In this document: positions 1 through 64,000 of the stretch, piece after piece
Layout of the letters: the number at the start of each line of letters is the position of its first letter
How positions within the stretch are numbered: position 1 is the stretch's first letter
DNA from: Ostreococcus lucimarinus
Taxonomy: Eukaryota
Assembly: GCA_000092065.1 (NCBI GenBank)
Contig: CP000593.1
DNA: 64,000 nt
Reading direction: 5' to 3' (one strand)
The notes under the pieces: model-generated
What the model was told of the DNA's origin: nothing
The model's input: the letters and a program-made list of their open reading frames with translations, nothing else
Databases searched by the model: none
Made by a program: the position numbers and the translations under genes

Positions 1-1145
1 GTCGGTGGTGGTGCCGCGCGCGGGACGTCGGTGACGCGGACGGAGAGCTCGTATTTGGGCTCTCTAGCGCGATCGATCGCGGGAAGGCGGTCGAGCAAAG
101 ACCGCGAAGGGACGTACAGGACCTGGCCGGGGTCAATCTTGAGGAAGTGGCTCTCTGGATGCGGACGCAAGTTGTTGTAGCGCGCGAGATCCATGACGCT
201 GATGCCAGCGATGCTGGCGATGTCGAACAGATTGTCCTCCGGCTGCACGACGACGCGCAGCGGCTTGGCGAGCAACTCGCCATCCGCCTCGCGAGAAAGC
301 TTCGCCGCGCGCTCCACTTGTTTACTCAGCTCGTGGTGCCGCTCAATCTGTGCAGCGCTGTACTCGTCATCTCTCATAATCGCACGTCCGCTCGAACCAG
401 GGTTTAAAAACGTCTTCAGTCGACTTTTTTGCGTCGCGCTCCTGTCGTGACGGAGGAGCGGAGATACGAGTCTACTCGTGCTCGCGATTCCACCAGCCAA
501 AATACCGCGCGCGCCGGTGACACCATCCTCGACGCGTGTTTTTAAGCCCTTAGCGTGATGGACCAAGCTCGCACGCGCACCGCGTATGGTGTCGACGCCG
601 CCTTCGGTGGACGAGTGCAGCTTGGCGACGACGACGCGTTGACGCTCCGCGAACGCTTCAACGAAGCCATCCACGCGTGGCTTCACCGCTTGCACCATTG
701 GCCAACTTCCAACGGCATCCTCAAACCCTTTTAACTTTTCTTTAACCTTTTTAGACGTTTCTTCGCTCACGAGGCTTCGCAAAGGATCGACGCGCCTTTT
801 CAGTTTCCCATCCTCCGTCGCGACCGACTTCTTCCGCCGCGGCTTCGCGTCGCCATTGGTCTTCGTCACATCGACCGACTTCTTCTTCGCGTTTTTCGAC
901 TTCGACCCGGACGCTTCGCCACTCTTTTTCGACTTCGTCCCGTCCCCGCCTGGTTTATTTCGGTCATCGAAGAAAGATTTCACGCTCGCCAGCGCGGCCA
1001 GCTTGGCGTCGTCGAGCCCTCGCAACGCCTCTTTCGTCTTCTCCTTCGCCAACGAGGCCACCGACGACGGTTCAGACGCCTTCGACGCCTCCCCACGCGC
1101 TTCTTTGCGGTCGTTCCCGCCCTTGGCGATCGTCATCGTCTTCAT
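1..1145 (-). CDS. LysM domain-containing protein with Lys-rich N-terminal region (partial; 3' end runs off the window start)
   Basis: Minus-strand open frame from ATG (complement of 1143-1145) to position 1 with no stop. Translation ...KSKKSGEASGSKSKNAKKKSVDV...VVVQPEDNLFDIASIAGISVMDLARYNNLRPHPESHFLKIDPGQVLYVP... The C-terminal block fits the LysM consensus. The AAG/AAA-rich codon run is unusual for this GC-rich DNA, which argues for real coding. Alternative in-frame upstream ATGs at 1193 and 1271. Missing from the ORF track because the stop lies outside the window. Confidence 0.45.
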   Translation of the reverse strand, partial: MKTMTIAKGGNDRKEARGEASKASEPSSVASLAKEKTKEALRGLDDAKLAALASVKSFFDDRNKPGGDGTKSKKSGEASGSKSKNAKKKSVDVTKTNGDAKPRRKKSVATEDGKLKRRVDPLRSLVSEETSKKVKEKLKGFEDAVGSWPMVQAVKPRVDGFVEAFAERQRVVVAKLHSSTEGGVDTIRGARASLVHHAKGLKTRVEDGVTGARGILAGGIASTSRLVSPLLRHDRSATQKSRLKTFLNPGSSGRAIMRDDEYSAAQIERHHELSKQVERAAKLSREADGELLAKPLRVVVQPEDNLFDIASIAGISVMDLARYNNLRPHPESHFLKIDPGQVLYVPSRSLLDRLPAIDRAREPKYELSVRVTDVPRAAPPP

Positions 1146-2125
1146 CTTGACCTCGCGCGCGATTCTCGCGCTCGCCTCCCCCGCCGTCGACATCGTCCGT
1201 TCGCCCGCGCGTCGCGCCGCCCCCGCCCCCGCCCCCACCACGCGCACCGTCAGCGCGCACGACGCGAACATCGTCGCAAAGAATACATCCGCGAACGTCC
1301 GCACCTCGCACCTCGCGCCCTTCACCACCGATCGCACTCCCGGCGGCAGCTTATTCTCCACGCTCCGCACGTACACGTTTCCGCACACCGCCAACCCCGC
1401 CGTCGCGCTCTCCCTCGCCGCGTCCACGATCGACCCCCCCGTCGCTCCCACGCCGCCATCGCCTTCCCTCCCGCGCGTTTTCCCGCGCTCGTTCGCTTTC
1501 CTTCGCCCCTCGTCGTCGTTTTCCTTCGCCTCGTTCGTCCCGCGCGTCGCCTCGTCCCCGCGCGTCCGCGTCTTCGTCCCCTCCTCGTCCGCGCGCGTCG
1601 GCGGGAACAGTCGCGCGTCCGTTCGTTCGTCGTCACCGTCGGTCGCTCGCGCGTTCGTCGTCTCGTCGTCTGCGCCGTCGCGCGCGTCGTCGCTCGACCG
1701 TCGTCGTCGTTGATTTCGAACGCCATCGTCGTGATTGCGATGATTATTCGTCCCTCTCGCGTCCGCGCGCGCGCGCGACGCGCCCGCGCGCCGCGCGTCG
1801 TCGCCGTCGTCGCCGTCGTCGCGCCCTCGGCCGTCGTCGCCGTCGTCGCCGTCGCTCGACATCGCGCGCGGCGCTGTGGCGACGCGCGCGTCGACCGACC
1901 GCGAACGAACGGTCGGGCGTCACGTCGACGCGCGCCATGGCGCCCGCGCGCTCGAACGCGCGCGACGTCGAGTCGCAGGAATCGTGCGCGGCGACGCACT
2001 GCGCCGGGAACGGGCACCCCGCGGTCGCGGCGCTCGTCGCGCCGTTCGTCCTCGCGTGGAACGCGATCGATGCGTATCTGACGCCGTGCCTCGGCGCGTA
2101 CGCGCGGCTGGGCGCGCGCGGCGCG

Positions 2126-3361
2126 ATGGGATCGCTGTGCTGTTGCCTGCTGGAATGCTTTCGGTACGAGGATAAGGTCTGGGCGGGCGACGCGGCGCTC
2201 GGGGTGGATTGCGAATTTCGCGGGTGCGATTGGGCGCGCGTCGACGACCTGAGCGCGGGGAGCGAGGACAAGCCGATGGTGCTGTATCAGGGAATCATCG
2301 AACCTCGGGACTGCGTGCAGGGCCAGCTCGGGGATTGTTGGTTGGTGAGCGCGCTGGCGTGCCTGGCGGAACACCCGGGAGCGATCAAACGGTTGATATT
2401 GAACGGGGAAAAGTCGCTTCGCGGCAAGTATCGCGTGCGGTTTTACGACGGCAAGGAGAAGAGGTGGGTCACCGTGACGGTGGACGATCTCATTCCTTGT
2501 TACAAGGGGACGAAGAATCCGATATTTATGCAACCGCACAACAACGAGTTTTGGCCTTTGATCGTGGAGAAGGCGATGGCTAAGTTTATGGGGAGCTACG
2601 CCGCGCTGGACGGCGGGTTCGGCACGTGGGCCACGCACGCGCTCACGGGCGATAACGTCTTCTTGCTCAAGAAGCGCATGGACGTCGAACGCACGTGGCG
2701 GCGACACAACATGAAGTTTATCGGTAAGCCCGGTGACGGCGGTAAGAAGGATCGCATCTATCACGAAGAAGTCGAGGAAAACATCGTGCGCGATAAATTG
2801 TTCAACATCCTGACCCAGTACGACAGCATCAAGTCCCTGATCGCCGTGTCGAGGATGACTAAAAATGGCGAGAGCAAAGACGAAACCACCGGCTTGGTGT
2901 CCGGTCACTTGTTCTCCGTCATCTCCGTGCGTTGGGCTGGACGCTCTTGGGGCGTCGGTGGAAAGCGTTTCATCAAGCTTCGCAATCCGTGGTCGACGTT
3001 TGAATGGAAGGGCGCTTGGGCTGATGGATCGAAAGAATGGGACAAACACCCGGCCATCGCGAAGGAGCTCGCGTACGTGAACGATCATCACGACGGCGTG
3101 TTTTGGATGGAGTTTGACGATTTTTGCGAGTACTTCAACCAAATCGCGGTGTGTGACCGAACGACAAAGCGCGACTTTTCGCTCCGGTACGATCACGACA
3201 ATAAATATTGTGGTCCATTGATGGGCTGCGTGAGCGGTTGTGCGTGCTTCTGGTGCGGATGCCAAGGTCCGTACAAACTTTATTGCGGACACCAATCGAC
3301 GACCGAAACGCGTCAGGCGACCAAGTGCTGCGGCACGATGAAAGTCGCGAACGACGCGTGA
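2126..3361 (+). CDS. Calpain-type (C2 family) cysteine protease, CysPc domain only, Cys-rich C-terminal tail
   Basis: QGQLGDCWLVSALACLA catalytic Cys motif, SGHLFSV His motif, RNPWSTFEWKGAWADGSKEW calpain signature. ATG verified at 2126 (MGSLCCC...). Alternative upstream ATG at 1937 in the same frame. Confidence 0.8.
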   Translation: MGSLCCCLLECFRYEDKVWAGDAALGVDCEFRGCDWARVDDLSAGSEDKPMVLYQGIIEPRDCVQGQLGDCWLVSALACLAEHPGAIKRLILNGEKSLRGKYRVRFYDGKEKRWVTVTVDDLIPCYKGTKNPIFMQPHNNEFWPLIVEKAMAKFMGSYAALDGGFGTWATHALTGDNVFLLKKRMDVERTWRRHNMKFIGKPGDGGKKDRIYHEEVEENIVRDKLFNILTQYDSIKSLIAVSRMTKNGESKDETTGLVSGHLFSVISVRWAGRSWGVGGKRFIKLRNPWSTFEWKGAWADGSKEWDKHPAIAKELAYVNDHHDGVFWMEFDDFCEYFNQIAVCDRTTKRDFSLRYDHDNKYCGPLMGCVSGCACFWCGCQGPYKLYCGHQSTTETRQATKCCGTMKVANDA

Positions 3362-3691
3362 ATAAATTAACGACTACTTTACGCGAGTCGGCTTGTAATG
3401 AATTTGAGAGCTCTGTCTCCGCGTTTCGCGACACTCCGTGCGTTATTTAAGCCACTATCGACAGAAGGTCGCCGGAAACGGGGCACATGACCATTTTGAA
3501 AATGTCCCACCTCACTTCGACGATGCCGCGCACGCCTCGAAGGCGATGGCCCAGCGCTGTCTCCCGCGAGCAACTGTAATAAAGTAATCACGTGCGTCCA
3601 CAAAGTATTCATTCGTGTTGTTATTTCAATTCAAATGGCGTGTTTTTGCGTCGCTGGTGGTTTTTACTAGGACGAGGGAGAAGAGAAACGC

Positions 3692-5581
3692 TTACGGGAG
3701 CGTGTACTTGCCAGGCTTGTCGAAGACGTACTCGGCCGTTTCGTTTTTCTTCACGACGAATCCCGCGAGCGCGTCGACTTCGGGCGCACCTTTGCCGGTC
3801 GGCTTCCACTGCCAACCCTTGTTCGTCACTTTCAAACCATCGACGATGACTTCCGCGCCCTCGCACGCCTTGATGACGAGCGCACCATCCACTTCGACGT
3901 TTTTCAAATTGACGCCAGAGCCTTCGACGACGAGCGCGCTCTTCGCGCCCAACTTGACGGCGCCGACTTTCGACTTGAGTTCATCAAAAGATGTGGCGAC
4001 ATCCGGACCGAGCACAACACGTGGACCCATGGGAAGCTTCATACCGTTGAATTCAGCGTCGACGGCGGCGGCGGGGACGTCGGCACCGGCCAAACGCAAC
4101 AAGTTTGCGCACGATTCGTAAAACTCAAACTCGCCGCTCGTCGCCGTGTGCGTCGGGCCGTTAGATTTGAACTTGGCCAAACCGTCCGCCGGAGAGTTCT
4201 TCACCGGGCTGTAGCCAATCCAGTTCGCAAAGACGGTGAAACCAACCTTAGCCTTCGATCCGAGGCTCTTGGGATAGTCTTGCATCATGCACTCCAATCG
4301 CGTCGGCGATTTGAAAGCCGTCTTTGTCTCATCCTTGTACTTGGGATTGACGAATTCTTCGATCGCGCCGCCAGTCTTCTTGAGTTGTTTTGCGTACTCT
4401 GGAAGACTCACGATGAGCTGATTGATGTTACCCGGGAATGGGGAGAAGCCCGTGGCATCGTTGACGTCGCCTTCGGGATTCGTAGTGGCTCGCAAAAGCG
4501 GATCGAGCTGGTTGTATTCGACGTTGATGGTCATCTTGCGTCCATCCTCGTGAGTTAGCAACGAAATCGCACCGACCGCTTCCTTGGCTTTTCGCGGAAC
4601 GCACAAAGAATTGAACTCAAGATTCATCGTCTTCGACACCCCGAGCGCACCAGGGATGACGCGGAACACGAGCGAGTTCGTGTCTTGAAAGAAGACGACC
4701 CACTTCTTGCCTTGGCTCATCCACTTTGATAACAACCCGCTCGTGTGCAGGAGAGAGTGCACGTCACCGTGGCCGTGCGGCTTGAGCGCGAGCTTGTAAG
4801 GATCGTCGTCTTTCACCGCCAAACGTGCATCGTTATCCATCAAGCACGGCACCTTTTCTTGCTTCATGAGCGTGATTTGATCGCGAGACGCGCCAAAGTA
4901 ATCGTTGCGTTCGAGCAAATCGAGCGTCAGCGCGTGCGTGTCCTCCGACGTCATGATCGCCAACGGAATCTTCGTGGACGATTTCGCCTTCGCGCCGCCA
5001 CCGCCGAAGCACCCGCACCCACCCGCGTTCGTCGCACCCTCCGCACCCTCCGCGCGTTTCTCCATCGCCAAGATATTCTTCACGTACAACTCCAAATAGC
5101 ACGCGTTCGTCGCCCGCTCCACCGGCAGCGCGACCTTGATCCCCGAGTACCCCAATCGCTCTCCCAACCCCCCCGCGACGAGCACGAAGCACGTCTCCGC
5201 CGTCTCCCGCATCCCAATCTTCTCCAGAATCTCGTGCGCCGCCGATCCGTACTCCACCGTCTTCCCCGTGGGCACGCTCGGCGTCCATCCCTCGAACGGA
5301 TTCTTCCCCTCCTTCGACGCCCTCAGCAGCTCGCGCGCGTTCGACACGTACTTCGCCACCCCCCCCGGGTACCCCCGATCCGCCCGTCGCACTTCCTCGA
5401 CGAACGCGCGCTTCCTCTCGTCGTCCACGCCCGGCGCCGGCCAATCCGCGATCAGATGCGCTTGTCCCAGCGCGATCGTTTCGCGCAGCGTCCGCGCGTC
5501 GTCCGTCGTCAGCGCGCCGCGCGCGACGTGCGCGTCGACGACGGCCGTCGCGCTCGCGCGCGCGTCGTCCATCGCGGCCAT
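3692..5581 (-). CDS. USP: UDP-sugar pyrophosphorylase
   Basis: FVLVAGGLGERLGYSGIKVALP nucleotide-binding motif and length about 630 aa match plant USP. ATG verified (complement of 5579-5581). The ORF-track start at 5719 is upstream in the same frame and less likely. Confidence 0.8.
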   Translation of the reverse strand: MAAMDDARASATAVVDAHVARGALTTDDARTLRETIALGQAHLIADWPAPGVDDERKRAFVEEVRRADRGYPGGVAKYVSNARELLRASKEGKNPFEGWTPSVPTGKTVEYGSAAHEILEKIGMRETAETCFVLVAGGLGERLGYSGIKVALPVERATNACYLELYVKNILAMEKRAEGAEGATNAGGCGCFGGGGAKAKSSTKIPLAIMTSEDTHALTLDLLERNDYFGASRDQITLMKQEKVPCLMDNDARLAVKDDDPYKLALKPHGHGDVHSLLHTSGLLSKWMSQGKKWVVFFQDTNSLVFRVIPGALGVSKTMNLEFNSLCVPRKAKEAVGAISLLTHEDGRKMTINVEYNQLDPLLRATTNPEGDVNDATGFSPFPGNINQLIVSLPEYAKQLKKTGGAIEEFVNPKYKDETKTAFKSPTRLECMMQDYPKSLGSKAKVGFTVFANWIGYSPVKNSPADGLAKFKSNGPTHTATSGEFEFYESCANLLRLAGADVPAAAVDAEFNGMKLPMGPRVVLGPDVATSFDELKSKVGAVKLGAKSALVVEGSGVNLKNVEVDGALVIKACEGAEVIVDGLKVTNKGWQWKPTGKGAPEVDALAGFVVKKNETAEYVFDKPGKYTLP

Positions 5582-5634
5582 CGCGCGCGTCGTCGTCCGT
5601 CGTCGCGCGGCGTCGGCGCGCGCGCGCGCGTTCA

Positions 5635-5691
5635 TTTCCGACACGTATGGGTAAACAGTCACAAGATTTCCGACACGTATGGGTAAACAGT
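5635..5691 (+). promoter_or_regulatory. Tandem duplicated 25-mer TTTCCGACACGTATGGGTAAACAGT (2 copies, period 32) holding the recurring CGTATGGGTAAACAGTG element
   Basis: Identical 25-mers at 5635-5659 and 5667-5691 between the divergent USP (ATG 5581, minus) and primase (ATG 5944, plus) genes. The same 17-mer recurs at 34991-35007 and reverse-complemented at 45624-45640. Confidence 0.4.
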
Positions 5692-5943
5692 GCGAAGACA
5701 CACACGGGAGGATTTTCAAACGCCGCGACAGGTGGCGCGAAAAATTTAAAATTCCAGCGACGACCGCGCGACTGCGCGACGCGCGGCGCGACGCGACGCG
5801 ACGCGGGAGACGCGCGCGCGCGGCGAAGCTTTCGAGGCGTCGGACGCGCGAACGAACGCGAGAACAAACGCGAGACGACGCGAGAGACGACGCGGGAGAC
5901 GCGCCGACGCGGTGACGATCGACGCGGTGACGATCGACAAAGG

Positions 5944-7248
5944 ATGGCGACGGTCGAACCGGAGACGAAGCGATTGAAGACGGAGGATGGGGAGAAGGAA
6001 AACGTCGCGCTCAACACGGGGAACGTGGGGAAGGCGCGGGTGAAGAGCTTGATGTATAGGTATTATAAACAATTTTACCCGGCGGATCTGTTGTTCAAGT
6101 GGTTGGCGCACGGAAACGACGAACGACACGCGAGGGCGGAGAAGACGTACCCGAGCCGGCGGGAGTTTTGTTTCGTGCTGGATAAGGAACAAGAAGAGGG
6201 CGGGGGAGAGATTTTTGCGCGGTATCAGAGTTTCGTGGACGCGAAGGATTTTAAGACAAACGTGGAGCGGAAAAAGCCGGCGCGCATCGAATTCGGGCCG
6301 ATTTGTAACCGCAGACCGTCCGACAGGCACACGGTGGAGTTAAAACCGGAGGAGCGGGAGTTGGTTTTTGATATCGATATGACGGATTACGACGACGTGC
6401 GGACGTGCTGCAAGGAGGCTGGGATCTGTGGAAAGTGCTGGCCGTTGATGACGGTGGCGCTCAAGGTGCTCGACGTCGGCTTGCGCGAGGATTTCGGTTT
6501 CAAGCACTTGTTGTGGGTCTATTCCGGTCGTCGCGGTATTCACTGCTGGATCAGCGATGAGCGCGCGAGAAAGTTGAGCGACGAAGCTCGCTCTGCGGTT
6601 GCCGAGTATTTCGCCGTCGTCAAGGGCGAGGGTCAGGGGCGCCGCGTGTTGTCGTCGACGCCGATGCACCCTTCGGTGAAGCGCGCGTACGACGGCGTCT
6701 TGAAACAATATTGGATCGAGTCGTACTTGCCCACGCAGCGAATTCTCGAGGACAAAACCAAGCTCGAGCAACTCCTCAATCTGATTCCCGACGAAAACAT
6801 TAGAGAGGATCTCGCGTCGGAGTTTGCGACGAGTTCGCTCAACTCGGTCGACCGCTGGGGTGTCATCGAGCGCCGCGTGCAAGACTCTTTGAAGAAAAAT
6901 AATTACAAGCTTACCGGTGCGCTCGAAAAGATAATCCTCTGGCACATCTACCCTCGAGTCGATATCGAGGTGTCTAGACACATGAATCACTTGTTGAAGG
7001 GTCCGTTTTGCGTTCACCCAAAAACTGGGCGTGTGTGCGTGCCCATGGATCCCGCCACCGCGGATTCCTTCAATCCGGAACTCGTGCCCACCGTCGTCGA
7101 TCTGGATTCCGGTGCGCAAACCTTAGACGGGGCGATCAAAACTTTTAACGACACGTTCTGGAACGCGTGCGCGAGGGAAAACATCGAGCGGCTCACCGCA
7201 AAGACGCGTCAAGCCAAGGCGGAGCAACAGTCTGGGATGGAATTCTAA
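5944..7248 (+). CDS. PRI1: DNA primase small (catalytic) subunit
   Basis: LVFDIDMTDYDDVRTCC...GICGKCW primase small-subunit signature, about 435 aa. ATG verified at 5944 (MATVEPETKRLK). The ORF-track start at 5647 lies inside the promoter motif and is R/D-rich filler. Confidence 0.85.
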   Translation: MATVEPETKRLKTEDGEKENVALNTGNVGKARVKSLMYRYYKQFYPADLLFKWLAHGNDERHARAEKTYPSRREFCFVLDKEQEEGGGEIFARYQSFVDAKDFKTNVERKKPARIEFGPICNRRPSDRHTVELKPEERELVFDIDMTDYDDVRTCCKEAGICGKCWPLMTVALKVLDVGLREDFGFKHLLWVYSGRRGIHCWISDERARKLSDEARSAVAEYFAVVKGEGQGRRVLSSTPMHPSVKRAYDGVLKQYWIESYLPTQRILEDKTKLEQLLNLIPDENIREDLASEFATSSLNSVDRWGVIERRVQDSLKKNNYKLTGALEKIILWHIYPRVDIEVSRHMNHLLKGPFCVHPKTGRVCVPMDPATADSFNPELVPTVVDLDSGAQTLDGAIKTFNDTFWNACARENIERLTAKTRQAKAEQQSGMEF

Positions 7249-7308
7249 ATGATGAACTTGTGTAATTGAAAGAGAAAGATTTCGTTAAATTAATTGAATA
7301 GTACTTAA

Positions 7309-8445
7309 TTATGGCGCGTTTCTCGCGAGCGACCACTTATCGTCGTCGTCGTCGTCGTCTTGGCTCACAGGCGTCAATTCTATCGACATTAAGCGTTCGC
7401 TCGAACTCAACACCTCTTGCCACGTCGGCGGCTTGCTCTTGTCAAAGTACACGTTCTCGACCACGGTTGTGTCCCAACTCTCCCCCGTAGTGCTGTTCCC
7501 AAACTTTCGCACGCTACCATCGGGGGATAACACTTCTCCCCACGTCCGGCTGAACCGTTCGCCATCTTCACCGACGCGCCACGTCTCCCCGCTCTTGCGT
7601 CCGCTGCCAATCTTGCTTCGGCGCTCTTCCCATTTATCGCCCCATCGCATCCCCATGCCGTTCTCCGCCCACTTATCCGTCCACTTCAGCGTCGCGCCCT
7701 CGCCATCGTACTGCTCTCCCCACTTCTCCCACCACGCCTGTCGAACCTCTCGCCCGCTCTTTTCCACCCCTCGCTCGACGGCGCCGTTGGCGTAGTACCG
7801 CTCCCACCACTTCTCCTGCCACTCCTTACTCTGCGCGTCTCGCGCCCACTTATCGGCGCTCCTCTCGATGTGTTCGACGCCCGTAAAATCATCCCGGCAA
7901 TAGATCTCTCGCCACGTCTCCCACCACGTCTCACCCGTGTCGTTAAATCCGCTCTTCTCGAACCCGAGCTCCTTGTAACCGCTAAAATCGCACTTCGCCC
8001 ACCGCGTCTCGCTCGATCCGCTTCGCCCATCCGGGCAATCTCTCTTCGTCGTCCACCACCTCGACTGATACCCACCTTCTCCACGATCGAATCCTCGCTT
8101 TCGCGTCGTCTTCATTCCTCCCTTCTCCTCCACGGACGTCGACGTTTCCCGGTTTCCGCCTCGCGCGCCGTCCTCGCTCGCGCCCGCCGCGCCGTCGTCC
8201 TCGTCGTCCGCGTCCTCGAACGCCTCGTCCTCTTTCGCGATCCCCGTGTCGCGCTGCGGCGGTTTCGCGCGCGTTCGCACGTCTCCTCGCGGTGCGTCGC
8301 CGCCGCAGACGCGTCCGCGGCGCGCGCGCGCGTCGATCGCGCGCGTCGATCGCGCGCCGCGCGATCGCGTCGTCGTCGTCGTCGCGCGTTCACGGCGCGT
8401 CGCCGCGGCGCGCGGAGACGCGCGGCGGAGCGACGCGATCGTCAT
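7309..8445 (-). CDS. Tryptophan-rich repeat protein (about five ~30-aa units W(W)EKWxExY); family unknown
   Basis: Repeats WWETWREIY, WQEKWWERYY, WWEKWGEQY, WTDKWAENG, WGDKWEERR. Acidic stretch EDEAFEDADDEDDG upstream. The ORF-track start at 9168 overlaps the downstream helicase gene and is rejected. Candidate ATGs at 8445 and 8115, both verified; which is used is uncertain. Confidence 0.45.
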   Translation of the reverse strand: MTIASLRRASPRAAATRRERATTTTTRSRGARSTRAIDARARRGRVCGGDAPRGDVRTRAKPPQRDTGIAKEDEAFEDADDEDDGAAGASEDGARGGNRETSTSVEEKGGMKTTRKRGFDRGEGGYQSRWWTTKRDCPDGRSGSSETRWAKCDFSGYKELGFEKSGFNDTGETWWETWREIYCRDDFTGVEHIERSADKWARDAQSKEWQEKWWERYYANGAVERGVEKSGREVRQAWWEKWGEQYDGEGATLKWTDKWAENGMGMRWGDKWEERRSKIGSGRKSGETWRVGEDGERFSRTWGEVLSPDGSVRKFGNSTTGESWDTTVVENVYFDKSKPPTWQEVLSSSERLMSIELTPVSQDDDDDDDKWSLARNAP

Positions 8446-8639
8446 CTCGTCGCGCGACCGGGTCGCGCGATCGCGGCGCGCCGGGCTGTGCGGACGCGCG
8501 ATCGCGTCATCGTGTCGGTTGGGCGCGCGCGGGCGCCGGCGCGAGACGGATTCGCGGCGCGCCGACGAGGGGACGAAGCGACGAGACGAAGGCGCGGATG
8601 CGGACGAAATCGACGGAATGAGGGAGATGCGCGACAAAA

Positions 8640-11129
8640 CTACTTTCTGCGGTACTTGCTGGCGCTCTTGAACTTGCCGCGGGCGGTCTTGAAGGGCTTG
8701 GCGGGGGCGCCCGGGCTCGCGCCGCGAAATCCTCCGCGGAAATCGGCGCCGCGGCCGGAGGATTGGACGCGCGCGTCGTCGTCGTCGTGGACGTCGGCGC
8801 GCGCGGCGCGCTTGGCCTTGGCCTTGGGATCGCGCGCGTTTTTGACCATGCGGACGACTTTGGTGGCGACGCCGCCGGTCAAGCGGGCCTCGCGTTCGAT
8901 GGCTTTGACGGATTTGACGCCCTTGGTCACGCGAAAGCCGCCTCGAGGGGTGTCGTCGTCGCCGCGCTCCTTTTTGTATAGCGCCTGTTGCGCGAGTTTG
9001 CGTCGCGCGCGCTTGCTGTCGGGTAAACGATCGGGACCGGCCGCTTCCTGTCGGCGCTTGGCGCCCTTGCGGTGAGACTTTCGATCCATCAAGTCCATTT
9101 CGGCTGTTTCCATCGCCTTGAGCGCGTCTTTTTGCGCGTTGCGTTTGTCGCGTTCGCTCTGGAACCATGTCTTCGCCGGTCGCGATTTGATCTCAGCCGC
9201 GTGCTCGAGAATGTTCGAAGCCTTATTTGCCTCCATTTCGGCCTTTTGAAGCTGACGTTCGGTGCGCTCTTCGTAGTTGATTTGCACAATTTGCTCCTCC
9301 ATATCCTCGATTTTCTTGTGCCACTCGGCGACGATGTTCCCGGGCACGATTCGCGCTTTGAGGTTCGCCCCTCGTTTTGCTATGGTTTTGACTAGTTTAC
9401 GATCGGATTCTTCCATGAAGGTCAACGCCGTGCCTTTCTTCCCCGCGCGCGCTGTGCGCCCGACTCGGTGTAAATAGCTCGCCAAAGTCTTCGGCGCGTC
9501 GAACGAAATCACCGCGTCGACGGATGGAATATCCAAGCCTCTGGCGGCGACGTCTGTGGCGATCAAATGCGTGACTGTGCCCGTCCTAAATTCATCGAGC
9601 GCTGCTAAGCGCTGCGTCTGCGTCATGTCCCCGTGTAACTCACCCGCTTTGATGTCGCTTAAACCCATGATGATCTTCAAACGATGCGCCTCTTGCTTGG
9701 TTTGGGAAAATATAATGGTCGACTTGTCGTAAGAACGACTCACAATGGCCATCAAGAACGCCTCTTTCTGAGCACTTTGGTTAGGTTTGAGCTTTAACAC
9801 TTCCTCCACCAACCGCTTGGGCGTCGTGCCGAGCGTGTCCGCGGAAAGCCTCGCCGGATTCTTCATCGAAAGACTCGCCAGCGCCTCGACGCCGGCGGTG
9901 AGCGTGGCGCTGAATAATAACGTTTGGCGCTTCTTCGGGCATTGTCGAACAATTTCTTTGATCTCTTCCAAGAATCCCATCTCCAGCAAACGATCGGCTT
10001 CGTCTAAAATCAACGTCGCGAGATCTTCTAGCCCAAACGAGTGCGTGTTTCGCACGTGGTCGATGACGCGACCGGGCGTCGCCACGACAATTTCGGGTCG
10101 AGTGCGCAGCGCAGCTGCTTGCACGTTCGCCGACAATCCACCGACGACGAGCACGGCTCGAATTGTTGTAAACTGCGCGAGACTTTCCGTCATTTGATGC
10201 ACCTGAACCGCAAGTTCGCGCGTCGGCACCAAGACCAACACGTGCGTCGCCGCCGCCGGCCTCGGTCCTCGATGTAACATCCGCTCCAACTGCGGCAGCA
10301 TAAACGCCGCCGTCTTCCCGCTCCCCGTTACCGCTCGCCCGCAGACGTCGCGACCAGTCATCGCGATCGGAATCACCGCCGCCTGAATCGGTGTCGGTTT
10401 CTTATACCCGAGCGCCTCGCACGCTCGCGTCAGCGGCCGCGACAGGTGCAACTCGTCGAACGCCTTCGCGTCGAACGTCGTGTCCCCTTTCGCCCCCTTG
10501 ACGACCGCGCGCTCTTGAAACCCATCCTCCGACTCGGAATCACTCTCCGACGACGTCGCCGTCGCCGTGGGCGTCTTTGCTTTCTCGTCCTTCGCCGCGT
10601 CTTCCTCGCGCGCCTCGCGCTCTTCCTCGCCTTCGCTCGTCCCATCCTCCTCTTCCTCCTCGCGCTCGCGCTCGCGCTCGCGCTCGCTCTCGCTCTCGTC
10701 GTCGTCATCATCACCGCTCTCGCTCTCCTCACCACTCTCGCTGTCTCCACTGACGCTCGCGTCGTCATCCGTCTCGCCGTCGTCCTCGCCCGGCAGCGGC
10801 GCGTCCTCCGAGTCGCTCCCGTACTCGTCCTCCGACCCACCCGCGCTCGCGCTCCCTCGCCTCCCGCGCCCTCTCGCCCGCGCGATCTTCTCGTCCACGC
10901 TCGTCATCTTGTTCGCTCGCAGCTCGCGCGCGCGCGCCTCGCGCGCGTCGCCAAAGTTCCACGCCTCGGTCGCCGCGCGTCCGCCGCCGCCGCCGCCGCG
11001 TCCCTTCGTCGCTCGTCCCGCGCGCGTCCCGCGCCCGTCGTCGTCGTCCGACGCGTCGAACGTGAACGAGGGGTTAAACTCGACGTCGCTCCCGTCCGCG
11101 TCCGCGTCGGCGGTCGACGCGCGCGGCAT
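8640..11129 (-). CDS. DEAD-box ATP-dependent RNA helicase, DDX27/Drs1-like, acidic N-terminus and basic C-terminal tail
   Basis: Q-motif plus VTGSGKTAAFMLP (motif I), DEADRLLEMGF (motif II), SAT, HRVGRTARAGKKG (motif VI). ATG verified at 11129; alternative ATG at 11192. Confidence 0.85.
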   Translation of the reverse strand: MPRASTADADADGSDVEFNPSFTFDASDDDDGRGTRAGRATKGRGGGGGGRAATEAWNFGDAREARARELRANKMTSVDEKIARARGRGRRGSASAGGSEDEYGSDSEDAPLPGEDDGETDDDASVSGDSESGEESESGDDDDDESESEREREREREEEEEDGTSEGEEEREAREEDAAKDEKAKTPTATATSSESDSESEDGFQERAVVKGAKGDTTFDAKAFDELHLSRPLTRACEALGYKKPTPIQAAVIPIAMTGRDVCGRAVTGSGKTAAFMLPQLERMLHRGPRPAAATHVLVLVPTRELAVQVHQMTESLAQFTTIRAVLVVGGLSANVQAAALRTRPEIVVATPGRVIDHVRNTHSFGLEDLATLILDEADRLLEMGFLEEIKEIVRQCPKKRQTLLFSATLTAGVEALASLSMKNPARLSADTLGTTPKRLVEEVLKLKPNQSAQKEAFLMAIVSRSYDKSTIIFSQTKQEAHRLKIIMGLSDIKAGELHGDMTQTQRLAALDEFRTGTVTHLIATDVAARGLDIPSVDAVISFDAPKTLASYLHRVGRTARAGKKGTALTFMEESDRKLVKTIAKRGANLKARIVPGNIVAEWHKKIEDMEEQIVQINYEERTERQLQKAEMEANKASNILEHAAEIKSRPAKTWFQSERDKRNAQKDALKAMETAEMDLMDRKSHRKGAKRRQEAAGPDRLPDSKRARRKLAQQALYKKERGDDDTPRGGFRVTKGVKSVKAIEREARLTGGVATKVVRMVKNARDPKAKAKRAARADVHDDDDARVQSSGRGADFRGGFRGASPGAPAKPFKTARGKFKSASKYRRK

Positions 11130-11209
11130 TTCGAGTTTTCGTCGCGTCGCCAAGTGTCGCGAGGGGGCGGCGCTCGCGGCGCGTCGCGACACTTCGCGAC
11201 GCGGCCGCG

Positions 11210-12331
11210 ATGGCGCGCGACGCGCCGAAGAGCGCGATCCCGGCGATGTGCGCGCACGTCGCGTTCGGCGTGTGTTACTTTCTCACGGCGCAGCGCGTGT
11301 TGGACGCGCGATTGGTGTCGCCGGAGGCGCAGCCGTTGACGGGCATGATTTACGCGAGCGACGCCGCGAGCGCGAGCGCGGGCGTCCTGATGGCGCGATT
11401 ACGCGCGAGAAGAGACGGGCGAGTGACGGCGACGGCGAGGCGCGCGGGAAAGTTCCCGCGCGCGGCGCTGTTGCTGCCGGTGTTTGATTTGTTTGGGCTG
11501 ACGTGCGCGTTCGAGGCGATGCGAGCGCTCGGGGGACCGCTGTACCAAACCATCTCTGGGTTGCTCATTCCGCTCTCGGCGTTGCTGTCGAAGGTGGTGC
11601 TGAAACGCACGTTCACTAAGGGGCAGATTGGGGCGATCGCGGTGGTGATTTGTGGGCTGGCGGTGAAGGCGAAGGACGTGGCGGACGAGGCGGCGAGGCG
11701 CGGGACGGCGATCGACGCGAGGGGGATCTTGATCGCGAACGCGGCGACGGTGAGTTATGGGTTTCGGGGATTGGTCATGGAATACCTGAGCGCGTCGAAA
11801 TCGAGTCTGAGCGGGAACGCGCAGACGATGCTGATGGGAACGTGCGGGTTGGCGGCGTTTGCGATTTACACGCTCGCGAGGACGGCGCGCGATATGGACG
11901 GGATGGTATGGGCGTATTACAACGCCTCGCCGCGAGATGTGTCATCGATTTTAAAGGTGCACCTAGGAAACATGCTCAGTCGGGCGTTCATGGTGAAGAT
12001 GATGATGGCTGTCGTCGCCAGAGCGGGCGCCACGCAGTTGGCGCTCTCGAACGCGATTCGCAGCGTCGGCGTCATCGCGTTTTCGCACGTCTTATTTTGC
12101 TCGGACGACGCGAGACAGTGTTTGAGTTACAATGGCGCCATCAGCGCCGTCATGGTTGTCACCGGCGGTCTCGCGTACGCGATGAGTGGGAAGCCGAAAA
12201 CCGCCGCCGCCGCCGCGCCCAAAACGGCTCGCGCGAGAAAAACCACAGTCGCCGTCGCGCGCGCCGACGCAAAACCGACAGCGTCACCCTCTTCGACCGT
12301 CCGTCGCCGCTCCGCGCGTCGAGGATCGTGA
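11210..12331 (+). CDS. Multi-pass membrane protein, DMT-superfamily / SLC35-like transporter (tentative)
   Basis: About ten hydrophobic helices (e.g. GLLIPLSALLSKVVLKRTFTKGQIGAIAVVICGLAV, CGLAAFAIYTLA). Ala/Gly-rich hydrophobic composition typical of nucleotide-sugar/DMT transporters. ATG verified at 11210. Confidence 0.5.
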   Translation: MARDAPKSAIPAMCAHVAFGVCYFLTAQRVLDARLVSPEAQPLTGMIYASDAASASAGVLMARLRARRDGRVTATARRAGKFPRAALLLPVFDLFGLTCAFEAMRALGGPLYQTISGLLIPLSALLSKVVLKRTFTKGQIGAIAVVICGLAVKAKDVADEAARRGTAIDARGILIANAATVSYGFRGLVMEYLSASKSSLSGNAQTMLMGTCGLAAFAIYTLARTARDMDGMVWAYYNASPRDVSSILKVHLGNMLSRAFMVKMMMAVVARAGATQLALSNAIRSVGVIAFSHVLFCSDDARQCLSYNGAISAVMVVTGGLAYAMSGKPKTAAAAAPKTARARKTTVAVARADAKPTASPSSTVRRRSARRGS

Positions 12332-12508
12332 AATCTCGCTCGAAACATTCAATGCCACTAATCACGCACATTTCCTAACAATGTTCGTCGCGTCGCCCGA
12401 TCTCGCCGATGTCGTCGTTCTCGGTCTCGAACGAGCCTGGCACCAGCCTCACACCGCGCCGCACGTTCACGCCCGACTCGAAACGACCGCCGAGCGAAAC
12501 GAAACGAC

Positions 12509-13290
12509 ATGCCTCCCAATCGCGATTTCGCCACTCGCACCGCCCGTCGCGCGCCGCGCGCGTCCCGAACCACGCATCTTCTGGCGTTCGCGTTTGCGCT
12601 CGCCTCGTCGCGGCGCGGCGCCGCGCGCGCGGAAGACGGACTCGGTTGGCGCGAAGGCGGGACGGCCACGTGGTACGGCGGACCGAATGGTCCAGGCCCC
12701 GACGGCATGTCGATTTATACCGGGAGCTGTAAATACGGCTCGAACATTCCGAGTCACTACGTGGCCGCGTTGAATACCGACGGTACGTTGAACACCGACG
12801 CTGCTGCGTGGAATTTCAACTCTGAAAACATAAACTGCGCAGGTGGATACGATCACGGGCTCACGGACGAGTGCGGCGCGTGTTATGAAGTGATGTGCGT
12901 CGCGGGTCGGCAGCGAGGACTGGCCGACAGCGCGCTCGGCCCGTGGGCGGGCTGCGCGAACGGCGACGGCGAGAAATCGATCACAGTGCTAATCACAGAC
13001 AGTTGCCCGTGTGGCCATCCAAATCCGAGGTGAGGAAATTCGTCGGTGTCGCAATTTCTCGATCGATAAAAATTCGATCAATCTTTTGCGGCGCGCGCTC
13101 GAGACTGACGAACACGTGTTCACGCGTCAGTAATCAACGATGGTGCTGCGGTGGCGAACAAAACGCGCGCCACTTTGATTTGAGCTACGCGGCGTTCGAT
13201 TCCATCGCGATCAGGCACCGCGGCATCGTCGACGTCAAATATCGTAAAGTGAGTTGCGATGGGCTAGGACAAGAAAAGTATTATGCGTGA
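12509..13290 (+). CDS. Expansin / EG45-like (DPBB) secreted protein; 2 exons 12509..13029 and 13131..13290
   Basis: Signal-peptide-like N-terminus. GTATWYGG...GSCKYG, CGACYEVMC, then after splicing ...CPCGHPNPSNQRWCCGGEQNARHFDLSYAAFDSIA...VKYRKVSC. Intron GTGAGG...CGAGACTGACGAAC...CAG restores the frame and the HFDLS expansin block. Confidence 0.65.
13030..13130 (+). other. Spliceosomal intron (101 nt) in expansin-like gene
   Basis: Donor AG|GTGAGG at 13030, branch-like GAGACTGACGAAC, acceptor CAG| at 13128-13130. The splice joins phase-2 codon ag+t (Ser) and keeps the frame into the HFDLS domain. Confidence 0.6.
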
Positions 13291-13588
13291 CGTCGAGGAA
13301 TGCCCCGCGCGCCCTTTTGTATACTACGCCGCGCGCAAACGACGCGAGCAGCGTCCCGCTCAACGATACGCGTGAAATGATTTAGAGTGAAACGGCGCTG
13401 GGTTGCTTGCTCGCTCGCTTGTTTGATTTGTGTTGTTTCTTCTGTTTGTGATGATGATTTTGATTTTCGATGTAGATGCGCGTTGATTATTGGGCTTGGA
13501 ACGTTTCGCAGTCTCGCCGATTCGACGGTTGGGCTCGCGCGCCGCGTGATGGGCGTCAGAGTCCCGCGCGTGCGCGTCGGCGTGCGTC

Positions 13589-15151
13589 ATGTCGCGACTC
13601 GCGCGACGTCTCGCGACGTTCGCACGCGATGCACACGCGTCGTGCGCGCGCGTAGATCTTCCGCACGCGCTCGCGCTTCGCGCATCCTCATCCGCCGCCG
13701 GGCCGAGTCCGCGGCGATTCGCCGTCGTCGGCAGCGGTCCCGCGGGCATGTACGCCGTCTTGGCGCTCACGAAGACGTTCGATGGCGCAAAAGTAGACGT
13801 GTTCGAACGCTACCCCGCGCCATTCGGTTTGGTGCGCTACGGTGTCGCGCCCGACCACGCGGAGACGAAGCTCGTGACGAACAAGTTTCATGAAACGCTC
13901 ACGACGCGAGACGACGTCGCGTTTTACGGCAACGTCCAACTCGGGCGAGACGTGAGTTTAGGAGAACTTTATGATAGCTACCACGGCGTCGTGCTCGCGT
14001 GCGGGACGAGCGGAGACAGACGTTTGGAGGTACCGGGAGAGGGCGAACACCGAGGCGTGCTCGGAGCGAGAGAGTTCGTCGCGTGGTTCAACGGCGATCC
14101 CGAACACGGGCCGCAGAGCGCGACGCACGCGGCGGTAGTGGAGGCTTTGCGTAGTCGTGATGGTGATGCACACGTGGCGGTGATCGGGGTCGGGAACGTC
14201 GCCATCGATTGCGCGCGGGTGTTGTTACGAGACGCGGATGCGCTCGCGGGGACGGATATTTGCGAGCACGCGCTGGAGGTGCTGCGCGCCCATCCCGTGC
14301 GCGCCGTGTCCGTGATCGGGCGACGCGGGGTAGCGCAAGCTTCATTTTCACCGAAGGAGTTGCGCGAGCTGTTGAATTTGCGGAACGTAAGAGTGGTGAT
14401 TTCGGACGAGAACCTCACGCTGGAGCCCGAAGACGAAGCCGAGTTGGCGGAGAACAGACCGCGGCGGCGAGCGCACGAGGCGTTCGTCAAGAGAAAGACC
14501 GCAGGGGAGTGTGCGAGCGAGGATGGATGCACAAAAATACTCAATGTGCGATTTCTCGCAAGTCCACTAGCGTTCGGGGGTGAAAATGGTGTGTTGAGTT
14601 GGATGAAGCTCGGTAGGAACGAACTCGTCGGCGCCGCCGGCGCGCGAAAATCCATCGCATCTGGCGAAACGGAGATGGTTCCCACCGCCTTAGCGCTGCG
14701 TTCAGTGGGATATCGTGCAGAACCGATTCAAATGACCGTCAAAGACGAATCCTTGACTCAATTGCGACTGCCATTCGACGAAAAGAATCGCGTTGTGCCA
14801 AACGCGTACGGCGCCGTCGCCGTCTCGGCGGATTCCGCCGATACCATTCCTCGTCTCTACGTCACCGGCTGGCTCAAACGCGGACCAACAGGAATCATCG
14901 GCACCAATCTCACGTGTGCCGACGAAACTATCGCAAAAATGGCTGCCGATTTCGCCGTCGCCCCACCTCCCGATCCTGTCGAGGACGGCGTCGACCGCCT
15001 CCTCGAGAAGCGCGGCGTCCGCGTCGTGCGCGCCGCCGACTGGATTCAAATCGATCGCCTCGAGCGCGAGCGCGGCGCTGCGCGCGGAAAACCACGAGAA
15101 AAGTTTGTCTCCACAGCCGACGCTCTCAAGGCGATCGACCGTAGCTTGTAA
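13589..15151 (+). CDS. NADPH:adrenodoxin (ferredoxin) oxidoreductase, mitochondrial-type (Arh1/FDXR-like)
   Basis: FAVVGSGPAGMY FAD-binding Rossmann motif after a transit-peptide-like N-terminus, length about 520 aa. ATG verified at 13589. Confidence 0.8.
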   Translation: MSRLARRLATFARDAHASCARVDLPHALALRASSSAAGPSPRRFAVVGSGPAGMYAVLALTKTFDGAKVDVFERYPAPFGLVRYGVAPDHAETKLVTNKFHETLTTRDDVAFYGNVQLGRDVSLGELYDSYHGVVLACGTSGDRRLEVPGEGEHRGVLGAREFVAWFNGDPEHGPQSATHAAVVEALRSRDGDAHVAVIGVGNVAIDCARVLLRDADALAGTDICEHALEVLRAHPVRAVSVIGRRGVAQASFSPKELRELLNLRNVRVVISDENLTLEPEDEAELAENRPRRRAHEAFVKRKTAGECASEDGCTKILNVRFLASPLAFGGENGVLSWMKLGRNELVGAAGARKSIASGETEMVPTALALRSVGYRAEPIQMTVKDESLTQLRLPFDEKNRVVPNAYGAVAVSADSADTIPRLYVTGWLKRGPTGIIGTNLTCADETIAKMAADFAVAPPPDPVEDGVDRLLEKRGVRVVRAADWIQIDRLERERGAARGKPREKFVSTADALKAIDRSL

Positions 15152-15235
15152 CGCATTGATTGTTTAGTCTCGCGAGTCGTCGCGTCCCCGCGGCTGGTGA
15201 CGCCACAATCGCGCGACCTTCACGCCTCGGTGCGC

Positions 15236-16147
15236 ATGCGTCTCGCGTCGAGCGCTTCGTTCGCTTCGCGTCCGAGCGTTCGCGCGCGCTCGACGCGCAA
15301 CGCGAACGTTCGACGCGCAACGCGCCACAGCGCGCGCGCGAACGCCGCCGGCCGCTGGGCGCCGCCGTCGCGGTCGACGACGCAAACGTCGACGGCGTCG
15401 TCGCGTGCGGCGCCGAAACCGCCGCTCGTCGCCGTCGCCGGGCGCGACGTCACGTCGTTCGCATTTGCCGCCGCCGGCGCGGCGCTGCTGACGACGGTGG
15501 GCGCGGTGGCGCCGCTCGTGCGGTCGCTGCGGGAGCTGAGCGCGAGCGTCGACGCGGCGGCGACGGCGGCGGAAAGCGCGGCGAATGAAGTGGAGGCGTT
15601 AGCGAAAAACACTGCGAAGGAGCTACCGGAGACGCTGCAAGCGATGGAAGAGAGCGCGCGAGAGGTGGAGGCGTTGGCGGCGGAAACGCGGGAGGCGTTG
15701 TCGAAATTGGATGCGACGGAGTACGTCGAGTCGCTCGTAAACGATTTCACGGCAAAGATGAAAGATCCGACGAAGGATTTTCGGGATTTGGGAGACGATG
15801 CGACTGAGTACGTCAGGCGTTTGTCGCTTGAGCTCGGGCTAGTCATGCAGAGCGTGGGCATTTATTTAGACGATGGTGCGTTTGACGAAGACGCGAAGAA
15901 TTTGAGCGCGGCGGAAAAGGCGCGGCGGAAGAACGCCCTCACAGAGGCAATCTCAGCGGCGAAGGAAACGACGGAGAGCGCGGCAAAACTGTCGACGCAA
16001 CTGCAAGGCGCGGCCAACGGTGAATCTAAAGGACGAGATCTAGCAGAAATCGTGGGAAAGATTGCGCTCGCGAGCAAGCAGGTATCGACGGCGATGACAA
16101 GAGTCGTCGAGAGCACGTCGGAGAGTTTCCGTTCGACGGATGAATGA
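15236..16147 (+). CDS. Hypothetical Ala/Glu/Lys-rich coiled-coil protein with organellar-presequence-like N-terminus
   Basis: ORF-track start 15197 is GTG; the first ATG is at 15236 (MRLASSASFASRP...). K/E-rich helical C-terminal half looks like coding rather than a GC artefact. Confidence 0.4.
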   Translation: MRLASSASFASRPSVRARSTRNANVRRATRHSARANAAGRWAPPSRSTTQTSTASSRAAPKPPLVAVAGRDVTSFAFAAAGAALLTTVGAVAPLVRSLRELSASVDAAATAAESAANEVEALAKNTAKELPETLQAMEESAREVEALAAETREALSKLDATEYVESLVNDFTAKMKDPTKDFRDLGDDATEYVRRLSLELGLVMQSVGIYLDDGAFDEDAKNLSAAEKARRKNALTEAISAAKETTESAAKLSTQLQGAANGESKGRDLAEIVGKIALASKQVSTAMTRVVESTSESFRSTDE

Positions 16148-16190
16148 CGGATTCAGATTTTATGATTTTTTAACGCGCAAATATTATGTA

Positions 16191-18899
16191 CTATAAAATC
16201 CTACGCGGTTTCGGTGGACTCCAGAACACCTTTTCAGGCGTTCGCAAGGGCGTGTGGAATAGTTCCACCTCAGGATCGTCCACGCGAACTAAAGTCTGAT
16301 ACTCGTCTGTATCGTTGCCTTCGATGAGCCGTGTGAACTGCTCGCCGAACGTTTCCCAATACCAATCGAGGAACAAGTTATGAGTCACGCGCTTGCTAAC
16401 AACCATTCGTTGCATCTCTTCGCGCTGCCGAATCGCGTTCCGCCAACGTGTGAAGTAATGATTACGCGTGGCGAACTGGTGCGACGCGCGCATCTTGACG
16501 AGAGCGACCATTTGCGCCCGCCACATGCCGCGCCAAATCGCGAAACTTCGGCGCAGTCGAGACTGTCGTTGGCGGTTAAAGATGGCTAACGCGCTCACAG
16601 CGATCAACTTAGAGTGCTCTTGAGTGGCGAACTTCCATTGGTTCCACGAACTCAACAACACACGTTGACGCCATCTCGTTAGCGTCGCCGCTACGCTTCG
16701 TCTCTGCGTTCTCAACGTATGCGTGCGGTATCTCCAGCCTTGGAACGCTCTCAACAGTTCGTAACGACGTAGTTTGTTCATAAACTTTGAGACAGTGTGT
16801 TTACGGAACGCAGACTTGATCGTTTGTGATCGCCAAGCGTCGAAATTCGCTCGAATATATTTGAACCGCAACGACGCCATCGCGTGCACGACGCCTCTCT
16901 GATGTTGTTCCTCGCGCTGCCGTCGCGCACTCAGCATTTTCCAATTATGGAAGACGATTCGCGTTGTGTTATTTTTCATGCGTTCCCGCGTGACGGCATA
17001 CATCTTTTCGCGATGCACCCGTACGAATCGAGCAGTCGTTCTCCATGCGAAAAAGTGAAGCTTCGTCAGCGTCTTGCGTGAGTCCTTGTTCCAGCACAGT
17101 AACACGCCGTTGTACGTCTTCTTTGCATGACGTGAATCGTCCACGACTTCTTTCCACTTCAAAAACGCTGCGCATGCGGTGCGGTTATCCCAGCGCGCGA
17201 ACGTCCGCATCAGACGTTGAGTGAAACTTTTTCTCTCTTCCGCTCGGTTCTTCCAACACTCAAACGCGTCAAACATCAGACGCTCACGCATCTTGTGCAC
17301 CGCGAGACGCTGAATCTTTGCGACATGCTTCCCTCGTTTCGCGTACAAATACCACGATACGAACACTTTTTGCTTCAGCTCTCTGGATTTATCAGTCAAC
17401 GCACGTCTATGCGCCCTCGCGGCTATTCGACGCGTTTGATTTGATTCCGAAGCACACGACTTCCATCTATCAAAGAATTGTCGAGCAAGACTCTCGCGTC
17501 GCCTCGCGCTCAACAGCGCGTCCCTCTCGCGCTTCAACTTTCGAGTGTTCGCGTAATTCTTCCAAGCATCAAACGCCGCGCCGAGACCTCGTCTATCAGC
17601 CCGTAATAAGAACCGAACGACGCCGACGCGCTTTCGACGTTCCTTATCCGCAAACGCTCTCCACCTTTTAAAAGTTTCATCCCTGAACGCGCGTGCAGAC
17701 GTCCGCGTCATGCGCTCTATCGCTTTCACCTGAACCGCTTGAACGCGCTTTCGCATCTTTTGCTGCATCGTCTTGCGCATTGTCTTCAAAGCTTCATTGT
17801 TGATAGACTCAAACTCTAACTGTACCGTTTGTACCGAGTTCATCCAGCTCTTCTCCACTATTTTCAGCTCTTCTCGCAAACCTTCCAGCTCCCGCTCCAC
17901 ACCGCGACGGATTTCAATTTCGTCTTTGAATATGCGCGTCCACTTTTCTACTATGGCGGCGGAAAGCCAACTTGGTGCAGACTCGGCCGGTTTCGGTGGC
18001 TCGATCAACACGGGTTGCTGTTCGACTCGCTTCTGTTTCGATTTTGGCTTCGACGGCGACGCGTTTGCTGCGGCGCTCGGACTCGGTGGCGCCGCCAAAG
18101 GTTTTAGATTGAGCACCGACGATTCGGATTCCGTGTCACTGCCGTAGTACGACGTCCCATATTCCACGTACGCCAAATCATCGTCGTAGAGACTCATATC
18201 ATCCAACGCATACTTTGGCAAAAACTCCTTCGGCACCTCCACCACCGCGGCGTTGATCGTCACGTGCTCGAAGCGTCTATTCCTAAACAGCATCGCCCGT
18301 CCGTACGTCGCACGCTCGTGATCGACGCTCACCAGTTCCCATTGTTCGCACACTCCAAAGTTGTAGTTGTAAAAGCACAGCTCGCTCGCAGCCTTGCGTC
18401 TCGCTTGCAAAAGCTTCCCCCCCGCCGCGTGCGAACGAAACCCGTAGAATTCGCCAAATCTCAGCACCACCAACTGCGTCGACGCGTCTCTCGCCGTGAG
18501 CATCAACGAATCGATGTCCGCGCCACCCCCACTCGCCGACGTCGACGTTGAAACTCCGTCTCGCCGAAGCGTCGCGCACGAAAACTCCAGCGCGCGCTTC
18601 CCCTCCGTCGCCGCCGGCGCGTCGTTCGCGCGCGTCGACCGACCGCCGCCGTCCCGCGCCGCGTACATCCCTCGTCCTTCCCTCGCCCCGAGCGCGTACA
18701 TCGCCACGCAGCTTCCCGCGCGCAGCGGCGCGTTCGAGTCCTCTCGCGAAGCGTCGTCATCGTCCGCGGAAACGACGGCGGCGCCGACGACGTCCCAAAA
18801 ACTTCGCTCCGCGGTGGTGGCTCCAGAGCTCAACAATCCAATCTCTTTCGCGGCGACGTCGCGCGTCGTTCGCGCGACGTCTCTCGCGCGCGACGGCAT
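16191..18899 (-). CDS. Large protein with Sfi1-like (centrin-binding) Trp-containing repeats in the C-terminal half (tentative)
   Basis: Recurring ~33-aa units with F/L...W(K/R): FFAWRTT, VFHNWKML, FDAWRSQ, FQGWRYRT, LTRWRQRV, FAIWRGMWRAQ, YFTRWRNAI. The ORF-track start 19337 overlaps the upstream gene. First plausible ATG verified at 18899. Start uncertain. Confidence 0.45.
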   Translation of the reverse strand: MPSRARDVARTTRDVAAKEIGLLSSGATTAERSFWDVVGAAVVSADDDDASREDSNAPLRAGSCVAMYALGAREGRGMYAARDGGGRSTRANDAPAATEGKRALEFSCATLRRDGVSTSTSASGGGADIDSLMLTARDASTQLVVLRFGEFYGFRSHAAGGKLLQARRKAASELCFYNYNFGVCEQWELVSVDHERATYGRAMLFRNRRFEHVTINAAVVEVPKEFLPKYALDDMSLYDDDLAYVEYGTSYYGSDTESESSVLNLKPLAAPPSPSAAANASPSKPKSKQKRVEQQPVLIEPPKPAESAPSWLSAAIVEKWTRIFKDEIEIRRGVERELEGLREELKIVEKSWMNSVQTVQLEFESINNEALKTMRKTMQQKMRKRVQAVQVKAIERMTRTSARAFRDETFKRWRAFADKERRKRVGVVRFLLRADRRGLGAAFDAWKNYANTRKLKRERDALLSARRRESLARQFFDRWKSCASESNQTRRIAARAHRRALTDKSRELKQKVFVSWYLYAKRGKHVAKIQRLAVHKMRERLMFDAFECWKNRAEERKSFTQRLMRTFARWDNRTACAAFLKWKEVVDDSRHAKKTYNGVLLCWNKDSRKTLTKLHFFAWRTTARFVRVHREKMYAVTRERMKNNTTRIVFHNWKMLSARRQREEQHQRGVVHAMASLRFKYIRANFDAWRSQTIKSAFRKHTVSKFMNKLRRYELLRAFQGWRYRTHTLRTQRRSVAATLTRWRQRVLLSSWNQWKFATQEHSKLIAVSALAIFNRQRQSRLRRSFAIWRGMWRAQMVALVKMRASHQFATRNHYFTRWRNAIRQREEMQRMVVSKRVTHNLFLDWYWETFGEQFTRLIEGNDTDEYQTLVRVDDPEVELFHTPLRTPEKVFWSPPKPRRIL

Positions 18900-19113
18900 G
18901 TGACGACGCCACGATGCGCTTTCTTTCGTTCGACGCGAGCCGCGTCGCGGACGCGCCGCGCGCGCGTCGGCGTCTGGCGATGTCCCGCGCACTGACCGTT
19001 GCCCAGAGCGCGAGACGGAACCGCGACGGTTCGCGCGTCGGTCGGGCGGTTCGCGCGGTCGGGCGGGAACGCGCGCGTCGAATGGAAACGTTTCAAATAC
19101 AGTCGATCGATCG

Positions 19114-21333
19114 TTATTTCGCGAGTCGTGAGCTTCGACGCCGAGGAGAGTCGGAGGGATCGCCGCGTTCGTCGCGCGTCGATGCACGCGCGGCGCGCTT
19201 GGGCGCGGGCGAGAGGAAGGATGGGAAGTCTCCGCCGGGAAGCGGCGTCGGACGCGCGCCGAACAGCAAAGACGCGGTGTGATCCTTCGGCGGCGGTGCG
19301 ACGGTGGGCTCGTCCAGTGATGGTCGACGACGCGCACCGAACGGTGAGGCGTACATGGTCGGTTCGGGAACCGTGTAGCTCGAAGTTCGCGCGCCCGACG
19401 GAGTCATCAGAGATTTGATGCCAGCGGGTGAGGACGACGGACCGCGTTCGAGCGCGCTGCGACGATCGGCCTTCGCGTCGTGCGGTCGAACGAACGTCAA
19501 AGGTTTGCCCGGGCTTACCAACATCGTCGTGGCCAACGCCGCCGTCGCGCTGTCGATCGACGGCTCTCGCCGCTCGCGCGCAAGTTCGATGGGTGGTTTG
19601 AGAAACGGCAAGATGCCGACGGCGGCGTCTTCGCTCTTCAACACGGCCTCGAATTCCTTGACTTCATCGATCAACAGTGCGCTCGCGGTGGTGGCCAAAG
19701 CGTCCTCCGATGCGTCCCGCACGACGAGCGAGCGAGCCAACAAGGCGTCGTCGTCGCCTCTTTGCCTCGCGGCTTCCGCCACGAGTACTTTTTGCGGCAC
19801 CGGCAAGCGTGACAAACTCTCCTGCATTCGCTTCACGAGTTTCGCGGCGTGCTCGTCTTCTAAACGCCCTTCACTTCTGGCTTTGGAGAACAACTCGGAC
19901 GCCTCGAGCGCGCGTCCTCGGTTGAGCAAGTACAAAATTCCAGTCTCCACGGGAACTTCCGAGCGTCGCGCCCACAAGAGGTCGAGCAGTAACTTCTCCA
20001 TCTCGCCGTAAAACGGAAGCTCGAGGACCTTGTCCAGGCAAAGCTTCTCGACGCCGTGATCTAACAACAGACTCACGAGGTATGCGCCTGATTTTGAATC
20101 GCCGCGCAATTCGGGAAACGTCTTGAACGCGTCTCTGACGGCGATAAACGCCTCGGCGATGAGACCGCACGCGAGACGGATTGAAACATCTAAACCTATG
20201 GCCTCGGTGTCCGAGGACGAAGGCGCGCGCGCGCGCGCCACCATTAACGCCGTCGTCGCGCGACCGCGTCGAGCTAAACTCGCGATAAACTTCACCGGCA
20301 ACAACGGATGCGCGACGCGAGGTAAGAGCGCGCACGCCTCGTCGAGCGACGCCTCGTTCTCTGAGTCATCGAGCAATACCGCTGCGCGCGTTTCTTGAAA
20401 CAACCTCGGATGAATACGCGCTTGTCGCGCGTACTCCATCGGCGACCCGTCGTGCGGCAAGCCGGAATCGAGCAAAAAGTACAGAAACAAACACTTCTTC
20501 GCCACGAGCGCCGCCGGCGACGCGCTCCCGTCCACGAACACGCACTTCGCCGCATCCGTCACCGTCTTGAACGGATACGCTGGCTGATGCTCGCCCACCC
20601 CCGCGAGTAAATCATCTAAAAACGTCGTCGCGTTTGCGCCTCCGAATCGCGCGTCCCCGTTCGCCGCCGCGCTCCTTCGCCGTTGCACCGCCCCCGCCCA
20701 CGCCGCCGGTCCACCGTATCGCGCCCCCACCGCATCACTCAATCCCTCTCTCGCCGCCCACAGCAGCGCCTCCGCCTGCAGCTGTCTCGTCACCACTTCA
20801 TCCGCCGTCGCTCGCAGCGCCTCTCGCTCCGCGTTCGCCTCGTCCCCGTCCTCTCTCCATCCTCCCAGCGCCTCCACCGTCCTTCGCGCCGCCTCCAGCG
20901 TTCGCATCGCGTCCTCCACCGCCGCCACTCTCGCCTCTCGCGGTCTTCCCGCGCTCGCGTGCACTCTTTCGCTCGCTCGTCTCGTCGCTCTTCGCGCCCA
21001 CGCGCTCGCGCACGCCCCGTCCCGCGCGTACGCCTCCGCGCCGTCGTCGCTCGAGAACCTTCCATCGTCGCTCAGGCACACTTCGTCGACGTAGTGCGCG
21101 ATCACCGACGCGCACCCCGCGCGCGCGCACGCGTCGAAGACGTCGTGGAGGCGGTCGACGTCGAGCTGTTCGGGCGCGTCGGCGACGTCGCGCGCGGGCG
21201 CGGCGGCGACGCCGGGACACTGGGACGACCGGAGCGCGGCGTGCGCGGCGCGCAGGGTGGGAACGTGCGCGAGCGACGCGGGAGGTAAGATGGCGAGCTC
21301 GTCCAGCGCGATCGCGAGCTCGGGGGCGTCCAT
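19114..21333 (-). CDS. Hypothetical ~740-aa protein, alpha-helical, Ser/Pro-rich C-terminus; no family recognised
   Basis: Single long ORF, ATG verified at 21333 (MDAPELAIALDEL...). Contains KCLFLYFLLDSGLP, LLDLLWARRSEVPVETGILYLLNRG helical blocks. C-terminal SPxx-rich tail. Confidence 0.5.
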   Translation of the reverse strand: MDAPELAIALDELAILPPASLAHVPTLRAAHAALRSSQCPGVAAAPARDVADAPEQLDVDRLHDVFDACARAGCASVIAHYVDEVCLSDDGRFSSDDGAEAYARDGACASAWARRATRRASERVHASAGRPREARVAAVEDAMRTLEAARRTVEALGGWREDGDEANAEREALRATADEVVTRQLQAEALLWAAREGLSDAVGARYGGPAAWAGAVQRRRSAAANGDARFGGANATTFLDDLLAGVGEHQPAYPFKTVTDAAKCVFVDGSASPAALVAKKCLFLYFLLDSGLPHDGSPMEYARQARIHPRLFQETRAAVLLDDSENEASLDEACALLPRVAHPLLPVKFIASLARRGRATTALMVARARAPSSSDTEAIGLDVSIRLACGLIAEAFIAVRDAFKTFPELRGDSKSGAYLVSLLLDHGVEKLCLDKVLELPFYGEMEKLLLDLLWARRSEVPVETGILYLLNRGRALEASELFSKARSEGRLEDEHAAKLVKRMQESLSRLPVPQKVLVAEAARQRGDDDALLARSLVVRDASEDALATTASALLIDEVKEFEAVLKSEDAAVGILPFLKPPIELARERREPSIDSATAALATTMLVSPGKPLTFVRPHDAKADRRSALERGPSSSPAGIKSLMTPSGARTSSYTVPEPTMYASPFGARRRPSLDEPTVAPPPKDHTASLLFGARPTPLPGGDFPSFLSPAPKRAARASTRDERGDPSDSPRRRSSRLAK

Positions 21334-21436
21334 GACGGACGACCGGGCGCGATGTGACGCACATCCAGCGCGCGGGTTTGAACGGTCGTTCGCGACGCGG
21401 CGGGACGCGCGAGGCGCGTTTGGTTTTAATTACACC

Positions 21437-22948
21437 TCACAGATGGTCGATGACGTCCTTGAGAGACTTGCCGTCGATTTTGGTGGTTTCGAGCAAAAAG
21501 GTCTTCTTCTTAGCCTCCATGAGCTGGGCCTCGACGGCGCGAGATTGCTCCGTGTCGGGCGCGCGCGTCTTGGCGCGCTCGAGCTCGACGCGGTCGGTGT
21601 ACTTGAGCTGAGCGCCGAGGACGTGGTTGGTGATGCCGGGAAGATCGCCCTCCGACGCGGGTTCGATCGTGGGCTCGAAATCGTCGGGAGTATACCTGTG
21701 CTCCTCGTGCATGTACTCGCCCTCGGGGGTGAGACGATGGCCGTGGGGCTCGCTCGACGACGGGTGCCGCGAGACGAAGAGCGCGGCGTCGGCGGAGTAG
21801 CCGAAGAGTTCCAACGTCTTCTCGGCGATGCGGGTTTGGACTTCGATGATGGGGGAGTCGGTGCGGTAGACGAACTTTTCGCGGTGGATCGTGAACCGTC
21901 GGAGGTTTTGCTTCATGTGTTCGTGGCTTCCCAGCGTGTTGGAAAGTTTCGCCGGGAGCTTGAGGAGCGTCGTGAGCTCTTGCATGACTTTTTGCGCGGC
22001 TTGGTACTTTTCCGGTTTTTTCCCGGTGGCGTCGCGTCGGAAGTGATCCATGTCCGGTTGCACCAAATCCTCCGCCCGGAGCACCGTGGCGTAGTTCTTG
22101 AGCGGGCCCTTGATGAGCGCCCCGAGCTCAAAGTTGATGGACGTCCAGTACGCCGTCGTGCGCAATAAATCAATCACGTCGTCCTTCTTCACGCTCGTCA
22201 TCGACTGGTGCTGGGAGAGATGCGCCCACTCGGATTCAAATTTTGCCGTCAACTGCTCCCATCGCTCTTGACCAAAGTACGCCTTTTGTAAATCCCGCTC
22301 CTTGTCGTGCAAATTCCCGAGCGGCAGCGTCCGCGGATCCCGCACCAAGTGCACGTACGTCACCGACGGCCCGTACACGTCTCTCCAAATCGGCACCAAA
22401 TACATCGCCAACGGATCCTTCCATCCCCACCGCCCGACCTCTTGATCGTGTTGTATCCCATTCATCGTCAATCCCGGGTGCAACCACTTCTCCTGTCTCG
22501 CAAACATATCGCACAAATGTTTCGCTAAATCCGCTTGCAAATCCATCGGCAAATCATCCGGTTCGTACAGCAACCGCTTCGAAAACGCCATGACGTCCAC
22601 CACCATGTCATCCAACCCGCTCAACCGCTCCGCGTCGCTGTTCCCATCCTTATCCGTCGGTCCGAACGTCACCGCGTTCGAATCCCTCAGGAATTCCATC
22701 AGCGGCTTTCCCGCGCCGCCGCCGTCGCCGCCGACGATCACCGGCTTGCTCGGAATCTGCGTGCATCGCATCTCCGGGTGATCGCGCAGCAGGTGCGTCA
22801 TCCATCGCCGCGCCGGCCGCGACGCCGTCCCTCCCGCGCTTCCCGCGCCCGCGTCCATCGCCTGTAGCGGCGCGCGCCGCGCGCTCGCGCCGCGAAACGC
22901 GCCCGCGCGTCCCAACACCAAAAACGTCCCGAGCGTCACCGCCGCCAT
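21437..22948 (-). CDS. Type II membrane protein, sulfotransferase-like (tentative)
   Basis: N-terminal signal-anchor MAAVTLGTFLVLG (ATG verified at 22948), G-rich loop VIVGGDGGGAGKP, YVHLVRDPR resembling the sulfotransferase 3'-PB RDP motif. Function is low confidence. Confidence 0.45.
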   Translation of the reverse strand: MAAVTLGTFLVLGRAGAFRGASARRAPLQAMDAGAGSAGGTASRPARRWMTHLLRDHPEMRCTQIPSKPVIVGGDGGGAGKPLMEFLRDSNAVTFGPTDKDGNSDAERLSGLDDMVVDVMAFSKRLLYEPDDLPMDLQADLAKHLCDMFARQEKWLHPGLTMNGIQHDQEVGRWGWKDPLAMYLVPIWRDVYGPSVTYVHLVRDPRTLPLGNLHDKERDLQKAYFGQERWEQLTAKFESEWAHLSQHQSMTSVKKDDVIDLLRTTAYWTSINFELGALIKGPLKNYATVLRAEDLVQPDMDHFRRDATGKKPEKYQAAQKVMQELTTLLKLPAKLSNTLGSHEHMKQNLRRFTIHREKFVYRTDSPIIEVQTRIAEKTLELFGYSADAALFVSRHPSSSEPHGHRLTPEGEYMHEEHRYTPDDFEPTIEPASEGDLPGITNHVLGAQLKYTDRVELERAKTRAPDTEQSRAVEAQLMEAKKKTFLLETTKIDGKSLKDVIDHL

Positions 22949-23106
22949 CGTCTCGCGCGCGCGCGCGCCCCGCGACCGCGCGGCGCGCGCGCGACGTTCG
23001 CGCGTCATCGCGCGCGCGTCGCGAGGACGCGACGCCGTTCGAGCGCGACGCGATTCGAATCGCCGCGCGACGCGATGTCGACACTTCGCGTCGCGCGGCG
23101 ATTCGA

Positions 23107-24333
23107 ATGGCGTCGACGCGCGCGATCGCGGGCGCGGGATCGCGAATCGACGCGAATCGACGCGACGCTCGCGAGCGCGCCGCGCGCGTCGCTCGACCGG
23201 CGACGCGACGCGCGCGCGACGACGACGCGGCGGAATCGGAATCGGTGTCGGAACCGGGGTCGCGCGCGCACGCCGGCCCGCACGACGTCGTCGTGAAGCG
23301 CACGACGCCGCGACCGACGCGCGCGGTGGCGCGCACGGGCGCGGTGGCGACGAAGAGCGCGAAGGCGCACCGAAGGCAGCGCGCGTGGGCGCCGGACGCG
23401 CTGGAGTTTCACGGGCTGGTGCGGGCGCGGCGGGAAGATTTGGGGACGCGCGCGAACGAGGACGAGAGGGAAAGATTCCCGTACGGCGATGGATTCGCGT
23501 TCGCGAGGGCGACGTGCGAGACGGAGACGATGGTGGCGCTCGCGACGGCGATGGTCGGGGAAGAGCGACGCATGCGGCTGGAAAACGTTTTGGAGCATAG
23601 AAGTTTTTCGTTGCTGCCGATTCTAGAGGGCGTCTACGACGTCGGCAATATCTTGGCGGTGTGTCGGACGACGGAGGCGCTGGGGATCGGGTGCGCGTCG
23701 ATCGTGAGCTCGAAGGGGCTGTCGTTCAAGGCGAGCGGGAGGACGTCGGGAGGGGCGCTGAAGTGGCAACACGTGGAGCAGTTTGAGACGTCGGAACGCG
23801 CGCTCAGAGTCGCGAAGGCGAAAGGATACCGCGTTCTTACGACTGAGTTTGACGGCGCGCAGCCGCTGTCGCATTACGATTGGACCGTGCCCACGGCGGT
23901 GGTGTTTGGGAACGAGCGCGAGGGGGTTTCGGACGAGGCGCGAGCGCTGCGGGATGGCGCCGTGTACATTCCGATGTTTGGCTTCACCGAGTCTTTGAAC
24001 ATTTCCGTCGCCGCCGCGCTCGTGATGTCGCACGCCGTGACGGACCGGATCAACCGCCGAGGGTTTCACGGCGATTTGACTGAGGAAGAAAAACGTATTT
24101 TGCGCGGCGTGTACATGTCTAGGTTGATACCGAACTACGCAAAGCAAGGATATCTCGAAGAACTCGTCGAGCGTCATAGAAAGGGTCAAAAGCTCGCGGT
24201 GACGGACGACATCGATGTGAGCGAGGAAACACTCGACGAAATTGAATTGTTGACCGAACTGGACGCGGCCAAGTTGGTCGGTAGGCGCAAGCCGAAACGA
24301 GACCTGGGATGGGACGAGCACCTGGACGGTTGA
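23107..24333 (+). CDS. SpoU/TrmH-family RNA 2'-O-methyltransferase
   Basis: VVFGNEREGVS and ESLNISVAAALVM SPOUT motifs. ATG verified at 23107. TGTAA 3'-end signal shortly after the stop. Confidence 0.75.
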   Translation: MASTRAIAGAGSRIDANRRDARERAARVARPATRRARDDDAAESESVSEPGSRAHAGPHDVVVKRTTPRPTRAVARTGAVATKSAKAHRRQRAWAPDALEFHGLVRARREDLGTRANEDERERFPYGDGFAFARATCETETMVALATAMVGEERRMRLENVLEHRSFSLLPILEGVYDVGNILAVCRTTEALGIGCASIVSSKGLSFKASGRTSGGALKWQHVEQFETSERALRVAKAKGYRVLTTEFDGAQPLSHYDWTVPTAVVFGNEREGVSDEARALRDGAVYIPMFGFTESLNISVAAALVMSHAVTDRINRRGFHGDLTEEEKRILRGVYMSRLIPNYAKQGYLEELVERHRKGQKLAVTDDIDVSEETLDEIELLTELDAAKLVGRRKPKRDLGWDEHLDG

Positions 24334-24381
24334 ATTATTGAAGTTGTTGTTTATTGTGTCAAATGTTGTAAATCTAGAGAA

Positions 24382-27300
24382 CTACTTTCGTCTTCTGCTG
24401 CGACTAGAGGTACTTTTATTAGCAGGCGGAGTCGGCTCCACCGTTTTTCGTTTCTTCTTGTTGTCCGCGACTTCCGGTTCTGGTTTAGCGGGCGGCTTCG
24501 CTTCTTCTTCCGTCTTTGGCGGCTCCGGAGCTTCTTCAGCCGGCGGAGGCGCGGCTCGCTCCGGCGCTTTGTCCGTGTCCTTCGGCGCTGGACGGAACGG
24601 AACGTACGGAATACCTTGCGCCGCGCAGCACTCTGGGCAGGCAAACTTGACGTTTTCGGCGTTTTCGTCTTCCTCGCCCGGCGCCGGCGACTGCATGCCG
24701 ATGCACTCGTAATGAAACCAACCATCGCATCGATCGCAGCAAATCATCGGCCTGAGAGCGTCGTACGCGCTTCGGCAAACGCAATACAGTTCGCATCGCT
24801 CTCCCAACTCCTCGAGCTCCTCCTTCAAGTATAAAGGCAAAGATCGACCCTCTTGAAGCAGCAACTGCGCCGCCTCGATAGGAATCGTTTTGTCTTGCAC
24901 GACGGCGGCGGCGCGTTCGAGCCAGATTTGTCCAGCAACCTCCAACGCGTGCGCGCGATCGGCCAAAGGATCAATGCCGGCACCAGGGCAAAGACCAGCA
25001 GCCATGGCAGATTCCTTGAGCTCGTGAAGCTTGATCAACCTCGGGAACGGCGCACCAGTCATGAGCCGCGTGGCTTGTTCTCTCCACGCCGGACCGCACA
25101 CTTCGCGCATCAACGCGAGCGTCTCCTCAACAGGTTCCAGCTCCATCGCCAGAGCACCCTTCATGCCCGCGTACACTTGCAGCGCTGGATCGACATTATC
25201 TTTTCGAGGAATGTCATACGTGTAATCCATCTCTTGCTTGGGCATTCCAGACGCGTCGCCGACAAGCGATGGCATGGCCGGTTGCAACATGAACTGCTGC
25301 GGAACCATCATCGGTTCGTTCGTCTTCAACTGAGCAGACATATCGCTTGGACTACCATGACCCGTGGATGTTGAAGGTTCTTTGCCGGTGTCTTGCGCCG
25401 TCGGCGGCGGCATCATGCCAGACATTCCAGATAGTTGCAGAGTCGCTTCCATGAGCCAGTTGCTAGCGCCAACATTTGCCAGCTCTTCCTCGTGCTCGTT
25501 TGTCATCTTTAGATGCTGTTGCTGCATCATCAAGACGTGGAGGATGTGGGGCCTAGACCGAACTGGAGCCATGTGAATTTGAGCTTGGCACATCGCGAGT
25601 TGCATGGCGAGCTGTTGAAGTTGCCCGAGCTGCTTTGTGACGACATCTGAAATCTCCTGCGAACACGGCGAAATGTTCAACGCGTGCGTGCGCTGCGTTG
25701 CGGCGAACGTGACAGCTTGACCCATCAGCATGACTTGCTGTAATGGCGTGAGAGAAGCTGGAGGATTGGGGTTCTCTGCAGTCGCCGCGAGCGACGCTTC
25801 GGCGATTCGTCGTGTGCGTTCCTCAGATTCTCTCATCGCTGCTTCTTGGGCAATCTTCGAAGCTTGACTGATGGCGTTGTCGTGTGCTTCCTTCATACTC
25901 TTTCTATGCAAAGTCTTTCGTACTTCCAATCGCCACGCGTCGTGAGTATTGATGACTTGATTCAACACGGCTTCTTCTGGCACTTCTCCAGGAAATCGCT
26001 GCGCTTCACCGAGGAGTTCTCGCAAAAGCATGACGTTTGGGCGATTGGTGCGATGCACCGAGCGATACGTATCCAACGAGAGTGCGCTCGCCTTGCCACT
26101 CTTCGCGATGCATGGCGGACAGATGTAATTGTGCATCGTCTTTGCCATAGTAGGCGTCACATTGATACATTTTAAGTGATACCAGTCACCGCAATCATCA
26201 CATCCAACCATTTGAATTCCTCCAGCTTGTCGACAAAGGCAGAACTAACCCTCCTCCGTCTCCGGCGGTTCGCCAGTCCCGGTGATGTCTTCCACACCAG
26301 CTTTGATGGAATCAAGAACATTGCTCAACATTTCGATAAGCGTTTTTTCTTGTTTGACTTCACCCTGATCGTTTGCCCAGAGCAACGCGTTGAGCCTCTC
26401 CGTCCACGCCGTGGCGGCGTTGCACGCATTTGTGAGCGCTTGTCTCTCTGAGCACTTGAAGGTCAAATCTTCCACCTCCGCTAGAAGATCGTATAATTCG
26501 TCAATCGAAGGGCGAGATCGACCTTCAGCGACACTGTTCAAGCACTTACGAACGGTGTCGACCCACTGTGCGTGATCCGCCAACGACGCCTCGAGGTCTT
26601 CTACCTTCGAGACGTCAGCGGGAAGTGCCTTGCCTTCGGCGATGAGGGCGTCTATTTCCTCCGGTGATGCACTCGGAGCCAATCGACCGTCTTCAAGGAG
26701 AGGAGGATCGAGCAAACGATCCGCTTTCTTGCGCCATTCGTCCACAATCGTGTACCGTTTCATGATTTCAGCGACAAGATCCTCTTTCAAGTCTTGAAGC
26801 ACGTCGATTTCTTCCCTGAGCTCGTCCAAAACGGTGTCCTCGACGAGCTTCGCCTTGGGTGCAATGATCTTAGCGACGCGTTCTTCCCACTTGAGCGACT
26901 TTAAACGAATGCGAACTGTCTCCATGGCTGGTAATTCTAATCCAAAGTCTTCGTGCGAAAGTTCAAGCTCGGTCAACGTCACCTCGGCGCCGTCTTCTCG
27001 CCAGCGCTCGATGGCGTCCTTCGCGTCCACGTCCCACTCTTCTGCGGCTTCGACGCGTTCTTCCAAAGCTTCAACTTCCTTGACAAACAATTTCAAGTTC
27101 GAAGACTCTTTCATGAGCTCTTGCGCCTCGGAAAGCGGCGGAATCGGATTTGACACACCGCGACGAGTGAGCTGCTTTCCCTTCAAACAAGGTTGTGCAC
27201 GATCCAACCAAGACTTGGCTACATTGACCGCTTCTGAAAGCACGTCGAATCCATTCAGAAAGATTGGAATCGAGCTTCCTTCGCGGATGAGCGACGCGGC

Positions 27301-30300
27301 GTCTTCGAGTGACGGTCGGTCCTTACTATCGAGAGATTTGAGCATCACCGCCGCGCGCTCGTTCCACTTCTTCGCCGCGTTGATGTGGCTCTCGCACTGC
27401 GCCAGCAGCGCTTCTTCATCTGGGGCAACCTCTTTATCTTCGGAGTCGAGGAACTCGTTACCCGCCCGCACGGCCGCTTCGACTTCGGCGAGCGGATATT
27501 TCTTCGATGAAACCATGTCCTTCAATTTCTCTGCCAGCTCCCGGACGACGATACGGTTTCGCAACCACTCGACTTCGTCCACTCGCACGCTAAACTTTTC
27601 ACCCTCGACGAGAAGCATGTGCAAATCCGTCACTCTTGCTCCCGGATAATCACTCGCTCGAGCATGATCGGCCCACACTTTGACAGCTTTGATTTGATCG
27701 GCTAGTCTGTCGACCTCGTCGAGTTTTGTTGACAACGCCATGCCCTCCTTGAGAAGCGCCTCGGCTTCTTCCACGTCAACCTTGGCGACGAACAGCGACT
27801 CAGACTTTGCGCGCCAAAAATTCAACTCTTCTAAAGATTTGCGCAAAGTCAAGAGTTCGCTCTGCTGAACGGGTAATCCATGCGCCTCTTCGTATAACGC
27901 CTCGATCTCTCGAGCATTCGCTAGTTCCTCGCGCGGCGGGAGTTGTCGTCGTCCTGGAAGCGCGCCGCGCACCTTCGTGGACCACGCGCCTGCTCTAACG
28001 ATGACGTCCTTCAGCTTTTTATATGAAGGGACTTCCACACCAAACTTATTCGCTTCAGTTTGAAGCGTCGTACAAGCGCGAGGAGATGGATTCGGTACCT
28101 CGGCGAGAGCCGCCTTGATGCGTTCCTCCAATTTCAAGCCCGCCGCGAGCAAATCGCGGAAAGGTTGAGTATCAGCCTTAGGCATCGGTACCGGTGGGTT
28201 GTCAAGGAGCTCTTTTAGTCTGTTCAATCTCAATCGCGCTTCACCAGCGTCATCGTGCGCGGCCTCGGCACCAGCACTGGATCCAAGCCTTTGCTTCAGC
28301 GCCACAAGACTCGTCTGCCACGCGACGGCGTTCGTCACGCGAGTGTACGCTTCTCGAGCCGCCTTCATATCAGCACCACCCCAAATAAACTCTTCACCCG
28401 CAGCGAGTAAATTTCTCATCTTGTCCAGCGGCGGCAAAGGTGGTTTGACGAGCTCTTCGCCCACTCGTTTCACCCAAGCCTGAGCCTTCTTGACGAGATT
28501 CTTGTTCACTGTGACTGAGTCCAAGTCGCTGTGCTTGGATTTTAAGCTGGCTAGTTCCTTCTGAGAAAGCGCCTTCTCCGTCTTCTTCACCAGACTTTCT
28601 AAATCAGCCACTGTTTCTCTGTAAAACATCGTCTTCTTCGACATCGCACATTTGCACAAGTCGTTGACGTGTCGCAAGCACGCCTTGCGCGTCTCGTCGC
28701 ACGAGCACCCGACGCCAGACGAGTACAAAATGTGTCGACAAACAACGCACTCATCGGATCCAGAGTTCGATGCATCGTCAAACCTAGATCGTACTTTACG
28801 AGGCTTTTCGCAGCCATCGTCGTCGTCGTCGTCGTCTGCTGACGTCATTTGCGCGCTGCGCGTCACGCCAGACGCGAAAAGCTCGGCGCGACCGTTTGCC
28901 TCTTCAGCGTACAAGCGCGCAATCTCGGGCCACAAGTGCGGCGCTATGCTCGAACTAGGATTGTTTGCTACTCTGCAAACCAACTCGTCGTGACTAAACA
29001 ATGAACGCTTGGCGTACGATCGGTTTCTCTCCACGCTCGCCGAGCCCTCTGGGAGCCAGTCAGCGGGCACAAAGTTGACGCTCTCCGTGCAGTTCAATCC
29101 ACAGTTGAACGACGCGTAGTACGCCCCGGGATACGTCACCACGTATTCTCCTGGGAATTGCTCCAACGTGTGCACGGGCACTCCCGCGCTCATCAAGAAG
29201 CTCGGCGAGAGCATCGTAAAGACGCTTCCCAAATCGTTGACGTGCGCCTCGTAGACGTCGGGCATCACCTTCTGGAAGCATTCTTCCAACTTGTCCGCTG
29301 CACTCGCCGGCACGCAGTACCACAGTTTCGCGGCACCCCAGTGATTGTAAGTGATACTGTACATGTTATGCTCTTCTCGACGCCAAGTCGTGGAACTAAA
29401 CGTGCTTCCGACTTCTAAGAATGGCGTCGTCACGCCCGCCACGTCATCCTTCAACGCGCCCAGTAGCGACGACTTTTCCCCACTCGCGCGCGCGACGTTG
29501 TTGAGATTCCATTTCGACTCTGACCAGCGCTTGATAGATTCCGGGCTCACGCCGTCAATCTTTACCTGAAGCGCTTCGCCGTGTCTCGGGAACCCGCTTC
29601 CGTACTTTGTCGTGTCAATCGCCGTGCCGCATTTGACCTCGCAAACATCATCCACCGAGCTCGCATCTTCAACCATTCGCCAGAAACACTCCTCAATCAC
29701 CTGCATATCGATCCCAGTTCGCTTGGCGTCCTCGCCAAAGAACGCCGTATCAAATTCTATGCACGCCTCGTTGAAATCGCCGAGCGTAAACTGCGTCCCT
29801 TCATCCGCGCTCAATCGCTCCACCTCCGCGTCAATCTCTTCGCATCGTCCACAAAACCACTCTCCACTCGGCACTTCAGTCATCTTCGGCGTTAAGCAGT
29901 ACATATGTGACCTACGCGCGCATCATTCGTCAGTCTCGTCGCTCCTTCGCGGCTCCTTCTCCCCCGCGCGCCTCTAAACCCCACGTCTAACCGTCGCCCA
30001 CGCGCGCGTTCGCCGCGCCCTCGCGCGCCGCGCGAGCGCTCTCTCTCCCCGAACGCGCGTCCGAACGATCGAGATAATTTTCACGCGCGCGTTCTCGCGT
30101 GGCATTGTCGTATACGCACCCTCGATCGCACCCATCGCACAGGATCATCGCGTCTTCGTTCCCGCTCGCGCCGCACACGTCGCAGTCGGCGTCGCCCTCG
30201 GGCGCGTCCGCGAGCTGCGAGGCGACGAGATCGAGGCCCTGCGTCGCGAAAACACGCGCCGTAAAAGTCAGTCGCACGTCATCGCGACGCCCATCATCGC

Positions 30301-30820
30301 GCGCGCGCGTCGCACGCGCCGCGAACGCGTGCGATTCGCCGTCATCCCGGTCCCGCGCGAAGAAGATATGGCACGAATTACGCACATTTTCCACCTTGAC
30401 TCGCCGTTCGGGCGCGCCCGACGCCCCAAATTCGAGCCCACACAGCGCATCGATCGCCAGCGCGTCATCTTGTTCGATCTCTCCCTTCACCGCGTCGAAC
30501 TGCGCGCTCTTCACCGCGTCTTCTCTTCGCTTGGCGTCGCGCGCGAACGCCTCCAGCCACGCCCCGTGCAGCGCTCTCGCCGCGTGTCCCGCCGCGCATC
30601 CGCGTCCGTGCGCCCCGATCGCCTCCGCGACCTCGCGCCAGCCTTGATTTCCATCGATCGCGTCCGCGCCACCGCGTCTTTTCACCTCCTCGTACAGCGC
30701 GCGCAGGTCGAAGCGCCATCCTCGCACTCGATGGATGCGCCAACTCGCCCCTCGCGGCGCGCGTTCGTCCGGTCGCGACGCCCTGTGTCGCTCGTATTCG
30801 TCCCTGAACGGCACGCGCAT
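24382..30820 (-). CDS. KDM5/JARID1-type JmjC histone lysine demethylase (ARID, PHD, JmjC, C5HC2 zinc finger, PLU-1, PHD, PHD); at least 2 introns or interruptions
   Basis: ARID block DLRALYEEVKRRGGADAI..GWREVAEAIG; PHD1 split by an intron (CDVCGASGNEDAMILCDGCDRG | GSHMYCLTPKMTEVPSGEWFCGRC); JmjC GSTFSSTTWRREEHNMYSITYNHWGAAKLWYCVP; C5HC2 finger; two C-terminal PHDs with CxC spacing. Exon 30820..30120, intron 30119..29912, exon 29911..26248, in-frame TAG at 26245-26247, then 26244..24382. 5' start (ATG 30820) uncertain. Confidence 0.7.
29912..30119 (-). other. Spliceosomal intron (208 nt) inside PHD finger 1 of the KDM5-like gene
   Basis: Donor CGAGG|GTGCGT, branch CGAGACTGACGAAT, acceptor GCGTAG|. 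Splicing gives CDGCDRGGSHMYC, a canonical C-x2-C-x5-H-x2-C PHD core. Confidence 0.65.
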
Positions 30821-31360
30821 GTCGACGGACGCGTCTCGCGCGCACGCCCCGAGCGCGCGGACCGGCTGCGTGCGCGCGGTGAACGACCACGCGCGCAAAT
30901 CGAGGGCGAACGCGCCGCGGTCGCGATGGCGGAGACCTCGCGCGTCGTCGTCGTCGTCGTCGTGCGCGATCGTGAGCTTGCCGATGCCGCACGCGCGGGC
31001 GTCGACGGCGGCGAGATCATCGAGGGCGTCGACGACGCCGGCCTCCGGGCGCGCGGACGCGCACGGCGCGCGCGACGGGGCCCGCATCGACCGCCGTCGC
31101 GAAATGCGGTGCGCGCGCGACGCCCGCGCGAGACGCGCTCGCACGACACGGCGTTCGCGCGCGTCGCAATGCGCGTTCGGTCGCGGCGATGATTATTTAT
31201 GCGCGCGTCATCGCGATCGCACATGGATCGAGACGGCGCCCGAACGCGCGTTTGACCGTCGTCGATCGGCGATAAACCGATGCGCGCGCGGGCGACGACG
31301 ACGTCGTCGCGGTGACGGTCGGGACGCGCGCGCGGTGCGCGCGCGAGACGCGCGCGCGCG

Positions 31361-32491
31361 ATGGCGCATCGAGACCTCGGTCGCGACGTGCGAGGGGCCG
31401 GAGGCGCGGCGTTCGGCGACGGCGTCAGCGCGGTGCGGTTCTGCGCGGTCAGCGCGGGAGAGGGTCGCGACGACGACGACGATGGGATGGCGCGACGGTT
31501 GACGCTCCTGGTGACGTCCTGGGACGGGACCGCGCGGCGGTACGCGTGCCGCGCGCGCGAGATCGGGGACGTGAAATCGTTGAACTCGATCGATTTGGGC
31601 GCGCCCGCGCTGTGCGGGACGTTCGTCGGGACGGATGAGGACGCGGCGTGCGTGGGATGCCTCGACGGGTCGGTGCGCCTCGTCGATTTTAAAACTGGCG
31701 CGTTTCGCGTCGTCGGCGCGCACGACGACGGCGCGGTGTCGGCGGTGGAGTACGATGATGCGACGAAGAAATTGTTTACGTTTGGCTGGGATCGAACGAT
31801 TAGGGCGTGGGATTTGACGAAGGACGAGCGAGGGCGCGCGGTGTCGACGACGAAGACGGCTGGGAAGTGCTACGCGGCGGATTTGAGAGACGGTAAGATT
31901 TTCGTGGCGACGAGCGATGGGCAAGTTTTGGCGTACGAGACGCGAGATTTAGTGCGCGGTGTGGATGGTGATGACGGACGACGCGCGTCGGAAGCGCCGC
32001 CGCGTCCGTTGATAAATAGACGTTCGAGCATGCGGTTTCAAACGCGCGCCATCGCAGCAAATATCCGAGGCGATGGATTCGTGGCCGCGAGCGTCGAGGG
32101 ACGCGTAGCGGTGGAGTTCATACGCGATGAAGAGAACGACAAGCGAAAATATGCGTTCAAGTGTCATCGCAAAACCGATGACGCGAGCGTGGGTGAGATT
32201 GTTTATCCCGTCCACGCGGTGGCGTTTCATCCCGTCCACGGCACATTCGCCACGGGCGGCGGCGACGGTTACGTCAATTTTTGGGATGGCGACGCTAAAA
32301 AGCGACTTTTTCAGTCGCCCCGCTACCCCACCTCCATCTCAGCGCTCGCTTTCAGTCCTTGTGGGTCCTTGCTCGCCATCGCGTCTTCGTACGCGCACGA
32401 AGAGCGAGAGAACAACAAGCCCGAAGACCGCGTCTTCCTTCGCGAGACGCGCGCCGAGGAAGTCACCCCGAAATCGGCCAAGACATCCTAG
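31361..32491 (+). CDS. BUB3: Mitotic checkpoint protein BUB3 (WD40)
   Basis: YAFKCHR...VYPVHAVAFHPVHGTFATGGGDGYVNFWDGDAKKRLFQSPRYPTSISALAFSPCGSLLAIASSYAHE is near-identical in pattern to the BUB3 C-terminus. ATG verified at 31361. Confidence 0.85.
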   Translation: MAHRDLGRDVRGAGGAAFGDGVSAVRFCAVSAGEGRDDDDDGMARRLTLLVTSWDGTARRYACRAREIGDVKSLNSIDLGAPALCGTFVGTDEDAACVGCLDGSVRLVDFKTGAFRVVGAHDDGAVSAVEYDDATKKLFTFGWDRTIRAWDLTKDERGRAVSTTKTAGKCYAADLRDGKIFVATSDGQVLAYETRDLVRGVDGDDGRRASEAPPRPLINRRSSMRFQTRAIAANIRGDGFVAASVEGRVAVEFIRDEENDKRKYAFKCHRKTDDASVGEIVYPVHAVAFHPVHGTFATGGGDGYVNFWDGDAKKRLFQSPRYPTSISALAFSPCGSLLAIASSYAHEERENNKPEDRVFLRETRAEEVTPKSAKTS

Positions 32492-32668
32492 ACAAACGAC
32501 CGACCGAACGAACGCGCGCGCGTGTCAACGCTCATCGCCAGATATTCATTCGCGCGCCGAACCTTTCGCCGAGACGCTTCGCGTCCCGCTCGCGCCGCGT
32601 CCTCACTTTCCCTCGCGCGCGTCCGCCCGCGGCGCGCCCGCGGCCCGCCCGCGCCCGCGCTCGGCGTC

Positions 32669-34702
32669 ATGTACCGCGCGTCACGCATCCCCGCGCGCGC
32701 GCGTTGGCGCATCGCGTCGCTCGCGTCGCCGCGGCGCGCGCCGTCGCCGCGTCACCGCCGCTCGCTCGTCGTCGTTCGCGCCGCGCGCGCGACGCCCGCG
32801 ACGTTCGATTACACCGCCCTCGTCGCGAGCGTGCGGGAGATAAACGCGCTGTCGACGCCGGTGAAGATCGACGCGTGCGCGCAGGTGGACGCGCACTCGA
32901 TGACGCTGGACGCGCGCGCGGCGGATGGACGGCGGAGCGTGCGAGTGAGTTGGCACCCGGTGACCGCGCACGTCGCGATGAGCGCGCGCGGGGCCAAGGT
33001 GGAGAAGGGGATGAATCTTAGTTTTGGCGAGAGCGCGAACGCGCTGCTCAAGGGGAAGGTGCTGCTGGATGCGCGCGTGGGGACGGCGTGGGAACGCGCG
33101 TGTCGGTTGCGATTCGGCGATAGGCCGGGAGGTGAGGCAGAGTACGAGCTGTTGTGTGAGGTCATGGGGCGGTACAGCAACGCGTTCTTGCTTGATAGTA
33201 AAAATAATGATGAAGTTTTAGCGTGTGGGTATCAGGTTGGGGAGAAACAGACGAGTGTGCGGCGATTGGCGATCGGGTACGCGTACGAGCCGCCGCCCTC
33301 GGCGCCCGGGATCGATCCCACGACCGGGGTTGAAGGGGGCGTGGACGGATGGACCGCGGTGTTGCGCGACGTCGCACGCGGTCGCAGTGGTGATATGGGC
33401 GAAGCGCGTTTGGATGAGTGCATGGTGCGCGCGTTTCGAGGGGTGTCACCGGCTTTGGCCAAGGCGTTGATTCGCGGCGCGGGCGTCGCCGATGGCGAGC
33501 GCGTCGAAACCGCGAGTGCGAGCGATTGGGTCGCCGTGTACGATGAGTTCATGCGATGGATTGCGAGCGTTTCAAGTGATGCCGACAGTGCGGGTACGCT
33601 CGCAAACGCCACGTGGTGCGAAGAGTTCGGGCAGTTGTTATTGCACCCGTCGTCCGCGGGCGTCGTCTTGCCGCCCGCCGCCGACGATTTGAGCGTTGCC
33701 GGCGGGCCGATCGGCGCTCTTTTCGGCGCTGTGTACGGCGAAGCGGGCGAAACCGACGTGTTCGAGCGCGAACGCTCGCGCATTTTACAAGCCGTGCGCG
33801 CGCGTCTGAAAAAGTTGGCGAGCAAAGACGTTGGGTTCCGCAAGCAATTAGAGGCGGCGAGCGGGCACGAAGAAATTCAACTGCTCGCCGACGCGTTGAT
33901 GGCGTACAGTTACAACTATAAGCCTGGTTCGAGCGAGCTTGAGGGTCAAGACTTCACCACGGGCGAGACAGTGATGTTTAAAGTAGATCCCGAGAAAGGT
34001 CCTGTGGGCACCGCCGAGGCGCTGTACAAAAAGACGAGAAAGCTGCGTCGCACCGCCGACGCCGTCGAGCCGCTCATCGAACAAAATGCGAGCGAGATTG
34101 AGTATTTAGAGGGCGTCGAATTTAGTATTCTCGAAGTCAGCGAGTTCAAATCGCGCGACGATTTATTGTTCATCGAGGAAATTGGCGCCGAACTCGTGGA
34201 CGGTGGATTCTTAAAGCCCACGGGCAAGGGCGCCGACGCGAAGACGCGCGCGATGGCGGCGGCGAAGAAGGGCGGCGGCGCGAAGCCGAAAACCGGTAAG
34301 CAAGCGCGTAAGCAAGAGATGATGAACGCCATTCGCATCTATACCGCGCCGAGTGGAAAGGAGGTGTACTGCGGAAGAAATAGCCGCGGAAACGAAGCGG
34401 TTTCGCTTTTCTTCGGACAAGACCAAGACGTGTGGTTTCACGTTCGCGGCGCCCCGGGCGCGCACGTCATCCTTCGCCAACAACCAGGCGAAACCGCCTC
34501 AGACGACGACATCCAATTCGCCGCCAACGTCGCGAGCTTTCATTCGAAAGTGAGAACGGGCGGCAAAGTCAACGTTTCGTACACGTCTCCTAAGTACGTG
34601 AAAAAGCCCAAGGGCGCCAGGCTCGGCATGGTCACCATCGACCGCGAAGACGTCATCGTCGGACGACCGGACGACGTCGCGGACGTCTGCGACGGGCGAT
34701 GA
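32669..34702 (+). CDS. NFACT-family protein (RqcH/FbpA/Tae2-like ribosome quality-control factor), probably plastid-targeted
   Basis: NFACT-N region FDYTALVASVREINALS..., coiled-coil middle, C-terminal NFACT-R/DUF814 IYTAPSGKEVYCGRNSRGNEAVSLFFGQDQDVWFHVRGAPGAHVIL. ORF-track start 32522 is GTG. First ATG verified at 32669, followed by a transit-peptide-like stretch. Confidence 0.7.
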   Translation: MYRASRIPARARWRIASLASPRRAPSPRHRRSLVVVRAARATPATFDYTALVASVREINALSTPVKIDACAQVDAHSMTLDARAADGRRSVRVSWHPVTAHVAMSARGAKVEKGMNLSFGESANALLKGKVLLDARVGTAWERACRLRFGDRPGGEAEYELLCEVMGRYSNAFLLDSKNNDEVLACGYQVGEKQTSVRRLAIGYAYEPPPSAPGIDPTTGVEGGVDGWTAVLRDVARGRSGDMGEARLDECMVRAFRGVSPALAKALIRGAGVADGERVETASASDWVAVYDEFMRWIASVSSDADSAGTLANATWCEEFGQLLLHPSSAGVVLPPAADDLSVAGGPIGALFGAVYGEAGETDVFERERSRILQAVRARLKKLASKDVGFRKQLEAASGHEEIQLLADALMAYSYNYKPGSSELEGQDFTTGETVMFKVDPEKGPVGTAEALYKKTRKLRRTADAVEPLIEQNASEIEYLEGVEFSILEVSEFKSRDDLLFIEEIGAELVDGGFLKPTGKGADAKTRAMAAAKKGGGAKPKTGKQARKQEMMNAIRIYTAPSGKEVYCGRNSRGNEAVSLFFGQDQDVWFHVRGAPGAHVILRQQPGETASDDDIQFAANVASFHSKVRTGGKVNVSYTSPKYVKKPKGARLGMVTIDREDVIVGRPDDVADVCDGR

Positions 34703-34990
34703 ATCGCGCGCATCGCTCAAACTTGTAACATTCGCCCCCTCGTCCCGAGGACCCATAAAGTCATAAAGCGTCCATCGCGTCGTCGCGCGCACCGTCGCGT
34801 CTCGCCGCGCCCTTCGCCGCGCGCCCCGCGGGCTTCGCGCGTCGCGCGCGACGCCGACGCCGACGCCTCGCCTCCGACCGCGCGCGCGTCGACCGCGTCG
34901 ACCGCGGCGACCGCGCGTTTCGTCGCGCGGTCGCGTGACGTCACGCGCGAACCGTCGACGTCGACGATTCGTGTCGCGCGACCGACCGCT

Positions 34991-35007
34991 CGTATGCGTA
35001 AACAGTG
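34991..35007 (+). promoter_or_regulatory. CGTATGCGTAAACAGTG promoter element, sense orientation, 79 nt upstream of the ELIP-like ATG
   Basis: 16/17 match to the tandem element at 5643-5659 and 5675-5691 and to the inverted copy at 45624-45640. Confidence 0.4.
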
Positions 35008-35085
35008 ACGCGCGAAAATGACAAAATTCGACGTCACCGTCGACGGCGCGCCGCATCGCGTCACTCTCGCACACGCACGCACGAC

Positions 35086-35742
35086 ATGTTCGCCGTCACG
35101 ACTCGCCCCCAACTCGCCGCCCGCGCCGTCGTCAAGACGCAGCGCGCGCACCGCCGCGCCTCCGTCGCGGTCCGCGCCGAAAACGACGTCTCCAAGGCGG
35201 TCGAAGAGGCGAACTCCGAGTGGAAGGATGCCGACGCGGCGTCCAAGCAGCCGACGATGCGCGTCGACGCGATCGACCCGGCCGACGGCTCCATCGCCGA
35301 AGCGGCGCCGCTCGGGAACGATAACTCCATGCTCGACTCCGTCATGCTCGCGTTCAAGGACTCGCGCGCGGTGGAGACGATCAACGGTCGCGCGGCGATG
35401 ATTGGGTGGACGGCGGCGCTCTACGTGGAGCTGACGTCGAACACGAGCTTCATGCACCAATTGTTCAACGAACGCACGTTCACGCTCGCGGACGGCATCA
35501 CGCGCACGTCCACGTACCCGGCGGCCGGGTTCTTCCTCGTGCCGGCCTGCGTGATCTTGACCTTGGCGTCCTCTTTGGCGCCGGCGCTCAAGAAGTCGTC
35601 GCCGAACGGCTTGGACGAGGCGCCCGAGGCGTTCGGGCCGTTCCGCGCGGAGGCGGAGATGACGAACGGTCGCGGTGCGATGATCGGTCTCGTCGCGTTG
35701 CCGATCGTCGAAAAGATCATGGGCGGCTCCGCGCTGTTCTAA
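35086..35742 (+). CDS. ELIP / LHC-like chlorophyll a/b-binding family protein (three-helix, chloroplast-targeted)
   Basis: Two LHC motifs ETINGRAAMIGW and EMTNGRGAMIGL separated by a hydrophobic helix. Transit-peptide-like N-terminus MFAVTTRPQLAARAVVKTQRAHRRASVAVRA. ATG verified at 35086. Confidence 0.7.
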   Translation: MFAVTTRPQLAARAVVKTQRAHRRASVAVRAENDVSKAVEEANSEWKDADAASKQPTMRVDAIDPADGSIAEAAPLGNDNSMLDSVMLAFKDSRAVETINGRAAMIGWTAALYVELTSNTSFMHQLFNERTFTLADGITRTSTYPAAGFFLVPACVILTLASSLAPALKKSSPNGLDEAPEAFGPFRAEAEMTNGRGAMIGLVALPIVEKIMGGSALF

Positions 35743-35963
35743 TCGAACGATATCGGACAAAGATAAACAAACAACATTTTTTCAAGCAAGGATGGGCAGC
35801 GCTAACGATGTGCGCTCCGCCGCGCCAATTTTCACGACGATGATCGAAGACTTCTTACTTAGTCAGTTAGTGTAACAACACGAAAACATTTGCGCATCAA
35901 TCATTAAAACAATTGCGTCTAACTATGGCTTCGCGAAAGCCCGCGTCCGCCACGTCGAACGCT

Positions 35964-36608
35964 TCACGCGAACTCGTACGCGCGGCGCGCGAGTCGGGCG
36001 ATTTCCGCGTCGTCCGCGCCGCGAGCCACCGCCGCGTACATCGCATCCTCGCGTTCAGACCACACCATTTTCTTTGCAGAGATGTGAATCGGCGGTAAAA
36101 TCACTTTTTCGTCCGTCACGGCTAAGATGTCCTCCACGGACCAAAATTTTTGATCTAAATATTCGTCGGCGCACATCGTCTTGCGCGCGATTTCCTCCTC
36201 CGTCAGCGTCGCCGCGAGGACCACGTTAATATCGCACGTCCCGTTCCCCGCCGGCTCCTGCACTCGAAATTCCCAATTCATCGTGCTCGTGGTCACGAAT
36301 CGAAACCGCTCCGTGTCGATCTCGATCCCGATGTCTCGCTTCGCGTGCCGTCTCGCCGTCTCCTCCACCGTCTCCCCCGTGCGCATCCGTCCACCGATGT
36401 ACCACCACGTCCCTTTCGCCGGTTCGTGCTTGCGCAGCCCGAGCAAAACCTCTCCCTTTTCGTTCGTCAGCAAGCAATCGACGCAGCCCTTCACCAGCGC
36501 GTCCAAAGCGCGTCCGTACTCGTCGTCCGGCAGGAACAGCCCGCTCGGTTTGTACGTCCCAGTCTCGAAGTGGTGGTGTCGCGTCGGCGGTCGCGTCGGC
36601 GCCGGCAT
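35964..36608 (-). CDS. Nudix hydrolase family protein
   Basis: Nudix-box-like GGRMRTGETVEETARRHAKRDIGIEI, about 214 aa. ATG verified at 36608. Confidence 0.6.
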   Translation of the reverse strand: MPAPTRPPTRHHHFETGTYKPSGLFLPDDEYGRALDALVKGCVDCLLTNEKGEVLLGLRKHEPAKGTWWYIGGRMRTGETVEETARRHAKRDIGIEIDTERFRFVTTSTMNWEFRVQEPAGNGTCDINVVLAATLTEEEIARKTMCADEYLDQKFWSVEDILAVTDEKVILPPIHISAKKMVWSEREDAMYAAVARGADDAEIARLARRAYEFA

Positions 36609-36817
36609 CGTCTCGACGATCGCCCGCGTCTATCGTCGCTCGTCCGCGCGCGCGCGACCGGTCGAAGCGCGTCGGCGCGTCGCGACGTGCGCGTCGCGCC
36701 TCGGAGTCGCGCCGAAAAGTGTCCCGAGCGAAGTGGATAAAGTCGTCACTCCGCCGCGACGTCGCGTCGCGCGCGCGATCGCGCCCGACCGTCGTCGACG
36801 TCGTCCAACGAAGCGCC

Positions 36818-37810
36818 ATGGGCATTCGCGCCGCGTGCGCGGTGGACATGCGCGGTAAGATCGCCGTGGTCACCGGCGCGAACACCGGGATCGGGTTGCA
36901 GACGGCCAGGTTGCTCGCGGACGCCGGCGCGCGCGTCGTCATGGCGTGTCGCTCGATCGACAGAGCGAGGGCGGCGCTCGAGTACGCGTCAAACGGGGGC
37001 GCGAACGACGTGGCGGTGATGGCGCTCGATCTGAGCGACGCCGCGAGCGTCAGGGCGTTCGCGGAAAAGTTTGGGAAGGAGTATGAAAAATTGGACGTCT
37101 TGGTGAATAACGCGGGATTGAACGGGGCGAGCGGATACAGTGGACCGAAGACGACGAAACAAGGGTACGACATATGCATGGGGGTGAATTATCTCGGACA
37201 CTTCATGCTCACGTCGTTGTTGTTGCCGCAGTTGATGAAGAGCGACGGCGCGAGGGTGGTGGCGTTGAGTTCGGTGACGACGTGGTTCGGGTCAAACAAG
37301 TATCAGTACTACTACAAGGGTGCGAGTAAGACGAAGGGGAACTACGGGTCGAGCAAGTTGGCGTGTTTGGCGATGACGGTGGAGCTGCAGCGACGATTGG
37401 ATGCGGCGTATCCGGATAACAAGATCGTCTGCGCCGCCGCAGATCCGGGCTTCGTGGCGAGCAACATTTGGAGAGATTACAACCCGGTTTTGCGAAAGAT
37501 CATGAGCATCTTGGCCTTGACGCCCGCGCAAGGAGCGATGACGAGCGTGAACGCGGCGTCGCTGCCGTCCATAACAAAGGCGACGCTTTACATGCCGTTC
37601 AAGATTAAAATGTCCAAGCTGTTCAAGATGCACAAGAGCGCGACGTACATGTTCGGCATGCCTCTCTTATCCAAAGCGTTCGCCGGTTTCGGCGCCGATG
37701 CCATGGCGCCGCGCGCGAAAAACGCCGAGTCTAACGCGAAGCTTTGGGATTTGAGCATCGAGTTTTGCAAGGAGAACGGCGTCAAGAGCTGCGAGGCGTA
37801 CAATTTGTAA
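36818..37810 (+). CDS. Short-chain dehydrogenase/reductase (retinol dehydrogenase / WWOX-like SDR)
   Basis: TGANTGIG cofactor motif, NNAG, YGSSK active site. First ATG verified at 36818. The ORF-track start 36719 lies upstream in the same frame; not checked for ATG. Confidence 0.7.
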   Translation: MGIRAACAVDMRGKIAVVTGANTGIGLQTARLLADAGARVVMACRSIDRARAALEYASNGGANDVAVMALDLSDAASVRAFAEKFGKEYEKLDVLVNNAGLNGASGYSGPKTTKQGYDICMGVNYLGHFMLTSLLLPQLMKSDGARVVALSSVTTWFGSNKYQYYYKGASKTKGNYGSSKLACLAMTVELQRRLDAAYPDNKIVCAAADPGFVASNIWRDYNPVLRKIMSILALTPAQGAMTSVNAASLPSITKATLYMPFKIKMSKLFKMHKSATYMFGMPLLSKAFAGFGADAMAPRAKNAESNAKLWDLSIEFCKENGVKSCEAYNL

Positions 37811-37858
37811 TGGCTGATTATCTTCGCCGCGTCTCCTACAATTTGTTGTCGATTTTAA

Positions 37859-39007
37859 TTACACCACGCTCCACGGAATTTCCTCACCCGCGTAAAATGG
37901 CACCACCGTAGTGTCACCAAACTTGTACTCATCCGGCACTTTCCAAGCCTTCTTCTCCAACGTCACCGTCTCGGTGTTACGCGGGACGCGGTAAAAGTCG
38001 GCTCCGTTGTGCGACGCAAACGCCTCGAGCTTGTCGAGCGCGTCGACGGATTCGAAAGCCATGGCGTAGAGTGGCAACGCGGCATGCGCAGAGAAGATAC
38101 CCGCGCACCCGCACGCGGCCTCCTTTGCGCCTTTGGGGTGCGGCGCGCTGTCGGTGCCGAGGAAAAACTTGCCGCTCCCGCTCGTCGCCGCCGCGAGCAC
38201 GGCTTCGCGATGCTCCTCACGCTTTAAGATGGGCAAGCAATAGAAATGTGGTCTTAAACCACCCTTGAAAAGGGCGTTACGATTGAACAGCACGTGTTGC
38301 GGCGTCACTGACGCTGCGACGTTCGGCCCCGCCGCGGCGACAAACTCGGCGGCGTCGCGCGTCGTGATGTGTTCCATCACCACCCTCAAATCCGGAGATC
38401 TATCCAACAGCGGCATCAAAACGTCCTGAATGAATCTCGCCTCTCGATCGAACACGTCCACGCTCGCGTGCGTCACTTCTCCGTGCACTTGCAACGTCAG
38501 CCCCAGTTCCGCCATGCGTTTCGTCGCCTTCGCCACGTTCGCCACATCCGTCACCCCAAATTCACTGTTCGTCGTCGCCCCTGCCGGGTACAGCTTATAC
38601 CCTCGCACGAATCCACACGCGTGCGCTTCCTCGACTTGCTCTACCGTGGTGTTATCCGTGAGATACAGCGTCATGTGCGGTTCGAATCCGTCGCTCGCCG
38701 GCGCCGCCTTCGCGATGAGTTCCCGGTACTTTTCAGCCTCGCTCGCCGTGCGCACGGGCGGCGTCAGGTTCGGCATCACCAGCGCGCGCTTGAACGTCTT
38801 CGACGTGAACGGGACGACGTCGGCGAGCTTTGAGGCGTCGCGGACGTGCAGGTGCCAGTCGTCCGGTCGAGCGATGGTCAGCGAGGACGCCCGCGCGACG
38901 GCGACGCGCGCGCGCGGCGAGGCGCGCGCGCGACGACCCGGAAGCACCGTCGCTTCGAGGGAGAGTCGCGACGACGCGAGGGCGCGTGGAGAGAGGAGTC
39001 GCGGCAT
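37859..39007 (-). CDS. Dihydroorotase (homodimeric E. coli PyrC type), organellar presequence
   Basis: DDWHLHVRD metal-binding motif, HITT, FLGTDSAPH. ATG verified at 39007 (MPRLLSPRALASSRLS...). TGTAA immediately after the stop on the sense strand. Confidence 0.8.
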   Translation of the reverse strand: MPRLLSPRALASSRLSLEATVLPGRRARASPRARVAVARASSLTIARPDDWHLHVRDASKLADVVPFTSKTFKRALVMPNLTPPVRTASEAEKYRELIAKAAPASDGFEPHMTLYLTDNTTVEQVEEAHACGFVRGYKLYPAGATTNSEFGVTDVANVAKATKRMAELGLTLQVHGEVTHASVDVFDREARFIQDVLMPLLDRSPDLRVVMEHITTRDAAEFVAAAGPNVAASVTPQHVLFNRNALFKGGLRPHFYCLPILKREEHREAVLAAATSGSGKFFLGTDSAPHPKGAKEAACGCAGIFSAHAALPLYAMAFESVDALDKLEAFASHNGADFYRVPRNTETVTLEKKAWKVPDEYKFGDTTVVPFYAGEEIPWSVV

Positions 39008-39166
39008 GGCGGGCGGGCTCGAAGTGACGCGCGAGGGCGGCGGCGGCGCCGAGAGACGCTCGTCTCGATTCGAGCGCGCGCGTCGCGTCGAATCGCGTCG
39101 CGCTGCGCTGTTTAGTTTTACACGCACCCACCGTAGCTAGTGGTGGTTGTCATCTCGCGCGCGGCG

Positions 39167-40102
39167 TCACTTGCGCAGGGCGCAACAACCGCCGCACACG
39201 CTATTGAACATTCGCACAAGCGGACTGAGCTCGGCGCCGTCGCCGCCCCGACCGCCTTTGCCTTCGCCCATGAACTGCGAACTCGATCGACTGAGCGAGT
39301 TCACGCCTCTCGCGGCTAAATCGATGACGACCTGACCGGTCTTCGTGTTCCCGACCACGGGCATGTCGTCCTTGTACTGCTCGAAATCCATCTCGGCGCC
39401 GTTTTCAGTCAACCCGGCTTCGAGCTCCAAGCTCGCGATGCTCTCGTGCAATCGCGACTTGCTCGTCGTTAAACTATCGCTCACCGCGTTTATCCGCCCA
39501 CTCACGCTCCCGAGCTCGCTCTTTTTATCGTTCCTCGCCGTCGCACCCCCAGCCACGCGTTCGCTCGGCAGCGAAAAATCAACCGAAAACTCGCTCGCGA
39601 GCTCATCCGCGTCCGCCGCGCTCCCATCGTCGTCCACCGTGCTCCCGTACATCATCGAGTACCCGACCAACGAATTTTCATCGTTCATCGATCGTCCATC
39701 GCCGCTATCTCCGCTCTTCACGCTCCATTTATCCCCTCCTCGTTCCCGTTCTCGTTCCCGTTCGCCGCGCGTCGTCCCGCTCGTCCCGTTCGCCCCTCGC
39801 GGCGCCTGTCCCGTCCCCGTTCGTTTCTCCGCGAACGACTCCAGCTGCCGCACCAGCGCCGTGAGTTCGTTATCTCCGCCCTCCTCGTCCTCCTCGCCGT
39901 CGTACGGCGAGACGAGCGTCGATCGCGGTTTCGATGCGTCGCGCGCGTCCGCGTCTCTGAATTCCCTCAGCGCGCGCTCCGTGAGCTCCACCGCCTGCAC
40001 CGTGCGCGCGCGCGTGTCCGACAGGCGATGCGAGACGTCGTCCGCGCTCGCGCGCGCGCGCGCGAGGTCCACCGACGCGTCCGCGCGAGGGCGCGGCGGC
40101 AT
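39167..40102 (-). CDS. Hypothetical acidic/Ser-rich protein ending ...CGGCCALRK
   Basis: ATG verified at 40102, only 27 bp from the divergent fibrillin ATG, so one of the two starts may be wrong. The C-terminal half has ordinary coding composition. Confidence 0.35.
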   Translation of the reverse strand: MPPRPRADASVDLARARASADDVSHRLSDTRARTVQAVELTERALREFRDADARDASKPRSTLVSPYDGEEDEEGGDNELTALVRQLESFAEKRTGTGQAPRGANGTSGTTRGERERERERGGDKWSVKSGDSGDGRSMNDENSLVGYSMMYGSTVDDDGSAADADELASEFSVDFSLPSERVAGGATARNDKKSELGSVSGRINAVSDSLTTSKSRLHESIASLELEAGLTENGAEMDFEQYKDDMPVVGNTKTGQVVIDLAARGVNSLSRSSSQFMGEGKGGRGGDGAELSPLVRMFNSVCGGCCALRK

Positions 40103-40128
40103 TCGCGTCGAGAATACGATCGCGCGCG

Positions 40129-41088
40129 ATGTGGCGCGTCACAATCGCGCGACGCGCGCGCGACGCGAGTTCGCGGCGCTCGGGCGAACGGGACGCGATC
40201 GCGACGATGCGCGTCGCCGTCGCGCGCGCGGACGCGACGCGCGCGCGCGCGCGCGCGGCGGCGTCGCCGCGAAGGACGACGTCGACGGGGGTCGGTTCGA
40301 GGTTCGAGCGGGCGCGCGCGACGACGACGCGCGCGATCGACGACGCGCGCGCGCGAGGAAAGGGTGGTGACGTCGACGCGGAGGCGCGCGCGGACGAGGC
40401 GCGCGCGCGCGCGAGGGCGCGGCTGCGGGAGGCGTGCGCGGGGACGTATCGCGGGGCGCTGGCGACGCGCGACGACGCGGCGGAGATCATGGCGGCGGCG
40501 GGCGCGCTCGAGCGGCTGACGACGAGCGAGACGATCGAGTGGGATGCGCTGGATGGGAAGTGGCGGTTGGCGTACACGAACGCGGCGGACGTGCTGGGGC
40601 TGTTGATGGCGTCGCAGAGGTTGGGGGTGCCCGAGGTGGGGGATATTTTTCAGAGCTTCGGGTGCGCGAACGGGACGAATACGGGGATCACGAACGAGAT
40701 ACGCCTGAGCGTGCCGTTTTTGTTGAGCGAGGCGAAGGTTGGCGCGCCGGGAGGCGTCGGATTGCGCGTGCAGGCGAGTTTTAAGGATGTCGGGCGGCGG
40801 CGCATCGCGTTGACGTTTCAAGAGGCGCAGGTGAGCGAGATTAGTATTTCGCCGCTCGCCGAGACGTTGTTGGCGCCGGCGATTTTGCCTCGGTCGTCGC
40901 TGAATCATCAAGTGCTGATGTTTATCAAAGAGCTCGAGCTGAAGTTTCCGCTTCGGGGCGCTCTGACGTCCATGGGCGGCGGAGAAGCTGGCGCCGCCGT
41001 GGGCACGTATCATCTCACGTTTTGCGACGAGGACATGTTGATCGGACGCGCCGCCGCGGGCGGAATATACATTTTCACGCGCGCTTAA
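40129..41088 (+). CDS. Fibrillin / plastid-lipid-associated protein (PAP) family
   Basis: LDGKWRLAYTN...IFQSF...LTFQEAQVS...TYHLTFCDEDMLIGRAAAGGIYIFTRA fits the PAP_fibrillin domain layout. ATG verified at 40129. The Arg/Ala-rich N-terminus may be a transit peptide, or the true start is further downstream. Confidence 0.6.
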   Translation: MWRVTIARRARDASSRRSGERDAIATMRVAVARADATRARARAAASPRRTTSTGVGSRFERARATTTRAIDDARARGKGGDVDAEARADEARARARARLREACAGTYRGALATRDDAAEIMAAAGALERLTTSETIEWDALDGKWRLAYTNAADVLGLLMASQRLGVPEVGDIFQSFGCANGTNTGITNEIRLSVPFLLSEAKVGAPGGVGLRVQASFKDVGRRRIALTFQEAQVSEISISPLAETLLAPAILPRSSLNHQVLMFIKELELKFPLRGALTSMGGGEAGAAVGTYHLTFCDEDMLIGRAAAGGIYIFTRA

Positions 41089-41182
41089 TTAGCAATTCTT
41101 TCCTTGTAGATTCACACACGCTGCTACTACGTACGTGCGTACGCACCACCACTAAATTCTATAAGTTTCTGACTCGCGTCGA

Positions 41183-42950
41183 TCATCGCTTGCGCATGTT
41201 CACGCCCGCTCTGAGAACCTCATCCGTGCAGAGTAACTGCGTGGCGATGATGGGCGCAGAGTGCAGAATTTGCTGTTTGACGAGAAAGTTGTCGTAGATA
41301 CCACTCATGGTGGGGTCGAAGGGCTCGCCGATGCTGATATCGAAACCGACGACGTTGCCTCTGTCGTGCTCCTCTTGCATGTCGATGATGGCGTCTTGCG
41401 GATCGTAACCGCTGTTCTCCGCGAGTGTCTTCGGGACCACGAGCATGGCTTCCGCAAACGCCTCGACGCCGCGTTTCGCGCGACCTTCGACCATCTTGGT
41501 GACGTTCTCCTTCAAGTGCTTGTTCAAGGCCATCTCAAACGCACCCGCGCCCGGAACCACGGCCTTGTCGGTCAACACATTCTTCACCGCCCGCAAGCCA
41601 TCTCGCACCGCATCCTTGAGCTGTGCGATGGTGTGATCGTTCGAGCCTTTTAAAAGTACCGTGCACGACGTCGGGTTGACGACTTTTTCCACAAAAGTGT
41701 ACTTTTCCTCGCCCAAGACGTACTCGTACACTTCGCCGGCGTGGCCCAAAATTTCCGGCGAGAGTTCCTCAACAGAGTTGATGCATTGACCACCACATGC
41801 GAGGACGAGACGCTCCATGTTTCGGCGCTTGGCGCGACGAAGTCCCATAATGCCTTCCTTACAGAGCATGTCCAGAGAGATTGGGTCGATCCCCTTTTGT
41901 GTGATGACGACGAAACCCTTGTCGTTGCCGTCGCACACCTGCTTCTTGAGCGCGATCACCTTGCGCACGGTTTCATCGGTGTACGCGCGCTCGGCGGCGA
42001 CCATCTTCTCGCGCTGTTCCGCATCGGTGTACATGAACGTCGAGTTCACCTCCGATCGTTCGTATTCCAGGCTGATGTTACACGTCAACACGAACGCGTC
42101 CTCCACGTATCTCTTCATATCCGGATGTCTCGCCCCGTGGTCGAGGACCAAACCCTGAATCAATTTGGTTTCGTCATCCGTCTGATGCTTCATGGTCATG
42201 ATCTCCACCATGTGCAAATCGATCGACTCTTCCGGTTTGGCGATGCACAACACAGCGTCGACGACGATCGTCGTCAACTTATCAGCCAACTCTTCCCGCA
42301 ACTTTGTTCGCAACGCCGTGCGCGCCACGCACAACAACATTTCTCGATCCGGCGCTTCCACACCCGGCGCCGCGCGCTTGAACGTTTCCAAAAACTTCAG
42401 CGACTCGCGTTTCGCCACATCGAATCCCTCCACGATCACTCTCGGATGCAAACCCTCATTCAAATACCGCTCCGCTTGCTTCAACAACTCTCCGATGACG
42501 AGCACCGTCGTCGTCGTCCCGTCCCCGGTGATATCATCCTGCGCCACCGCCGTCCTCGCGATCATGATCGCCGTCGGGTTTTGAATCTGCATCTCTCTCA
42601 GCAGCACGTTCCCATCCTTCGTGAGCTTCAAACCTACGCACATCGATTTCAACATCGCCGTCAGTCGTTCGGTCAACAGAGTCAACGCCGCGCCGCGTTC
42701 GCGCGAAATCCAACAGATCACCGTCACCGCGCATCTCTCACGCGCCGCCGTGACGCGCGAAACCGCGATGTATCGACGAAACGATCGTACACGCACCTCC
42801 AGCACCGTCGACGAGCATCTTGATCGTCCCTTTCGGGCCTAAATTCGTCTTCATCACGTCTTGGAGACCCTTGGCGGCGTTGATGTTCATGAACAGCGCG
42901 GCATCGGCGTTCATGAGCTCGGCGTTGGGGTTGATGGACTTGAGCGACAT
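41183..42950 (-). CDS. CCT6: T-complex protein 1 subunit zeta (CCT6); 2 exons 42950..42797 and 42633..41183
   Basis: Exon 1 [51 protein letters not shown], exon 2 [27 protein letters not shown]...: collinear with CCT zeta across the splice. GDGTTT and GPN-type chaperonin blocks. Confidence 0.85.
42634..42796 (-). other. Spliceosomal intron (163 nt) in CCT6
   Basis: Donor GGAG|GTGCGTGT, branch ACGACTGACGGCG, acceptor GTGCGTAG|. Phase 1. The ORF-track 'start' of the long CCT6 ORF (42805) is intronic. Confidence 0.75.
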
Positions 42951-43208
42951 CGCGACGGCGTGGGATCACGTTCACGCGCGCGTGTGCGCGTCCAAAGGGA
43001 GATCGATGCGCGCGTGCGTCGTGGACGCGTCGCGATCTGATGCCGACCAAAGTCATCCATCCAAAGTCGCCATTCGCGAGTCCAGCGGCGGTTCGCGATT
43101 TTGACCGTGGCCCCGACGCCGGCGCGGTCGGTCGATTCGGCGCGCGGTGGCTAAAATTAAAAGGGCTACTTTTAGGTTTGGATAGTGCGTGGAACGAGGC
43201 GCGAGCGG

Positions 43209-44411
43209 TCACTTGATGTCGCAAAAATCGACGTCGCCGGCTTCGCCAGAGTACGATACGTGGAGCTCGAGCTCGGGATTCGCGATGTGGAGCATCATTT
43301 TGACCACGGCGCACTCGCTGGTCATGACCGGGCCAGATTTGGCCCCTACGGCTAACGCGCCGAGACCGGCGGCGTAGAGCTCCGGTCGTAATTCGCCGCT
43401 TTGACACTGCGTCGATAGGTAGATTTGCAATCCGCGCGACGCTTGGCTGGTGAGCCAAGGGACGAGGCTCTGCGGGAAGTTTCCCACGCCGAACGCTTCC
43501 AAGATGATGCCTCGCACGCCTCGACCGTACAAATCGCCGTACGCCTTTTCGATGTCTAAGCCAGGAATCACCGGGACGCGTATGACGTTCGAATTCAACT
43601 CAAATTGCGGCGCGTACTCTGGCGCCGGCCGTAACAAACGCGCGTGGTTCCAATCGACCCCCACTCCTAATCTCGCGAGCGCTGGATACGAAGGTGAACT
43701 AAACGCCGCGTACACCGTCGCGCTCGTCTTTGACGCGCGATTCCCGCGTAAAAGCTTACCGCCGAAACAAATCGCCACCTCCGCGAAATCCACGGTACCT
43801 CCGCAGCTTCGACTCGCGCAACAGCACGTCAGGGCGTCAATCAAATTTTGGCGCGCGTCCGATCGCGCGAACGACAGAGGCAACTGCGAGCCCGTCAACA
43901 CGATCGGCTTTCCGAACCCAACCAGCATCAACGACAGCGCGCTCGCCGCGTACGCCATCGTATCCGTTCCGTGCGCCACGACGAACGCCGAGTACTCCTC
44001 CCTCCTCTCGTGCAGCGCCCGCGCGAGCGTCACCCAATCCTTTCCGTCCATCTCGCTCGAGTCTTTATTCATCAACACCTCCACGTCCAGCCGCGCGAAA
44101 TCTCGCAGCTCGGGTATCACCTCCTGCACGTCCAACAGATATTTCGACGCCCCCAGCGGTCTGTACTTGCCACCCGCGCGCGGGACGACGTCCGCCTCTC
44201 GCAGCTCGAACGACTCCACCCCCATCCCGAGCGTGCCGCCGCAGTGGAGCAGCATCACGCGCGGTCGCTCGTCGTCGCCCGTCGTCGCGCTCGCGGAGGC
44301 ATCGCGCGCGCGCGCGAGCGATTTCACCGGCGACGCGCGCGAGTCGGGCACCGACGCGACGAACGCGTCGTAGCTCTCGCTTCGCGGGATCGCGCCGGGC
44401 GCGAACGGCAT
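43209..44411 (-). CDS. L-asparaginase, bacterial type I (AnsA) family
   Basis: HGTDTMAYAASALSLMLVGFGKPIVLTGSQLPL matches the AnsA active-site region. ATG verified at 44411 (alternative at 44465). Confidence 0.7.
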   Translation of the reverse strand: MPFAPGAIPRSESYDAFVASVPDSRASPVKSLARARDASASATTGDDERPRVMLLHCGGTLGMGVESFELREADVVPRAGGKYRPLGASKYLLDVQEVIPELRDFARLDVEVLMNKDSSEMDGKDWVTLARALHERREEYSAFVVAHGTDTMAYAASALSLMLVGFGKPIVLTGSQLPLSFARSDARQNLIDALTCCCASRSCGGTVDFAEVAICFGGKLLRGNRASKTSATVYAAFSSPSYPALARLGVGVDWNHARLLRPAPEYAPQFELNSNVIRVPVIPGLDIEKAYGDLYGRGVRGIILEAFGVGNFPQSLVPWLTSQASRGLQIYLSTQCQSGELRPELYAAGLGALAVGAKSGPVMTSECAVVKMMLHIANPELELHVSYSGEAGDVDFCDIK

Positions 44412-44550
44412 GGACACGCGCGACGCGTCGCGTCGCTCGCTCGCGACGTCGGGCGCGCGCGACATCGCGTCGCGAAGTGCGCGAGGCGTCGGTCGGCGAA
44501 GCCAATCGTCGTTTCGAGGCGCCCTCGCGCGAGGACGCGTTGCAAACGGC

Positions 44551-44580
44551 TACGCTACGCTACGCTACGCTACGCTACGC
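44551..44580. repeat. Pentanucleotide microsatellite (TACGC)6
   Basis: Six perfect tandem TACGC units. It overlaps the stop codon (TAG, sense strand) and the start of the 3'UTR of the mitochondrial-carrier gene and lies upstream of the asparaginase gene. Confidence 0.9.
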
Positions 44581-45567
44581 GACGGGATCGTCGTTTAATA
44601 CGCCTAAAACGCCCTCGTACGCGGCGAACGTGATGGCCGAACTCGGTAACACGCGAACGACGTTGGGGGCGAAGCCCTTGTAGAAGCCGCGAACGCCCTC
44701 GCGAGCGAAGGTGCGCGAGACGGCTTCGCCGAAGCGCGCGTACGTCGGGGCGTCCGCGGGTCTACCGACGTCCGAGCGCTGTTGAATGCGCGCGCGCACG
44801 ACTTGAATTGGATAAGTCGCGGTCACGGCGATGAATTTCGACGCCAAGCCCAGGGCGCCAGCCTCGACCGGGGCGACGTCCGCCGCGCCCCCTCGCGCGC
44901 GTCTCGCTCTGCCGCTCGCCGCGATTTCCTTCAACCACTCGTACGCCGTCAACTGTATCGAACCGTGCGAGACGAGCCATATCGACGGCACGAGTCCCTT
45001 GTATAACCCTCTCAACCCTTCCTTTCGCGCGATCGTCGCCAACGCGTCGACGAATCCCGCGTATCGCTTTTCGCCGCTCTTCGCCGCTTCGCTCGCCGCG
45101 TCCCCTAATCCTCCTCCTCTCTGCAACTGCAACCGCGTCTTCACCACCCAAATCGGGTTCGTCAGCACCGTCGTCACCACCCCCGCCTCCGTGGCCGCCA
45201 TCATGTTCGCGCCCGCCGGCAGCGCCCCGTTTCGCTCTCGTCCGAGCGCGTCCGCGTACCGCGCCCGCGCGCCGTCGTACCACGCGAAATACGCCCCCCA
45301 GCTCACCGCGCTCCCGACGATCGCCGGCGCGGCGCCCGCGTAGATCCCGCGCGCGCCTTCCTCGGCGACGATCCGTCGCGCGCCTCGCCACGCGCCCGCG
45401 TACCGCGCGCGTCGCGCGTCCGGGTCGTCCTGCACCTGCAGCCGCGTCTTCACGACGTCGAGCGGGTGCAGCGCGAGCGTGCTCGACGCGCCGCCCGCGA
45501 CGCCGGCGACGAACGCGCGCCAATCGCTCGCGCGCGCGTCGCGCGCGTCGGCGCGCGCGCGCGCCAT
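44575..45567 (-). CDS. Mitochondrial carrier family protein (folate/FAD/NAD-type transporter-like)
   Basis: Three MCF repeats with PLDVVKTRLQ, PIWVVKTRLQ, YPIQVVRARIQ signatures. ATG verified at 45567. Confidence 0.75.
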   Translation of the reverse strand: MARARADARDARASDWRAFVAGVAGGASSTLALHPLDVVKTRLQVQDDPDARRARYAGAWRGARRIVAEEGARGIYAGAAPAIVGSAVSWGAYFAWYDGARARYADALGRERNGALPAGANMMAATEAGVVTTVLTNPIWVVKTRLQLQRGGGLGDAASEAAKSGEKRYAGFVDALATIARKEGLRGLYKGLVPSIWLVSHGSIQLTAYEWLKEIAASGRARRARGGAADVAPVEAGALGLASKFIAVTATYPIQVVRARIQQRSDVGRPADAPTYARFGEAVSRTFAREGVRGFYKGFAPNVVRVLPSSAITFAAYEGVLGVLNDDPVA

Positions 45568-45623
45568 GCTGCGGCGTCCGCCGCGCGGGCCGTCGAGGCT
45601 GGGCGGCGTTCTGCTGATACTCA

Positions 45624-45640
45624 CACTGTTTACCCATACG
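45624..45640 (-). promoter_or_regulatory. CGTATGGGTAAACAGTG promoter element (reads in sense on the minus strand), 57 nt upstream of the carrier ATG
   Basis: Perfect reverse-complement copy of the 5643-5659 element. Followed, in the same relative position as copy 2 at 5675-5691, by AAGACACA. Confidence 0.4.
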
Positions 45641-46181
45641 AAGACACATACTCTTGAGTCATGAACCGTCGACGAAACGCACGCGTCGACGCATCCTCGC
45701 GAAGACCCCAGGACGGCGGCGGCGCCATTCTTCGACGGTCAAAGGTGCGCCCGCGCGCGGCGAACGACGCGCGCGCGACGGCGATCGACGGACGCGGCGG
45801 TGGGAAATATTCGCGCGCGTCGCGGCGCGCGCGCGAGGGCGCGCGACGACGCGAGGGCGAGGCGATGCGGGCGCCGCGCGATCGATCGCGGACGACGATC
45901 GATCGCGGACGGCGCGCGGACGACGATCGGACGCGGTGACGCCGCGATGCGACGCGCGAGGCGTCGGTCGCGGATGGAAACGATCGGGAGGAATACGCGC
46001 GCGATGGATCGGGCGGCGCGGGACGCGCGCGAGGGTCGCGAGCGAGGGGGGGGGGCGAGGTTGACGATCGCGATCCGATGGCGGCGCGATGGCGGGAGGT
46101 TTGGACGCGGGACGAGGCGAGACGAGAGGAAGGGGGACTGACGATGCGCGCGTGGCTCGAAACAGTTGAAATAAACGCACA

Positions 46182-47585
46182 ATGTCTGAAGGCAAGGAAC
46201 ATCTTTCCATCGTGATCTGCGGTCACGTCGATTCCGGTAAGTCGACGACGACCGGTCGCTTGTTATTCGAGCTCGGGGGTATCCCGGAGCGCGAACTCGA
46301 AAAGCTTCGCGCCGAAGCCGATGCGCTCGGTAAGTCTTCTTTCGCGTTCGCGTTCTACATGGATCGCCAAAAGGAAGAGCGTGAGCGTGGTGTGACGATT
46401 TCTTGCACGACCAAGGAATTCTTCACGGACAAGTGGCACTACACCATCATCGACGCCCCGGGTCACCGCGATTTCATCAAGAACATGATTTCCGGCGCGG
46501 CGCAAGCCGATGTGGCGCTTCTCATGGTGCCGGCGGACGGTAACTTCACGGTCGCCATCCAAAAGGGTAACCACAAGGCTGGTGAAGTCCAAGGCCAAAC
46601 GCGCCAGCACGCGCGTCTTCTCAACTTGCTCGGCGTCAAGCAGCTCATTTGCGGCATCAACAAGATGGATTGCGACATGGCTGGCTACAAGCAAGAGCGT
46701 TACGAAGAAATTCGCAACGAAATGAAGAACATGTTGATCAAGGTCGGCTGGAAGAAGGATTACGTCGAGAAGAGCGTCCCGGTCCTCCCGATCTCTGGCT
46801 GGAACGGCGACAACTTGTTGTCCAAGTCCGCGAAGATGCCGTGGTGGAACGGCGTCGACGTCGAAGACTACATGGGCGGCGGCAAGAAGTTCCACATCGA
46901 CTGCCTCCTCAACGTCCTCAACGACATGGTCGACAAGCCGGACCGCAACACGGAAGCCGCCATGCGCCTTCCGATTTCCGGTGTCTACAAGATCAAGGGT
47001 GTCGGTGATGTCCTCGCCGGTCGCGTCGAGCAAGGTCTCGTCAAGCCGGGTGAAGACGTCGTCTTCCTCCCGACCCACACCTCCTCCAACCCGTGCGGTG
47101 GTAAGGTGTTCACCGTCGAAATGCACCACAAGCGCGTCGAAGCCGCCGCGCCGGGTGACAACGTCGGTATGAACATCAAGGGTCTCGACAAGCTCAACAT
47201 GCCGCGCACCGGTGACGTGATGATCTACAAGAAGGACACCTCCCTCGCCCCGTGCAAGGAGTTCACCGCGCAAATCCAAACCTTGGACATTCCGGGTGAA
47301 CTCAAGGCGGGCTACAGCCCCATCGGTTTCGTCCGATGCGGCCGCTCCGCGTGCAAGTTGACCGCGCTCAACTTCAAGGTTGGCAAGGAAACCGGCGGTA
47401 AGAAGCTCGAGTCCCCGATGTCGTTGAAGTCCAACGAAGTCGCCGAGTGCGTCTTCGAGCCGGTCCACCCGCTCGTCGTCGACTCCTTCAAGAAGTGCGA
47501 AGGTCTTTCCCGCATCGCTTTCTTGGACGGTAACACCGCCGTCATGTTGGGTAAGATCACCAAGGTTGAGTACAAGGCCATCTAA
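46182..47585 (+). CDS. EFL: Elongation factor-like GTPase EFL (replaces EF-1alpha)
   Basis: GHVDSGKST, DAPGH, NKMD GTPase motifs with EFL-specific insertions (e.g. MPWWNGVDVEDYMGGGKKFHIDCLL). 467 aa uninterrupted. ATG verified at 46182. Confidence 0.9.
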   Translation: MSEGKEHLSIVICGHVDSGKSTTTGRLLFELGGIPERELEKLRAEADALGKSSFAFAFYMDRQKEERERGVTISCTTKEFFTDKWHYTIIDAPGHRDFIKNMISGAAQADVALLMVPADGNFTVAIQKGNHKAGEVQGQTRQHARLLNLLGVKQLICGINKMDCDMAGYKQERYEEIRNEMKNMLIKVGWKKDYVEKSVPVLPISGWNGDNLLSKSAKMPWWNGVDVEDYMGGGKKFHIDCLLNVLNDMVDKPDRNTEAAMRLPISGVYKIKGVGDVLAGRVEQGLVKPGEDVVFLPTHTSSNPCGGKVFTVEMHHKRVEAAAPGDNVGMNIKGLDKLNMPRTGDVMIYKKDTSLAPCKEFTAQIQTLDIPGELKAGYSPIGFVRCGRSACKLTALNFKVGKETGGKKLESPMSLKSNEVAECVFEPVHPLVVDSFKKCEGLSRIAFLDGNTAVMLGKITKVEYKAI

Positions 47586-47766
47586 AGCCTTTGCTTCTTG
47601 ATCTTAGCGGTATAGAGTCCCAGTGAGAAAATACGTCGTACCATACTTTTGTGTTCAACGAACGAATGTGATCCTAAAATAAAGTTGTAACGAGAGACGC
47701 ATTCAAATTTTCGCCGAAAACAACCTCGAATTCAACATCAAATTAAAACACGTAAATCTACGCCGC

Positions 47767-49880
47767 CTACTTGGAAATCTTTGCACACGCGCGTTCGAGC
47801 CACGTTTTAGTCTCCCCCGACACTCGCGGGGAAATTTGTTGCCAAACTTTTTCGTGATACGCGTTCACCCACGCGATTTCTTTTTCACTCATAATGCTCA
47901 AGTCCATGAGTTTCGTTTGAATCGGGATCAACGTCAAGACGTCAAAGCATAAAAATCCAGTGTCTCCGAAGTTGTGCGCAGTCTTCGCCTCCTTCACTTG
48001 CAGAAGCGTCTCGATGCGGATACCGAACGCACCGTCTTCGTAATACCCCGGCTCGTTGCTCAAGATCATTCCTGGCATAAGGGGCGTCATGTTTCCAAAA
48101 CGCGGAGAGATTCCTTGCGGACCTTCGTGCACGTTGAGCGCCGCGCCGACGCCGTGGCCGGTGCCGTGACGGTAATCCAAGCCGTTGGCCCACAGGTGCG
48201 ATCGCGCAAAGGCGTCGAGAACGAAACCTTTCGTGCCGACAGGGAAAACCATTTGGTCGAGTGCGATGTGACCTTGGAGCACGCGCGTGTAGCACTCCTT
48301 TTGATGAGCGGTGGGCGTTCCGAAGTGCACCGTTCGAGTGACATCCGTCGTGCCACACGCGTACTGGCCGCCGCTGTCGCAGAGTAATAAGCTGTCCTTA
48401 CCGATAGCCCTCGCGCTCTTTTTCGAAGCACGGTAGTGCACCACGGCGCCATGAGGACCTTCACCCGCGATCGTCGGGAACGATTCTTCGAAGAAACCGT
48501 TTTGCTTGGCTCGGCACGCCAAGACCCTCTCGCCAGCTTCGTACTCGTCAATGGCGCGCCCCTCGGCGACGTCTCGCTCGATCGCGCACCAGAATTCAGC
48601 CATCGCAGCGCCATCCATGAGGTGGGCTTCGACCATACCGGCCATCTCGGCCTCATTCTTCACCGCCTTTGCGATCGGGACCGGACACGTGCCCTCCTTG
48701 ATGGCGGACGGCGCGCTCTCCGTCTTCACCTTTTTCGCATCCTTGGGCGCTTCGGCGGCTCCGGCTTCAGCCTGTTCGAGCATGGCGATGGAGACCTTAT
48801 CGACGTCCATCCAGAGTCGCTCACCGCGCTGTGCCGCGGCATACACGTCTTTGGCCATGTCTTCGTACGGCTTGATCGTCACGTTTGCCTCGGCGAGATG
48901 CGCCACGACTTCAGGCGTCGCCTTGTCCGTGTCGACGTAAAACGAAGCGTCGTTTTCACCCACCAAGACGTAAGACAACGTCACCGGATTACACGGTGCA
49001 TCACCGCCTCGAACATTGCATAGCCACATGACGTCATCCAACGAGCTCACGACGAGCTTCTGCGCGTCGTTTTCCTTCATTTTTTCTCGAAGGTTTTCCA
49101 ATTTTTCCGCCACGCTCTTCCCCGCGTACTCCATCGGGTGCACTCTGAGCGGCGTCTTCGGGAACGGTGGACGATCGCTCCAAACCAAATCTACCAAGTT
49201 CTCTTCGACGCTCATCAACTCGATCCCGCACGCGCTCAACGCTTCTCTCAAACCTCGCGCCTCGCTCACCGAGTGCACGTTTGGATCGATGCCCACCTTG
49301 GCTCCGGTAAACGCCAGTCCCGCCTCCTCCGCGCACAACCACTTCTTCACGTCCGGCACATCCTTCACCCCACTTCGCATCAGAGTCCAGTCCTCGCTCA
49401 GCTCGTCTTCAGCCTGCACGAAATACCGTCCATCCGTCCACAACAACGCCGCCGCGTCCGTCACCACCACCGTCCCCGCCGACCCCGTAAAATCGCTCAA
49501 CCATCGTCGTCGCTCGAAGCACGCCGCCACGTACTCACTGCGTTCCCCACAAAAACACGCCCTCGCCCGTTCGTCAGTCTTTCCCGTCGCGCGCGTCGTC
49601 GTTCCTCGTTTCGTTCGTTCGCCTTCGCTTCGCCGACGCGCCTAAAGTGCGGATCCTGCGACGGCACGACGACCGCTCGCACCCCTCGCTTCGCCATCGC
49701 CTCTCGCACCGCCGCGAGCTTCGACGCGTTCGAGCGTTCGCCCGTCGTCATGCTCGCTCGCTCGGCGATCGCGGCGTCGCGCGCGCGGGTCGTCGTTTTG
49801 AGTTTTCGAGCGGCGAGGCGACGCGATGACGTCGGCGTTCTCGCGGCGACGCGCGCGGCGACGAGACGCGCGGCGCGCAT
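47767..49880 (-). CDS. Xaa-Pro aminopeptidase (aminopeptidase P, M24B), organellar presequence; 2 exons 49880..49642 and 49537..47767
   Basis: HGTGHGVG and SNEPGYY M24 motifs. N-terminal domain collinear with XPNPEP1 only after splicing: ...VVVPSQDPHF|SEYVAACFERRRWLSDFTGSAGT. ORF-track 'M' at 49530 is a GTG inside exon 2. Confidence 0.7.
49538..49641 (-). other. Probable GC-AG spliceosomal intron (104 nt) in the aminopeptidase P gene
   Basis: Donor AG|GCGCGT (the favoured GTGCGT with C at +2), branch AAGACTGACGAAC, acceptor AACGCAG|. Splicing gives H-F-S-E-Y, matching the conserved H-Q-S-E-Y. The alternative canonical pair CGC|GTCGGC / TGAG|TAC gives a poorer match. Confidence 0.55.
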
Positions 49881-50103
49881 GCACGATTCGAACGCGCGCG
49901 TCGGTCGCGTCGGTCGCGTCGGTCCGTCCGTCGAGCCGGTGGCGCGCGCGGGAGTGACGACCGAGGCGCGCGCGGTCGACGCGCGTCGGTTGAATCGAAC
50001 GGCTGGTTGGTTCACGATTTCAAGCTTTACGACCGGGCGACGCGCCGCGAGACGATTCGGAACGCCGACGCCGTTCGAGGGCGACGACGACGACGCGGAC
50101 CGA

Positions 50104-52402
50104 CTAACAGCGCTCGAAAATTTTGTACAACTGCTCGAGGCACGCGATCTGAATGACGGTGCCGTCGTCGGCGAAACGACGAGGCGGGGCGAGACGGCGC
50201 TTCATCGCGGGAAAGACGCAGAGGCGAGCGACGCGACGAGCGTCGGACTCGGCGTCGCCTTCTTCGGCTTTCGGATCGTGGAAAGAGCAGTCCATGGCGA
50301 AAAATGCGCCGATGACTCGAGCGCAGGTTTCGAAGCACTCTTTTTCACTCGTCCAATCGACGTCTTCGGCGAGGGCGAGGACGAACTCGGGAAGTTTGCC
50401 GATTTCCGGCGCGTACCCGGGAAGCATCGACGGCACTCCGGTGATCTGACGCCGTTCCTTGTCGATGACGACGCCGAGATACTCCTTGAGCATGTCCGCC
50501 TTTTCGACGAGCATCTCTGCGATTTTCTCTGCGACTTCCTCCTTGGAGCCATCGCTCGCGTCCCACTCTTCGTCGTCGACGAATTTATCCTCCAGCGCGC
50601 ACAGCGCGAGTTCGGCCAAAGACGCGGGATCTTGCAGCGATTGGTACCCAAAGTTGGCGAAGTTCTTCAAAGCCATTTGATGGAACATTTCCTCGGTGAG
50701 CTTTACGGCGTCCACCATGAAGAGCTTGGTTTGGTGCTGAAGTAACCACACGCCTTTGCGCGCGTCCACGGCGCCGACGAGTGTGTGATTTTTAATCACG
50801 TCGCCGAGCTCCTTGTGCGCGCGATTGGCGATTTCGGTGTTAAGCTGGCGAATAGACGTCAACTCGCACACGTACGTGTCTTCGGGTTCCGTGCGCTGTC
50901 CTCGACGCTCTCTCACCGCGCGTCGAACCTCTTCTATTTTCTCGTGTTCGCGTCCCTCGGAATTCATCGCTCGCTGCAAGTACGCGTCCAAACTCCCCGC
51001 TGCTAAATTCGCATCCGTGCGAACGAGCTTGTGATCACCACCCGCGCGTTCGCGCTGTGTCCGCATCGTCTTCGCCTGCGACGCCGGCGGTTCGTCCGCT
51101 TTTTCGCTATTTTCCTTGTCGCCGCTTCGCTCGGCGTCGTTTTCGTCATCCTTCTTTGCCAGTTTCTCCGCGCCAGGAAGCAGTGTTTGCACGGTGAATG
51201 TTCGCGACGAATTCGTCGCGAGAAGAATCTTCTCTAGTTTGGACTGAATCAACTCCACAATGGCTTCTTGGTGCAGAAAGTGCACCTCCTGTTTCGTGGG
51301 ATGCACGTTGACGTCGACGTCTTCAAACGGCAGGCGGAGGTGCATGAATACAAACGGCTTCTCAGCCTTGGGGAGTATCGCCGCGTACACCGACTCACAC
51401 GCGCGCTTGAGCGGCGCGCACTCCACTAAACGCGAATTGATGAACAAAATGAACGTCGTCTTCTTTGAATGATAATTCCCACCGCTCACTAAACCGTCCA
51501 CTTGCAGCTTGAAATCAAACTTTTTCTTGGACAGCTCGCTGTCGAAGTCGAGCTTCTTCAAATCTCTCGCCACCGTGGGACCGTAAATCGCCTGCAACCG
51601 CTCGACGCGCGATTGCGCCACGGGAGTGTGCAACGTCGCTCGCGACTCACCGTGCTTCCGACACGTGAACGCCACATCCGTTCGCAACGCCGCGTACCTC
51701 TGCAACACCTCGAGCACTTTCGAGTACTCCTCTGACGCGCTCTTCAACGCCTTCCTTCGAGTCACGACGTTATAAAACAAGTTCTCCACGCTAATCGTAG
51801 TTCCTAACACCCCCGCGATCGGTTTCGCCCCCTCCGCATCCATCTTCCCATCCGTATACGTCGCTCGAGTCGCGTGCGTCGCCCCCGCCGCCATCGTCGT
51901 CGCCGACACGTGCGCCACGTAGCTCATGCTCGCCAGCGCCTCTCCTCGAAACCCAAAGCTCTCGCATCGCGCTAAATCCTCAAACTTTTCAATCTTACTC
52001 GTCGCGTGTCGCTCGCACAGCAGCGGCAAGTCCTCTATTCGCACTCCGTGTCCGTCGTCTTGCACTCGCAACAGTTTATTCCCGCCCTCCCTCGTCGTCA
52101 CCGCGATCGACTTCGCGCCCGCGTCCAACGAGTTCTCCACCAGCTCTTTCAGCGCGTTCGACGGTCGATGGATCACCTGCGCGCGCGTTCGGTCGTCGCG
52201 TCGTCTCGCGTCGTCAGTCGCGCGTTCGCGTCGTCCGTCGTCGAGCTGACGTTCAAACATTCAATCTCTCATCGCGCGCGCCGTCGCGCGCCGGCCCTCG
52301 ACGCACCTCTCCCGCGGCGACGCGATTGACGACGTCGCTCGGCAGGCGCCCGATGGCGCGCGGCGTCGACGCGCCGTCGCGCGCGCCGTCACCGCGCGTC
52401 AT
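50104..52402 (-). CDS. MLH1: DNA mismatch repair protein MLH1; 2 exons 52402..52307 and 52176..50104
   Basis: Exon 1 MTRGDGARDGASTPRAIGRLPSDVVNRVAAGE restores the MutL N-terminal block (VVNRIAAGEVI), then VIHRPSNALKELVENSLDAGA, GFRGEALAS, C-terminal ...LEQLYKIFERC. ATG verified (complement of 52400-52402). Confidence 0.85.
52177..52306 (-). other. Spliceosomal intron (130 nt) in MLH1, holding the misleading ORF-track start at 52260
   Basis: Donor GAG|GTGCGT, branch GCGACTGACGACG, acceptor GCGCGCAG|. Phase 0. Confidence 0.75.
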
Positions 52403-52713
52403 GACGAATCCTTTCGCCGCACACCGCGTCGCGCTCTGCCGCGCGCGCGCCGTCGGGCGCGCCCGCGCGTCGACGCATGCGCGCCGCCGCCCGCGCGCGC
52501 TCGCCCGCGCGCTCGAGCGCGCCCGCGCGCGCCGTCGCGCGCCGTCGACCGGCGCCGATTCGCCGCCGCCGCGCCGCGCGCGCCGACGCGACCGCGACGC
52601 GCTCGAGCGCCGACGACCGCGACGCGCTCGACGCGTTCGCGCGCGCGACGCCGCGCGCGACGCGCGCGTTCGAGCTCCTGCGCGAAAGCCGACGCGCGAT
52701 CGACGCGGAGGCG

Positions 52714-53454
52714 ATGACGGCGATGTGCTACGTCGGCGCGATTCGGCGTCGGCGCGCGACGCGCGGCGAGACGGCGTGCGTCGCGAAGATTTGTGAACGG
52801 TGGAGCGCGCGCGTCGGCGGGCGACTGGGACGCGTGCGAGCGTCGCTGGAGGCGGAGGATGGGTCGGCGGCGGCGCGAGCGGTGGCGAGGGAGGTGGGAA
52901 AGTGCGAGGCGGAGGCGACGGCGCTCGCGCGGCGATTCGCGCACGAGGCGATCGAGGCGACGGAGGCGTTCGAGACGCGCGAGGCGGCGGACGACGCGAC
53001 GACGTCCGAGGCGCGCGGTGACGGTGACGGTGACGGTGACGGTGACGGCGTGAATGGGATACCGGAGAAGTGGCGCATGGCGTGCGGGAACGTGAACGGA
53101 TACTTGGAGTACGCGGGGGCGACGTTGACGTTTGAGGAGTGGGCGCGGGTGCGCGAGGCGTTCGACGCCGTCGTGACGGAGGTGGACGGGGACGACGCGA
53201 GCGCGCGGTACGTGCGCGACGATGGGAATTGGAACGCGATGAAGGCGATGATGGATGATTCCGTCGTGCGACCGAGAAGGCTGTCGCAGGTGGAGAATAA
53301 CGCGCGGTACGCGAACGCCAAAGCCGAGCTCGACGAGGCGAAAAAGGCGTGGAAGGAGGCGAACGAAATTTACAAGGACGCGCGAAGGAGAATTAAGCAG
53401 GCCAGGCACGAGGTGCACAAAACGCGCAAGGCGGTGAGAATAGAGTACAGATGA
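52714..53454 (+). CDS. Hypothetical protein with a (GD)n run and Lys-rich C-terminus
   Basis: ORF 52477..53454, with ATG at 52477 only 75 bp from the MLH1 ATG. Arg/Ala-rich N-terminus may be presequence or non-coding. Internal ATG verified at 52714. C-terminal ...AKAELDEAKKAWKEANEIYKDARRRIKQARHEVHKTRKAVRIEYR looks genuinely coding. Confidence 0.3.
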   Translation: MTAMCYVGAIRRRRATRGETACVAKICERWSARVGGRLGRVRASLEAEDGSAAARAVAREVGKCEAEATALARRFAHEAIEATEAFETREAADDATTSEARGDGDGDGDGDGVNGIPEKWRMACGNVNGYLEYAGATLTFEEWARVREAFDAVVTEVDGDDASARYVRDDGNWNAMKAMMDDSVVRPRRLSQVENNARYANAKAELDEAKKAWKEANEIYKDARRRIKQARHEVHKTRKAVRIEYR

Positions 53455-53510
53455 TGACGATGACAATCCGCGGTACGAGTAGTAGTTTTGTAAGGTGACG
53501 CGTACGACAT

Positions 53511-55319
53511 CTAAGGACGAGACGTCTTCAAAACCTCGACGCACCAGTTGCCGTGATCGTAATACGCCGCCGTGACCTCGCACCAAGGAAGGTTTTCAAA
53601 CAGCTTTGGAAGCTCACCCTCGGTGTACACGTGACAATATCGCTGATACACAACCGATCGTTTCTCGCGATCGGCCTCACCGTGCGTGGGCGCGCCGCTC
53701 ACGCGCGATTGGCGCTCTCGCTCGTCCTCGGGCGCGACGCCCTTGACTTTGATCTTGTTATGAAACGGCACCAAGACGTCTTGGCCTTCAAATTGGTGAC
53801 CAGAAACCCCCCCTTGCTCTTGCTCGAGCGCCCAGGCGTAGAATAATGCGACACCACCAACCTTGACGATGCGCATCGTTTCCTTTACGAGCTCCACGCG
53901 ACGTTCGGGAGACGATATGTGATGCAACACGGCGATGTTGAGCGCGTAGTCGAACACGTCGGATCGATACGGCAAAATAACGGCGTCGGCCACCATTACC
54001 TCGTATCCGCTATCGCGACAGATTTCAATCAAGCCTCTGCTAAAGTCGCTTCCGAGCGCGAAACCACCGCCCTTGACGATTTCGGGAATGTTCTTACCGT
54101 TGCCGCATCCGACGTCCGCGGCGAGCAAACCGGGCGGCTGTTTCCTAACGAAAGCCTCCACCCCGGTCCACGCGCGATACCTCGTGCCGTGCCATTGCTG
54201 CGCGACGATATCGTACACCTTCTGCACGTGCTCGCGCTCGACTTCGGGCATCGCTGTCACCTTTTCCGCGGCGTCTATGAAATTTTCTGGCACCACGGCG
54301 CACGCTCGCTTGGGCGGCTTCTTCACCAACTCTGTCGCCGTCGTCCCTGCGTTCGACACGCTCGTTTTTACGGACGGCGACGGATTCTTCCTCGTCGCCT
54401 CTTCCATTTCGAGCGCATCCGACCGCTTACCTTCCTTGCGCAACTGTTTCGCCTTCTTACGCTCCTCTCGCGCCGCCTTGATCGCCGCCCTCTCGGCGGC
54501 GATGCTCTCGCGTCGTCTCTGCTCCTCGGAAACTTCCTTGGGTTCCTTCAACGAATCGTCTCGACCGACCGCGCGCTTTTCCCTATACATCGCTCGAAAC
54601 TGCTCCGTCATCGCCATCTGCGCCGCGATCGCGTCGCCTTCGGTATTCGCCGCCATTCGTCGTCTAAACGTGAGCGAAATCCTATCCTCGCTCACGGGCG
54701 GAATCGCGTGCTCGTACTCGTCCGCCGCCCTTCCCTCCATGCGCACCGCCGATTTCGCCGGAAGCACCACCCTGAACTCCTCCCCCTCATAAACGACCCC
54801 CGGATCCGGTTTTTCGTCCCCACTCGGCCACAGCATCCCTCGCCCCATCGTCATCGTCTGCGCGCTCGCCAACGAAACCGTCACAAACGGCCGCGCGAAC
54901 GTCGGATTATCGATGTGCGGCGGTATCCACTGTCCCTTCCCGTACACGTTCACCGTGCACGAATCCATCTTTTCATCCTTCCCGATCACCCCTCTCGCCA
55001 CCAGCGCGTCCAGCACGTCTTCAAACATCGCCGGCATCGCCGCTACGCGCGTCTCCGCGTCCACTCGGTTACTGTGCGTGTACGTCCCGTACTGCAGCAT
55101 CTCCCTCGACTGATCCCTTCGCGCCCACTTCGGCGGCACCGGCGCGTGCGTCTTACCCTCAAGCTCCCCTCGCCGTCCTCGCTCGAGCTCTTCCGCGACC
55201 CACGCGCACACCGCGTCGTGCAAACCGTCGTCGACGGCGTCTCGAAAGACCTCGGCGCCGATCGTTTCGACGTCCGCGCGCGTCGCGCGCGCCGCGGCCG
55301 ACGCGCCGGACGCCGTCAT
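53511..55319 (-). CDS. ALKBH8: ALKBH8-like bifunctional tRNA modification enzyme: AlkB-type 2OG-Fe(II) oxygenase N-terminal domain fused to a Trm9-type methyltransferase
   Basis: AlkB core NVYGKGQWIPPHIDNPTFARPFVTVSL...RISLTFRR; Lys/Glu-rich linker; MTase DVGCGNGKN...LPYRSDVFDYALNIAVLHH...VGGVALFYAWALEQE. ATG verified at 55319. Confidence 0.75.
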   Translation of the reverse strand: MTASGASAAARATRADVETIGAEVFRDAVDDGLHDAVCAWVAEELERGRRGELEGKTHAPVPPKWARRDQSREMLQYGTYTHSNRVDAETRVAAMPAMFEDVLDALVARGVIGKDEKMDSCTVNVYGKGQWIPPHIDNPTFARPFVTVSLASAQTMTMGRGMLWPSGDEKPDPGVVYEGEEFRVVLPAKSAVRMEGRAADEYEHAIPPVSEDRISLTFRRRMAANTEGDAIAAQMAMTEQFRAMYREKRAVGRDDSLKEPKEVSEEQRRRESIAAERAAIKAAREERKKAKQLRKEGKRSDALEMEEATRKNPSPSVKTSVSNAGTTATELVKKPPKRACAVVPENFIDAAEKVTAMPEVEREHVQKVYDIVAQQWHGTRYRAWTGVEAFVRKQPPGLLAADVGCGNGKNIPEIVKGGGFALGSDFSRGLIEICRDSGYEVMVADAVILPYRSDVFDYALNIAVLHHISSPERRVELVKETMRIVKVGGVALFYAWALEQEQGGVSGHQFEGQDVLVPFHNKIKVKGVAPEDERERQSRVSGAPTHGEADREKRSVVYQRYCHVYTEGELPKLFENLPWCEVTAAYYDHGNWCVEVLKTSRP

Positions 55320-55696
55320 CGCGTCGACCGCGCGCGTCGTCGTCCGGTTCCTTCGCTCGCGCGCGCGCCGAGGCGTCGAGCGTCGCGCGACGCCGCGCGA
55401 AGCGACGCGGTGTGCGCGCCGCGCGCCGTCCGTCGCGCGACCTAAACCGTTTTTTTTTGCCGATTCGGCGCCGGCACGCGCGCGTCGCGACGCGACGCGC
55501 GCGACGACGGGCGACGCGACGCGCCGAAAACGATGGATCGCTTCGTTTTCGACGCCCCCGCGCGCGCGACGCGACGCGCGCGCGACGCGACGCGCGTCGA
55601 AGGCCGACGGCGGCGCGCGCGACGGACCGTTTTTATTTTACTCGAGCGCGAAACGCACGTCGACGGAAAACGCGTCACACGGCGACGCGCGCGACG

Positions 55697-56329
55697 ATGG
55701 GCGCCGGCGACGCCGACGATGGGTACGACAGCGACGGATGCGTCGCGCGCGCCGACGGCGACGCCGACTCGGCGCGCGCGCGTCGCGCGTGGTCGTCCGC
55801 GTGTCGCGGTTCTTCGAGGTGCTGGACGGAGATTGCGTTGTGGAATCAAACGACGTCGACGGTGGAGATCACCGTCGAACTGCCCGCGAACACGCGCGGG
55901 CGGGACGTGCGCGTGACGGTCGACGACGGCGCGCTGACGGTGTGGACGTCGTGGCACGGCGTCGTCGAGGGATTATCCGGCGCGCTCGCGCGGCGAGTCA
56001 AGGCGGACGAGACGGCGTGGAGCGTCGCGTCGGACGCGCTCGAAATCGTCCTCGCGAAGGACGCCGACCGCGACGGCGATCCGTGGGGATGCGTGTTCGC
56101 GGACGCTCGCCTCGGGTGCGCCAAGTCGCCGCGGGAGGTTTTGAAGGACATGGTGTTCGCAGACGAACCCTTCGATTCCGCGGACGATTTCTCGCTCGAG
56201 AGTCGAGCGCTCCTGGGCGAGATGCGTCAACGCCACGCCGCGCTCGTCCGCGGCGCGCTCGTCGATCCGGGAGACGATTTAGATTTTAAGCTCGGGTTGG
56301 CGTTGAACGCCAACGCGCGCTTCGCGTGA
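55697..56329 (+). CDS. CS (CHORD-SGT1/p23)-domain protein
   Basis: IALWNQTTSTVEITVELPANTRGRDVRVTVDDGALTV is CS-domain-like. ORF-track start 55412 is GTG in Arg-rich filler. First ATG verified at 55697 (MGAGDADDGYDSDG). Confidence 0.55.
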   Translation: MGAGDADDGYDSDGCVARADGDADSARARRAWSSACRGSSRCWTEIALWNQTTSTVEITVELPANTRGRDVRVTVDDGALTVWTSWHGVVEGLSGALARRVKADETAWSVASDALEIVLAKDADRDGDPWGCVFADARLGCAKSPREVLKDMVFADEPFDSADDFSLESRALLGEMRQRHAALVRGALVDPGDDLDFKLGLALNANARFA

Positions 56330-56429
56330 GAACTCGCGTGAGAATTCCGCGCGCTTCGCGCGTCGCCTTCGCGTTCGCCGCGCCGCCGGCGCCGCACTCG
56401 TCGTCGCGCGTGTCGCGCGCCGTCCCGTC

Positions 56430-57380
56430 ATGTCGCTCCCCGAGGACGGGCTCGATCTGTTACCCGCGGCGTCCTTCGACGTCTCGGGCGTCGCGCACGT
56501 CGTGCCGACGCGCCACGGCCCCGTCACCGTCACCGCGCAGGGCGCCGATCGCTCGAGACCCGCGCTCGTCACCTACCACGACGTCGGTTTAAACCACCGC
56601 ACGTGCTTCCAGCCGCTGTTCGTGTGCGCGGGACCGCGGAGCGACCTCGTCAGCAGGTTCTGCGCGTATCACATCGACGCCCCGGGGTGCCAGGACGGCG
56701 CGCGGGGGCGAGATCGAGGCGGGGACGGGGACGCGGCGACGACGGCGACGACGCTGGACGCGCACGCGGAGATCGTCGAGGACGTCGTGAAACACTTTGG
56801 ATTGCGCGATGTGACGTGCTTGGGGGTCGGCGCGGGAGCGACGGTGATGGCGCTGTACGCGGGACGACACTCGAGCGCGTGTCGGGCGGGAATATTCGTG
56901 TCGCCGAGTTGCGGACGAGCGAGGACGATGGAGCACGCGTTGGGGGCGGTTTGCAAGTTTAATTTGAAGCGTCACGGATGGACGCCGTGGACGTTGAAAC
57001 ACTTGCTGAAGCGAATGTTTAGTTATCGCGGACTTGGTGGGTCGAATGGGATGTACGAGAGCGATCTGGCGCAGACGGCGCGAAGGGAGATGCGAGAGAT
57101 GAACCCGGAGGCGACGTTGGCGTATTACGACGCGGCGTTGCATCGATTGGATAACGAGCACGTGTACGCGTCGTTAGACATAGACGCGATGATTTTGGCG
57201 GGAACGAGCAGCCCTTGGTACAAGGACACGATCGTGATGAATTCGTTGATGAAGGCGAGCAAGACGAGCTGGATCGAGATCGAGGGCTGCGGCACCGTGG
57301 CGACGATGGAGGATCCGCAGCAGCTCCTGTCGCCGATTAATTTGTTCATCCAGCGTTTGAAGAGCCAAGGGTTGGCGTGA
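56430..57380 (+). CDS. NDRG (N-myc downstream-regulated) family alpha/beta-hydrolase-fold protein
   Basis: LVTYHDVGLNHRTCFQPLF matches the NDRG N-terminal signature. ATG verified at 56430. Confidence 0.75.
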   Translation: MSLPEDGLDLLPAASFDVSGVAHVVPTRHGPVTVTAQGADRSRPALVTYHDVGLNHRTCFQPLFVCAGPRSDLVSRFCAYHIDAPGCQDGARGRDRGGDGDAATTATTLDAHAEIVEDVVKHFGLRDVTCLGVGAGATVMALYAGRHSSACRAGIFVSPSCGRARTMEHALGAVCKFNLKRHGWTPWTLKHLLKRMFSYRGLGGSNGMYESDLAQTARREMREMNPEATLAYYDAALHRLDNEHVYASLDIDAMILAGTSSPWYKDTIVMNSLMKASKTSWIEIEGCGTVATMEDPQQLLSPINLFIQRLKSQGLA

Positions 57381-57444
57381 GATTTCGACACGTCGGCGCT
57401 GCGATAGCCTAGTACTTCTACATCGACTACATCGACTACTGTAG

Positions 57445-59664
57445 CTAATTTCTAATAATTCTACGCACGATGTCATGCTCGGAGACGATGACGTCGCGCG
57501 CCGCGGCGTCTTCGACGAGCGAACGCAACGCGTCGACGCCGCATCGAGACAACGTATCGCGCGACCCGAGGACAATTGAGGAATATTTTGCGCGCGTCAG
57601 CGCGACGTTGAGACGACGTTTATCGGATAAAAATCCCACGTTCGCCTTTGCGTTGCTTCGCACGGCGGAACACACGACGACGTCCGCCTCGCTTCCTTGA
57701 AACGAATCGACGCTGTGCACCGCCACATCGCGAACGCCTGCTCGTTGCAAAGCTCGAGCGATGGCACGAACTTGCGCGCTGTAAAACGTAATGCACACGA
57801 CGAAAAGCGTCGGAGACTTGGTTTTCAACGCTCGAATCAGCGCACACGCGACGTCGGCCTCGCGCTGGTTCCACTTCGATTTTCCCACTCCGCCACTCTC
57901 GACGCTCGCCACGTCCACGAAGGCGTACGACGGCACGCTGGATGAAAGACCTTGCGGGAGATTTCGCGTCAACACGTGATCGGCGTTCGCGAGGCGTCCA
58001 CCGTAAAATTGCGCTGCAGGCCAACTCGCGATCGACGGATGCATTCGGTATTGCGTGTCGAGCAAACTCGCGCGCTCGGCGTTCGCGGACATCAATCGTT
58101 CCATGAGCGAAGTCGCGTGGCCGTGACGTCGAGCGATTTCCGAGATCAACGTGGCTGGCAACTGCGCAGGATCGCCCACGAGCAGTGCTTTTCTTGGATA
58201 CCGCAAAAATGGAATCGCAATCTCCGGCTCGAGCGCCTGCGCGGCTTCGTCCACGACGAGGGCGTCGGGCTGCTCGAGCGAAGACATGATCGACTGGCCT
58301 GCGCTCGCGAGCGTGCAGAACACCAAGCTCGCGCGATTCAAAGCTTCGCGCGCGAATTCATCCGAACGCTCACCGCGCCCCGAGCCCTTTTCGATTTCTC
58401 GCGCGATCTCCTCACCTCGAGCGCGCATGGACGCTTCGTCGTCCATCGCGGCGACGGCGGAGAGACCTTCGGCGACGACGCCCTTGCAAAACGAAGGCGC
58501 TATGGATTCCAGAGCTCGCCGCGCGGCTTTCGCGCTCTCGCGAATGCCGTCGCCTCCCGAAACGAAAGATCGTCGAAAAGACGACGCGATGACGTTGCAA
58601 CGTTCGAAAATGAAATAATCCATCGCCCCGCCGTCGACCGACGACGCCTCTCGCAACGTATCCTCGGCGCCCGTGAGCACGCACGGCGCGGCGTCTTCGC
58701 CGCACGTTCGCAGGTAAAGTTCCATCACGACGCACACAGCCTTGTTGCTCGGCGCGCACACGAGTACGCGCTGTTTCTTCGCCGCGAGCACCGCGAGGAG
58801 CGATACGATGAAGTGCGTCTTCCCACATCCCGGCGGTCCTTGAACCATTTGTAACTGATCGAAATGCCCGTCGCGCGCGAAGAATCGACGCAACGCCCGT
58901 CGCTGCGACGCATTCAGCGGTAAAACGTACTCGCCCTCGCGCTCGTCGCACGAGGATTCATCATCACCCTCGACACCACTTTTCCCGTCGACTCGCTCGT
59001 CGTCGTCTTCGTCGGAATCGCTAAATTTTATGTGCGTCGCGCGTTTGGCGCCGACGATTTGGTGCGCAAACGCCACGCGCGGTCGCACGAAGCACGCGTG
59101 CGCCATGCGCTGATACGAGACGAGCGACGCCAGCGCGACGGCTTTAAACTCGACGCCCTCGACGTCGTCGAAAATGCGCGAACGTTTCGCCAACAGCGGC
59201 ACGACGTCCGCGCCCCGCGCGTCGCCGCGTCCCCGCACGAGCGCGAGCGCCGAGCGCGTCTCGTCGTCGGCGCGACGCAACAGCACCACCGTCGCCGGTC
59301 GACGCCAATCCGCGTCGTCGCCTCCGCGCCTCGCCGTCTTCTCGCCACCGACGCGTCGCGCGCTCAGCTCCACGAATCCATCGCTCGCGCGCGTCTCCAC
59401 CACCTCCGCGTCGAACGCTTCGCCTCGTCCTCGCGACGTCGCCGCCGCCGTCGTCGCCCGCGCCTCCTCGTACGCCAACGCCTCGCACGTCGCGTACCAC
59501 GCGTCCGCGCTCGCGTACGTCGCGCGCGCCGCCACCATCCGCCCGCCCTCGCCCTCCCGCGCGTTCGCCGTCAGGTCTTTCGCCGTCCACGCCGCGACGG
59601 TTCGCTCGAACGCCGTCGCCGCCGTCGTCGCCCGTCGTCCCGTCGCGCGTCGTCGCCGTCGCCG

Positions 59665-59695
<31 letters not shown>

Positions 59696-59823
59696 AACGC
59701 GTCGCGCGACCTCGCGAGCGCGGACGATTCTTCTTCTTCTTCTTCGTCGTCGTCGCCGTCGTCGATCGCGCGCGCGTCGTCTCGGTCGTCGACCGCGCCG
59801 TCCCAGCCGAAATCGCTCTCCAT
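57445..59823 (-). CDS. Superfamily-1 helicase, Upf1-like (AAA_11/AAA_12; IGHMBP2/Sen1-type)
   Basis: GPPGCGKT (Walker A), DEAAQ, TQYRMHP, GFLSDKRRLNVALTRAK motifs. Acidic N-terminus. ATG verified at 59823. Confidence 0.75.
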
Positions 59824-59981
59824 CGCGCGCGTCGCGTCGCTCGCGCCTACGCCGTCGCCGACGCGCGTCGCGCGCGACGCGCGTCGCGCTCGAGCATCCC
59901 GCGCGCGCGCGCGCGCTCGCGGGGCCGCGCGACGACGCGCGGCGTCAGATTGTGACGCGGCATCGCGTCGGCGCTTCGCGA

Positions 59982-61910
59982 ATGTCGCGCGCGACCGACG
60001 CGGCGACCGGCGCCGCGTTCGTCGCGATCGACGACGACGACGGGACTCCGACGGTGGTGTTCGCGACGCTCGCGGGCGACGACGGCGCGCTCGCCGCGGA
60101 GCTGCGCGCGATGTGCGCGAACGTCGTCGACGGGAGATTCGCGTTTCCCGAGCGTCGCGCCGCGGCGCGCGCGCGGACGACGGACGGCGCGACGACGACG
60201 ACGCGATTCACGTTTTGCCTGACGCGCGCGGACGGCGCGCGGACGATCGGGGCGGTGCGACGCGTCGGCGCGAGGCGGGCGGCGGCGGCGCTGACGCGGA
60301 CGGCGCGGTTCGAGTACCACGACGACGTCCTGCGACACGCGATGACGCGCGCGATGGAGGCGCTGGACGCGACGGCGCGCGGGACGACGCGGGAACTCGC
60401 GCGGGGGGACGCGCTGTGGGAGTACCTGGATCGAACGATCGGGACGCGGGCGCCGACGGCGGGGACGACGGCGGACGTCGGGCTGCCGTGGACCGAGTTC
60501 GCGGGCGTCGCGACGCAGAGCGTGCGGCTGCGAGCGCCGGATCTGAGGAAGGAGTTTAACGGGGGGATAAAATTTACGGCGCTGTTGGACTGCGGGCACG
60601 TGGAGGCGGTGCTGGCGCTGTTCGCGGCGTTGGTGACGGAGCGACGGGTGGTGCTGACGAGCGGGCGGTTGGAGGCGGTGAGCGCGGCGGTGCACGCGGC
60701 GAACGCGGCGCTGTATCCGCTGAGTTGGCAGCACATATTTTTACCCGTCGTTCCGGAGGCGTTTTTGGATTATTTGACGGCGCCGATGCCGTTTTTGGTC
60801 GGTTTGCATTCGAGTCTGTCGGAGGACGCGAAGCGACTTCCGTGCGACGACGTCTTTACGTTGAATCTCGACGACGGATCGTTCACGTACTTTGAGGAAG
60901 ATTTCGAGGCGATTCCGTCCGGTCCGTTCACGCTCCTTCGCGTCGGGTTGCTCAGGGAGATCGAGCGCACGCGAGGTGAAGACTCGCAAGCGGTGGCGCG
61001 CGTGTTTCGAACGTTTTTCTCGAGCGTGCTCGGGCCGTACAAGCAGCACATCAAGGGCGTCGTCGCGCATCCGCCGCCTCGAGACGCCATCATCGCCGAT
61101 AGTTTATGGCTCGACCAACGAGGACTCGAGCTCGGAAACTTGAAGCACGCCGGCATTCTCGCCGCGATGCGAGGGACGCAAATGTACGAAGTCTTCGTGC
61201 GACAGCGATTGCGCATGTGCGCCCAGGTGGCGAGGAAAACCGGCTTCGTGCCCATGGGGGACGAAATCGTCGATTTCGATCTCGAAGAGGGCGAGTTGAC
61301 GCTTTCTGATTTAATGATGCGAGGTCAAGCGTTGTCCGAGCAGTTCGCCTCCGCTTCGTCGCACGCGTTCTCCGTGGGAAGCTCCGCGCTTCGCGAGACG
61401 ATGCGAAAGGCGAAGAAGGCGTACTCGACGTCAAAGACGATTCAGGGCATGCGCGAGGCGTTCGCATCGAAACGTTCGCAGCTCGCACACTCAATAGGAA
61501 AACTCAGAGAAAAGAGTTCGGAGGATTTGCAGGCGAAATGGGCGGAGTGGACGGACGAGGGAACGGCGAAGAATTTGAGTTTCGCCGAGGCGTCGACCGC
61601 AGAGGCGCCGGTTCCCGCGCCGCCGCAGACGCAATCACCGGTGGTCGAGCGCGAAGCCGTCGAAGTGAACGAACCAGTGGCGATGAGCGAGCCCATCGTC
61701 GACTCGCTCGCATCGGCACCGACGCCGGCTCCGACGCTCGCGTCGGCACCGCCGCCACGCGTCGAATCAGTCTCGGGCGCGGCAAACATGATGGCGAACT
61801 TGATGTCTTTCGACGACGCCGGAGACACGCTCGCCCCCGTGACGCCGTCTAAGCGCACGGGCGCGACGATGGCAGACGTTGACGAGCTCCCAAACTTAAT
61901 CGACATGTAG
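59982..61910 (+). CDS. DENN-domain protein (uDENN-cDENN-dDENN; putative Rab GEF)
   Basis: ALYPLSWQHIFLPVVPEAFLDYLTAPMPFLVGLH core DENN signature. ORF-track start 59952 is GTG. ATG verified at 59982. TGTAA about 20 nt after the stop. Confidence 0.7.
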   Translation: MSRATDAATGAAFVAIDDDDGTPTVVFATLAGDDGALAAELRAMCANVVDGRFAFPERRAAARARTTDGATTTTRFTFCLTRADGARTIGAVRRVGARRAAAALTRTARFEYHDDVLRHAMTRAMEALDATARGTTRELARGDALWEYLDRTIGTRAPTAGTTADVGLPWTEFAGVATQSVRLRAPDLRKEFNGGIKFTALLDCGHVEAVLALFAALVTERRVVLTSGRLEAVSAAVHAANAALYPLSWQHIFLPVVPEAFLDYLTAPMPFLVGLHSSLSEDAKRLPCDDVFTLNLDDGSFTYFEEDFEAIPSGPFTLLRVGLLREIERTRGEDSQAVARVFRTFFSSVLGPYKQHIKGVVAHPPPRDAIIADSLWLDQRGLELGNLKHAGILAAMRGTQMYEVFVRQRLRMCAQVARKTGFVPMGDEIVDFDLEEGELTLSDLMMRGQALSEQFASASSHAFSVGSSALRETMRKAKKAYSTSKTIQGMREAFASKRSQLAHSIGKLREKSSEDLQAKWAEWTDEGTAKNLSFAEASTAEAPVPAPPQTQSPVVEREAVEVNEPVAMSEPIVDSLASAPTPAPTLASAPPPRVESVSGAANMMANLMSFDDAGDTLAPVTPSKRTGATMADVDELPNLIDM

Positions 61911-62013
61911 AAACGTAGGAATAGCGCGCGCACTGTAAATAGCTTCAGCTTAGACGCTCGACGAAACGCGACGACTACTGTACGATTATCAAATCTCTAA
62001 ACTCTTGATCGAA

Positions 62014-62631
62014 TCAAGGCATCCCCGGCGTCCGCGGCGCCGCCCTCGCGCGTTGTCCGTCTCCACCTACATTCAAATATTCGACCGGAAACGTCGCATT
62101 CGACGTCGACGTTTCGCCTCGCCAAATCCGTCCCGCGCGCGGCGTCACCGCCCACCGTAATTTCACCTCCATCCCTCGTCCGGACAACCGCTCGTCCACG
62201 CTCCGTAGCTTATACTTCGCCCGTATCACGCCCTGTTTCCTCAATTTCTTCGCCTTACTCTCCGCGCTTTCCCATCTATCAAACTTTACCGCGTCGTCCC
62301 AAATCGTCGCCTCGTTGACGCCGCGCGTCTCCGTCTCCCACGACACCGTCACGTGCGCGAACACCATCTTCGTGTTCCAGCTCGCGCACGACGACAGATC
62401 GTAGTCTACTTCCAGCCTCACCACTGCCTCGTCTCGGCTGTCGGCGACGCGCGCGAAGCGTTCGTAGTCGACGACTCGAACGATCGGGCTTCGGGACATG
62501 AACGGCATCGAAGACGTCGGCGCGCAGGCGTGAAAGACATCGGTGACGGACGCGCACGCGACGAGGACGGCGAAAATGGCGACGGCGAGCGTGAGCGTGG
62601 CGTTGAGGCGGTGCCACGGGGAGTGGGACAT
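62014..62631 (-). CDS. SPCS3: Signal peptidase complex subunit 3 (SPC22/23)
   Basis: N-terminal TM helix then VDYDLSSCASWNTKMVFAHVTVSWETETRGVNEATIWDDAV (SPC22 ...WNTKQLF...WD block). ORF-track start 62694 is TTG. ATG verified at 62631. Confidence 0.65.
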   Translation of the reverse strand: MSHSPWHRLNATLTLAVAIFAVLVACASVTDVFHACAPTSSMPFMSRSPIVRVVDYERFARVADSRDEAVVRLEVDYDLSSCASWNTKMVFAHVTVSWETETRGVNEATIWDDAVKFDRWESAESKAKKLRKQGVIRAKYKLRSVDERLSGRGMEVKLRWAVTPRAGRIWRGETSTSNATFPVEYLNVGGDGQRARAAPRTPGMP

Positions 62632-62690
62632 GGCGGCGAGGCGCGCTCTGCGGCTGACCCGGGACGCGCGCGGACGGTTACAATACGAGG

Positions 62691-63548
62691 TCAAGCGGAC
62701 GCGTCGCCGCGCTCGCGCCTATTTTGGGCTTCTAAATCTTTCAACGCGGTCTCCACGCGACGCATGATCTGCGCGTGCAGATGGTCGCGCGCCTTGGCGT
62801 TCTTCTCGCAGCGCGCGCACTTGGCCGTCAAGTCGGTCAAATCGAGCGGTTCGCCGACGGTAACGTGCACGCGCTTACCCACGCCAATCTCCCATCGCCC
62901 GTACGGTTTTACGTCGGACATGCCGGAGTGCCAAAACGGTAGCACCATCGGCGGCGTTCCGCCCGCGATCTCGACGTCGCACAGCAATTTCGCCACGCCT
63001 CTTCGCATCGTTCCCAACTCTCCGTCGCGACTGACGCGACCCTCGGGAAACAAGTGCACCCAATCCCCTCTCAGTAACAGATTCGCCGCCGTTCGCATCG
63101 CCGGCTGCTCCACCCCACCGCCTCGCTTGATCGCCAGCGCCTTACCGCACAAGAAAAAGCTCTCTCGCAGCTTGGTTTTCGCGCAAATCTCATCCGTGCA
63201 CAGCGTCCACCGCACGCCCCCGCGCCGCGGCTCGCCGACGAAGACCGACCACGGGATCAGCGCGCTCAGCATTCCCGGGTCGTCGAACGTGCTCACGTGA
63301 TTGCACACCGTGAGTAATCCCTGCGCGTTCGCTCGATCGCGATTCGCGATGGCGCGCTCGAACGTCGCGAGATTCGTCGTCGTCGTGACGTTGGCGACGT
63401 CCAGGACGCACTTGCTGAACGCCGCCACCGCGGCGAGCACCGCCTGACGCCCGACGACGCCCCAGGGCGAGGCCGTGGGCAGGACGTCGTCGTAGACCGC
63501 GCGTCCGCTCGTCGAGGGCGCGGCGTCGCCGGACGACGGCGCGGACAT
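62691..63548 (-). CDS. TAZ: Tafazzin-family lysophospholipid acyltransferase
   Basis: TVCNHVSTFDDP (HxxxxD acyltransferase motif), DWVHLFPEGRVS, LPFWHSGMSDV collinear with tafazzin. ATG verified at 63548. Confidence 0.7.
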   Translation of the reverse strand: MSAPSSGDAAPSTSGRAVYDDVLPTASPWGVVGRQAVLAAVAAFSKCVLDVANVTTTTNLATFERAIANRDRANAQGLLTVCNHVSTFDDPGMLSALIPWSVFVGEPRRGGVRWTLCTDEICAKTKLRESFFLCGKALAIKRGGGVEQPAMRTAANLLLRGDWVHLFPEGRVSRDGELGTMRRGVAKLLCDVEIAGGTPPMVLPFWHSGMSDVKPYGRWEIGVGKRVHVTVGEPLDLTDLTAKCARCEKNAKARDHLHAQIMRRVETALKDLEAQNRRERGDASA

Positions 63549-63837
63549 CGGAGGCGAGGCGAGGCGCGCGCGCGCGGCGGCTTCGGGACGCCGCGCGGCG
63601 GCTTCGGGACGCGCGGACGCGCGCGCGGACGGCGAGGCGAGGGCGACGCGCGCGGGATGGGCGGCGAACGGTGCGCCGACGCGCGCGCTGGTGGACGGTC
63701 GACGCGGCGCGGAAGGGCGGCGCGGTGTGCGGGCGACGGGACGAACGCGTCGAGTGGTACGAGTTACAACGGCGACGAATGAATGAAAAAAGTTTGCGGT
63801 ACAGACGGATTCGTATCGAAAGAAAGAATGCGGTGAA

Positions 63838-64000
63838 TCACCGAATGCTCGTGCGCGCGAGCGTGCTGACGGTGTTGTCGCCGGCGCCCGAGACGGGGGA
63901 CTTCATGCCGGGGAAGACGTTCCAAAAGCGCAACGTCTCGTCGCCGGCGCCGGTGACGATGGTTTGGCCGTCGGGAGAAATGGCGAGAAAGAGCACGCGG
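63838..64000 (-). CDS. FZR: FZR/Cdh1-type APC/C activator, C-terminal fragment (5' part beyond window end)
   Basis: ...[32 protein letters not shown]...TSIR* : the last WD repeat and terminal IR dipeptide of Cdh1/CCS52. Stop TGA at complement of 63838-63840. Confidence 0.6.

What the first reader, a model, noticed from the sequence alone, without database searches (positions are those of the whole stretch)
5635..5691. Recurrent 17-nt element CGTATG(G/C)GTAAACAGTG in three promoter regions (four copies, one as an exact 25-mer tandem duplication)
The 25-mer TTTCCGACACGTATGGGTAAACAGT occurs twice, 32 bp apart, between the divergent USP and DNA-primase genes. The core recurs as CGTATGCGTAAACAGTG at 34991-35007, 79 nt upstream of the ELIP-like ATG in sense orientation. 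It recurs again as its exact reverse complement at 45624-45640, 57 nt upstream of the mitochondrial-carrier ATG, again in sense orientation for that gene. The tandem copy and the carrier copy are both followed by AAGACACA. I found no other copies of GTAAACAG or its complement outside coding sequence in the 64 kb. Position and orientation are conserved (-57 to -79 from the ATG in 2 of 3 loci), and only the divergent USP/primase promoter has it duplicated. That pattern suggests a core-promoter or TSS-proximal cis element, or a short conserved 5'UTR/uORF start (ATG GGT AAA CAG), rather than chance. The three loci are otherwise unrelated genes.
Basis: seen in the sequence. Interest (0 to 1): 0.65.

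Follow-up and report, generated by a model that had tools for sequence, protein, structure and literature searches.

The report
Conserved 16-base promoter-region DNA word
A 16-base DNA word, repeated four times next to gene starts in this Ostreococcus lucimarinus window, also occurs at dozens of sites in related marine green algae, some inside mobile introns. It is most likely a docking site for an unidentified DNA-binding protein.

Summary
CGTATG(G/C)GTAAACAGT occurs four times in the 64 kb, against 0 expected, and there are no degenerate copies.

The window is Ostreococcus lucimarinus CCE9901. The copies lie in three gene-start regions:
- two copies upstream of UDP-sugar pyrophosphorylase, divergent from primase
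- one copy upstream of an ELIP-like gene
- one copy between a folate carrier and EF-1alpha

A metagenome scan shows that the word YGTATGSGTAAACAGT is widespread in Mamiellales-like contigs. They fall into three contexts:
- intergenic sites, many within 300 nt of a start codon, in both orientations, sometimes as tandem or inverted pairs
- the conserved core of introner-like repeat introns
- inside an element bounded by terminal inverted repeats (TIRs)

The word is absent from most orthologous promoters in other Ostreococcus species. At the USP locus, only the ACCCATAC core persists in a distant relative.

I found no RNA structure, no consistent uORF and no neighbouring snRNA gene.

Best reading, at moderate confidence: a DNA-level binding site for a sequence-specific protein that is partly spread by mobile elements. 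The factor is unknown. Resemblance of the core to Rap1 sites and snRNA upstream elements is only a lead.

The parts
5634..5665 (+). Tandem unit 1 (32 nt), containing core copy 1 at 5644-5660 (CGTATGGGTAAACAGTC). This is the USP-proximal unit.
   Evidence: In another strain (L049) this copy carries 3 substitutions inside the core.
5666..5697 (+). Tandem unit 2 (32 nt), containing core copy 2 at 5676-5692 (CGTATGGGTAAACAGTG). This is the better conserved copy.
   Evidence: It is identical in strain L049 and differs by one base (GGGCAAACAG) in the 94%-identity relative L140.
5695..5702 (+). AAGACACA box, 2 nt beyond the CAGTG end of copy 2.
   Evidence: It occurs only twice in the window, and both occurrences abut a core copy. 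L140 has AAGACTGTCAGC at the same place.
34991..35007 (+). Core copy 3, the C variant (CGTATGCGTAAACAGTG). It lies 78 nt before the ELIP-like ATG and 289 nt after the NFACT stop codon.
   Evidence: It is invariant in 6 metagenome contigs of the same species, but so is nearly all of the flanking sequence. It is absent from the syntenic ortholog L007.
45624..45640 (-). Core copy 4 (CGTATGGGTAAACAGTG on the minus strand). It lies 56 nt before the folate-carrier ATG. On the plus strand it reads CACTGTTTACCCATACG and points toward EF-1alpha.
45641..45676 (+). AAGACACA box (45641-45648) plus the block CTTGAGTCATGAACCGTCGACGAAAC, which follows copy 4 on the EF-1alpha strand. The block is shared with metagenome locus L107. 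The box resembles the CCCATACA-AAGACTGACAC junction of the introner copies.

Best explanation
YGTATGSGTAAACAGT is a genuine short DNA element found across the Mamiellales. It acts at the DNA level as the binding site of a sequence-specific protein in gene 5' intergenic regions.

In O. lucimarinus it marks three regions: the USP/primase region (as a tandem pair), the ELIP-like region, and the folate-carrier/EF-1alpha region.

Four properties are shown:
- It works in either orientation.
- It is often present as a tandem or inverted pair.
- It is not tied to one functional class of genes.
- It appears and decays quickly at individual loci.

New copies of a word this long are unlikely to arise by point mutation. 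I infer that they are seeded by copy-and-paste events. In relatives the same word rides inside introner-like repeat introns and a TIR-bounded element.

Shown here: non-randomness, distribution, contexts, pairing, lack of RNA structure, and turnover between species. Inferred: protein binding and a general promoter or chromatin role. The factor is not identified. A Myb-type protein is suggested only by the ACCCATAC core.
For: Non-randomness:
- 4 perfect copies against 0 expected, and no copies with 1-3 mismatches.
- 60 of the 121 sites in the truncated metagenome scan lie on high-GC, Mamiellales-like contigs. About 57 of those sites have distinct flanks.
- Base -1 is a pyrimidine in 53 of those 60 sites. 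It is uniform in the low-GC hits and in the viral-contig hits, which serve as the chance control.
- In 654 kb of such contigs there are 43 further sites with 1-2 mismatches, against 2 in reversed sequence.

Context:
- Among the 47 non-intron sites with crude gene calls, 24 lie within 300 nt of a called start codon, in both orientations.
- Neighbouring genes are functionally diverse.
- A second full or near copy lies within 170 nt at the window tandem pair, L068, L060, L116, L140, L124 and L113.
- No flanking position other than -1 carries information.

Selection:
- The 17-mer is identical in contigs whose 100-nt flanks are only 60-70% alike: L048/L058/L066, L028/L092, and the window versus L107.
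- At the USP/primase locus, the distal copy persists in a 94%-identity relative. The 9-mer TACCCATAC persists at the same relative position in a 70%-identity species.
- A near copy (GGTATGGGCAAACAGTA) lies in the divergent promoter of two ELIP/LHC-like genes in Micromonas.

Not an RNA element:
- Fold z-scores run from -1.4 to +1.8.
- No Rfam family was found in the window or in 54 motif-bearing loci.
Against: - The word is absent from the orthologous ELIP promoter (L007). It is absent upstream of the carrier orthologs L136, L138 and O. tauri L137. Only L137 demonstrably keeps EF-1alpha as the neighbour.
- The USP-proximal copy is already decaying in another strain.
- The all-or-none pattern in the window (4 perfect copies, 0 degenerate) is unusual for an ordinary degenerate transcription-factor site. 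It fits copies by descent.
- Part of the family is clearly carried by mobile or repeated elements.
- The cross-species evidence for selection comes from loci that were found because they contain the exact word, so it is ascertainment-biased.
- There is no binding, chromatin or transcript-end data.
- Gene calls on metagenome contigs are crude.
Confidence: 0.5

Rival explanations
1. The window copies are inert relics or fragments of a mobile element family (the introner or TIR element that carries the word in relatives). They survive in intergenic DNA only because insertions elsewhere are lethal in a compact genome, and they have no host function.
For: - The word is the conserved core of repeat introns inserted in different host genes. 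Splice models join long open frames.
- It lies inside a ~236-nt element with 46-nt TIRs.
- The variant GTATGGGCAAACAGT is very dense in introner-rich contigs.
- Copy 4 shares another ~9 nt (AAGACACA, compared with AAGACTGACAC) with the introner copies.
- The window shows all-or-none copy quality.
- The word is absent from most orthologous promoters, and one copy is decaying at strain level.
Against: - The window copies share only 17-32 nt, with no TIRs, target-site duplications or splice sites.
- The exact word is kept across genera and in contigs whose flanks have diverged to near-random identity.
- The core persists at the USP locus in a 70%-identity species.
- Homotypic tandem and inverted pairs recur at independent loci.
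- A fixed host-like gene (Harbinger-type DDE, L050/L279) carries the word once in its upstream region, with no inverted partner.
Confidence: 0.27
2. It is the Mamiellales version of the snRNA-type upstream sequence element (USE/PSE) bound by SNAPc, read as CACTGTTTACCCATACG. It would drive small-RNA-type or SNAPc-dependent transcription toward USP and EF-1alpha.
For: - The core ACCCATAC resembles the USE consensus reported for snRNA promoters of M. pusilla (ACCCAYAW), O. lucimarinus (CCCRTAA) and Auxenochlorella (ACCCATAA) (PMC8287931).
- A 16-17-nt strict word is the size of a SNAPc site (my own knowledge).
- In this orientation the word points to USP and to EF-1alpha, at a distance that would give short 5' UTRs.
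Against: - None of ~57 motif sites (window plus 54 loci, ~430 kb) is near any Rfam snRNA or snoRNA. Direct probes for U6, U2, U4 and U5 find nothing.
- There is no TATA-like partner at a fixed distance.
- About 30% of sites have ACGCATAC, which breaks the CCC core.
- Most promoter sites have the opposite orientation relative to the nearest gene.
- Real Mamiellales snRNA promoters could not be fetched for comparison.
Confidence: 0.08
3. It is an RNA-level signal in the 5' UTR: a short uORF starting at the internal ATG (ATG GGT AAA CAG), or a structured leader element.
For: - The word contains an ATG.
- At the ELIP copy the frame closes after 4 codons (ATG CGT AAA CAG TGA).
- TGA follows the word at several metagenome sites.
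- Crude gene calls show more sites in sense than in antisense orientation.
Against: - Frame lengths are inconsistent: 4 codons at one copy and more than 100 at another.
- Both orientations occur, and tandem and inverted pairs exist.
- In introns the word is on the antisense strand.
- The folds are no more stable than shuffles.
- Nothing beyond position -1 is conserved.
Confidence: 0.04
4. It is a sequence-specific replication origin or other chromosome-maintenance site (an ORC-type site) placed in intergenic DNA.
For: - Density in the window is 3 loci per 64 kb, about 1 per 21 kb. That is the order of origin spacing in small yeast genomes (my own knowledge).
- It is intergenic, orientation-independent, AT-rich within GC-rich DNA, and a long strict word.
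Against: - No data bear on replication.
- The word also occurs many times per 10 kb inside introns of some relatives, far denser than origins.
- It is absent from orthologous intergenic regions of sister species.
Confidence: 0.04

Closest known systems
General regulatory factor sites of compact yeast genomes (Rap1 UASrpg ACACCCATACAT; Reb1 TTACCCG)
   Same: - A long, strict word in promoter-proximal DNA of many unrelated genes.
- It works in either orientation and is often paired.
- It is present at the EF-1alpha promoter.
- The core ACCCATAC(A) equals 8-9 nt of the Rap1 consensus quoted in PMC522869.
- In yeast, Rap1-site promoters are nucleosome-depleted (PMC522869).
   Different: - This is a different kingdom, and no Rap1-type DNA-binding protein is known here.
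- The other half of the word (CACTGTTT) has no counterpart in the Rap1 site.
- The G variant (ACGCATAC) breaks the CCC core.
- Binding and nucleosome depletion are untested.
Upstream sequence element of snRNA type-3 promoters in green algae (Fajkus et al. 2021, PMC8287931)
   Same: Core similarity: ACCCATAC matches ACCCAYAW (M. pusilla) at 7 of 8 positions and CCCRTAA (O. lucimarinus) at 6 of 7. The length also suits a SNAPc site.
   Different: - No snRNA gene lies next to any of ~57 sites.
- There is no fixed-distance TATA.
- Both orientations occur.
- The word is found at protein-coding genes and inside introns.
Micromonas introner elements (IE-C/ABC-IE and relatives; PMC3879977, PMC4815162, PMC4540971)
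   Same: In related metagenome contigs the word sits in short, highly similar repeat introns (74-190 nt). It lies on the sense strand as ACTGTTTACSCATAC, a few nt 5' of the CTGAC branch point, and the introns are in different host genes. The published ABC-IE are short introns (64 +/- 7 nt) with a single highly conserved motif.
   Different: - The window copies are intergenic, share only 17-32 nt and have no splice signals.
- Introner elements were reported as absent from Ostreococcus.
- The published IE logos are figures that I could not read, so identity with a named IE family is unverified.
MITE-like non-autonomous DNA transposons
   Same: One family (L048/L058/L066) carries the word inside a ~236-nt unit bounded by 46-nt inverted repeats and arrays of CTGGTACG. 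L107 has 52-nt inverted repeats beside the word.
   Different: No TIRs or target-site duplications surround the window copies. Most intergenic sites (37 of 39 tested) have no flanking inverted repeat above background.

Membership tests
snRNA-type USE / SNAPc site | Sequence matches the lineage's USE consensus | tested here: inconclusive
   ACCCATAC matches ACCCAYAW at 7 of 8 positions and CCCRTAA at 6 of 7 (PMC8287931). About 30% of sites have ACGCATAC instead.
snRNA-type USE / SNAPc site | Lies about 60-70 nt upstream of an snRNA, snoRNA, SRP, MRP or telomerase RNA gene | tested here: not met
   No Rfam family at gathering score was found in the window or in 54 motif-bearing loci. Probes for U6, U2, U4 and U5 found nothing.
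snRNA-type USE / SNAPc site | A TATA box, or its absence, at a fixed distance that sets polymerase choice | tested here: not met
   The position-specific matrix of 43 intergenic sites shows no informative column other than -1.
snRNA-type USE / SNAPc site | Bound by SNAPc | not testable with these tools
   This needs a binding assay.
Micromonas introner elements | Sits inside a spliceosomal intron on the sense strand of a host gene | tested here: not met
   The window copies are intergenic and lack donor, branch and acceptor signals. The feature is met for related loci L092, L028, L117, L057, L089 and others.
Micromonas introner elements | High identity to other copies over the whole element | tested here: not met
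   The window copies share 17 nt, 32 nt within the tandem pair, and ~26 nt between copy 4 and the introner copies.
Micromonas introner elements | Match to a published IE consensus | not testable with these tools
   The consensus is published only as figures or supplements that are not held.
MITE / TIR transposon | Terminal inverted repeats and target-site duplication around the copy | tested here: not met
   Only low-complexity CG-rich inverted repeats occur around the window copies. TIRs are present around the L048 family and L107 only.
General regulatory factor site (Rap1/Reb1-like) | Promoter-proximal, orientation-independent, and at many unrelated genes | tested here: met
   The gene calls on metagenome contigs are crude.
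General regulatory factor site (Rap1/Reb1-like) | Bound by an abundant Myb-type factor and creates a nucleosome-free region | not testable with these tools
   This needs DAP-seq or ChIP, and MNase or ATAC data.
Conserved uORF | An ATG-initiated short frame of conserved length or peptide, in sense orientation within the 5' UTR | tested here: not met
   The frames run 4 codons (copy 3) against more than 100 (copies 1, 2 and 4). Both orientations occur.

The most novel reading that the evidence does not exclude
The 16-mer is the recognition site of a conserved, highly specific Mamiellales DNA-binding factor. Candidates are a Myb-type general regulatory factor, or the DNA-binding partner of a domesticated Harbinger transposase. 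On this reading the factor organises a few percent of promoters. Introner elements and a TIR element carry and spread the site, so intron-generating mobile elements and promoter architecture in these minimal genomes share one protein-DNA module.
Probability: 0.15. Interest if true: 0.75.

Novelty: new member of a known kind. Interest (0 to 1): 0.5.

Why it matters
Ostreococcus and Micromonas are among the smallest free-living eukaryotes, and almost nothing is known about their promoter grammar.

A 16-base word that recurs at many promoters across genera would be a ready handle for several things:
- finding a major DNA-binding factor
- building synthetic promoters
- defining nucleosome-free regions

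The same word sits at the heart of introner-like repeat introns. That gives a concrete sequence link between promoter elements and intron-generating mobile DNA, and so bears on how introners arise and spread.

If instead it is only transposon debris, it still marks a previously unnoticed trace of such elements in Ostreococcus, where introners were reported absent.

Tried and rejected
- **Literature search for the word.** Searching for the word or its halves gave only unrelated primer hits. The Ostreococcus, Micromonas and introner papers held as text give no sequence for their motifs. The Piganeau 2009 footprinting paper is not held.
- **Fetching Mamiellales snRNA promoters.** I wanted these to test the USE idea. 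A U6 scan of viral contigs found nothing. A U6 scan of GTDB contigs found 13 contaminating eukaryotic contigs, none Mamiellales-like. No supplement of PMC8287931 is held.
- **Population variation at the ELIP locus.** It is too low to be informative: 1 SNP and 1 indel in the intergenic region. L158 proved to be the same species with homopolymer errors.
- **Transposase terminal-site idea.** This arose from the Harbinger-type DDE gene 88 nt downstream of the word in L050. I rejected it because a longer contig (L279) shows a single copy, ordinary flanking genes and no inverted partner.
- **Functional theme among neighbouring genes.** None was found.
- **RNA structure.** None was found.
- **Viral contigs.** Hits look like pure chance matches and were used as the negative control.

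Full report
**1. What is in the window**

The 17-mer CGTATG(G/C)GTAAACAGT(G/C) is present at 5644-5660(+), 5676-5692(+), 34991-35007(+) and 45624-45640(-).
- Allowing 2 mismatches to the 17-mer, or 3 to the 15-mer core, finds only these four. Shuffles give 0.00 and 0.82 expected matches respectively.
- GTAAACAG occurs nowhere else in the 64 kb.
- The first two copies belong to a 32-nt unit repeated head to tail (5634-5665 and 5666-5697, 29/32 identical).

The copies are therefore real, far beyond chance, and all-or-none: four perfect copies and no degenerate ones.

**2. Organism and gene context**

Exact protein look-ups place the window in Ostreococcus lucimarinus CCE9901. Pfam confirms the neighbouring genes:

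| Gene | Coordinates |
|---|---|
| UDP-sugar pyrophosphorylase (USP) | 3692-5635(-) |
| DNA primase small subunit | 5944-7248(+) |
| NFACT | 32669-34702(+) |
| ELIP-like chlorophyll a/b-binding protein | 35086-35742(+) |
| Mitochondrial folate-type carrier | 44575-45567(-) |
| EF-1alpha | 46182-47585(+) |

- The primase ATG is at 5944. The long frame that starts at the motif's own ATG (5647) is just a stop-free GC-rich leader.
- The tandem pair abuts the first in-frame ATG of USP and is antisense to it. That N-terminal stretch differs between strains, so the real USP start is probably 51 nt further in.
- An E2F-like GCGCGAAA with an AT-rich stretch (5735-5756) lies nearer primase.
- Copy 4 lies in a divergent region. 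EF-1alpha appears to have a 5'-UTR intron at 45745-46165 (AG|GTGCGC ... ACTGAC ... AAACAG|). This is inferred from sequence only. On that model its promoter would be around 45600-45740, and the word read as CACTGTTTACCCATACG points toward it.
- Only copy 3 sits in a one-way promoter, between the NFACT 3' end and the ELIP 5' end.

**3. The word is widespread in Mamiellales-like contigs**

- Sixty sites lie on contigs of 54-69% GC with Mamiellales-like composition. About 57 of them have distinct flanks.
- In those 60 sites the base before the word is C or T in 53 cases.
- In the 61 low-GC hits, and in 120 hits from viral contigs, that base is uniform. Those hits are therefore chance matches and serve as the control.
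- In 654 kb of Mamiellales-like sequence there are 43 further sites with 1-2 mismatches, against 2 in reversed sequence. The commonest variant is GTATGGGCAAACAGT.
- A position matrix of 43 non-intron sites shows information only at -1. There is mild AT-richness within +/-20 nt and no partner at a fixed distance.

The element is a free-standing 16-mer, YGTATGSGTAAACAGT.

**4. Three contexts**

*(a) Intergenic sites.*
- Crude GC3-based gene calls gave context for 47 non-intron sites.
- 24 of them lie within 300 nt of a start codon: 16 with the gene downstream of the GTATG... strand only, 5 with the gene on the other side only, and 3 in divergent pairs.
- 13 have no start codon within 300 nt, and 10 overlap a called ORF.
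- In unambiguous tandem gene pairs the split is about 6:3.
- Neighbouring genes are functionally diverse. They include a MYB-related factor, MinE, dymeclin, a hydrolase, a kinase, amidophosphoribosyltransferase, a PPR protein, Glu-tRNA synthetase, a JmjC protein, carriers and a Harbinger-type DDE protein.
- Second copies close by recur:

| Locus | Arrangement | Spacing |
|---|---|---|
| Window (copies 1-2) | tandem | 32 nt |
| L068 | tandem | 28 nt |
| L060 | tandem | 44 nt |
| L116 | inverted | 53 nt |
| L140 | abutting palindrome | 3-nt spacer |

*(b) Introns.*
- Twelve sites have the word on the host gene's sense strand as ACTGTTTACSCATAC, 1-26 nt 5' of a CTGAC branch point.
- Six of these (L032, L038, L057, L075, L103, L117) are copies of one repeat element inserted in different genes. 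Their similarity starts at the 5' splice site, and they carry a second related box, GATTGCCCATAC.
- Removing GT..AG introns of 74-188 nt joins long open frames. In L092, for example, 858 and 185 codons are joined.
- This matches what is published for Micromonas introner elements: short repeat introns with one highly conserved motif and an NCTGAC branch point (PMC4815162, PMC3879977). I could not read the published logos, so the family name is unverified.

*(c) A TIR-bounded element.*
- In L048/L058/L066 the word lies inside a ~236-nt unit with 46-nt inverted ends and CTGGTACG arrays.
- L107 has 52-nt inverted repeats beside it.
- The other 37 of 39 intergenic sites tested, including the window copies, have no flanking inverted repeat above background.

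**5. Evolution at the three window loci**

- **ELIP.** The syntenic ortholog from a 63%-identity species (L007) keeps an upstream TGACGTCA...GACGTCGACGA block but not the word.
- **Carrier.** The regions upstream of the orthologs L136, L137 and L138 lack the word, allowing up to 4 mismatches. Only O. tauri L137 demonstrably keeps EF-1alpha as the upstream neighbour.
- **USP/primase.**
  - Another strain (L049) has both units, but its USP-proximal copy carries 3 substitutions inside the core.
  - A 94%-identity relative (L140) has one copy (GGGCAAACAG variant) plus an inverted half-copy, forming an 11-nt palindrome with a 3-nt spacer.
  - A 70%-identity species (L144) keeps only TACCCATAC at the same relative position. 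An exact 9-mer is expected about 0.003 times in that intergenic region.
  - An 80%-identity species (L141) keeps only ACCCAT.
- **Micromonas.** A paralogous ELIP/LHC-like divergent promoter carries GGTATGGGCAAACAGTA.
- **Diverged flanks.** The exact 17-mer is retained in contigs whose flanks are 60-70% alike, which is near the random level for this composition. Those contigs were found through the word, so this is biased evidence.

Overall, individual copies turn over quickly while the word itself is preserved across genera.

**6. Extended flank**

AAGACACA occurs only twice in the window. Both occurrences touch a core copy, but at opposite ends of the core. L140 has AAGACTGTCAGC at the USP site, and the introner copies have CCCATACA-AAGACTGACAC. 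A second short box therefore accompanies the core with flexible polarity. I have no explanation for this.

**7. What it is not**

- **Not an RNA structure.** Fold z-scores run from -1.4 to +1.8.
- **Not a known RNA gene or its neighbour.** No Rfam hit was found in the window or in 54 motif-bearing loci.
- **Not a consistent uORF.** Frame lengths range from 4 to over 100 codons, both orientations occur, and the word is antisense in introns.
- **Not a transposase terminal site of the Harbinger-type gene.** L279 shows a single upstream copy between ordinary genes.

**8. Most likely mechanism**

The properties point to recognition of double-stranded DNA by a sequence-specific protein in promoter-proximal DNA:
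- a strict 16-bp word
- use in either orientation
- homotypic tandem or inverted pairs
- placement near the starts of unrelated genes
- mild AT-richness within GC-rich DNA
- no RNA signal

This is the behaviour of general regulatory factor sites in other compact genomes. Because a word this long is unlikely to arise by point mutation, new copies are probably seeded by duplication or by the mobile elements that carry it. I give this reading about 0.5.

The main rival is that the Ostreococcus copies are inert debris of such elements (about 0.27).

The core ACCCATAC(A) matches 8-9 nt of the yeast Rap1 consensus ACACCCATACAT (PMC522869). It also resembles the USE consensus reported for Micromonas and Ostreococcus snRNA promoters (PMC8287931). 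Both suggest a Myb-type reader, but these are leads. The defining features of a USE (an adjacent snRNA gene and fixed TATA spacing) were tested and not met.

**9. Novelty and verdict**

I found no description of this word in the held literature. It is best filed as a new member of a known kind: a short dispersed promoter-region cis-element.

Its unusual feature is the link to introner-like mobile introns. The claims of fixed position and orientation and the uORF idea are not supported.

Interest is moderate (0.5). It would rise if the binding factor or the introner link is demonstrated.

Noticed in passing
window 5735-5756: An E2F-like site, GCGCGAAA (TTTCGCGC on the other strand), is followed by AAATTTAAAATT. 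It lies between the motif pair and the primase gene. The block GAATTTTAAATTTTT(C)GCGC is kept in the USP/primase intergenic region of L140 and, more loosely, in L144. It is probably the S-phase control element of primase.
   Followed up: partly
window 45745-46165: Inferred 421-nt intron in the 5' UTR of EF-1alpha. The donor is caaag|GTGCGC, the branch point is ACTGAC at 46137-46142, and the acceptor is AAACAG| 16 nt before the ATG at 46182. O. tauri (L137) has an equivalent AGACTGAC...GCGCAG| just before its EF-1alpha ATG. No transcript evidence is available.
   Followed up: partly
window 34936-34967; L007 1955-1995: The palindromic bZIP-type site TGACGTCA and GACGTCGACGA, upstream of the ELIP-like gene, are conserved in the syntenic ortholog from a 63%-identity species. 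The 17-mer is not. This is a likely light or stress control element of the ELIP promoter.
   Followed up: no
L032, L038, L057, L075, L103, L117 (metagenome loci): One repeat intron family is inserted in six different host genes. It begins at the 5' splice site with (GTRHGK..)YTTTCCCAATCACCACGTTC and carries two related boxes, GATTGCCCATAC and GACTGTTTACGCATAC. It ends with GACTGACACTTTCTTGT..AG. L098 and L129 carry 6-7 further near-copies of the word per ~10 kb.
   Followed up: partly
L048 570-805; L058; L066: A ~236-nt element with 46-nt terminal inverted repeats (AATCCGGTACCAGCG...), internal arrays of CTGGTACGAG, and a box GCCGAATGTCCG 10-20 nt from the word. It is present in three contigs of different GC content. 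The reverse complement of the same box (CGGACATTCGGC) also occurs upstream of the DDE gene in L279.
   Followed up: partly
L050 854-2449(-); L279 4001-5596: A PIF/Harbinger-type DDE transposase gene (Pfam Plant_tran and DDE_Tnp_4) sits between ordinary host genes, with short spacers and no evident inverted ends. Its 90%-identity cluster includes a transcript from Ostreococcus sp. RCC789. It may be a domesticated transposase.
   Followed up: partly
window 35086-35742 and 44575-45567: The ELIP-like and carrier proteins each map to two sets of NCBI accessions in O. lucimarinus CCE9901 (XP_001420982 and XP_001422912; XP_001421128 and XP_001422826). This stretch therefore seems to be present twice in the reference assembly.
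   Followed up: no
window 5584-5635: The first 17 codons of the long USP frame differ strongly between two otherwise ~99% identical strains (window versus L049), and also in L140. The annotated-looking ATG at 5635 is therefore probably not the real start. The real start is more likely the ATG at 5584.
   Followed up: partly
window 5905-5934: An exact 15-nt tandem duplication, CGACGCGGTGACGAT x2, lies just upstream of the primase ATG, inside a run of GACGCGAGA-type low-complexity repeats (5778-5909).
   Followed up: no
L107 (reverse strand, ~100-130 nt downstream of the word): A plant-type telo-box, AAACCCTAA, and an evening-element-like AGATATTTT follow the word and the shared CTTGAGTCATGAAC block. 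This fits an EF-1alpha or translation-gene promoter in a related species, but no coding sequence was reached on this 2.3-kb contig.
   Followed up: partly

What the first reader, a model, noticed from the sequence alone, without database searches (positions are those of the whole stretch)
7309..8445. Tryptophan-rich tandem-repeat protein with W(W)EKWxExY units and no family I can name
About five ~30-residue repeats each start with a Trp cluster (GETWWETWREIY, EWQEKWWERYY, AWWEKWGEQY, KWTDKWAENG, RWGDKWEERR) within a Gly/Glu/Arg-rich matrix. They are preceded by an acidic block and a basic, presequence-like N-terminus. The codon usage (frequent AAG/GAG/TGG) is inconsistent with a GC-artefact ORF. 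It is flanked tightly by real genes on the same strand.
Basis: seen in the sequence. Interest (0 to 1): 0.5.

Follow-up and report, generated by a model that had tools for sequence, protein, structure and literature searches.

The report
Ostreococcus EARLY STARVATION 1 starch-binding protein
The tryptophan-rich repeat protein is a real gene, but it is the picoalgal orthologue of EARLY STARVATION 1, a known chloroplast protein whose flat beta-sheet binds starch, so the finding is ordinary.

Summary
Window 7309-8445 (- strand) encodes a 378-aa protein with 22 Trp, 21 of them in residues 115-345 (9.1%). All five quoted W-cluster motifs are present.

The interpretation "no family I can name" does not hold. 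The protein belongs to the ESV1/LESV family (Pfam PF28232, "LESV", missing from the local Pfam copy):
- Land-plant proteins named "EARLY STARVATION 1, chloroplastic" match at E~1e-62 to 1e-65, 47% identity.
- Nearly every Trp of the domain is invariant across 38 green-lineage homologues.
- An AlphaFold2 model (pLDDT >90 over ~101-330) gives 16 antiparallel beta-strands plus a C-terminal helix, the fold published for Arabidopsis ESV1/LESV.
- A neighbour-joining tree puts it in the ESV1 clade (99/100), apart from the LESV clade. That clade holds a second Ostreococcus paralogue.
- Domain dN/dS against other Ostreococcus lineages is about 0.05-0.07, and gene order is conserved.

Most likely function (inferred): a plastid-targeted, non-catalytic protein that docks amylopectin double helices on stripes of Trp and acidic residues and stabilises the starch granule.

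It differs from streptophyte ESV1 in lacking the Pro-rich tail; it carries a short poly-Asp tail instead. Interest is low.

The parts
7309..8445 (-). Complete single-exon CDS (378 aa plus stop) of the ESV1 orthologue.
   Evidence: Translation. 377/378 and 376/378 identity to metagenome and NCBI-sourced proteins of the same length. Named ESV1 proteins match at E~1e-62 to 1e-65. PF28232 'LESV' is recorded on the 376/378-identical protein.
8275..8445 (-). Putative chloroplast transit peptide, aa 1 to about 57. It is Arg/Ala/Thr/Ser-rich and not conserved.
   Evidence: Composition of the first 60 aa: 17 R, 12 A, 9 T, 4 acidic residues. pLDDT is below 50. The region is variable in length and unalignable among homologues. 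Targeting itself is inferred, not tested.
8224..8262 (-). Conserved motif PPQRDTGIAKEDE (aa 62-74), upstream of the beta-sheet and shared with streptophyte ESV1.
   Evidence: Consensus PPxRDTGIAxExD in alignment A1; G68, I69 and E72 are at least 90% conserved. The BLASTP alignment to a named ESV1 begins here, at aa 57, whereas the alignments to the LESV proteins begin only at aa 115 or 129.
8170..8235 (-). Acidic linker block, aa ~71-92 (KEDEAFEDADDEDDGAAGASED).
   Evidence: Read directly from the sequence. Model confidence is low to moderate here.
7459..8145 (-). Trp-rich glucan-binding domain, aa 101-329: 16 antiparallel beta-strands.
   Evidence: AF2 model with pLDDT >90; 16 strands listed. 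Invariant W149, 174, 175, 178, 209, 213, 214, 238, 239, 242, 255, 259, 268, 272, 289, 302 and 324, with flanking D/E/K/G, across 38 homologues. Domain dN/dS ~0.05-0.07.
7798..7983 (-). Internal repeat copy A, aa 155-216: a 4-strand unit (EKSG strand, WWExW strand, DKWA strand, WxEKWWER strand).
   Evidence: Self-alignment score 106 against a shuffle mean of 45.4 (sd 8.6), z = 7.1.
7621..7788 (-). Internal repeat copy B, aa 220-275: the same 4-strand unit.
   Evidence: Same self-alignment.
7387..7422 (-). Conserved C-terminal helix, aa 342-353 (WQEVLSSSERLM).
   Evidence: Helices at 342-348 and 350-353 in the model. W342 is invariant; S349, L352 and I355 are at least 90% conserved. A conserved C-terminal helix on one face of the sheet is described for ESV1 and LESV (bioRxiv 10.1101/2023.06.09.544376).
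7339..7359 (-). Poly-Asp run (D363-D369) in a short acidic C-terminal tail. It stands where streptophyte ESV1 has its Pro-rich tail.
   Evidence: Tail comparison: the window-clade sequences have tails of 4-22 aa (one chlorophyte-clade exception, P0088), mostly acidic. Most streptophyte tails are 29-75 aa with 17-47% Pro.
8640..11192 (-). Upstream neighbour: DEAD-box RNA helicase. Context only; not functionally linked.
   Evidence: Pfam DEAD and Helicase_C. The same neighbour is found in four Ostreococcus-like lineages.
5647..7248 (+). Downstream neighbour, convergent: DNA primase small subunit. Context only.
   Evidence: Pfam DNA_primase_S, E = 1.9e-46. Synteny is conserved.

Best explanation
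The gene encodes the Ostreococcus (Mamiellophyceae) orthologue of EARLY STARVATION 1 (ESV1), a member of the ESV1/LESV family (Pfam PF28232).

Proposed mechanism:
1. The Arg/Ala/Thr-rich N-terminus (about 55-60 aa) acts as a chloroplast transit peptide. This step is inferred.
2. The mature protein is a short acidic linker followed by one large, twisted, 16-stranded antiparallel beta-sheet (aa ~101-329). A conserved C-terminal helix (aa 342-353) follows the sheet. This step is shown by prediction.
3. Each ~15-residue strand carries a W/WW-x-(E/D)-K-W type motif.
4. By analogy with the published Arabidopsis models, the Trp/Tyr/Phe and Asp/Glu side chains line up in stripes across the strands. 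The stripes are ~14 A apart and ~70 A long, which matches the packing of amylopectin double helices.
5. Without any catalytic activity, the sheet docks neighbouring double helices at the surface or in the matrix of the starch granule. It thereby stabilises the semi-crystalline state and slows premature degradation through the night. A separate LESV-type paralogue in the same genus would promote the initial phase transition.

Steps 4 and 5 are inferred from Arabidopsis, rice and yeast work. They were not tested for this protein.
For: **Sequence homology**
- 488 homologues were found. Land-plant proteins named 'EARLY STARVATION 1, chloroplastic' match at E = 3e-65 to 1e-60.
- BLASTP to one named ESV1 gives 47% identity over aa 57-356, 243 bits.
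- PF28232 'LESV' is recorded on a 376/378-identical protein and on the orthologues.
- 58 columns are invariant across 38 sequences from prasinophytes to angiosperms, including 18 Trp.

**Predicted fold**
- AF2 gives pLDDT >90 for ~101-330, exactly 16 strands and a C-terminal helix.
- This matches the published description: an extended planar sheet of 16 twisted antiparallel strands, aromatic and acidic stripes ~14 A apart and 70 A long, and a conserved C-terminal helix (PMC10219597).

**ESV1 rather than LESV**
- The ESV1/LESV split has 99/100 bootstrap support in a neighbour-joining tree, with the window protein inside the ESV1 side.
- Scores are 243 bits to ESV1, 144 bits to Hevea LESV, and 126 bits to the LESV-clade paralogue of O. 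tauri.
- The N-terminal region is short (99 aa before the domain) and carries the PPxRDTGIA motif shared with ESV1.

**Real, selected gene**
- Domain dN/dS is ~0.05-0.07 against three other Ostreococcus lineages.
- Microsynteny is conserved.

**Published function of the family**
- The proteins are starch-bound. LESV promotes amylopectin phase transition and ESV1 stabilises it (PMC10219597).
- ESV1 function is conserved from liverwort to rice, and homologues are present in starch-making green algae (PMC8343138).
Against: - No experiment or expression data for this gene was available here.
- Plastid targeting rests on composition only; no predictor could be run.
- The Pro-rich C-terminal region noted for Arabidopsis ESV1 is absent, replaced by a short poly-Asp tail. 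Functions that depend on the tail may differ.
- The model coordinates could not be read, so the stripe geometry was not measured for this protein.
- The afdb50 library was unavailable, so there was no direct structural superposition on AtESV1.
- The tree is neighbour-joining on one domain, not maximum likelihood.
Confidence: 0.88

Rival explanations
1. It is functionally the LESV-type member, a nucleator of amylopectin crystallisation, rather than the ESV1-type stabiliser. Alternatively it is an undifferentiated ancestral protein that does both jobs.
For: ESV1 and LESV share the same glucan-binding sheet. Pfam names the shared domain 'LESV'. The window protein lacks the streptophyte ESV1 Pro-rich tail, so it is not a full-length architectural match to Arabidopsis ESV1.
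Against: It lies on the ESV1 side of the ESV1/LESV split, which has 99/100 support. It scores 243 bits to ESV1 against 144 bits to LESV. It has no long N-terminal region; LESV has ~304 aa with conserved helices, while this protein has 99 aa. Ostreococcus and Bathycoccus carry a separate LESV-clade paralogue of 564-657 aa, so the division of labour probably predates the chlorophyte/streptophyte split.
Confidence: 0.08
2. It is a Trp-rich repeat protein of a new, unnamed family with a non-starch role. Possible roles would be a mitochondrial protein or a nucleic-acid or cell-surface binder.
For: The local Pfam-A copy gives no hit. PDB sequence and fold searches give no significant hit. The closest named algal proteins are 'hypothetical' or 'unnamed product'. 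The basic N-terminus could in principle be a mitochondrial presequence.
Against: Strong homology to named ESV1 proteins and a PF28232 assignment. The predicted fold is identical to the published one. Every domain Trp conserved with land plants is retained. The missing Pfam hit reflects the age of the local library.
Confidence: 0.02
3. It is a spurious ORF in GC-rich DNA, or a pseudogene.
For: GC-rich DNA gives long stop-free frames; the mechanical ORF here runs 241 codons upstream of the real start.
Against: Domain dN/dS is ~0.05-0.07 with saturated dS. Conservation extends to angiosperms. GC3 exceeds GC1 and GC2. The fold prediction is confident. Length and position are intact in four lineages.
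Confidence: 0.01

Closest known systems
EARLY STARVATION 1 (ESV1; Arabidopsis At1g42430 and its streptophyte orthologues)
   Same: - Same clade in the tree.
- 47% identity over 300 aa, including the pre-domain PPxRDTGIA motif.
- Short N-terminal region and the same 16-strand Trp/acidic beta-sheet plus C-terminal helix.
- The sources name the land-plant proteins as chloroplastic.
   Different: - No Pro-rich C-terminal tail. Streptophyte tails are mostly 29-75 aa with 17-47% Pro and the motif ERPPGVYPxLDFG. Here the tail is 22 aa with a D7 run.
- The region before the domain is shorter: 99 aa against 121-253 aa in the full-length streptophyte sequences.
- The host is a wall-less picoalga which, from memory, makes a single starch granule per plastid. 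The tissue-level roles described for plants, such as statoliths and endosperm packing, do not apply.
LIKE EARLY STARVATION 1 (LESV; Arabidopsis At3g55760; Pfam PF28232 'LESV')
   Same: Homologous C-terminal Trp-rich beta-sheet domain: 37% identity and 144 bits to Hevea LESV. Both are non-catalytic starch-glucan binders according to the literature.
   Different: - LESV has a ~304-aa N-terminal region with conserved helices that fold back on the sheet. This protein has none.
- It falls outside the LESV clade (99/100).
- Ostreococcus has its own LESV-clade gene elsewhere: O. tauri XP_003082922.2, 564 aa.
Classical starch-binding carbohydrate-binding modules (for example CBM20, CBM45, CBM48, CBM53)
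   Same: From general knowledge, these are non-catalytic and bind alpha-glucan through aromatic (Trp/Tyr) platforms.
   Different: - CBMs are compact beta-sandwiches of ~100 aa that bind single glucan chains at one or two sites.
- This protein is a single open sheet of ~230 aa, proposed to bind several aligned double helices.
- No CBM Pfam hit was found, and no PDB fold match had E <= 0.001.

Membership tests
ESV1/LESV family (Pfam PF28232) | Significant sequence match to the family domain. | tested here: met
   PF28232 is precomputed on all 120 listed homologues and on the 376/378-identical P0122. Named ESV1 proteins match at E = 3e-65 to 1e-60. The model is missing from the local Pfam copy, so hmmscan could not reproduce the hit.
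ESV1/LESV family (Pfam PF28232) | C-terminal region of ~240-250 aa rich in Trp and other aromatic residues and in Asp/Glu, arranged in conserved repeated motifs. | tested here: met
   aa 115-345 holds 21 W (9.1%), 36 aromatic and 44 acidic residues. 18 Trp are invariant across 38 homologues.
ESV1/LESV family (Pfam PF28232) | [quoted passage not shown] | tested here: met
   The AF2 model has 16 strands between aa 101 and 329, a helix at 342-353, and pLDDT >90. This compares one prediction with another; no solved structure exists. Whether the helix packs on the sheet could not be checked, because the coordinates were not readable.
ESV1/LESV family (Pfam PF28232) | Aromatic and acidic side chains aligned in stripes ~14 A apart and ~70 A long. 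| not testable with these tools
   The model coordinates are not exposed to the scripting tool (one search lists the files in /data). The feature is inferred from conservation of the motif residues.
ESV1/LESV family (Pfam PF28232) | Chloroplast transit peptide and plastid/starch-granule localisation. | tested here: inconclusive
   The N-terminus is Arg/Ala/Thr/Ser-rich, nearly free of acidic residues, disordered and unconserved. No targeting predictor or localisation data were available.
ESV1/LESV family (Pfam PF28232) | Binds amylopectin or starch granules without catalytic activity. | not testable with these tools
   This is a biochemical property. It is shown for the Arabidopsis proteins (PMC10219597; bioRxiv 10.1101/2023.06.09.544376).
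ESV1 subfamily | Phylogenetic placement with ESV1 rather than LESV. | tested here: met
   The ESV1/LESV bipartition has 99/100 support in a neighbour-joining tree. The chlorophyte ESV1-like clade containing the window protein has 94/100. Scores are 243 bits to ESV1 against 144 bits to LESV.
ESV1 subfamily | Short N-terminal region (~130 aa including the transit peptide) with no LESV-type helices. | tested here: met
   99 aa precede the domain. The only conserved element there is PPxRDTGIAxExD, which is shared with ESV1.
ESV1 subfamily | Pro-rich C-terminal region, annotated as 'ESV1 only' for Arabidopsis in PMC10219597 Fig. 1. | tested here: not met
   The tail here is 22 aa with 2 Pro and a D7 run. 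Every window-clade sequence has a short tail; one chlorophyte-clade sequence (P0088) has a long Pro-rich one. Most streptophyte tails are Pro-rich. I treat this as a lineage-specific accessory of streptophyte ESV1, not a family-defining feature, but it is a real architectural difference.
LESV subfamily | Long N-terminal region (~300 aa) with conserved helices upstream of the Trp-rich domain. | tested here: not met
   The window protein has 99 aa before the domain. In most full-length LESV-clade proteins the domain starts at residue ~230-950.

The most novel reading that the evidence does not exclude
The prasinophyte ESV1 clade may be a minimal ancestral form of the starch-ordering sheet. It has no Pro-rich tail, only a short acidic or poly-Asp tail, and about 320 mature residues. 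In an alga that makes and partitions a single starch granule per plastid, this form might control granule size, or fission at cell division, rather than only night-time stability. It would also be a compact target for the first experimental structure of this fold, since none is in the PDB.
Probability: 0.1. Interest if true: 0.4.

Novelty: already known. Interest (0 to 1): 0.15.

Why it matters
The practical value is annotation. The Ostreococcus proteins are labelled 'hypothetical' or 'unnamed product', and they can be named ESV1. Their paralogue, labelled 'HAD-like domain', can be named LESV-like. Many land-plant orthologues also carry misleading names such as 'inactive purple acid phosphatase-like'.

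Biologically, the result confirms that the ESV1/LESV pair was already duplicated before chlorophytes and streptophytes split. It also shows that the pair is retained in one of the smallest free-living eukaryotes, which fits a core role in making semi-crystalline starch.

The tail-less prasinophyte form could serve as a compact construct for structure determination. None of this is surprising to a starch specialist.

Tried and rejected
- **Local Pfam-A scan of the protein:** only a sub-threshold DUF1180 hit (E = 0.67). PF28232 is not in the local copy.
- **PDB sequence searches:** single sequence and profile found no relatives.
- **Foldseek of the model against PDB:** no hit with E <= 0.001. 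The matches were generic long beta-meanders such as BamA/TamA barrels, Wzi and the ApoB100 belt (TMq at most 0.39). I rejected these as non-homologous.
- **afdb50 fold search:** would have allowed superposition on AtESV1 and AtLESV, but the library was unavailable.
- **Exact-sequence look-up of the window protein:** not on record. Near-identical members were used instead.
- **Feike et al. 2016 (Plant Cell 28:1472):** the original ESV1 paper with the ESV1/LESV tree is not held under DOI, PMID or PMC id. I could not verify whether Ostreococcus was in that tree.
- **Literature searches:** ESV1 plus Ostreococcus, and the O. tauri accessions, returned nothing relevant.
- **First tree attempt:** Biopython bootstrapping timed out. 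I redid it with a numpy distance matrix.
- **Second copy in the window:** a six-frame HMM scan found only this one.
- **uORF as a regulatory feature:** rejected as not conserved between species.
- **'HAD-like domain' label on the O. tauri paralogue:** not supported by the local Pfam scan.

Full report
**1. The observation**

The - strand of window 7309-8445 is an open frame of 378 codons plus a stop. The protein has 22 Trp (5.8%), and 21 of them lie in aa 115-345 (9.1%). That stretch also holds 36 aromatic, 44 acidic and 41 basic residues and 29 Gly. Among the 65 stop-to-stop segments of at least 300 aa in the window, this one has the highest Trp fraction; the median is 0.65%.

The first 60 residues hold 17 Arg, 12 Ala, 9 Thr and only four acidic residues. 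An acidic block follows at aa ~71-92. GC3 (0.77) exceeds GC1 and GC2 (0.59, 0.57), as expected for a real gene in a GC-rich genome.

The mechanical ORF continues upstream to 9168. That extension overlaps the 3' end of the DEAD-box helicase gene (stop at 8640) and is an artefact of a stop-poor GC-rich frame. Orthologues have N-termini of similar length, which supports the ATG at 8445.

**2. Two corrections to the description**

First, the repeat unit. The AlphaFold2 model shows 16 beta-strands with a mean start-to-start spacing of 14.8 residues. The elementary repeat is therefore one strand plus turn, about 15 aa, and not ~30 aa. Trp-Trp spacings are enriched at lags 4, 13 and 30 (z = 2.7-3.1). 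The strongest internal similarity is a duplicated four-strand block, aa 155-216 against aa 220-275 (score 106 against a shuffle mean of 45, z = 7.1).

Second, the neighbours. Only the upstream gene (DEAD-box helicase, 8640-11192) is on the same strand. The downstream gene (DNA primase small subunit, 5647-7248) is on the + strand and convergent.

**3. What it is**

The local Pfam copy and the PDB sequence search gave nothing. The large protein search returned 488 homologues. Every listed homologue carries a precomputed Pfam PF28232 assignment. The land-plant members are named 'protein EARLY STARVATION 1, chloroplastic' at E = 3e-65 to 1e-60. A context look-up shows that PF28232 is called 'LESV' and is assigned to a protein 376/378 identical to the window protein.

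BLASTP to a named ESV1 (Malania) gives 47% identity over aa 57-356, 243 bits. In a 38-sequence alignment running from prasinophytes through Mesostigma, Klebsormidium, liverworts and Ginkgo to angiosperms, 58 columns are invariant. These include W149, 174, 175, 178, 209, 213, 214, 238, 239, 242, 255, 259, 268, 272, 289, 302, 324 and 342.

The literature describes the family as follows (PMC10219597; bioRxiv 10.1101/2023.06.09.544376):
- ESV1 and LESV are starch-bound, non-catalytic chloroplast proteins.
- They share a C-terminal Trp-rich domain of ~240-250 aa.
- The domain folds into an extended sheet of 16 twisted antiparallel strands.
- Aromatic and acidic residues form stripes ~14 A apart and ~70 A long, matching amylopectin double helices.
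- A conserved C-terminal helix lies on one face of the sheet.

The AF2 model built here from alignment A1 has pLDDT >90 for ~aa 101-330, exactly 16 strands, and helices at 342-348 and 350-353. The N-terminal 64 residues are disordered. No solved structure resembles it by sequence profile or by Foldseek at E <= 0.001. This agrees with the family being known only from AlphaFold and SAXS.

**4. ESV1 or LESV?**

I extracted the domain from 66 representatives and built a neighbour-joining tree with 100 bootstraps. The split between an ESV1-like group and a LESV-like group has 99/100 support.
- The ESV1-like group contains the named streptophyte ESV1 proteins plus a chlorophyte clade that holds the window protein.
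- The LESV-like group contains Hevea 'LIKE EARLY STARVATION' and proteins from Chara, Volvox, Apatococcus and Picocystis.
- The streptophyte ESV1 clade has 95/100 support and the chlorophyte ESV1-like clade 94/100.

The LESV-like group also contains Mamiellophyceae proteins: O. tauri XP_003082922.2 (564 aa), an Ostreococcus 'lucimarinus' transcript-derived protein, and Bathycoccus prasinos CAL6441868.1 (657 aa).

The window protein is more similar to land-plant ESV1 (243 bits) than to Hevea LESV (144 bits) or to the LESV-clade paralogue of its own genus (126 bits). It has only 99 residues before the domain. Its single conserved pre-domain element, PPxRDTGIAxExD, is shared with ESV1. It is therefore the ESV1 orthologue, and the ESV1/LESV duplication predates the chlorophyte/streptophyte split.

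**5. Organism and selection**

The closest named proteins are from Ostreococcus tauri ('unnamed product' XP_003082685.2 / CEG00156.1 and 'hypothetical' OUS46311.1; 74% identity by BLASTP local alignment). Proteins 99.5-99.7% identical occur in many marine metagenomes. The window is therefore from an Ostreococcus species other than O. tauri.

The gene order is DEAD helicase, ESV1, convergent primase, UDPGP-family gene, calpain. It is conserved in four Ostreococcus-like lineages. Against the three divergent lineages, the domain has dN ~0.08 while dS is 1.2-1.6 or saturated. That gives dN/dS of about 0.05-0.07, which indicates strong purifying selection.

**6. How it most likely works**

Shown here by computation:
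- family membership;
- placement in the ESV1 clade;
- the 16-strand sheet and the helix that follows it;
- conservation of the Trp and acidic residues;
- purifying selection.

Inferred from the family literature and from composition:
- The N-terminus directs import into the chloroplast.
- The mature protein binds aligned amylopectin double helices along its aromatic and acidic stripes.
- It stabilises the semi-crystalline granule matrix so that starch is not degraded too fast at night.
- The LESV paralogue promotes the initial phase transition (PMC10219597).
- ESV1 function is conserved from liverwort to rice, and homologues were already noted in starch-making green algae (PMC8343138).

**7. 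Differences from the textbook ESV1**

Most streptophyte ESV1 proteins end in a tail of 29-75 aa with 17-47% Pro and the motif ERPPGVYPxLDFG. The window protein and all other members of its prasinophyte clade end 4-22 residues after the conserved helix, usually with acidic residues. Here the tail contains a run of seven Asp. I treat the Pro-rich tail as a streptophyte accessory, not a family-defining feature, but it is a tested architectural difference.

**8. Verdict**

The protein belongs to a known, Pfam-defined and experimentally studied family, and it is the expected orthologue in a starch-making green alga. Novelty: already known. The interest lies mainly in annotation clean-up and in a compact tail-less variant that may suit structural work.

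Noticed in passing
window 8442-8510 (- strand): A 22-codon upstream ORF (MTRSRVRTARRAAIARPGRATR) has a TGA stop that overlaps the main ATG of the ESV1 gene (ATGA). It is present in the same-species contig L001 but absent upstream of the orthologues in L005, L006 and L007. It is probably not a conserved regulatory element.
   Followed up: yes
not in the window; proteins P0371/P0372 (O. tauri XP_003082922.2, OUS45893.1), P0378 (Bathycoccus CAL6441868.1): Mamiellophyceae carry a second, LESV-clade paralogue of 564-657 aa. The O. tauri copy is named 'HAD-like domain' by its source, but the local Pfam scan finds no HAD domain. The name looks like a mis-annotation of a LESV-like protein.
   Followed up: partly
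window 3692-11192; loci L001, L005, L006, L007: The gene order DEAD-box helicase, ESV1, convergent DNA primase small subunit, UDPGP-family pyrophosphorylase, calpain-like peptidase is conserved across four Ostreococcus-like lineages. Nothing suggests the neighbours are functionally linked to ESV1.
   Followed up: partly
one search hit list (land-plant homologues): Many ESV1 orthologues in NCBI and UniRef are named 'Inactive purple acid phosphatase-like protein'. Isolated ones are named 'Cortactin-binding protein 2' or 'RNA-directed DNA methylation 3-like'. These look like propagated mis-annotations.
   Followed up: no
window 7309-9168 (- strand): The mechanical ORF extends 241 codons upstream of the real start, through the intergenic region and into the 3' end of the helicase gene in another frame. 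Several other long Arg-rich ORFs overlap real genes on both strands. These are typical stop-poor frames of ~62% GC DNA.
   Followed up: yes
window 16001-18000 and 24001-30000: GC content dips to 0.52-0.55, against 0.60-0.70 over most of the rest of the window. Not examined.
   Followed up: no
P0130 and other 322-323 aa members of the 98% cluster: Many metagenome gene calls for this protein start at the GTG codon for Val56 (MRTRAKPPQRDTG...). This is a prokaryotic-style start choice that removes the putative transit peptide. It is a gene-calling artefact, not an isoform.
   Followed up: partly

What the first reader, a model, noticed from the sequence alone, without database searches (positions are those of the whole stretch)
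13030..13130. Highly constrained intron signals: donor G(T/C)GCGT, branch (C)GACTGACG(A), acceptor YAG, in all five introns found
Introns in expansin (13030-13130), KDM5 (29912-30119), CCT6 (42634-42796), aminopeptidase P (49538-49641) and MLH1 (52177-52306) were each located independently by protein homology. Every one carries GACTGACG 17-36 nt before the 3' AG. Four of five start with G(T/C)GCGT; the expansin donor is GTGAGG. Three share the longer CGAGACTGACGAA. The octamer GACTGACG and its complement occur nowhere else in the window except a one-mismatch hit inside TrmH coding sequence. This looks like hemiascomycete-style strictness of branch-site recognition, and it gives a practical rule for finding the rare introns in this compact genome. 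The longer shared 13-mer and a shared ...TCTCGATCG... segment in the expansin and KDM5 introns raise the possibility that some introns are related copies (introner-like). I cannot establish that from five examples.
Basis: partly seen in the sequence, partly recalled or inferred. Interest (0 to 1): 0.55.

Follow-up and report, generated by a model that had tools for sequence, protein, structure and literature searches.

The report
Known strict intron signals of Ostreococcus
The window comes from the tiny green alga Ostreococcus lucimarinus, and the shared GACTGACG branch site and GTGCGT donor in its rare introns are real, but they were described for this species in 2008, so the finding is correct and ordinary.

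Summary
The window is Ostreococcus lucimarinus CCE9901: several proteins match its RefSeq entries exactly.

All five introns sit at the stated coordinates.
- Three are removed exactly in transcript-like contigs (expansin, CCT6, aminopeptidase P).
- Two give spliced proteins identical to the RefSeq models (CCT6, MLH1).
- The KDM5 intron is conserved at the same site in three diverged relatives.
- Each carries GACTGACG, with its branch A 18-37 nt before the 3' splice site.

Some details are wrong.
- The octamer occurs seven times, not five.
- Only two introns, not three, share the 13-mer.
- The window holds at least three more introns. One, in the expansin gene, is transcript-supported and has no CTGAC at all.

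This signal set is already published for this species. Irimia & Roy (2008) report the ACTGAC/GACTGACG branch site, GTGCGTG donor, CGCAG acceptor and 20-35 nt branch-to-AG spacing. Later work generalised it to Mamiellales, with a standard U1 snRNA.

The introner idea finds no support here.
- Intron interiors are no more alike than shuffled sequence after correction for 28 comparisons.
- Both KDM5 introns are old.
- The shared TCTCGATCG sits on a very common CGATCG background.

Whole-genome clustering could not be run.

The parts
13030..13130 (+). Expansin-like (DPBB) gene, intron 2. 101 nt, phase 2, donor GTGAGG, branch CGAGACTGACGAA (octamer 13103-13110), acceptor CGTCAG.
   Evidence: Removed exactly in contig L013. 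Splicing restores the conserved ...HPNPSNQRWCCGG...HFDLSY. Absent from the syntenic ortholog L018.
12783..12842 (+). 60 nt, phase 1, in frame and stop-free, GC 0.48, donor GTACGT, acceptor GCGCAG. No CTGAC or ACTGAC anywhere.
   Evidence: The transcript-derived protein P0076 and contig L013 lack exactly these 60 nt. All homologues lack the 20 residues. Absent from ortholog L018. Composition.
29912..30119 (-). KDM5/JARID1 intron B. 208 nt, phase 2, donor GTGCGT, branch CGAGACTGACGAA (octamer 29928-29935), acceptor GCGTAG.
   Evidence: Splicing joins CDGCDRG to SHMYCLTP of the PHD finger. Same position in L014, L015 and L016, with GT[GA]CG[TC] donor and GACTGACG conserved and the rest diverged. 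Lengths are 208, 233 and 454 nt where measurable.
30239..30385 (-). 147 nt, phase 0, in frame and stop-free, donor GTGCGT, branch GACTGACT (30266-30273), acceptor ACGCAG.
   Evidence: In ten homologues the protein is conserved up to VEN|VR (VR = GTGCGT) and again from Q|GLD (Q = CAG). The stretch between varies in length and sequence. DNA of four species keeps donor, GACTGAC and CGCAG. No transcript evidence was obtained.
42634..42796 (-). CCT6 (T-complex zeta) intron. 163 nt, phase 1, donor GTGCGTG, branch CGACTGACGG (octamer 42659-42666), acceptor GCGTAG.
   Evidence: Contig L012 (1,895 nt, 100% identical) lacks it exactly. The spliced 534-aa protein equals XP_001421126.1.
45745..46165 (+). 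Predicted 5'UTR intron of the EF-1alpha-like (EFL) gene. 421 nt, donor AAAG|GTGCGC, branch GGGACTGACGA (octamer 46136-46143), acceptor AAACAG, 16 nt before the ATG at 46182.
   Evidence: In relative L004 (93% identical overall) the donor, the short upstream exon, the branch and the acceptor are conserved, while sequence upstream of the putative exon 1 does not align. The second EFL copy (L003) has an unrelated upstream sequence, again with GACTGACG 30 nt before an AG that sits 2 nt before its ATG. No transcript evidence.
49538..49641 (-). Xaa-Pro aminopeptidase intron. 104 nt, phase 2, GC-AG type, donor GCGCGT, branch AAGACTGACGAA (octamer 49572-49579), acceptor ACGCAG.
   Evidence: Contig L011 lacks it exactly. 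The spliced 669-aa protein is present as a single ORF in a Logan assembly. Donor and branch are conserved in L004.
52177..52306 (-). MLH1 intron. 130 nt, phase 0, donor GTGCGT, branch GCGACTGACGAC (octamer 52212-52219), acceptor GCGCAG.
   Evidence: The spliced 722-aa protein equals XP_001421130.1. Splicing joins VNRVAAGE to VIHRPSNALKELVENSLDA.
63029..63036 (+). Seventh GACTGACG. Not an intron signal: it lies antisense to the coding sequence of an acyltransferase gene (62691-63548, minus strand).

Best explanation
These are ordinary U2-type spliceosomal introns of the 'standard' (non-outlier-chromosome) part of the Ostreococcus lucimarinus genome.

In this intron-poor alga most introns carry near-consensus core signals:
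- donor (A)G|G[T/C]GCG[T/C];
- branch site (G)ACTGAC(G), with the second A as the branch nucleotide, about 18-37 nt before the 3' splice site;
- acceptor, often CGCAG.

Mechanism (inferred from established splicing biology, not tested here):
- ACUGAC pairs with the GUAGUA box of U2 snRNA. The G of UGAC forms a G.U wobble and the branch A bulges out.
- The invariant flanking G's are more likely read by the branch-point binding protein or other protein components than by U2.
- The atypical +4C donor is used with a standard U1, according to the literature.

Because the motif carries most of the information, purifying selection holds it fixed while the rest of each intron drifts. A minority of introns, here the 60-nt expansin intron, lack the motif.
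For: **Organism.** EFL, the KDM5 C-terminal ORF, CCT6 and MLH1 are identical to O. lucimarinus CCE9901 RefSeq proteins.

**Splicing at the stated boundaries.**
- Contigs L011, L012 and L013 are collinear with the window except for exact deletion of the introns.
- They end 47-175 nt after the stop codons, as mRNAs do.

**Motif placement.**
- Six of seven GACTGACG, and seven of thirteen ACTGAC, lie on the sense strand in the last 18-37 nt of introns that total about 1.3 kb.
- None lies in sense coding sequence.

**Selection on the signals.** In four species whose KDM5 N-terminal protein is only about 50% identical, donor, GACTGAC and CGCAG are kept in both introns. Interiors diverge and change length.

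**Literature.**
- Irimia & Roy 2008 (PMC2483917) used EST-confirmed non-chromosome-2 introns of this species. They found 87.2% with ACTGAC, 66.5% with GACTGACG, donor GTGCGTG, acceptor CGCAG and branch-to-AG spacing of 20-35 nt.
- The window gives 7/8 with ACTGAC and 6/8 with GACTGACG.
- Verhelst 2013 (PMC3879977) reports AG|GTGCGT and NCTGAC in Micromonas.
- bioRxiv 10.1101/2022.06.08.495308 reports GYGCGY donors across Mamiellales with a standard U1.
Against: - The MLH1 and KDM5 B introns rest on annotation, homology and conservation, not on transcripts.
- KDM5 A and the EFL 5'UTR intron are predictions only.
- The transcript-like contigs come from public runs whose nature (RNA or DNA) I could not look up. 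L013 is chimeric at its 5' end.
- The U2 and SF1 steps of the mechanism were not tested. No snRNA gene lies in the window.
- One intron of eight lacks the motif, so recognition cannot depend on it absolutely.
Confidence: 0.93

Rival explanations
1. Some of these introns are related copies of a mobile introner-like element, comparable to the 64-67-nt ABC-IE/IE-C introners of Micromonas commoda that carry the same GACTGACG. On this view the shared 11-13-mer and the TCTCGATCG are remnants of common descent.
For: - Verhelst 2013 reports an introner family in a sister genus with exactly this extended branch motif.
- Expansin intron 2 and KDM5 intron B share the 13-mer CGAGACTGACGAA and a TCTCGATCG.
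- Both expansin introns are precisely absent from the syntenic ortholog L018 and from more distant homologues. A lineage-specific gain is therefore possible.
Against: - With donor and branch-to-3' regions masked, none of the 28 intron pairs is significantly similar after correction. Expansin i2 against KDM5 B gives p = 0.14.
- The best alignments are CG-rich low complexity.
- CGATCG occurs 200 times in the window, so TCTCGATCG (3 times) is weak evidence.
- KDM5 introns A and B are at the same sites in four diverged species, so they are old.
- The papers retrieved by searching 'Ostreococcus' with 'introner' describe introners in Micromonas and none in Ostreococcus.
- Absence from L018 is equally explained by precise loss of two neighbouring introns.
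Confidence: 0.05
2. The strict and atypical signals reflect a co-evolved or second set of snRNAs. Candidates are a U2 or U1 variant complementary to GACUGACG or GUGCGU, serving the standard genome separately from the outlier chromosome.
For: - Irimia & Roy 2008 raised this as 'worth exploring'.
- The G's flanking ACUGAC and the +4C of the donor do not pair with canonical U2 and U1. This rests on my own knowledge of snRNA sequences.
Against: - A later search found one strong U1 candidate in each of five Mamiellales, all with the standard pairing region.
- Only single snRNA copies were reported for O. tauri.
- Nothing in the window bears on it: Rfam gave no match.
Confidence: 0.07
3. The recurrence of the octamer is a compositional accident of a CG-rich genome.
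For: The window-wide count is not above chance. There are 7 against 4.2 expected, and 17 of 100 shuffles reach 7.
Against: - Six of the seven lie on the sense strand 18-37 nt before independently supported 3' splice sites. About 0.007 are expected in those zones.
- The motif is retained at orthologous positions in relatives while its surroundings diverge.
Confidence: 0.01

Closest known systems
Canonical (non-chromosome-2) spliceosomal introns of Ostreococcus lucimarinus, as characterised by Irimia & Roy 2008 (PLoS Genet 4:e1000148)
   Same: Same species and the same strings: GACTGACG extended branch site, GTGCGT(G) donor and CGCAG acceptor preference. Branch-to-AG spacing is about 20-35 nt, introns are about 100-200 nt, and intron density is low. 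The window proportions (7/8 ACTGAC, 6/8 GACTGACG) match the published 87% and 66.5%.
   Different: Nothing of substance. The window adds individual examples: a GC-AG case, a probable 5'UTR intron, and one motif-less intron.
Hemiascomycete yeast introns (UACUAAC branch site, GUAUGU donor)
   Same: An intron-poor genome, a near-invariant branch-site heptamer or octamer, a strong donor consensus, and introns biased to the 5' ends of genes. Here CCT6, MLH1, aminopeptidase P and EFL show that bias.
   Different: The consensus differs: ACUGAC against ACUAAC, and +4C against +4U. This is independent convergence in a green alga. In Ostreococcus the same cell also splices a second intron class with weak signals on the outlier chromosome.
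Micromonas commoda ABC-IE / IE-C introner elements (Verhelst 2013; Simmons 2015; van Baren 2016)
   Same: They carry the identical GACTGACG branch motif. They occur in a sister genus of Mamiellales. They show presence/absence differences between related lineages, as the two expansin introns do.
   Different: Introners are defined by similarity along their whole length among many copies at unrelated sites, and ABC-IEs are about 64-67 nt. The window's introns are 101-421 nt and share nothing beyond the splice signals. At least two of them are ancient.
BOC1 (outlier chromosome 2) short introns of Mamiellales
   Same: Expansin intron 1 is 60 nt, has lower GC (0.48) and has no recognisable branch motif. 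That matches the 40-65-nt signal-poor class.
   Different: It lies in a high-GC standard region, not in the low-GC outlier region. Its donor GTACGT and acceptor GCGCAG are still close to consensus.

Membership tests
Canonical Mamiellales / O. lucimarinus standard-genome spliceosomal introns | Removed from mRNA at GT/GC-AG boundaries | tested here: met
   Exact removal in transcript-like contigs for expansin i2, CCT6 and aminopeptidase P. Spliced proteins are identical to RefSeq for CCT6 and MLH1. KDM5 B is supported by domain continuity and orthologous conservation.
Canonical Mamiellales / O. lucimarinus standard-genome spliceosomal introns | ACTGAC / GACTGACG branch motif about 20-35 nt upstream of the 3' splice site | tested here: met
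   All five reported introns, plus the EFL 5'UTR intron, have GACTGACG. KDM5 A has GACTGACT. The branch A lies 18-37 nt from the intron end.
Canonical Mamiellales / O. lucimarinus standard-genome spliceosomal introns | Donor consensus G[T/C]GCG[T/C] | tested here: met
   GTGCGT in four introns, GCGCGT in one and GTGCGC in one. The exceptions are GTGAGG (expansin i2) and GTACGT (expansin i1).
Canonical Mamiellales / O. lucimarinus standard-genome spliceosomal introns | Located outside the low-GC outlier region of chromosome 2 | tested here: met
   Window GC is 0.52-0.70. There are about 8 introns in about 37 genes. The matching record is about 0.53 Mb long. The chromosome number itself was not read from a record.
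Introner / introner-like elements | Sequence similarity along the element among introns at non-homologous sites | tested here: not met
   28 pairwise local alignments of masked interiors were compared with dinucleotide shuffles. The minimum p is about 0.005, not significant after correction, and those alignments are low complexity.
Introner / introner-like elements | Many copies across the genome | not testable with these tools
   No searchable copy of the O. lucimarinus genome was available. The single metagenome scan returned only near-identical contigs of the same locus.
Introner / introner-like elements | Recent insertion, seen as presence/absence between close relatives | tested here: inconclusive
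   KDM5 A and B are present at the same sites in four diverged species, so the feature is not met for them. Expansin i1 and i2 are absent from the syntenic ortholog L018, which could be gain or loss.
BOC1-type short introns (considered for expansin intron 1 only) | 40-65 nt, low GC, no branch motif, located in the low-GC outlier region | tested here: inconclusive
   Length (60 nt), GC (0.48) and absence of CTGAC are met. Location is not met, because the surroundings are GC about 0.61.

The most novel reading that the evidence does not exclude
The two expansin introns are lineage-specific gains in the O. lucimarinus clade. Both are precisely absent from a syntenic ortholog and from more distant homologues. 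On this reading intron 2, which shares the 13-mer CGAGACTGACGAA with an unrelated old intron, derives from a so far undescribed low-copy introner-like source. That source would be related to the GACTGACG-bearing ABC-IE elements of Micromonas. It would make Ostreococcus a second Mamiellales genus with active intron gain.
Probability: 0.06. Interest if true: 0.5.

Novelty: already known. Interest (0 to 1): 0.12.

Why it matters
As a description of splice signals it adds nothing new. The same motif strings, spacing and yeast parallel were published for this species in 2008 and later extended to the whole order.

Its practical use is for annotation. On the sense strand of this window, every ACTGAC inside a gene's coding region or 5' leader marks an intron.

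The rule has limits. The donor hexamer is uninformative, and in-frame introns without the motif, such as the 60-nt expansin intron, are invisible to ORF-based reading.

The open biological questions remain untouched by this window:
- what reads the invariant flanking G's;
- how one spliceosome serves two intron classes;
- whether any Ostreococcus introns are recent gains.

Tried and rejected
- **Rfam scan of the window for snRNA genes.** No matches, so U1/U2 complementarity could not be examined.
- **Metagenome scan with aminopeptidase P.** It returned only 99-100% identical contigs plus two unrelated fragments, which are useless for footprinting.
- **Looking for the NCBI chromosome record with its gene models.** Only metagenome and Logan contigs with prokaryote-style ORF calls came back.
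- **Exact look-up of my first expansin model with intron 1 retained.** Not found. This led to the homology search that exposed the 60-nt intron.
- **Homology search with the spliced KDM5 N-terminus.** No junction-spanning, transcript-derived protein was found, so KDM5 intron A remains a prediction. The hits did supply orthologues for footprinting.
- **Rule-based scan with donor G[TC]GCG[TC] upstream of ACTGAC.** The donor term is satisfied everywhere and adds no specificity.
- **Test for avoidance of ACTGAC in sense coding sequence.**
  - 0 were observed against 4.95 expected under codon permutation (5/1000).
  - The reverse-complement pentamer GTCAG is depleted as well (0/1000).
  - I therefore do not read the result as selection against cryptic branch sites.
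- **Candidate second expansin donor GTGAGT at 13250.** Rejected: it is in-frame coding sequence (KYRKVSC) conserved in homologues.
- **Pfam scans of about 30 other ORFs.** No truncated domains that would point to further split genes.

Full report
**Source of the window**

Exact protein look-ups identify Ostreococcus lucimarinus CCE9901.
- The EFL ORF 46182-47585 equals XP_001420985.1, and the ORF 24382-26211(-) equals XP_001421121.1.
- My spliced CCT6 and MLH1 models equal XP_001421126.1 and XP_001421130.1.
- GC content is 0.52-0.70.
- Genes are packed and mostly single-exon, with complete Pfam domains.
- The matching record is about 0.53 Mb long. This is the standard genome, not the low-GC outlier part of chromosome 2.

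**Checking the observation**

I obtained direct evidence of removal for three, from contigs assembled from public sequencing runs. These contigs are collinear with the window except for exact deletions.

| Contig | Size and identity | Segment missing | Gene |
|---|---|---|---|
| L012 | 1,895 nt, 100% identical | 42634-42796 | CCT6 |
| L011 | 3,039 nt | 49538-49641 | aminopeptidase P |
| L013 | 1,441 nt | 13030-13130 | expansin |

The contigs stop 47-175 nt after the stop codons, as mRNAs would. I could not look up whether the runs are RNA or DNA, and L013 is chimeric at its 5' end.

- CCT6 and MLH1 splicing reproduces the RefSeq proteins exactly.
- The aminopeptidase intron is a true GC-AG intron, because the conserved HF|SEY junction leaves no alternative.
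- Each of the five has GACTGACG with the branch A 18-37 nt from the intron end.

**Errors of detail**

- The octamer occurs seven times, not five.
  - 46136(+) lies 22 nt before a CAG that sits 16 nt upstream of the EFL start codon.
  - 63029(+) is antisense to an acyltransferase coding sequence.
- The total count is not above chance: 7 against 4.2 expected. The significance lies in placement. Six octamers fall in branch zones where about 0.007 are expected.
- One-mismatch variants number 65, fewer than the shuffles give.
- Only two introns share CGAGACTGACGAA. Three share AGACTGACGAA.
- G[TC]GCGT has no discriminating power, because GCGCGT is ubiquitous here.

1. *Expansin intron 1, 12783-12842.*
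   - It is 60 nt, in frame and free of stop codons.
   - The donor is GTACGT and the acceptor GCGCAG. GC is 0.48, and there is no CTGAC anywhere.
   - The transcript-derived protein P0076 and contig L013 lack exactly these 60 nt. Every homologue lacks the 20 residues.
2. *KDM5 intron A, 30239-30385.*
   - It is 147 nt, in frame and free of stop codons.
   - Its signals are GTGCGT...GACTGACT...ACGCAG.
   - In ten homologues the protein is conserved up to VEN|VR and resumes at Q|GLD.
   - 'VR' is the donor GTGCGT and 'Q' is the acceptor CAG. The stretch between varies in length and sequence.
3. *A probable 421-nt 5'UTR intron of EFL, 45745-46165.*
   - The donor AAAG|GTGCGC, a short upstream exon, the branch and the acceptor are conserved in a 93%-identical relative. 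Sequence further upstream does not align.
   - The second EFL copy has an unrelated upstream sequence with the same arrangement.

The window therefore holds at least eight introns. Seven have ACTGAC and six have GACTGACG.

**Evidence for selection on the signals**

I fetched DNA of three syntenic relatives whose KDM5 N-terminus is only about 50% identical in protein.
- Both KDM5 introns are at the same sites in all of them.
- GT[GA]CG donors, GACTGAC and (C)GCAG are retained. Interiors diverge.
- Intron A is 147, 168, 165 and 171 nt in the four species. Intron B is 208, 233 and 454 nt in the three where its 3' end could be located.

**What it is**

These are ordinary U2-type introns of an intron-poor genome, with information concentrated in the core signals. 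Splicing at the boundaries and conservation of the motif are shown here. Pairing of ACUGAC with the U2 GUAGUA box, with a G.U wobble and a bulged A, is inferred from general splicing knowledge. So is protein recognition of the flanking G's. No snRNA gene lies in the window.

**Comparison with the literature**

Irimia & Roy 2008 (PMC2483917) analysed EST-confirmed O. lucimarinus introns outside chromosome 2. They reported:
- 87.2% with ACTGAC and 66.5% with the extended GACTGACG;
- the atypical donor GTGCGTG;
- a CGCAG acceptor preference;
- a branch-to-AG peak at about 20-35 nt;
- an explicit comparison with hemiascomycete yeasts.

Other papers extend the picture.
- Verhelst et al. 2013 (PMC3879977) give AG|GTGCGT and NCTGAC for Micromonas.
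- A 2022 preprint (10.1101/2022.06.08.495308) reports GYGCGY donors across Mamiellales with a standard U1 snRNA.

The finding is therefore a correct rediscovery.

**The introner suggestion**

- With donor and branch-to-3' regions masked, 28 pairwise local alignments were compared with dinucleotide shuffles. The minimum p is about 0.005, which is not significant after correction.
- The best alignments are CG-rich low complexity.
- TCTCGATCG occurs three times on a background of 200 CGATCG.
- The KDM5 introns are ancient.
- The one point in favour is that both expansin introns are precisely absent from the syntenic ortholog L018 and from more distant homologues. That is compatible with lineage-specific gain, and equally with loss.
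- A whole-genome clustering test could not be run with the collections available.
- The papers retrieved by searching 'Ostreococcus' with 'introner' describe introners in Micromonas, and none in Ostreococcus.

**Verdict**

The 'strict signals' interpretation is right but published. The 'all introns' implication and the introner suggestion are not supported. Novelty: already known. Interest is low.

Noticed in passing
window 26245-26247 (-), between ORFs 26245-29904 and 24382-26211: An in-frame TAG cuts the KDM5/JARID1 gene just before a PHD finger (…ETEEG*FCLCRQAGG…MVGCDDCGDWYHLKC). Environmental relatives in the same 90%-identity protein cluster have uninterrupted 1841-aa ORFs with Q (CAG) at this codon. 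RefSeq annotates the downstream piece as a separate 609-aa 'predicted protein'. The same stop is present in a Logan assembly (SRR1179203). It is probably a nonsense change in the culture strain.
   Followed up: partly
window 30239-30385 (-); L014:3212-3379, L015:950-1114, L016:3272-3442: KDM5 intron A is a multiple of 3 in length (147, 168, 165, 171 nt) and free of in-frame stops in all four species examined, although indels have changed its length. It also keeps an 8-mer CCATATCT 13-25 nt after the 5' splice site, and that 8-mer is read in different frames in different species. This suggests that intron retention is tolerated, or that the element is a nucleotide-level (regulatory or structural) feature. 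Four species are too few to exclude chance (about 1%).
   Followed up: partly
window 29912-30119 (-) and orthologues (alignment A4): KDM5 intron B retains a short internal block, GTTTAGA(G), in all four species. A GACGGTTA-like block is visible in three of them by eye but not as aligned columns in A4. All other sequence diverges. Function unknown.
   Followed up: no
window 12783-12842 and 13030-13130 (+); L018:1890-2208: Both expansin introns are precisely absent from a syntenic orthologue (64% protein identity; same EamA-like and Pyr_redox_2 neighbours). More distant homologues also lack them and instead carry an insertion after ...YTGSC. The intron positions of this gene differ between Mamiellales lineages.
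   Followed up: partly
window 46182-47585 (+); L002, L003: The EFL protein is encoded by at least two identical copies in different genomic contexts. L003 and L002 have SAM decarboxylase and an RNB-domain gene downstream. The copies are identical from 1 nt before the ATG but have unrelated upstream regions, each with its own GACTGACG-bearing 5'UTR intron-like stretch. L003 also carries an exact evening-element-like AAAATATCT upstream.
   Followed up: partly
whole window, sense coding sequence (about 56 kb): ACTGAC never occurs in sense coding sequence: 0 against 4.95 expected by codon permutation (5/1000 permutations). GTCAG is also strongly depleted (21 against 37), so the effect is not clearly specific to the branch motif.
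   Followed up: yes
window 13103-13130 (+): In expansin intron 2 the branch motif CTGACG and the acceptor CGTCAG are reverse complements of each other, separated by 14 nt (…gaCTGACGaacacgtgttcacgCGTCAGt…). This could form a hairpin bringing the branch and the 3' splice site together. It was not tested and may be chance.
   Followed up: no
L013:1-568: The first 568 nt of the transcript-like contig that confirms the expansin introns do not match the window or any fetched locus. They join at a CTCGT repeat, which probably reflects an assembly chimera.
   Followed up: yes

What the first reader, a model, noticed from the sequence alone, without database searches (positions are those of the whole stretch)
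26200..26260. Single in-frame TAG (26245-26247) splits the KDM5/JARID1-like gene in the middle of a PHD finger
The 1219-aa ORF (JmjC, C5HC2, PLU-1) and the 609-aa ORF (PHD...PHD) are in the same frame on the minus strand, separated only by one TAG. The residues just after the TAG (FCLCRQAGGIQMVG) supply the first Cys pair of the PHD finger whose CDDC-GDWY-H-LK-C half opens the downstream ORF. The gene's last PHD has the same C-x-C...C-x2-C-x4-H-x2-C layout. So the protein must be continuous across the stop. Candidate explanations are a sequencing or assembly error, a very recent nonsense allele, stop-codon readthrough, or an unusually short intron (I could only find a ~50-nt GTGGAA...TAG candidate with a degenerate branch). 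Gene models that split this locus in two would be wrong.
Basis: partly seen in the sequence, partly recalled or inferred. Interest (0 to 1): 0.6.

Follow-up and report, generated by a model that had tools for sequence, protein, structure and literature searches.

The report
Strain-specific nonsense mutation in KDM5-like gene
The in-frame TAG is a real single-base change (CAG to TAG, glutamine to stop) carried by the Ostreococcus lucimarinus CCE9901 reference strain; it truncates a KDM5/JARID1-like chromatin protein that is uninterrupted in every wild relative examined, so it is an ordinary nonsense allele that makes the public annotation split one gene in two.

Summary
One TAG at 26245-26247 (minus strand) separates a 1219-codon and a 620-codon open stretch of one KDM5/JARID1-like gene.

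The window is Ostreococcus lucimarinus CCE9901. NCBI and UniProt annotate the downstream 609-aa ORF as a separate 'predicted protein'.

- **Orthologous codon:** it is CAG (Gln) in 13 of 13 near-identical environmental contigs (99.5-99.9% identity where measured). It is CAA in a related species, and Gln in four other Ostreococcus-type proteins.
- **Not an assembly error:** an independent assembly of sequencing run SRR1179203 reproduces the TAG and is 100% identical to the window over 11.5 kb.
- **Not a recoded codon:** the gene's own terminator is also TAG.
- **Not an intron:** the proposed 51-nt intron encodes conserved amino acids, and 12 of 14 differences from a related species fall at third codon positions.
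- **No readthrough signal:** there is no readthrough motif and no unusual downstream RNA structure.

Best reading: a private nonsense allele that removes PHD2, PHD3 and the basic C-terminal tail. Interest is low.

Side finding: the JmjC domain has lost two of its three Fe(II) ligands across Ostreococcus-type sequences, so the protein is probably non-catalytic.

The parts
26245..26247 (-). Premature stop codon TAG. It is derived from CAG (Gln) by one C-to-T transition on the coding strand and is private to strain CCE9901.
   Evidence: Searches show the sequence. The codon is CAG in L001, L006, L007 and L008-L017 and CAA in L002 and L003. The TAG is reproduced in the Logan assembly of SRR1179203.
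26248..29911 (-). Main exon upstream of the stop: second half of PHD1, a JmjC domain with degenerate metal ligands (29071-29418), C5HC2 zinc finger (28591-28749) and PLU-1 (best stretch 26383-27366).
   Evidence: Pfam scan. KDM5A/B structures match at E = 1e-60.
26110..26241 (-). PHD2 finger. It is intact in the DNA and begins one residue after the TAG.
   Evidence: The Pfam PHD model matches 1-47 of 47 at residues 2-45 downstream of the stop. It is nearly invariant in five Ostreococcus-type species and aligns with PHD2 of plant, animal and fungal KDM5.
24385..26244 (-). The 620 codons made untranslatable by the stop: PHD2, a Q/M-rich linker, a PLU-1-like helical region, PHD3 (24628-24786) and a basic tail (KKKRK at 24445-24459, RSRRRK at 24385-24402).
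   Evidence: This part is 79-80% identical to four other species, against 72-76% for the upstream part. The wild variant L007 shows 7 synonymous and 0 non-synonymous changes here.
24382..24384 (-). Normal terminator of the gene, also TAG.
26245..26295 (-). Rejected: it is coding sequence.
   Evidence: It encodes GVEDITGTGEPPETEEG, conserved in P0001-P0005. Of 14 differences from L002, 12 are at third codon positions and none at second.
29912..30119 (-). Inferred 208-nt intron that splits PHD1. It has a GTGCGT donor, a CTGAC branch site at 29929-29933 and a TAG acceptor.
   Evidence: Joining the exons restores C-x2-C...C-x2-C-x5-H-x2-C. This is inferred from sequence, with no RNA evidence.
30120..31144 (-). 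5' exon of the same gene, with an ARID domain (30545-30730) and the first half of PHD1. The start codon was not determined.
   Evidence: Pfam ARID at E = 1.3e-6. Frame translation.

Best explanation
The TAG is a genuine nonsense mutation in the genome of Ostreococcus lucimarinus strain CCE9901. It is a single C-to-T transition on the coding strand (G-to-A on the plus strand) that turns the Gln codon CAG into TAG. The codon lies immediately before PHD2 of the strain's KDM5/JARID1-like gene.

Translation is expected to stop there. The product would keep ARID, PHD1, JmjC, C5HC2 and PLU-1. It would lack the last 620 residues: PHD2, PHD3 and the basic, NLS-like tail. The mRNA would carry a 3' UTR about 1.9 kb long and is a likely target of nonsense-mediated decay.

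The 609-aa 'predicted protein' in the public annotation is an ORF-calling artefact of this mutation, not a separate gene.

Shown here: the base is real, it is private to this strain, and the wild-type gene is continuous and under purifying selection on both sides of the stop.

Inferred: termination at the TAG, mRNA decay, loss or weakening of function, and when the mutation arose (in the natural lineage or in culture).
For: - **Identity of the window.** The exact 609-aa and 523-aa ORF products are NCBI proteins of O. lucimarinus CCE9901.
- **Orthologous codon.** It is CAG in L001 (99.886% identical over 7.9 kb), in L006 and L007 (99.84% and 99.49%), and in ten further environmental contigs L008-L017 from different samples. 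It is CAA in the related species L002/L003. It is Gln in P0001-P0005, P0056, P0058, P0060, P0062, P0066 and P0067, the last seen on 42 contigs.
- **Allele search.** A pattern matching both alleles found only CAG in JGI metagenomes.
- **Independent confirmation.** The Logan assembly of SRR1179203 contains the exact 1219-aa and 609-aa ORFs and is 100% identical to the window from 21382 to 32904.
- **Genetic code.** The gene's own terminator is TAG.
- **Constraint in the wild.** Variant L007 differs by 13 synonymous and 2 non-synonymous changes spread across both halves of the gene. The downstream part is 79-80% identical between species.
- **Architecture.** PHD2 follows PLU-1 at the same place in plant, animal and fungal KDM5 proteins.
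Against: - No RNA or protein data could be examined, so termination at the TAG and mRNA decay are inferred.
- SRR1179203 could not be traced to its metadata. Its independence rests on its being a separate SRA run and on sequence identity. It is presumably the same strain, so it excludes an assembly or Sanger error but cannot date the mutation.
- All five window-private changes in this gene alter the protein: R/K at 30678, loss of one Asp codon at 28837, Gln to stop, Ala to Ser at 25794 and Leu to Ile at 25035. The wild variant L007 shows 13 synonymous to 2 non-synonymous changes (Fisher p = 0.004). This hints that constraint was relaxed in this lineage for longer than 'very recent' implies. 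The numbers are small, and codon 25794 is polymorphic in the wild.
Confidence: 0.88

Rival explanations
1. Sequencing or assembly error in the reference genome: the strain really has CAG.
For: Every other conspecific sequence has CAG. A single-base substitution is the simplest kind of error.
Against: An independent assembly of a different sequencing run (SRR1179203, Logan) has the same TAG and is 100% identical over 11.5 kb, including the strain's other private variants. The 609-aa ORF is annotated at two places in the assembly, so the stop appears in both copies.
Confidence: 0.03
2. A short 51-nt in-frame intron (26245-26295, GTGGAA...TAG) is spliced out and removes the stop.
For: It has GT...AG ends and a length divisible by three, and the acceptor would fall exactly at the PHD2 boundary.
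Against: The 17 codons encode G(V/I)EDITGTGEPPETEEG(Q), conserved in five species in ORFs that are continuous there. Of 14 nucleotide differences from L002, 12 are at third positions and none at second. In wild conspecifics the 'acceptor' is still an AG (CAG), yet the segment evolves as coding sequence. The donor GTGGAA and the missing CTGAC branch site contrast with the gene's inferred intron, which has GTGCGT...CTGAC...TAG.
Confidence: 0.02
3. The TAG is decoded, by stop-codon readthrough, a suppressor tRNA or TAG reassignment, so that full-length protein is still made in useful amounts.
For: Some basal readthrough occurs at any stop codon. The +4 base is a pyrimidine (TAG-T), which from general knowledge is a weaker termination context than a purine.
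Against: The gene's own terminator is TAG. There is no UAG-CAR-YYA motif. The downstream RNA fold is no more stable than shuffled sequence, with a z-score of -0.21. No tRNA gene lies in the window. The allele is private to one strain, so no dedicated mechanism can have evolved for it. Wild sequences encode Gln with CAG or CAA.
Confidence: 0.04
4. Incipient gene fission: the downstream 609-aa ORF is expressed on its own, by an internal promoter or by reinitiation at ATG 26211, as a PHD-containing protein, as the public annotation implies.
For: It is annotated as a separate protein. An ATG lies 11 codons after the stop.
Against: A product starting at Met 26211 would lack the first Cys pair of PHD2. 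From general knowledge of eukaryotic translation, reinitiation after an ORF of more than 1200 codons is very inefficient. No homologue has this split architecture.
Confidence: 0.03

Closest known systems
KDM5/JARID1 histone H3K4 demethylases (human KDM5A-D, Arabidopsis JMJ17, fungal Lid2)
   Same: The domain order is the same: ARID, PHD1, JmjC, C5HC2, PLU-1, PHD2, then PHD3. The best solved-structure match is KDM5A at E = 1e-60. The best named homologues are plant JMJ17/KDM5 proteins. PHD2 follows PLU-1 at the same position.
   Different: Two of the three Fe(II) ligands are replaced, His to Arg in HxE and the second His to Tyr, in all five Ostreococcus-type sequences. No JmjN domain was detected by Pfam. 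In strain CCE9901 the gene is also truncated before PHD2.
JARID2 (Jumonji), the catalytically inactive member of the JARID group
   Same: It has JARID-type architecture with a JmjC domain that lacks the iron-binding residues. JARID2 structures are also matched, at E = 9e-28.
   Different: Sequence similarity is far higher to KDM5A/B than to JARID2. The PLU-1 domain and the PHD fingers are KDM5 features. The loss of ligands appears to be independent and confined to Ostreococcus-type sequences, because P0006 and P0007 keep H..E..H.
Strain-specific nonsense polymorphisms or unitary pseudogenes in reference strains
   Same: A single transition creates a premature stop in one cultured isolate, while the population carries the intact allele. 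Automatic annotation then splits the gene.
   Different: Nothing unusual. The only particular point is that the affected strain is the species' reference genome and has been used for chromatin studies (methylation and nucleosome data cited in 10.1101/2025.04.21.649811).

Membership tests
KDM5/JARID1 family | JmjC domain of the KDM5 type | tested here: met
   Pfam JmjC at E = 2.8e-31 and KDM5_C-hel at E = 7e-7. KDM5A structure 5ceh matches at E = 1.2e-60.
KDM5/JARID1 family | Catalytic Fe(II) triad His-x-Glu...His | tested here: not met
   CWHIEDH aligns to TWRREEH, and AYHSGFN aligns to AYYASFN. Glu and the 2-oxoglutarate Lys are kept, and both His are lost. The same holds in P0002-P0005.
KDM5/JARID1 family | C5HC2 zinc finger and PLU-1 domain after JmjC | tested here: met
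   zf-C5HC2 at E = 5.6e-14 and PLU-1 at E = 1.3e-61.
KDM5/JARID1 family | ARID domain and PHD1 between JmjN and JmjC | tested here: met
   ARID at E = 1.3e-6 in the upstream exon. PHD1 is reconstructed across the inferred 208-nt intron.
KDM5/JARID1 family | JmjN domain | tested here: inconclusive
   There is no Pfam JmjN hit at E <= 0.01 in the 385-aa upstream ORF. Only a weak resemblance by eye (ACGIGKLTI) was seen. The true 5' end of the gene was not determined.
KDM5/JARID1 family | C-terminal PHD finger(s) after PLU-1, in one polypeptide | tested here: not met
   This is met in the wild-type allele. In this window the TAG at 26245-26247 separates them.
Programmed stop-codon readthrough or recoding site | A stop codon conserved among relatives, with a stimulatory context or structure | tested here: not met
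   Relatives have CAG or CAA, not a stop. There is no known motif and the fold z-score is -0.21.
Spliceosomal intron | Sequence free of coding constraint, with the host's splice signals | tested here: not met
   The protein is conserved across the segment and substitutions fall at third positions. The signals are unlike the gene's inferred intron.

The most novel reading that the evidence does not exclude
The reference strain CCE9901 may be a natural hypomorph or null for a non-catalytic, reader-type KDM5-like chromatin protein. The gene may have been decaying in this lineage for some time, since all five private changes alter the protein. If so, chromatin and methylation data from this 'model' strain would not represent wild O. 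lucimarinus. Alternatively, the truncation was selected in culture. A bolder version is that the two halves now work as separate proteins.
Probability: 0.15. Interest if true: 0.4.

Novelty: new member of a known kind. Interest (0 to 1): 0.2.

Why it matters
The consequences are mainly practical.

- **Annotation.** The O. lucimarinus CCE9901 reference annotation carries a fragment gene model: the 609-aa 'PHD-type domain-containing protein', XP_001421121.1 / XP_001422833.1. It should be merged with the upstream gene and flagged as a disrupted gene. Comparative studies that count JmjC or PHD genes from this genome inherit the error.
- **Experimental use of the strain.** CCE9901 is used for chromatin, methylation and virus-host work. 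Knowing that it carries a truncated chromatin-reader gene that wild populations keep intact is useful background.
- **Biology.** The more interesting point is the side finding that the Ostreococcus-type KDM5-like JmjC domain has lost its iron ligands yet stays under purifying selection.

Tried and rejected
- **First protein search.** An 801-aa query spanning the stop returned nothing, probably because low-complexity words filled the candidate list. Searching with the 1219-aa ORF worked.
- **Rfam and tRNA scans.** Neither found anything in the window.
- **Literature.** A search for SRR1179203 found nothing. Palenik et al. 2007 (PMC1863510) is not held, so the origin of the run and the reported chromosome duplication could not be checked. 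No paper found mentions this stop codon.
- **Other split genes.** I checked two of the other same-frame ORF pairs in the window. The pair at 32489 is two separate neighbouring genes (a WD40 protein and NFACT). The pair at 15149 gave no sign of a split gene, because its downstream ORF has no Pfam match.
- **Intron, readthrough, recoding and fission.** All were considered and rejected, as set out under the rival explanations.
- **CpG deamination.** The mutated C sits in a TCA context, not CpG, so this is not indicated.
- **Order of the private changes.** The order of the strain's private changes, and so the age of the stop, could not be resolved.

Full report
**1. The observation**

On the minus strand the sequence reads ...CCG CCG GAG ACG GAG GAG GGT TAG TTC TGC CTT TGT CGA CAA..., with the TAG at 26247..26245. 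Translating 29904..24382 gives 1841 codons with exactly one internal stop, and the terminal stop is also TAG.

Pfam places JmjC (E = 2.8e-31), C5HC2 (5.6e-14), KDM5_C-hel and PLU-1 (1.3e-61) upstream of the stop, and two PHD fingers downstream.

One detail needs correcting. The PHD model aligns full length (positions 1-47 of 47) to residues 2-45 after the TAG. The stop therefore lies one residue before the first Cys of PHD2 (26110-26241), not inside the finger. Only the ATG-delimited 609-aa ORF, which starts at 26211, begins mid-finger.

Long open frames on both sides of a stop are common in this GC-rich window: 23 cases have at least 150 codons on each side. Two of the other same-frame pairs were checked with Pfam. 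One is two neighbouring genes, and the other gave no sign of a split gene. The case for one gene here therefore rests on homology.

**2. Where the window comes from**

The exact products of the 609-aa ORF and of the neighbouring 523-aa ORF are NCBI/UniProt proteins of Ostreococcus lucimarinus CCE9901.

The 609-aa ORF is annotated there as a separate 'predicted protein / PHD-type domain-containing protein', under two accession sets. The locus also seems to be present twice in the assembly.

**3. The orthologous codon**

A protein search with the 1219-aa ORF found continuous proteins of 1809-1841 aa. All read ...PPETEEGQFCLCRQAGG... at this position.

P0001 is nearly identical to the window's protein. 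Its contig L001 is 99.886% identical over 7.9 kb and has CAG at the codon. A related species (76% protein identity; loci L002 and L003) has CAA.

A degenerate pattern that matches both alleles found two JGI metagenome contigs, L006 and L007, and both carry CAG. Looking up the neighbouring TrmL gene gave ten more environmental contigs from different samples (L008-L017). All have a continuous 1840- or 1841-aa gene call and C at the site.

In total, CAG is present in 13 of 13 wild conspecific contigs. Gln is also present in further cluster members, including one seen on 42 contigs.

**4. Is the T real?**

The exact 1219-aa and 609-aa ORF products occur together on an 18.9-kb contig of the Logan assembly of run SRR1179203. 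That contig is 100% identical to the window from 21382 to 32904, including the strain's other private variants and the inferred intron, so it is genomic DNA.

This is a separate sequencing data set from the reference, so an assembly or base-calling error in the reference is very unlikely. I could not retrieve metadata for the run. It is presumably the same strain, and so it cannot say when the mutation arose.

**5. Alternatives**

*Intron.* The 51-nt GTGGAA...TAG segment (26245-26295) encodes G(V/I)EDITGTGEPPETEEG, which is conserved in five species. Of 14 nucleotide differences from L002, 12 are at third codon positions and none at second. The gene's inferred intron (29912-30119, splitting PHD1) has GTGCGT...CTGAC...TAG signals that the candidate lacks. 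Rejected.

*Recoding or readthrough.* The gene itself terminates with TAG. There is no UAG-CAR-YYA context. The downstream RNA folds no better than shuffled sequence, with a z-score of -0.21. There is no tRNA gene in the window. The allele is private to one strain, so no dedicated mechanism is expected.

*Independent downstream gene.* A product starting at Met 26211 would lack the first Cys pair of PHD2, and no homologue has such an architecture.

**6. What the mutation does (inferred)**

Termination at the TAG would remove 620 residues. These include PHD2, a Q/M-rich linker, a second PLU-1-like helical region, PHD3 (24628-24786) and a basic tail with KKKRK and RSRRRK, which resemble nuclear localisation signals.

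This C-terminal part is at least as conserved between species (79-80% identity) as the upstream part (72-76%). In the wild variant L007 it carries 7 synonymous and 0 non-synonymous differences, so it is functional in nature.

The premature stop, followed by 1.86 kb of formerly coding sequence, would probably trigger nonsense-mediated decay. That step follows from general knowledge and was not tested.

**7. A hint about age**

Compared with the wild contigs, the window has five private changes in this gene:
- R/K at 30678
- loss of one Asp codon at 28837
- Gln to stop at 26247
- Ala to Ser at 25794
- Leu to Ile at 25035

None is synonymous. L007 differs from the rest by 13 synonymous and 2 non-synonymous changes (Fisher p = 0.004). 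The window's private changes in neighbouring genes are synonymous or intergenic.

This suggests relaxed constraint on the gene in the CCE9901 lineage. The numbers are small, and codon 25794 is polymorphic in the wild as Ala or Thr.

**8. Family comparison**

The architecture and similarity place the gene with KDM5/JARID1. However, the Fe(II)-binding His of the HxE motif is Arg (TWRREEH, 29368-29388). The second His is Tyr (AYYASFN, 29104-29124). This holds in the window and in four other Ostreococcus-type species. More distant relatives (P0006, P0007), plants, animals and fungi all keep H..E..H.

The catalytic triad is a defining feature of active KDM5 enzymes; PMC9029850 reports these residues as conserved in the plant KDM5/JARID subfamily. 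The protein is therefore best described as KDM5-like in architecture and probably non-catalytic, in the manner of JARID2. That would make the lost C-terminal PHD reader modules relatively more important.

**9. Verdict**

This is a real feature, but an ordinary one: a strain-specific nonsense allele in a reference genome that misleads annotation. Novelty is low and interest is low. The main value is correcting the gene model and flagging the genotype of the strain.

Noticed in passing
window 29368-29388 and 29104-29124 (minus strand); also P0002-P0005: The JmjC domain has lost two of its three Fe(II) ligands. CWHxEDH has become TWRREEH (His to Arg), and AYHSGFN has become AYYASFN (His to Tyr). 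This holds in all five Ostreococcus-type sequences. Relatives P0006 and P0007, plants, animals and fungi keep the triad. The protein is probably a non-catalytic, JARID2-like 'pseudo-demethylase', yet it is under purifying selection in wild populations.
   Followed up: partly
window 24385-26211 (minus strand): The 609-aa ORF product carries two NCBI accession sets: ABO99414.1/XP_001421121.1 and ABP01192.1/XP_001422833.1. The locus, stop included, therefore seems to be present twice in the CCE9901 assembly, probably through a segmental duplication between chromosomes.
   Followed up: no
window 24382-30000 compared with its flanks: The main KDM5-like exon has 54-55% GC. Neighbouring genes, and the gene's own 5' ARID exon, have 63-69% GC. 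The long ORF at 16191-19337 also lies in a low-GC stretch (52% for 16001-18000). The cause was not examined.
   Followed up: no
window 30678, 28837, 25794, 25035 (minus strand): Besides the stop, the strain has four more private changes in this gene, all protein-altering and none synonymous. Its private changes in neighbouring genes are synonymous or intergenic. This may reflect relaxed constraint in this lineage. Codon 25794 is Ala or Thr in wild contigs and Ser here.
   Followed up: partly
window 29912-30119 (minus strand): An inferred 208-nt intron splits PHD1 between ...CDGCDRG and GSHMYCL.... It has GTGCGT donor, CTGAC branch and TAG acceptor signals. Prokaryote-style gene calls on metagenome contigs therefore all start this protein at the internal Met of PHD1.
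   Followed up: partly
window 31361-32491 and 32522-34702 (plus strand): A WD40 gene and an NFACT gene lie in the same reading frame, separated by a single TAG and about 30 nt. They look like a split gene but are two unrelated neighbours.
   Followed up: yes
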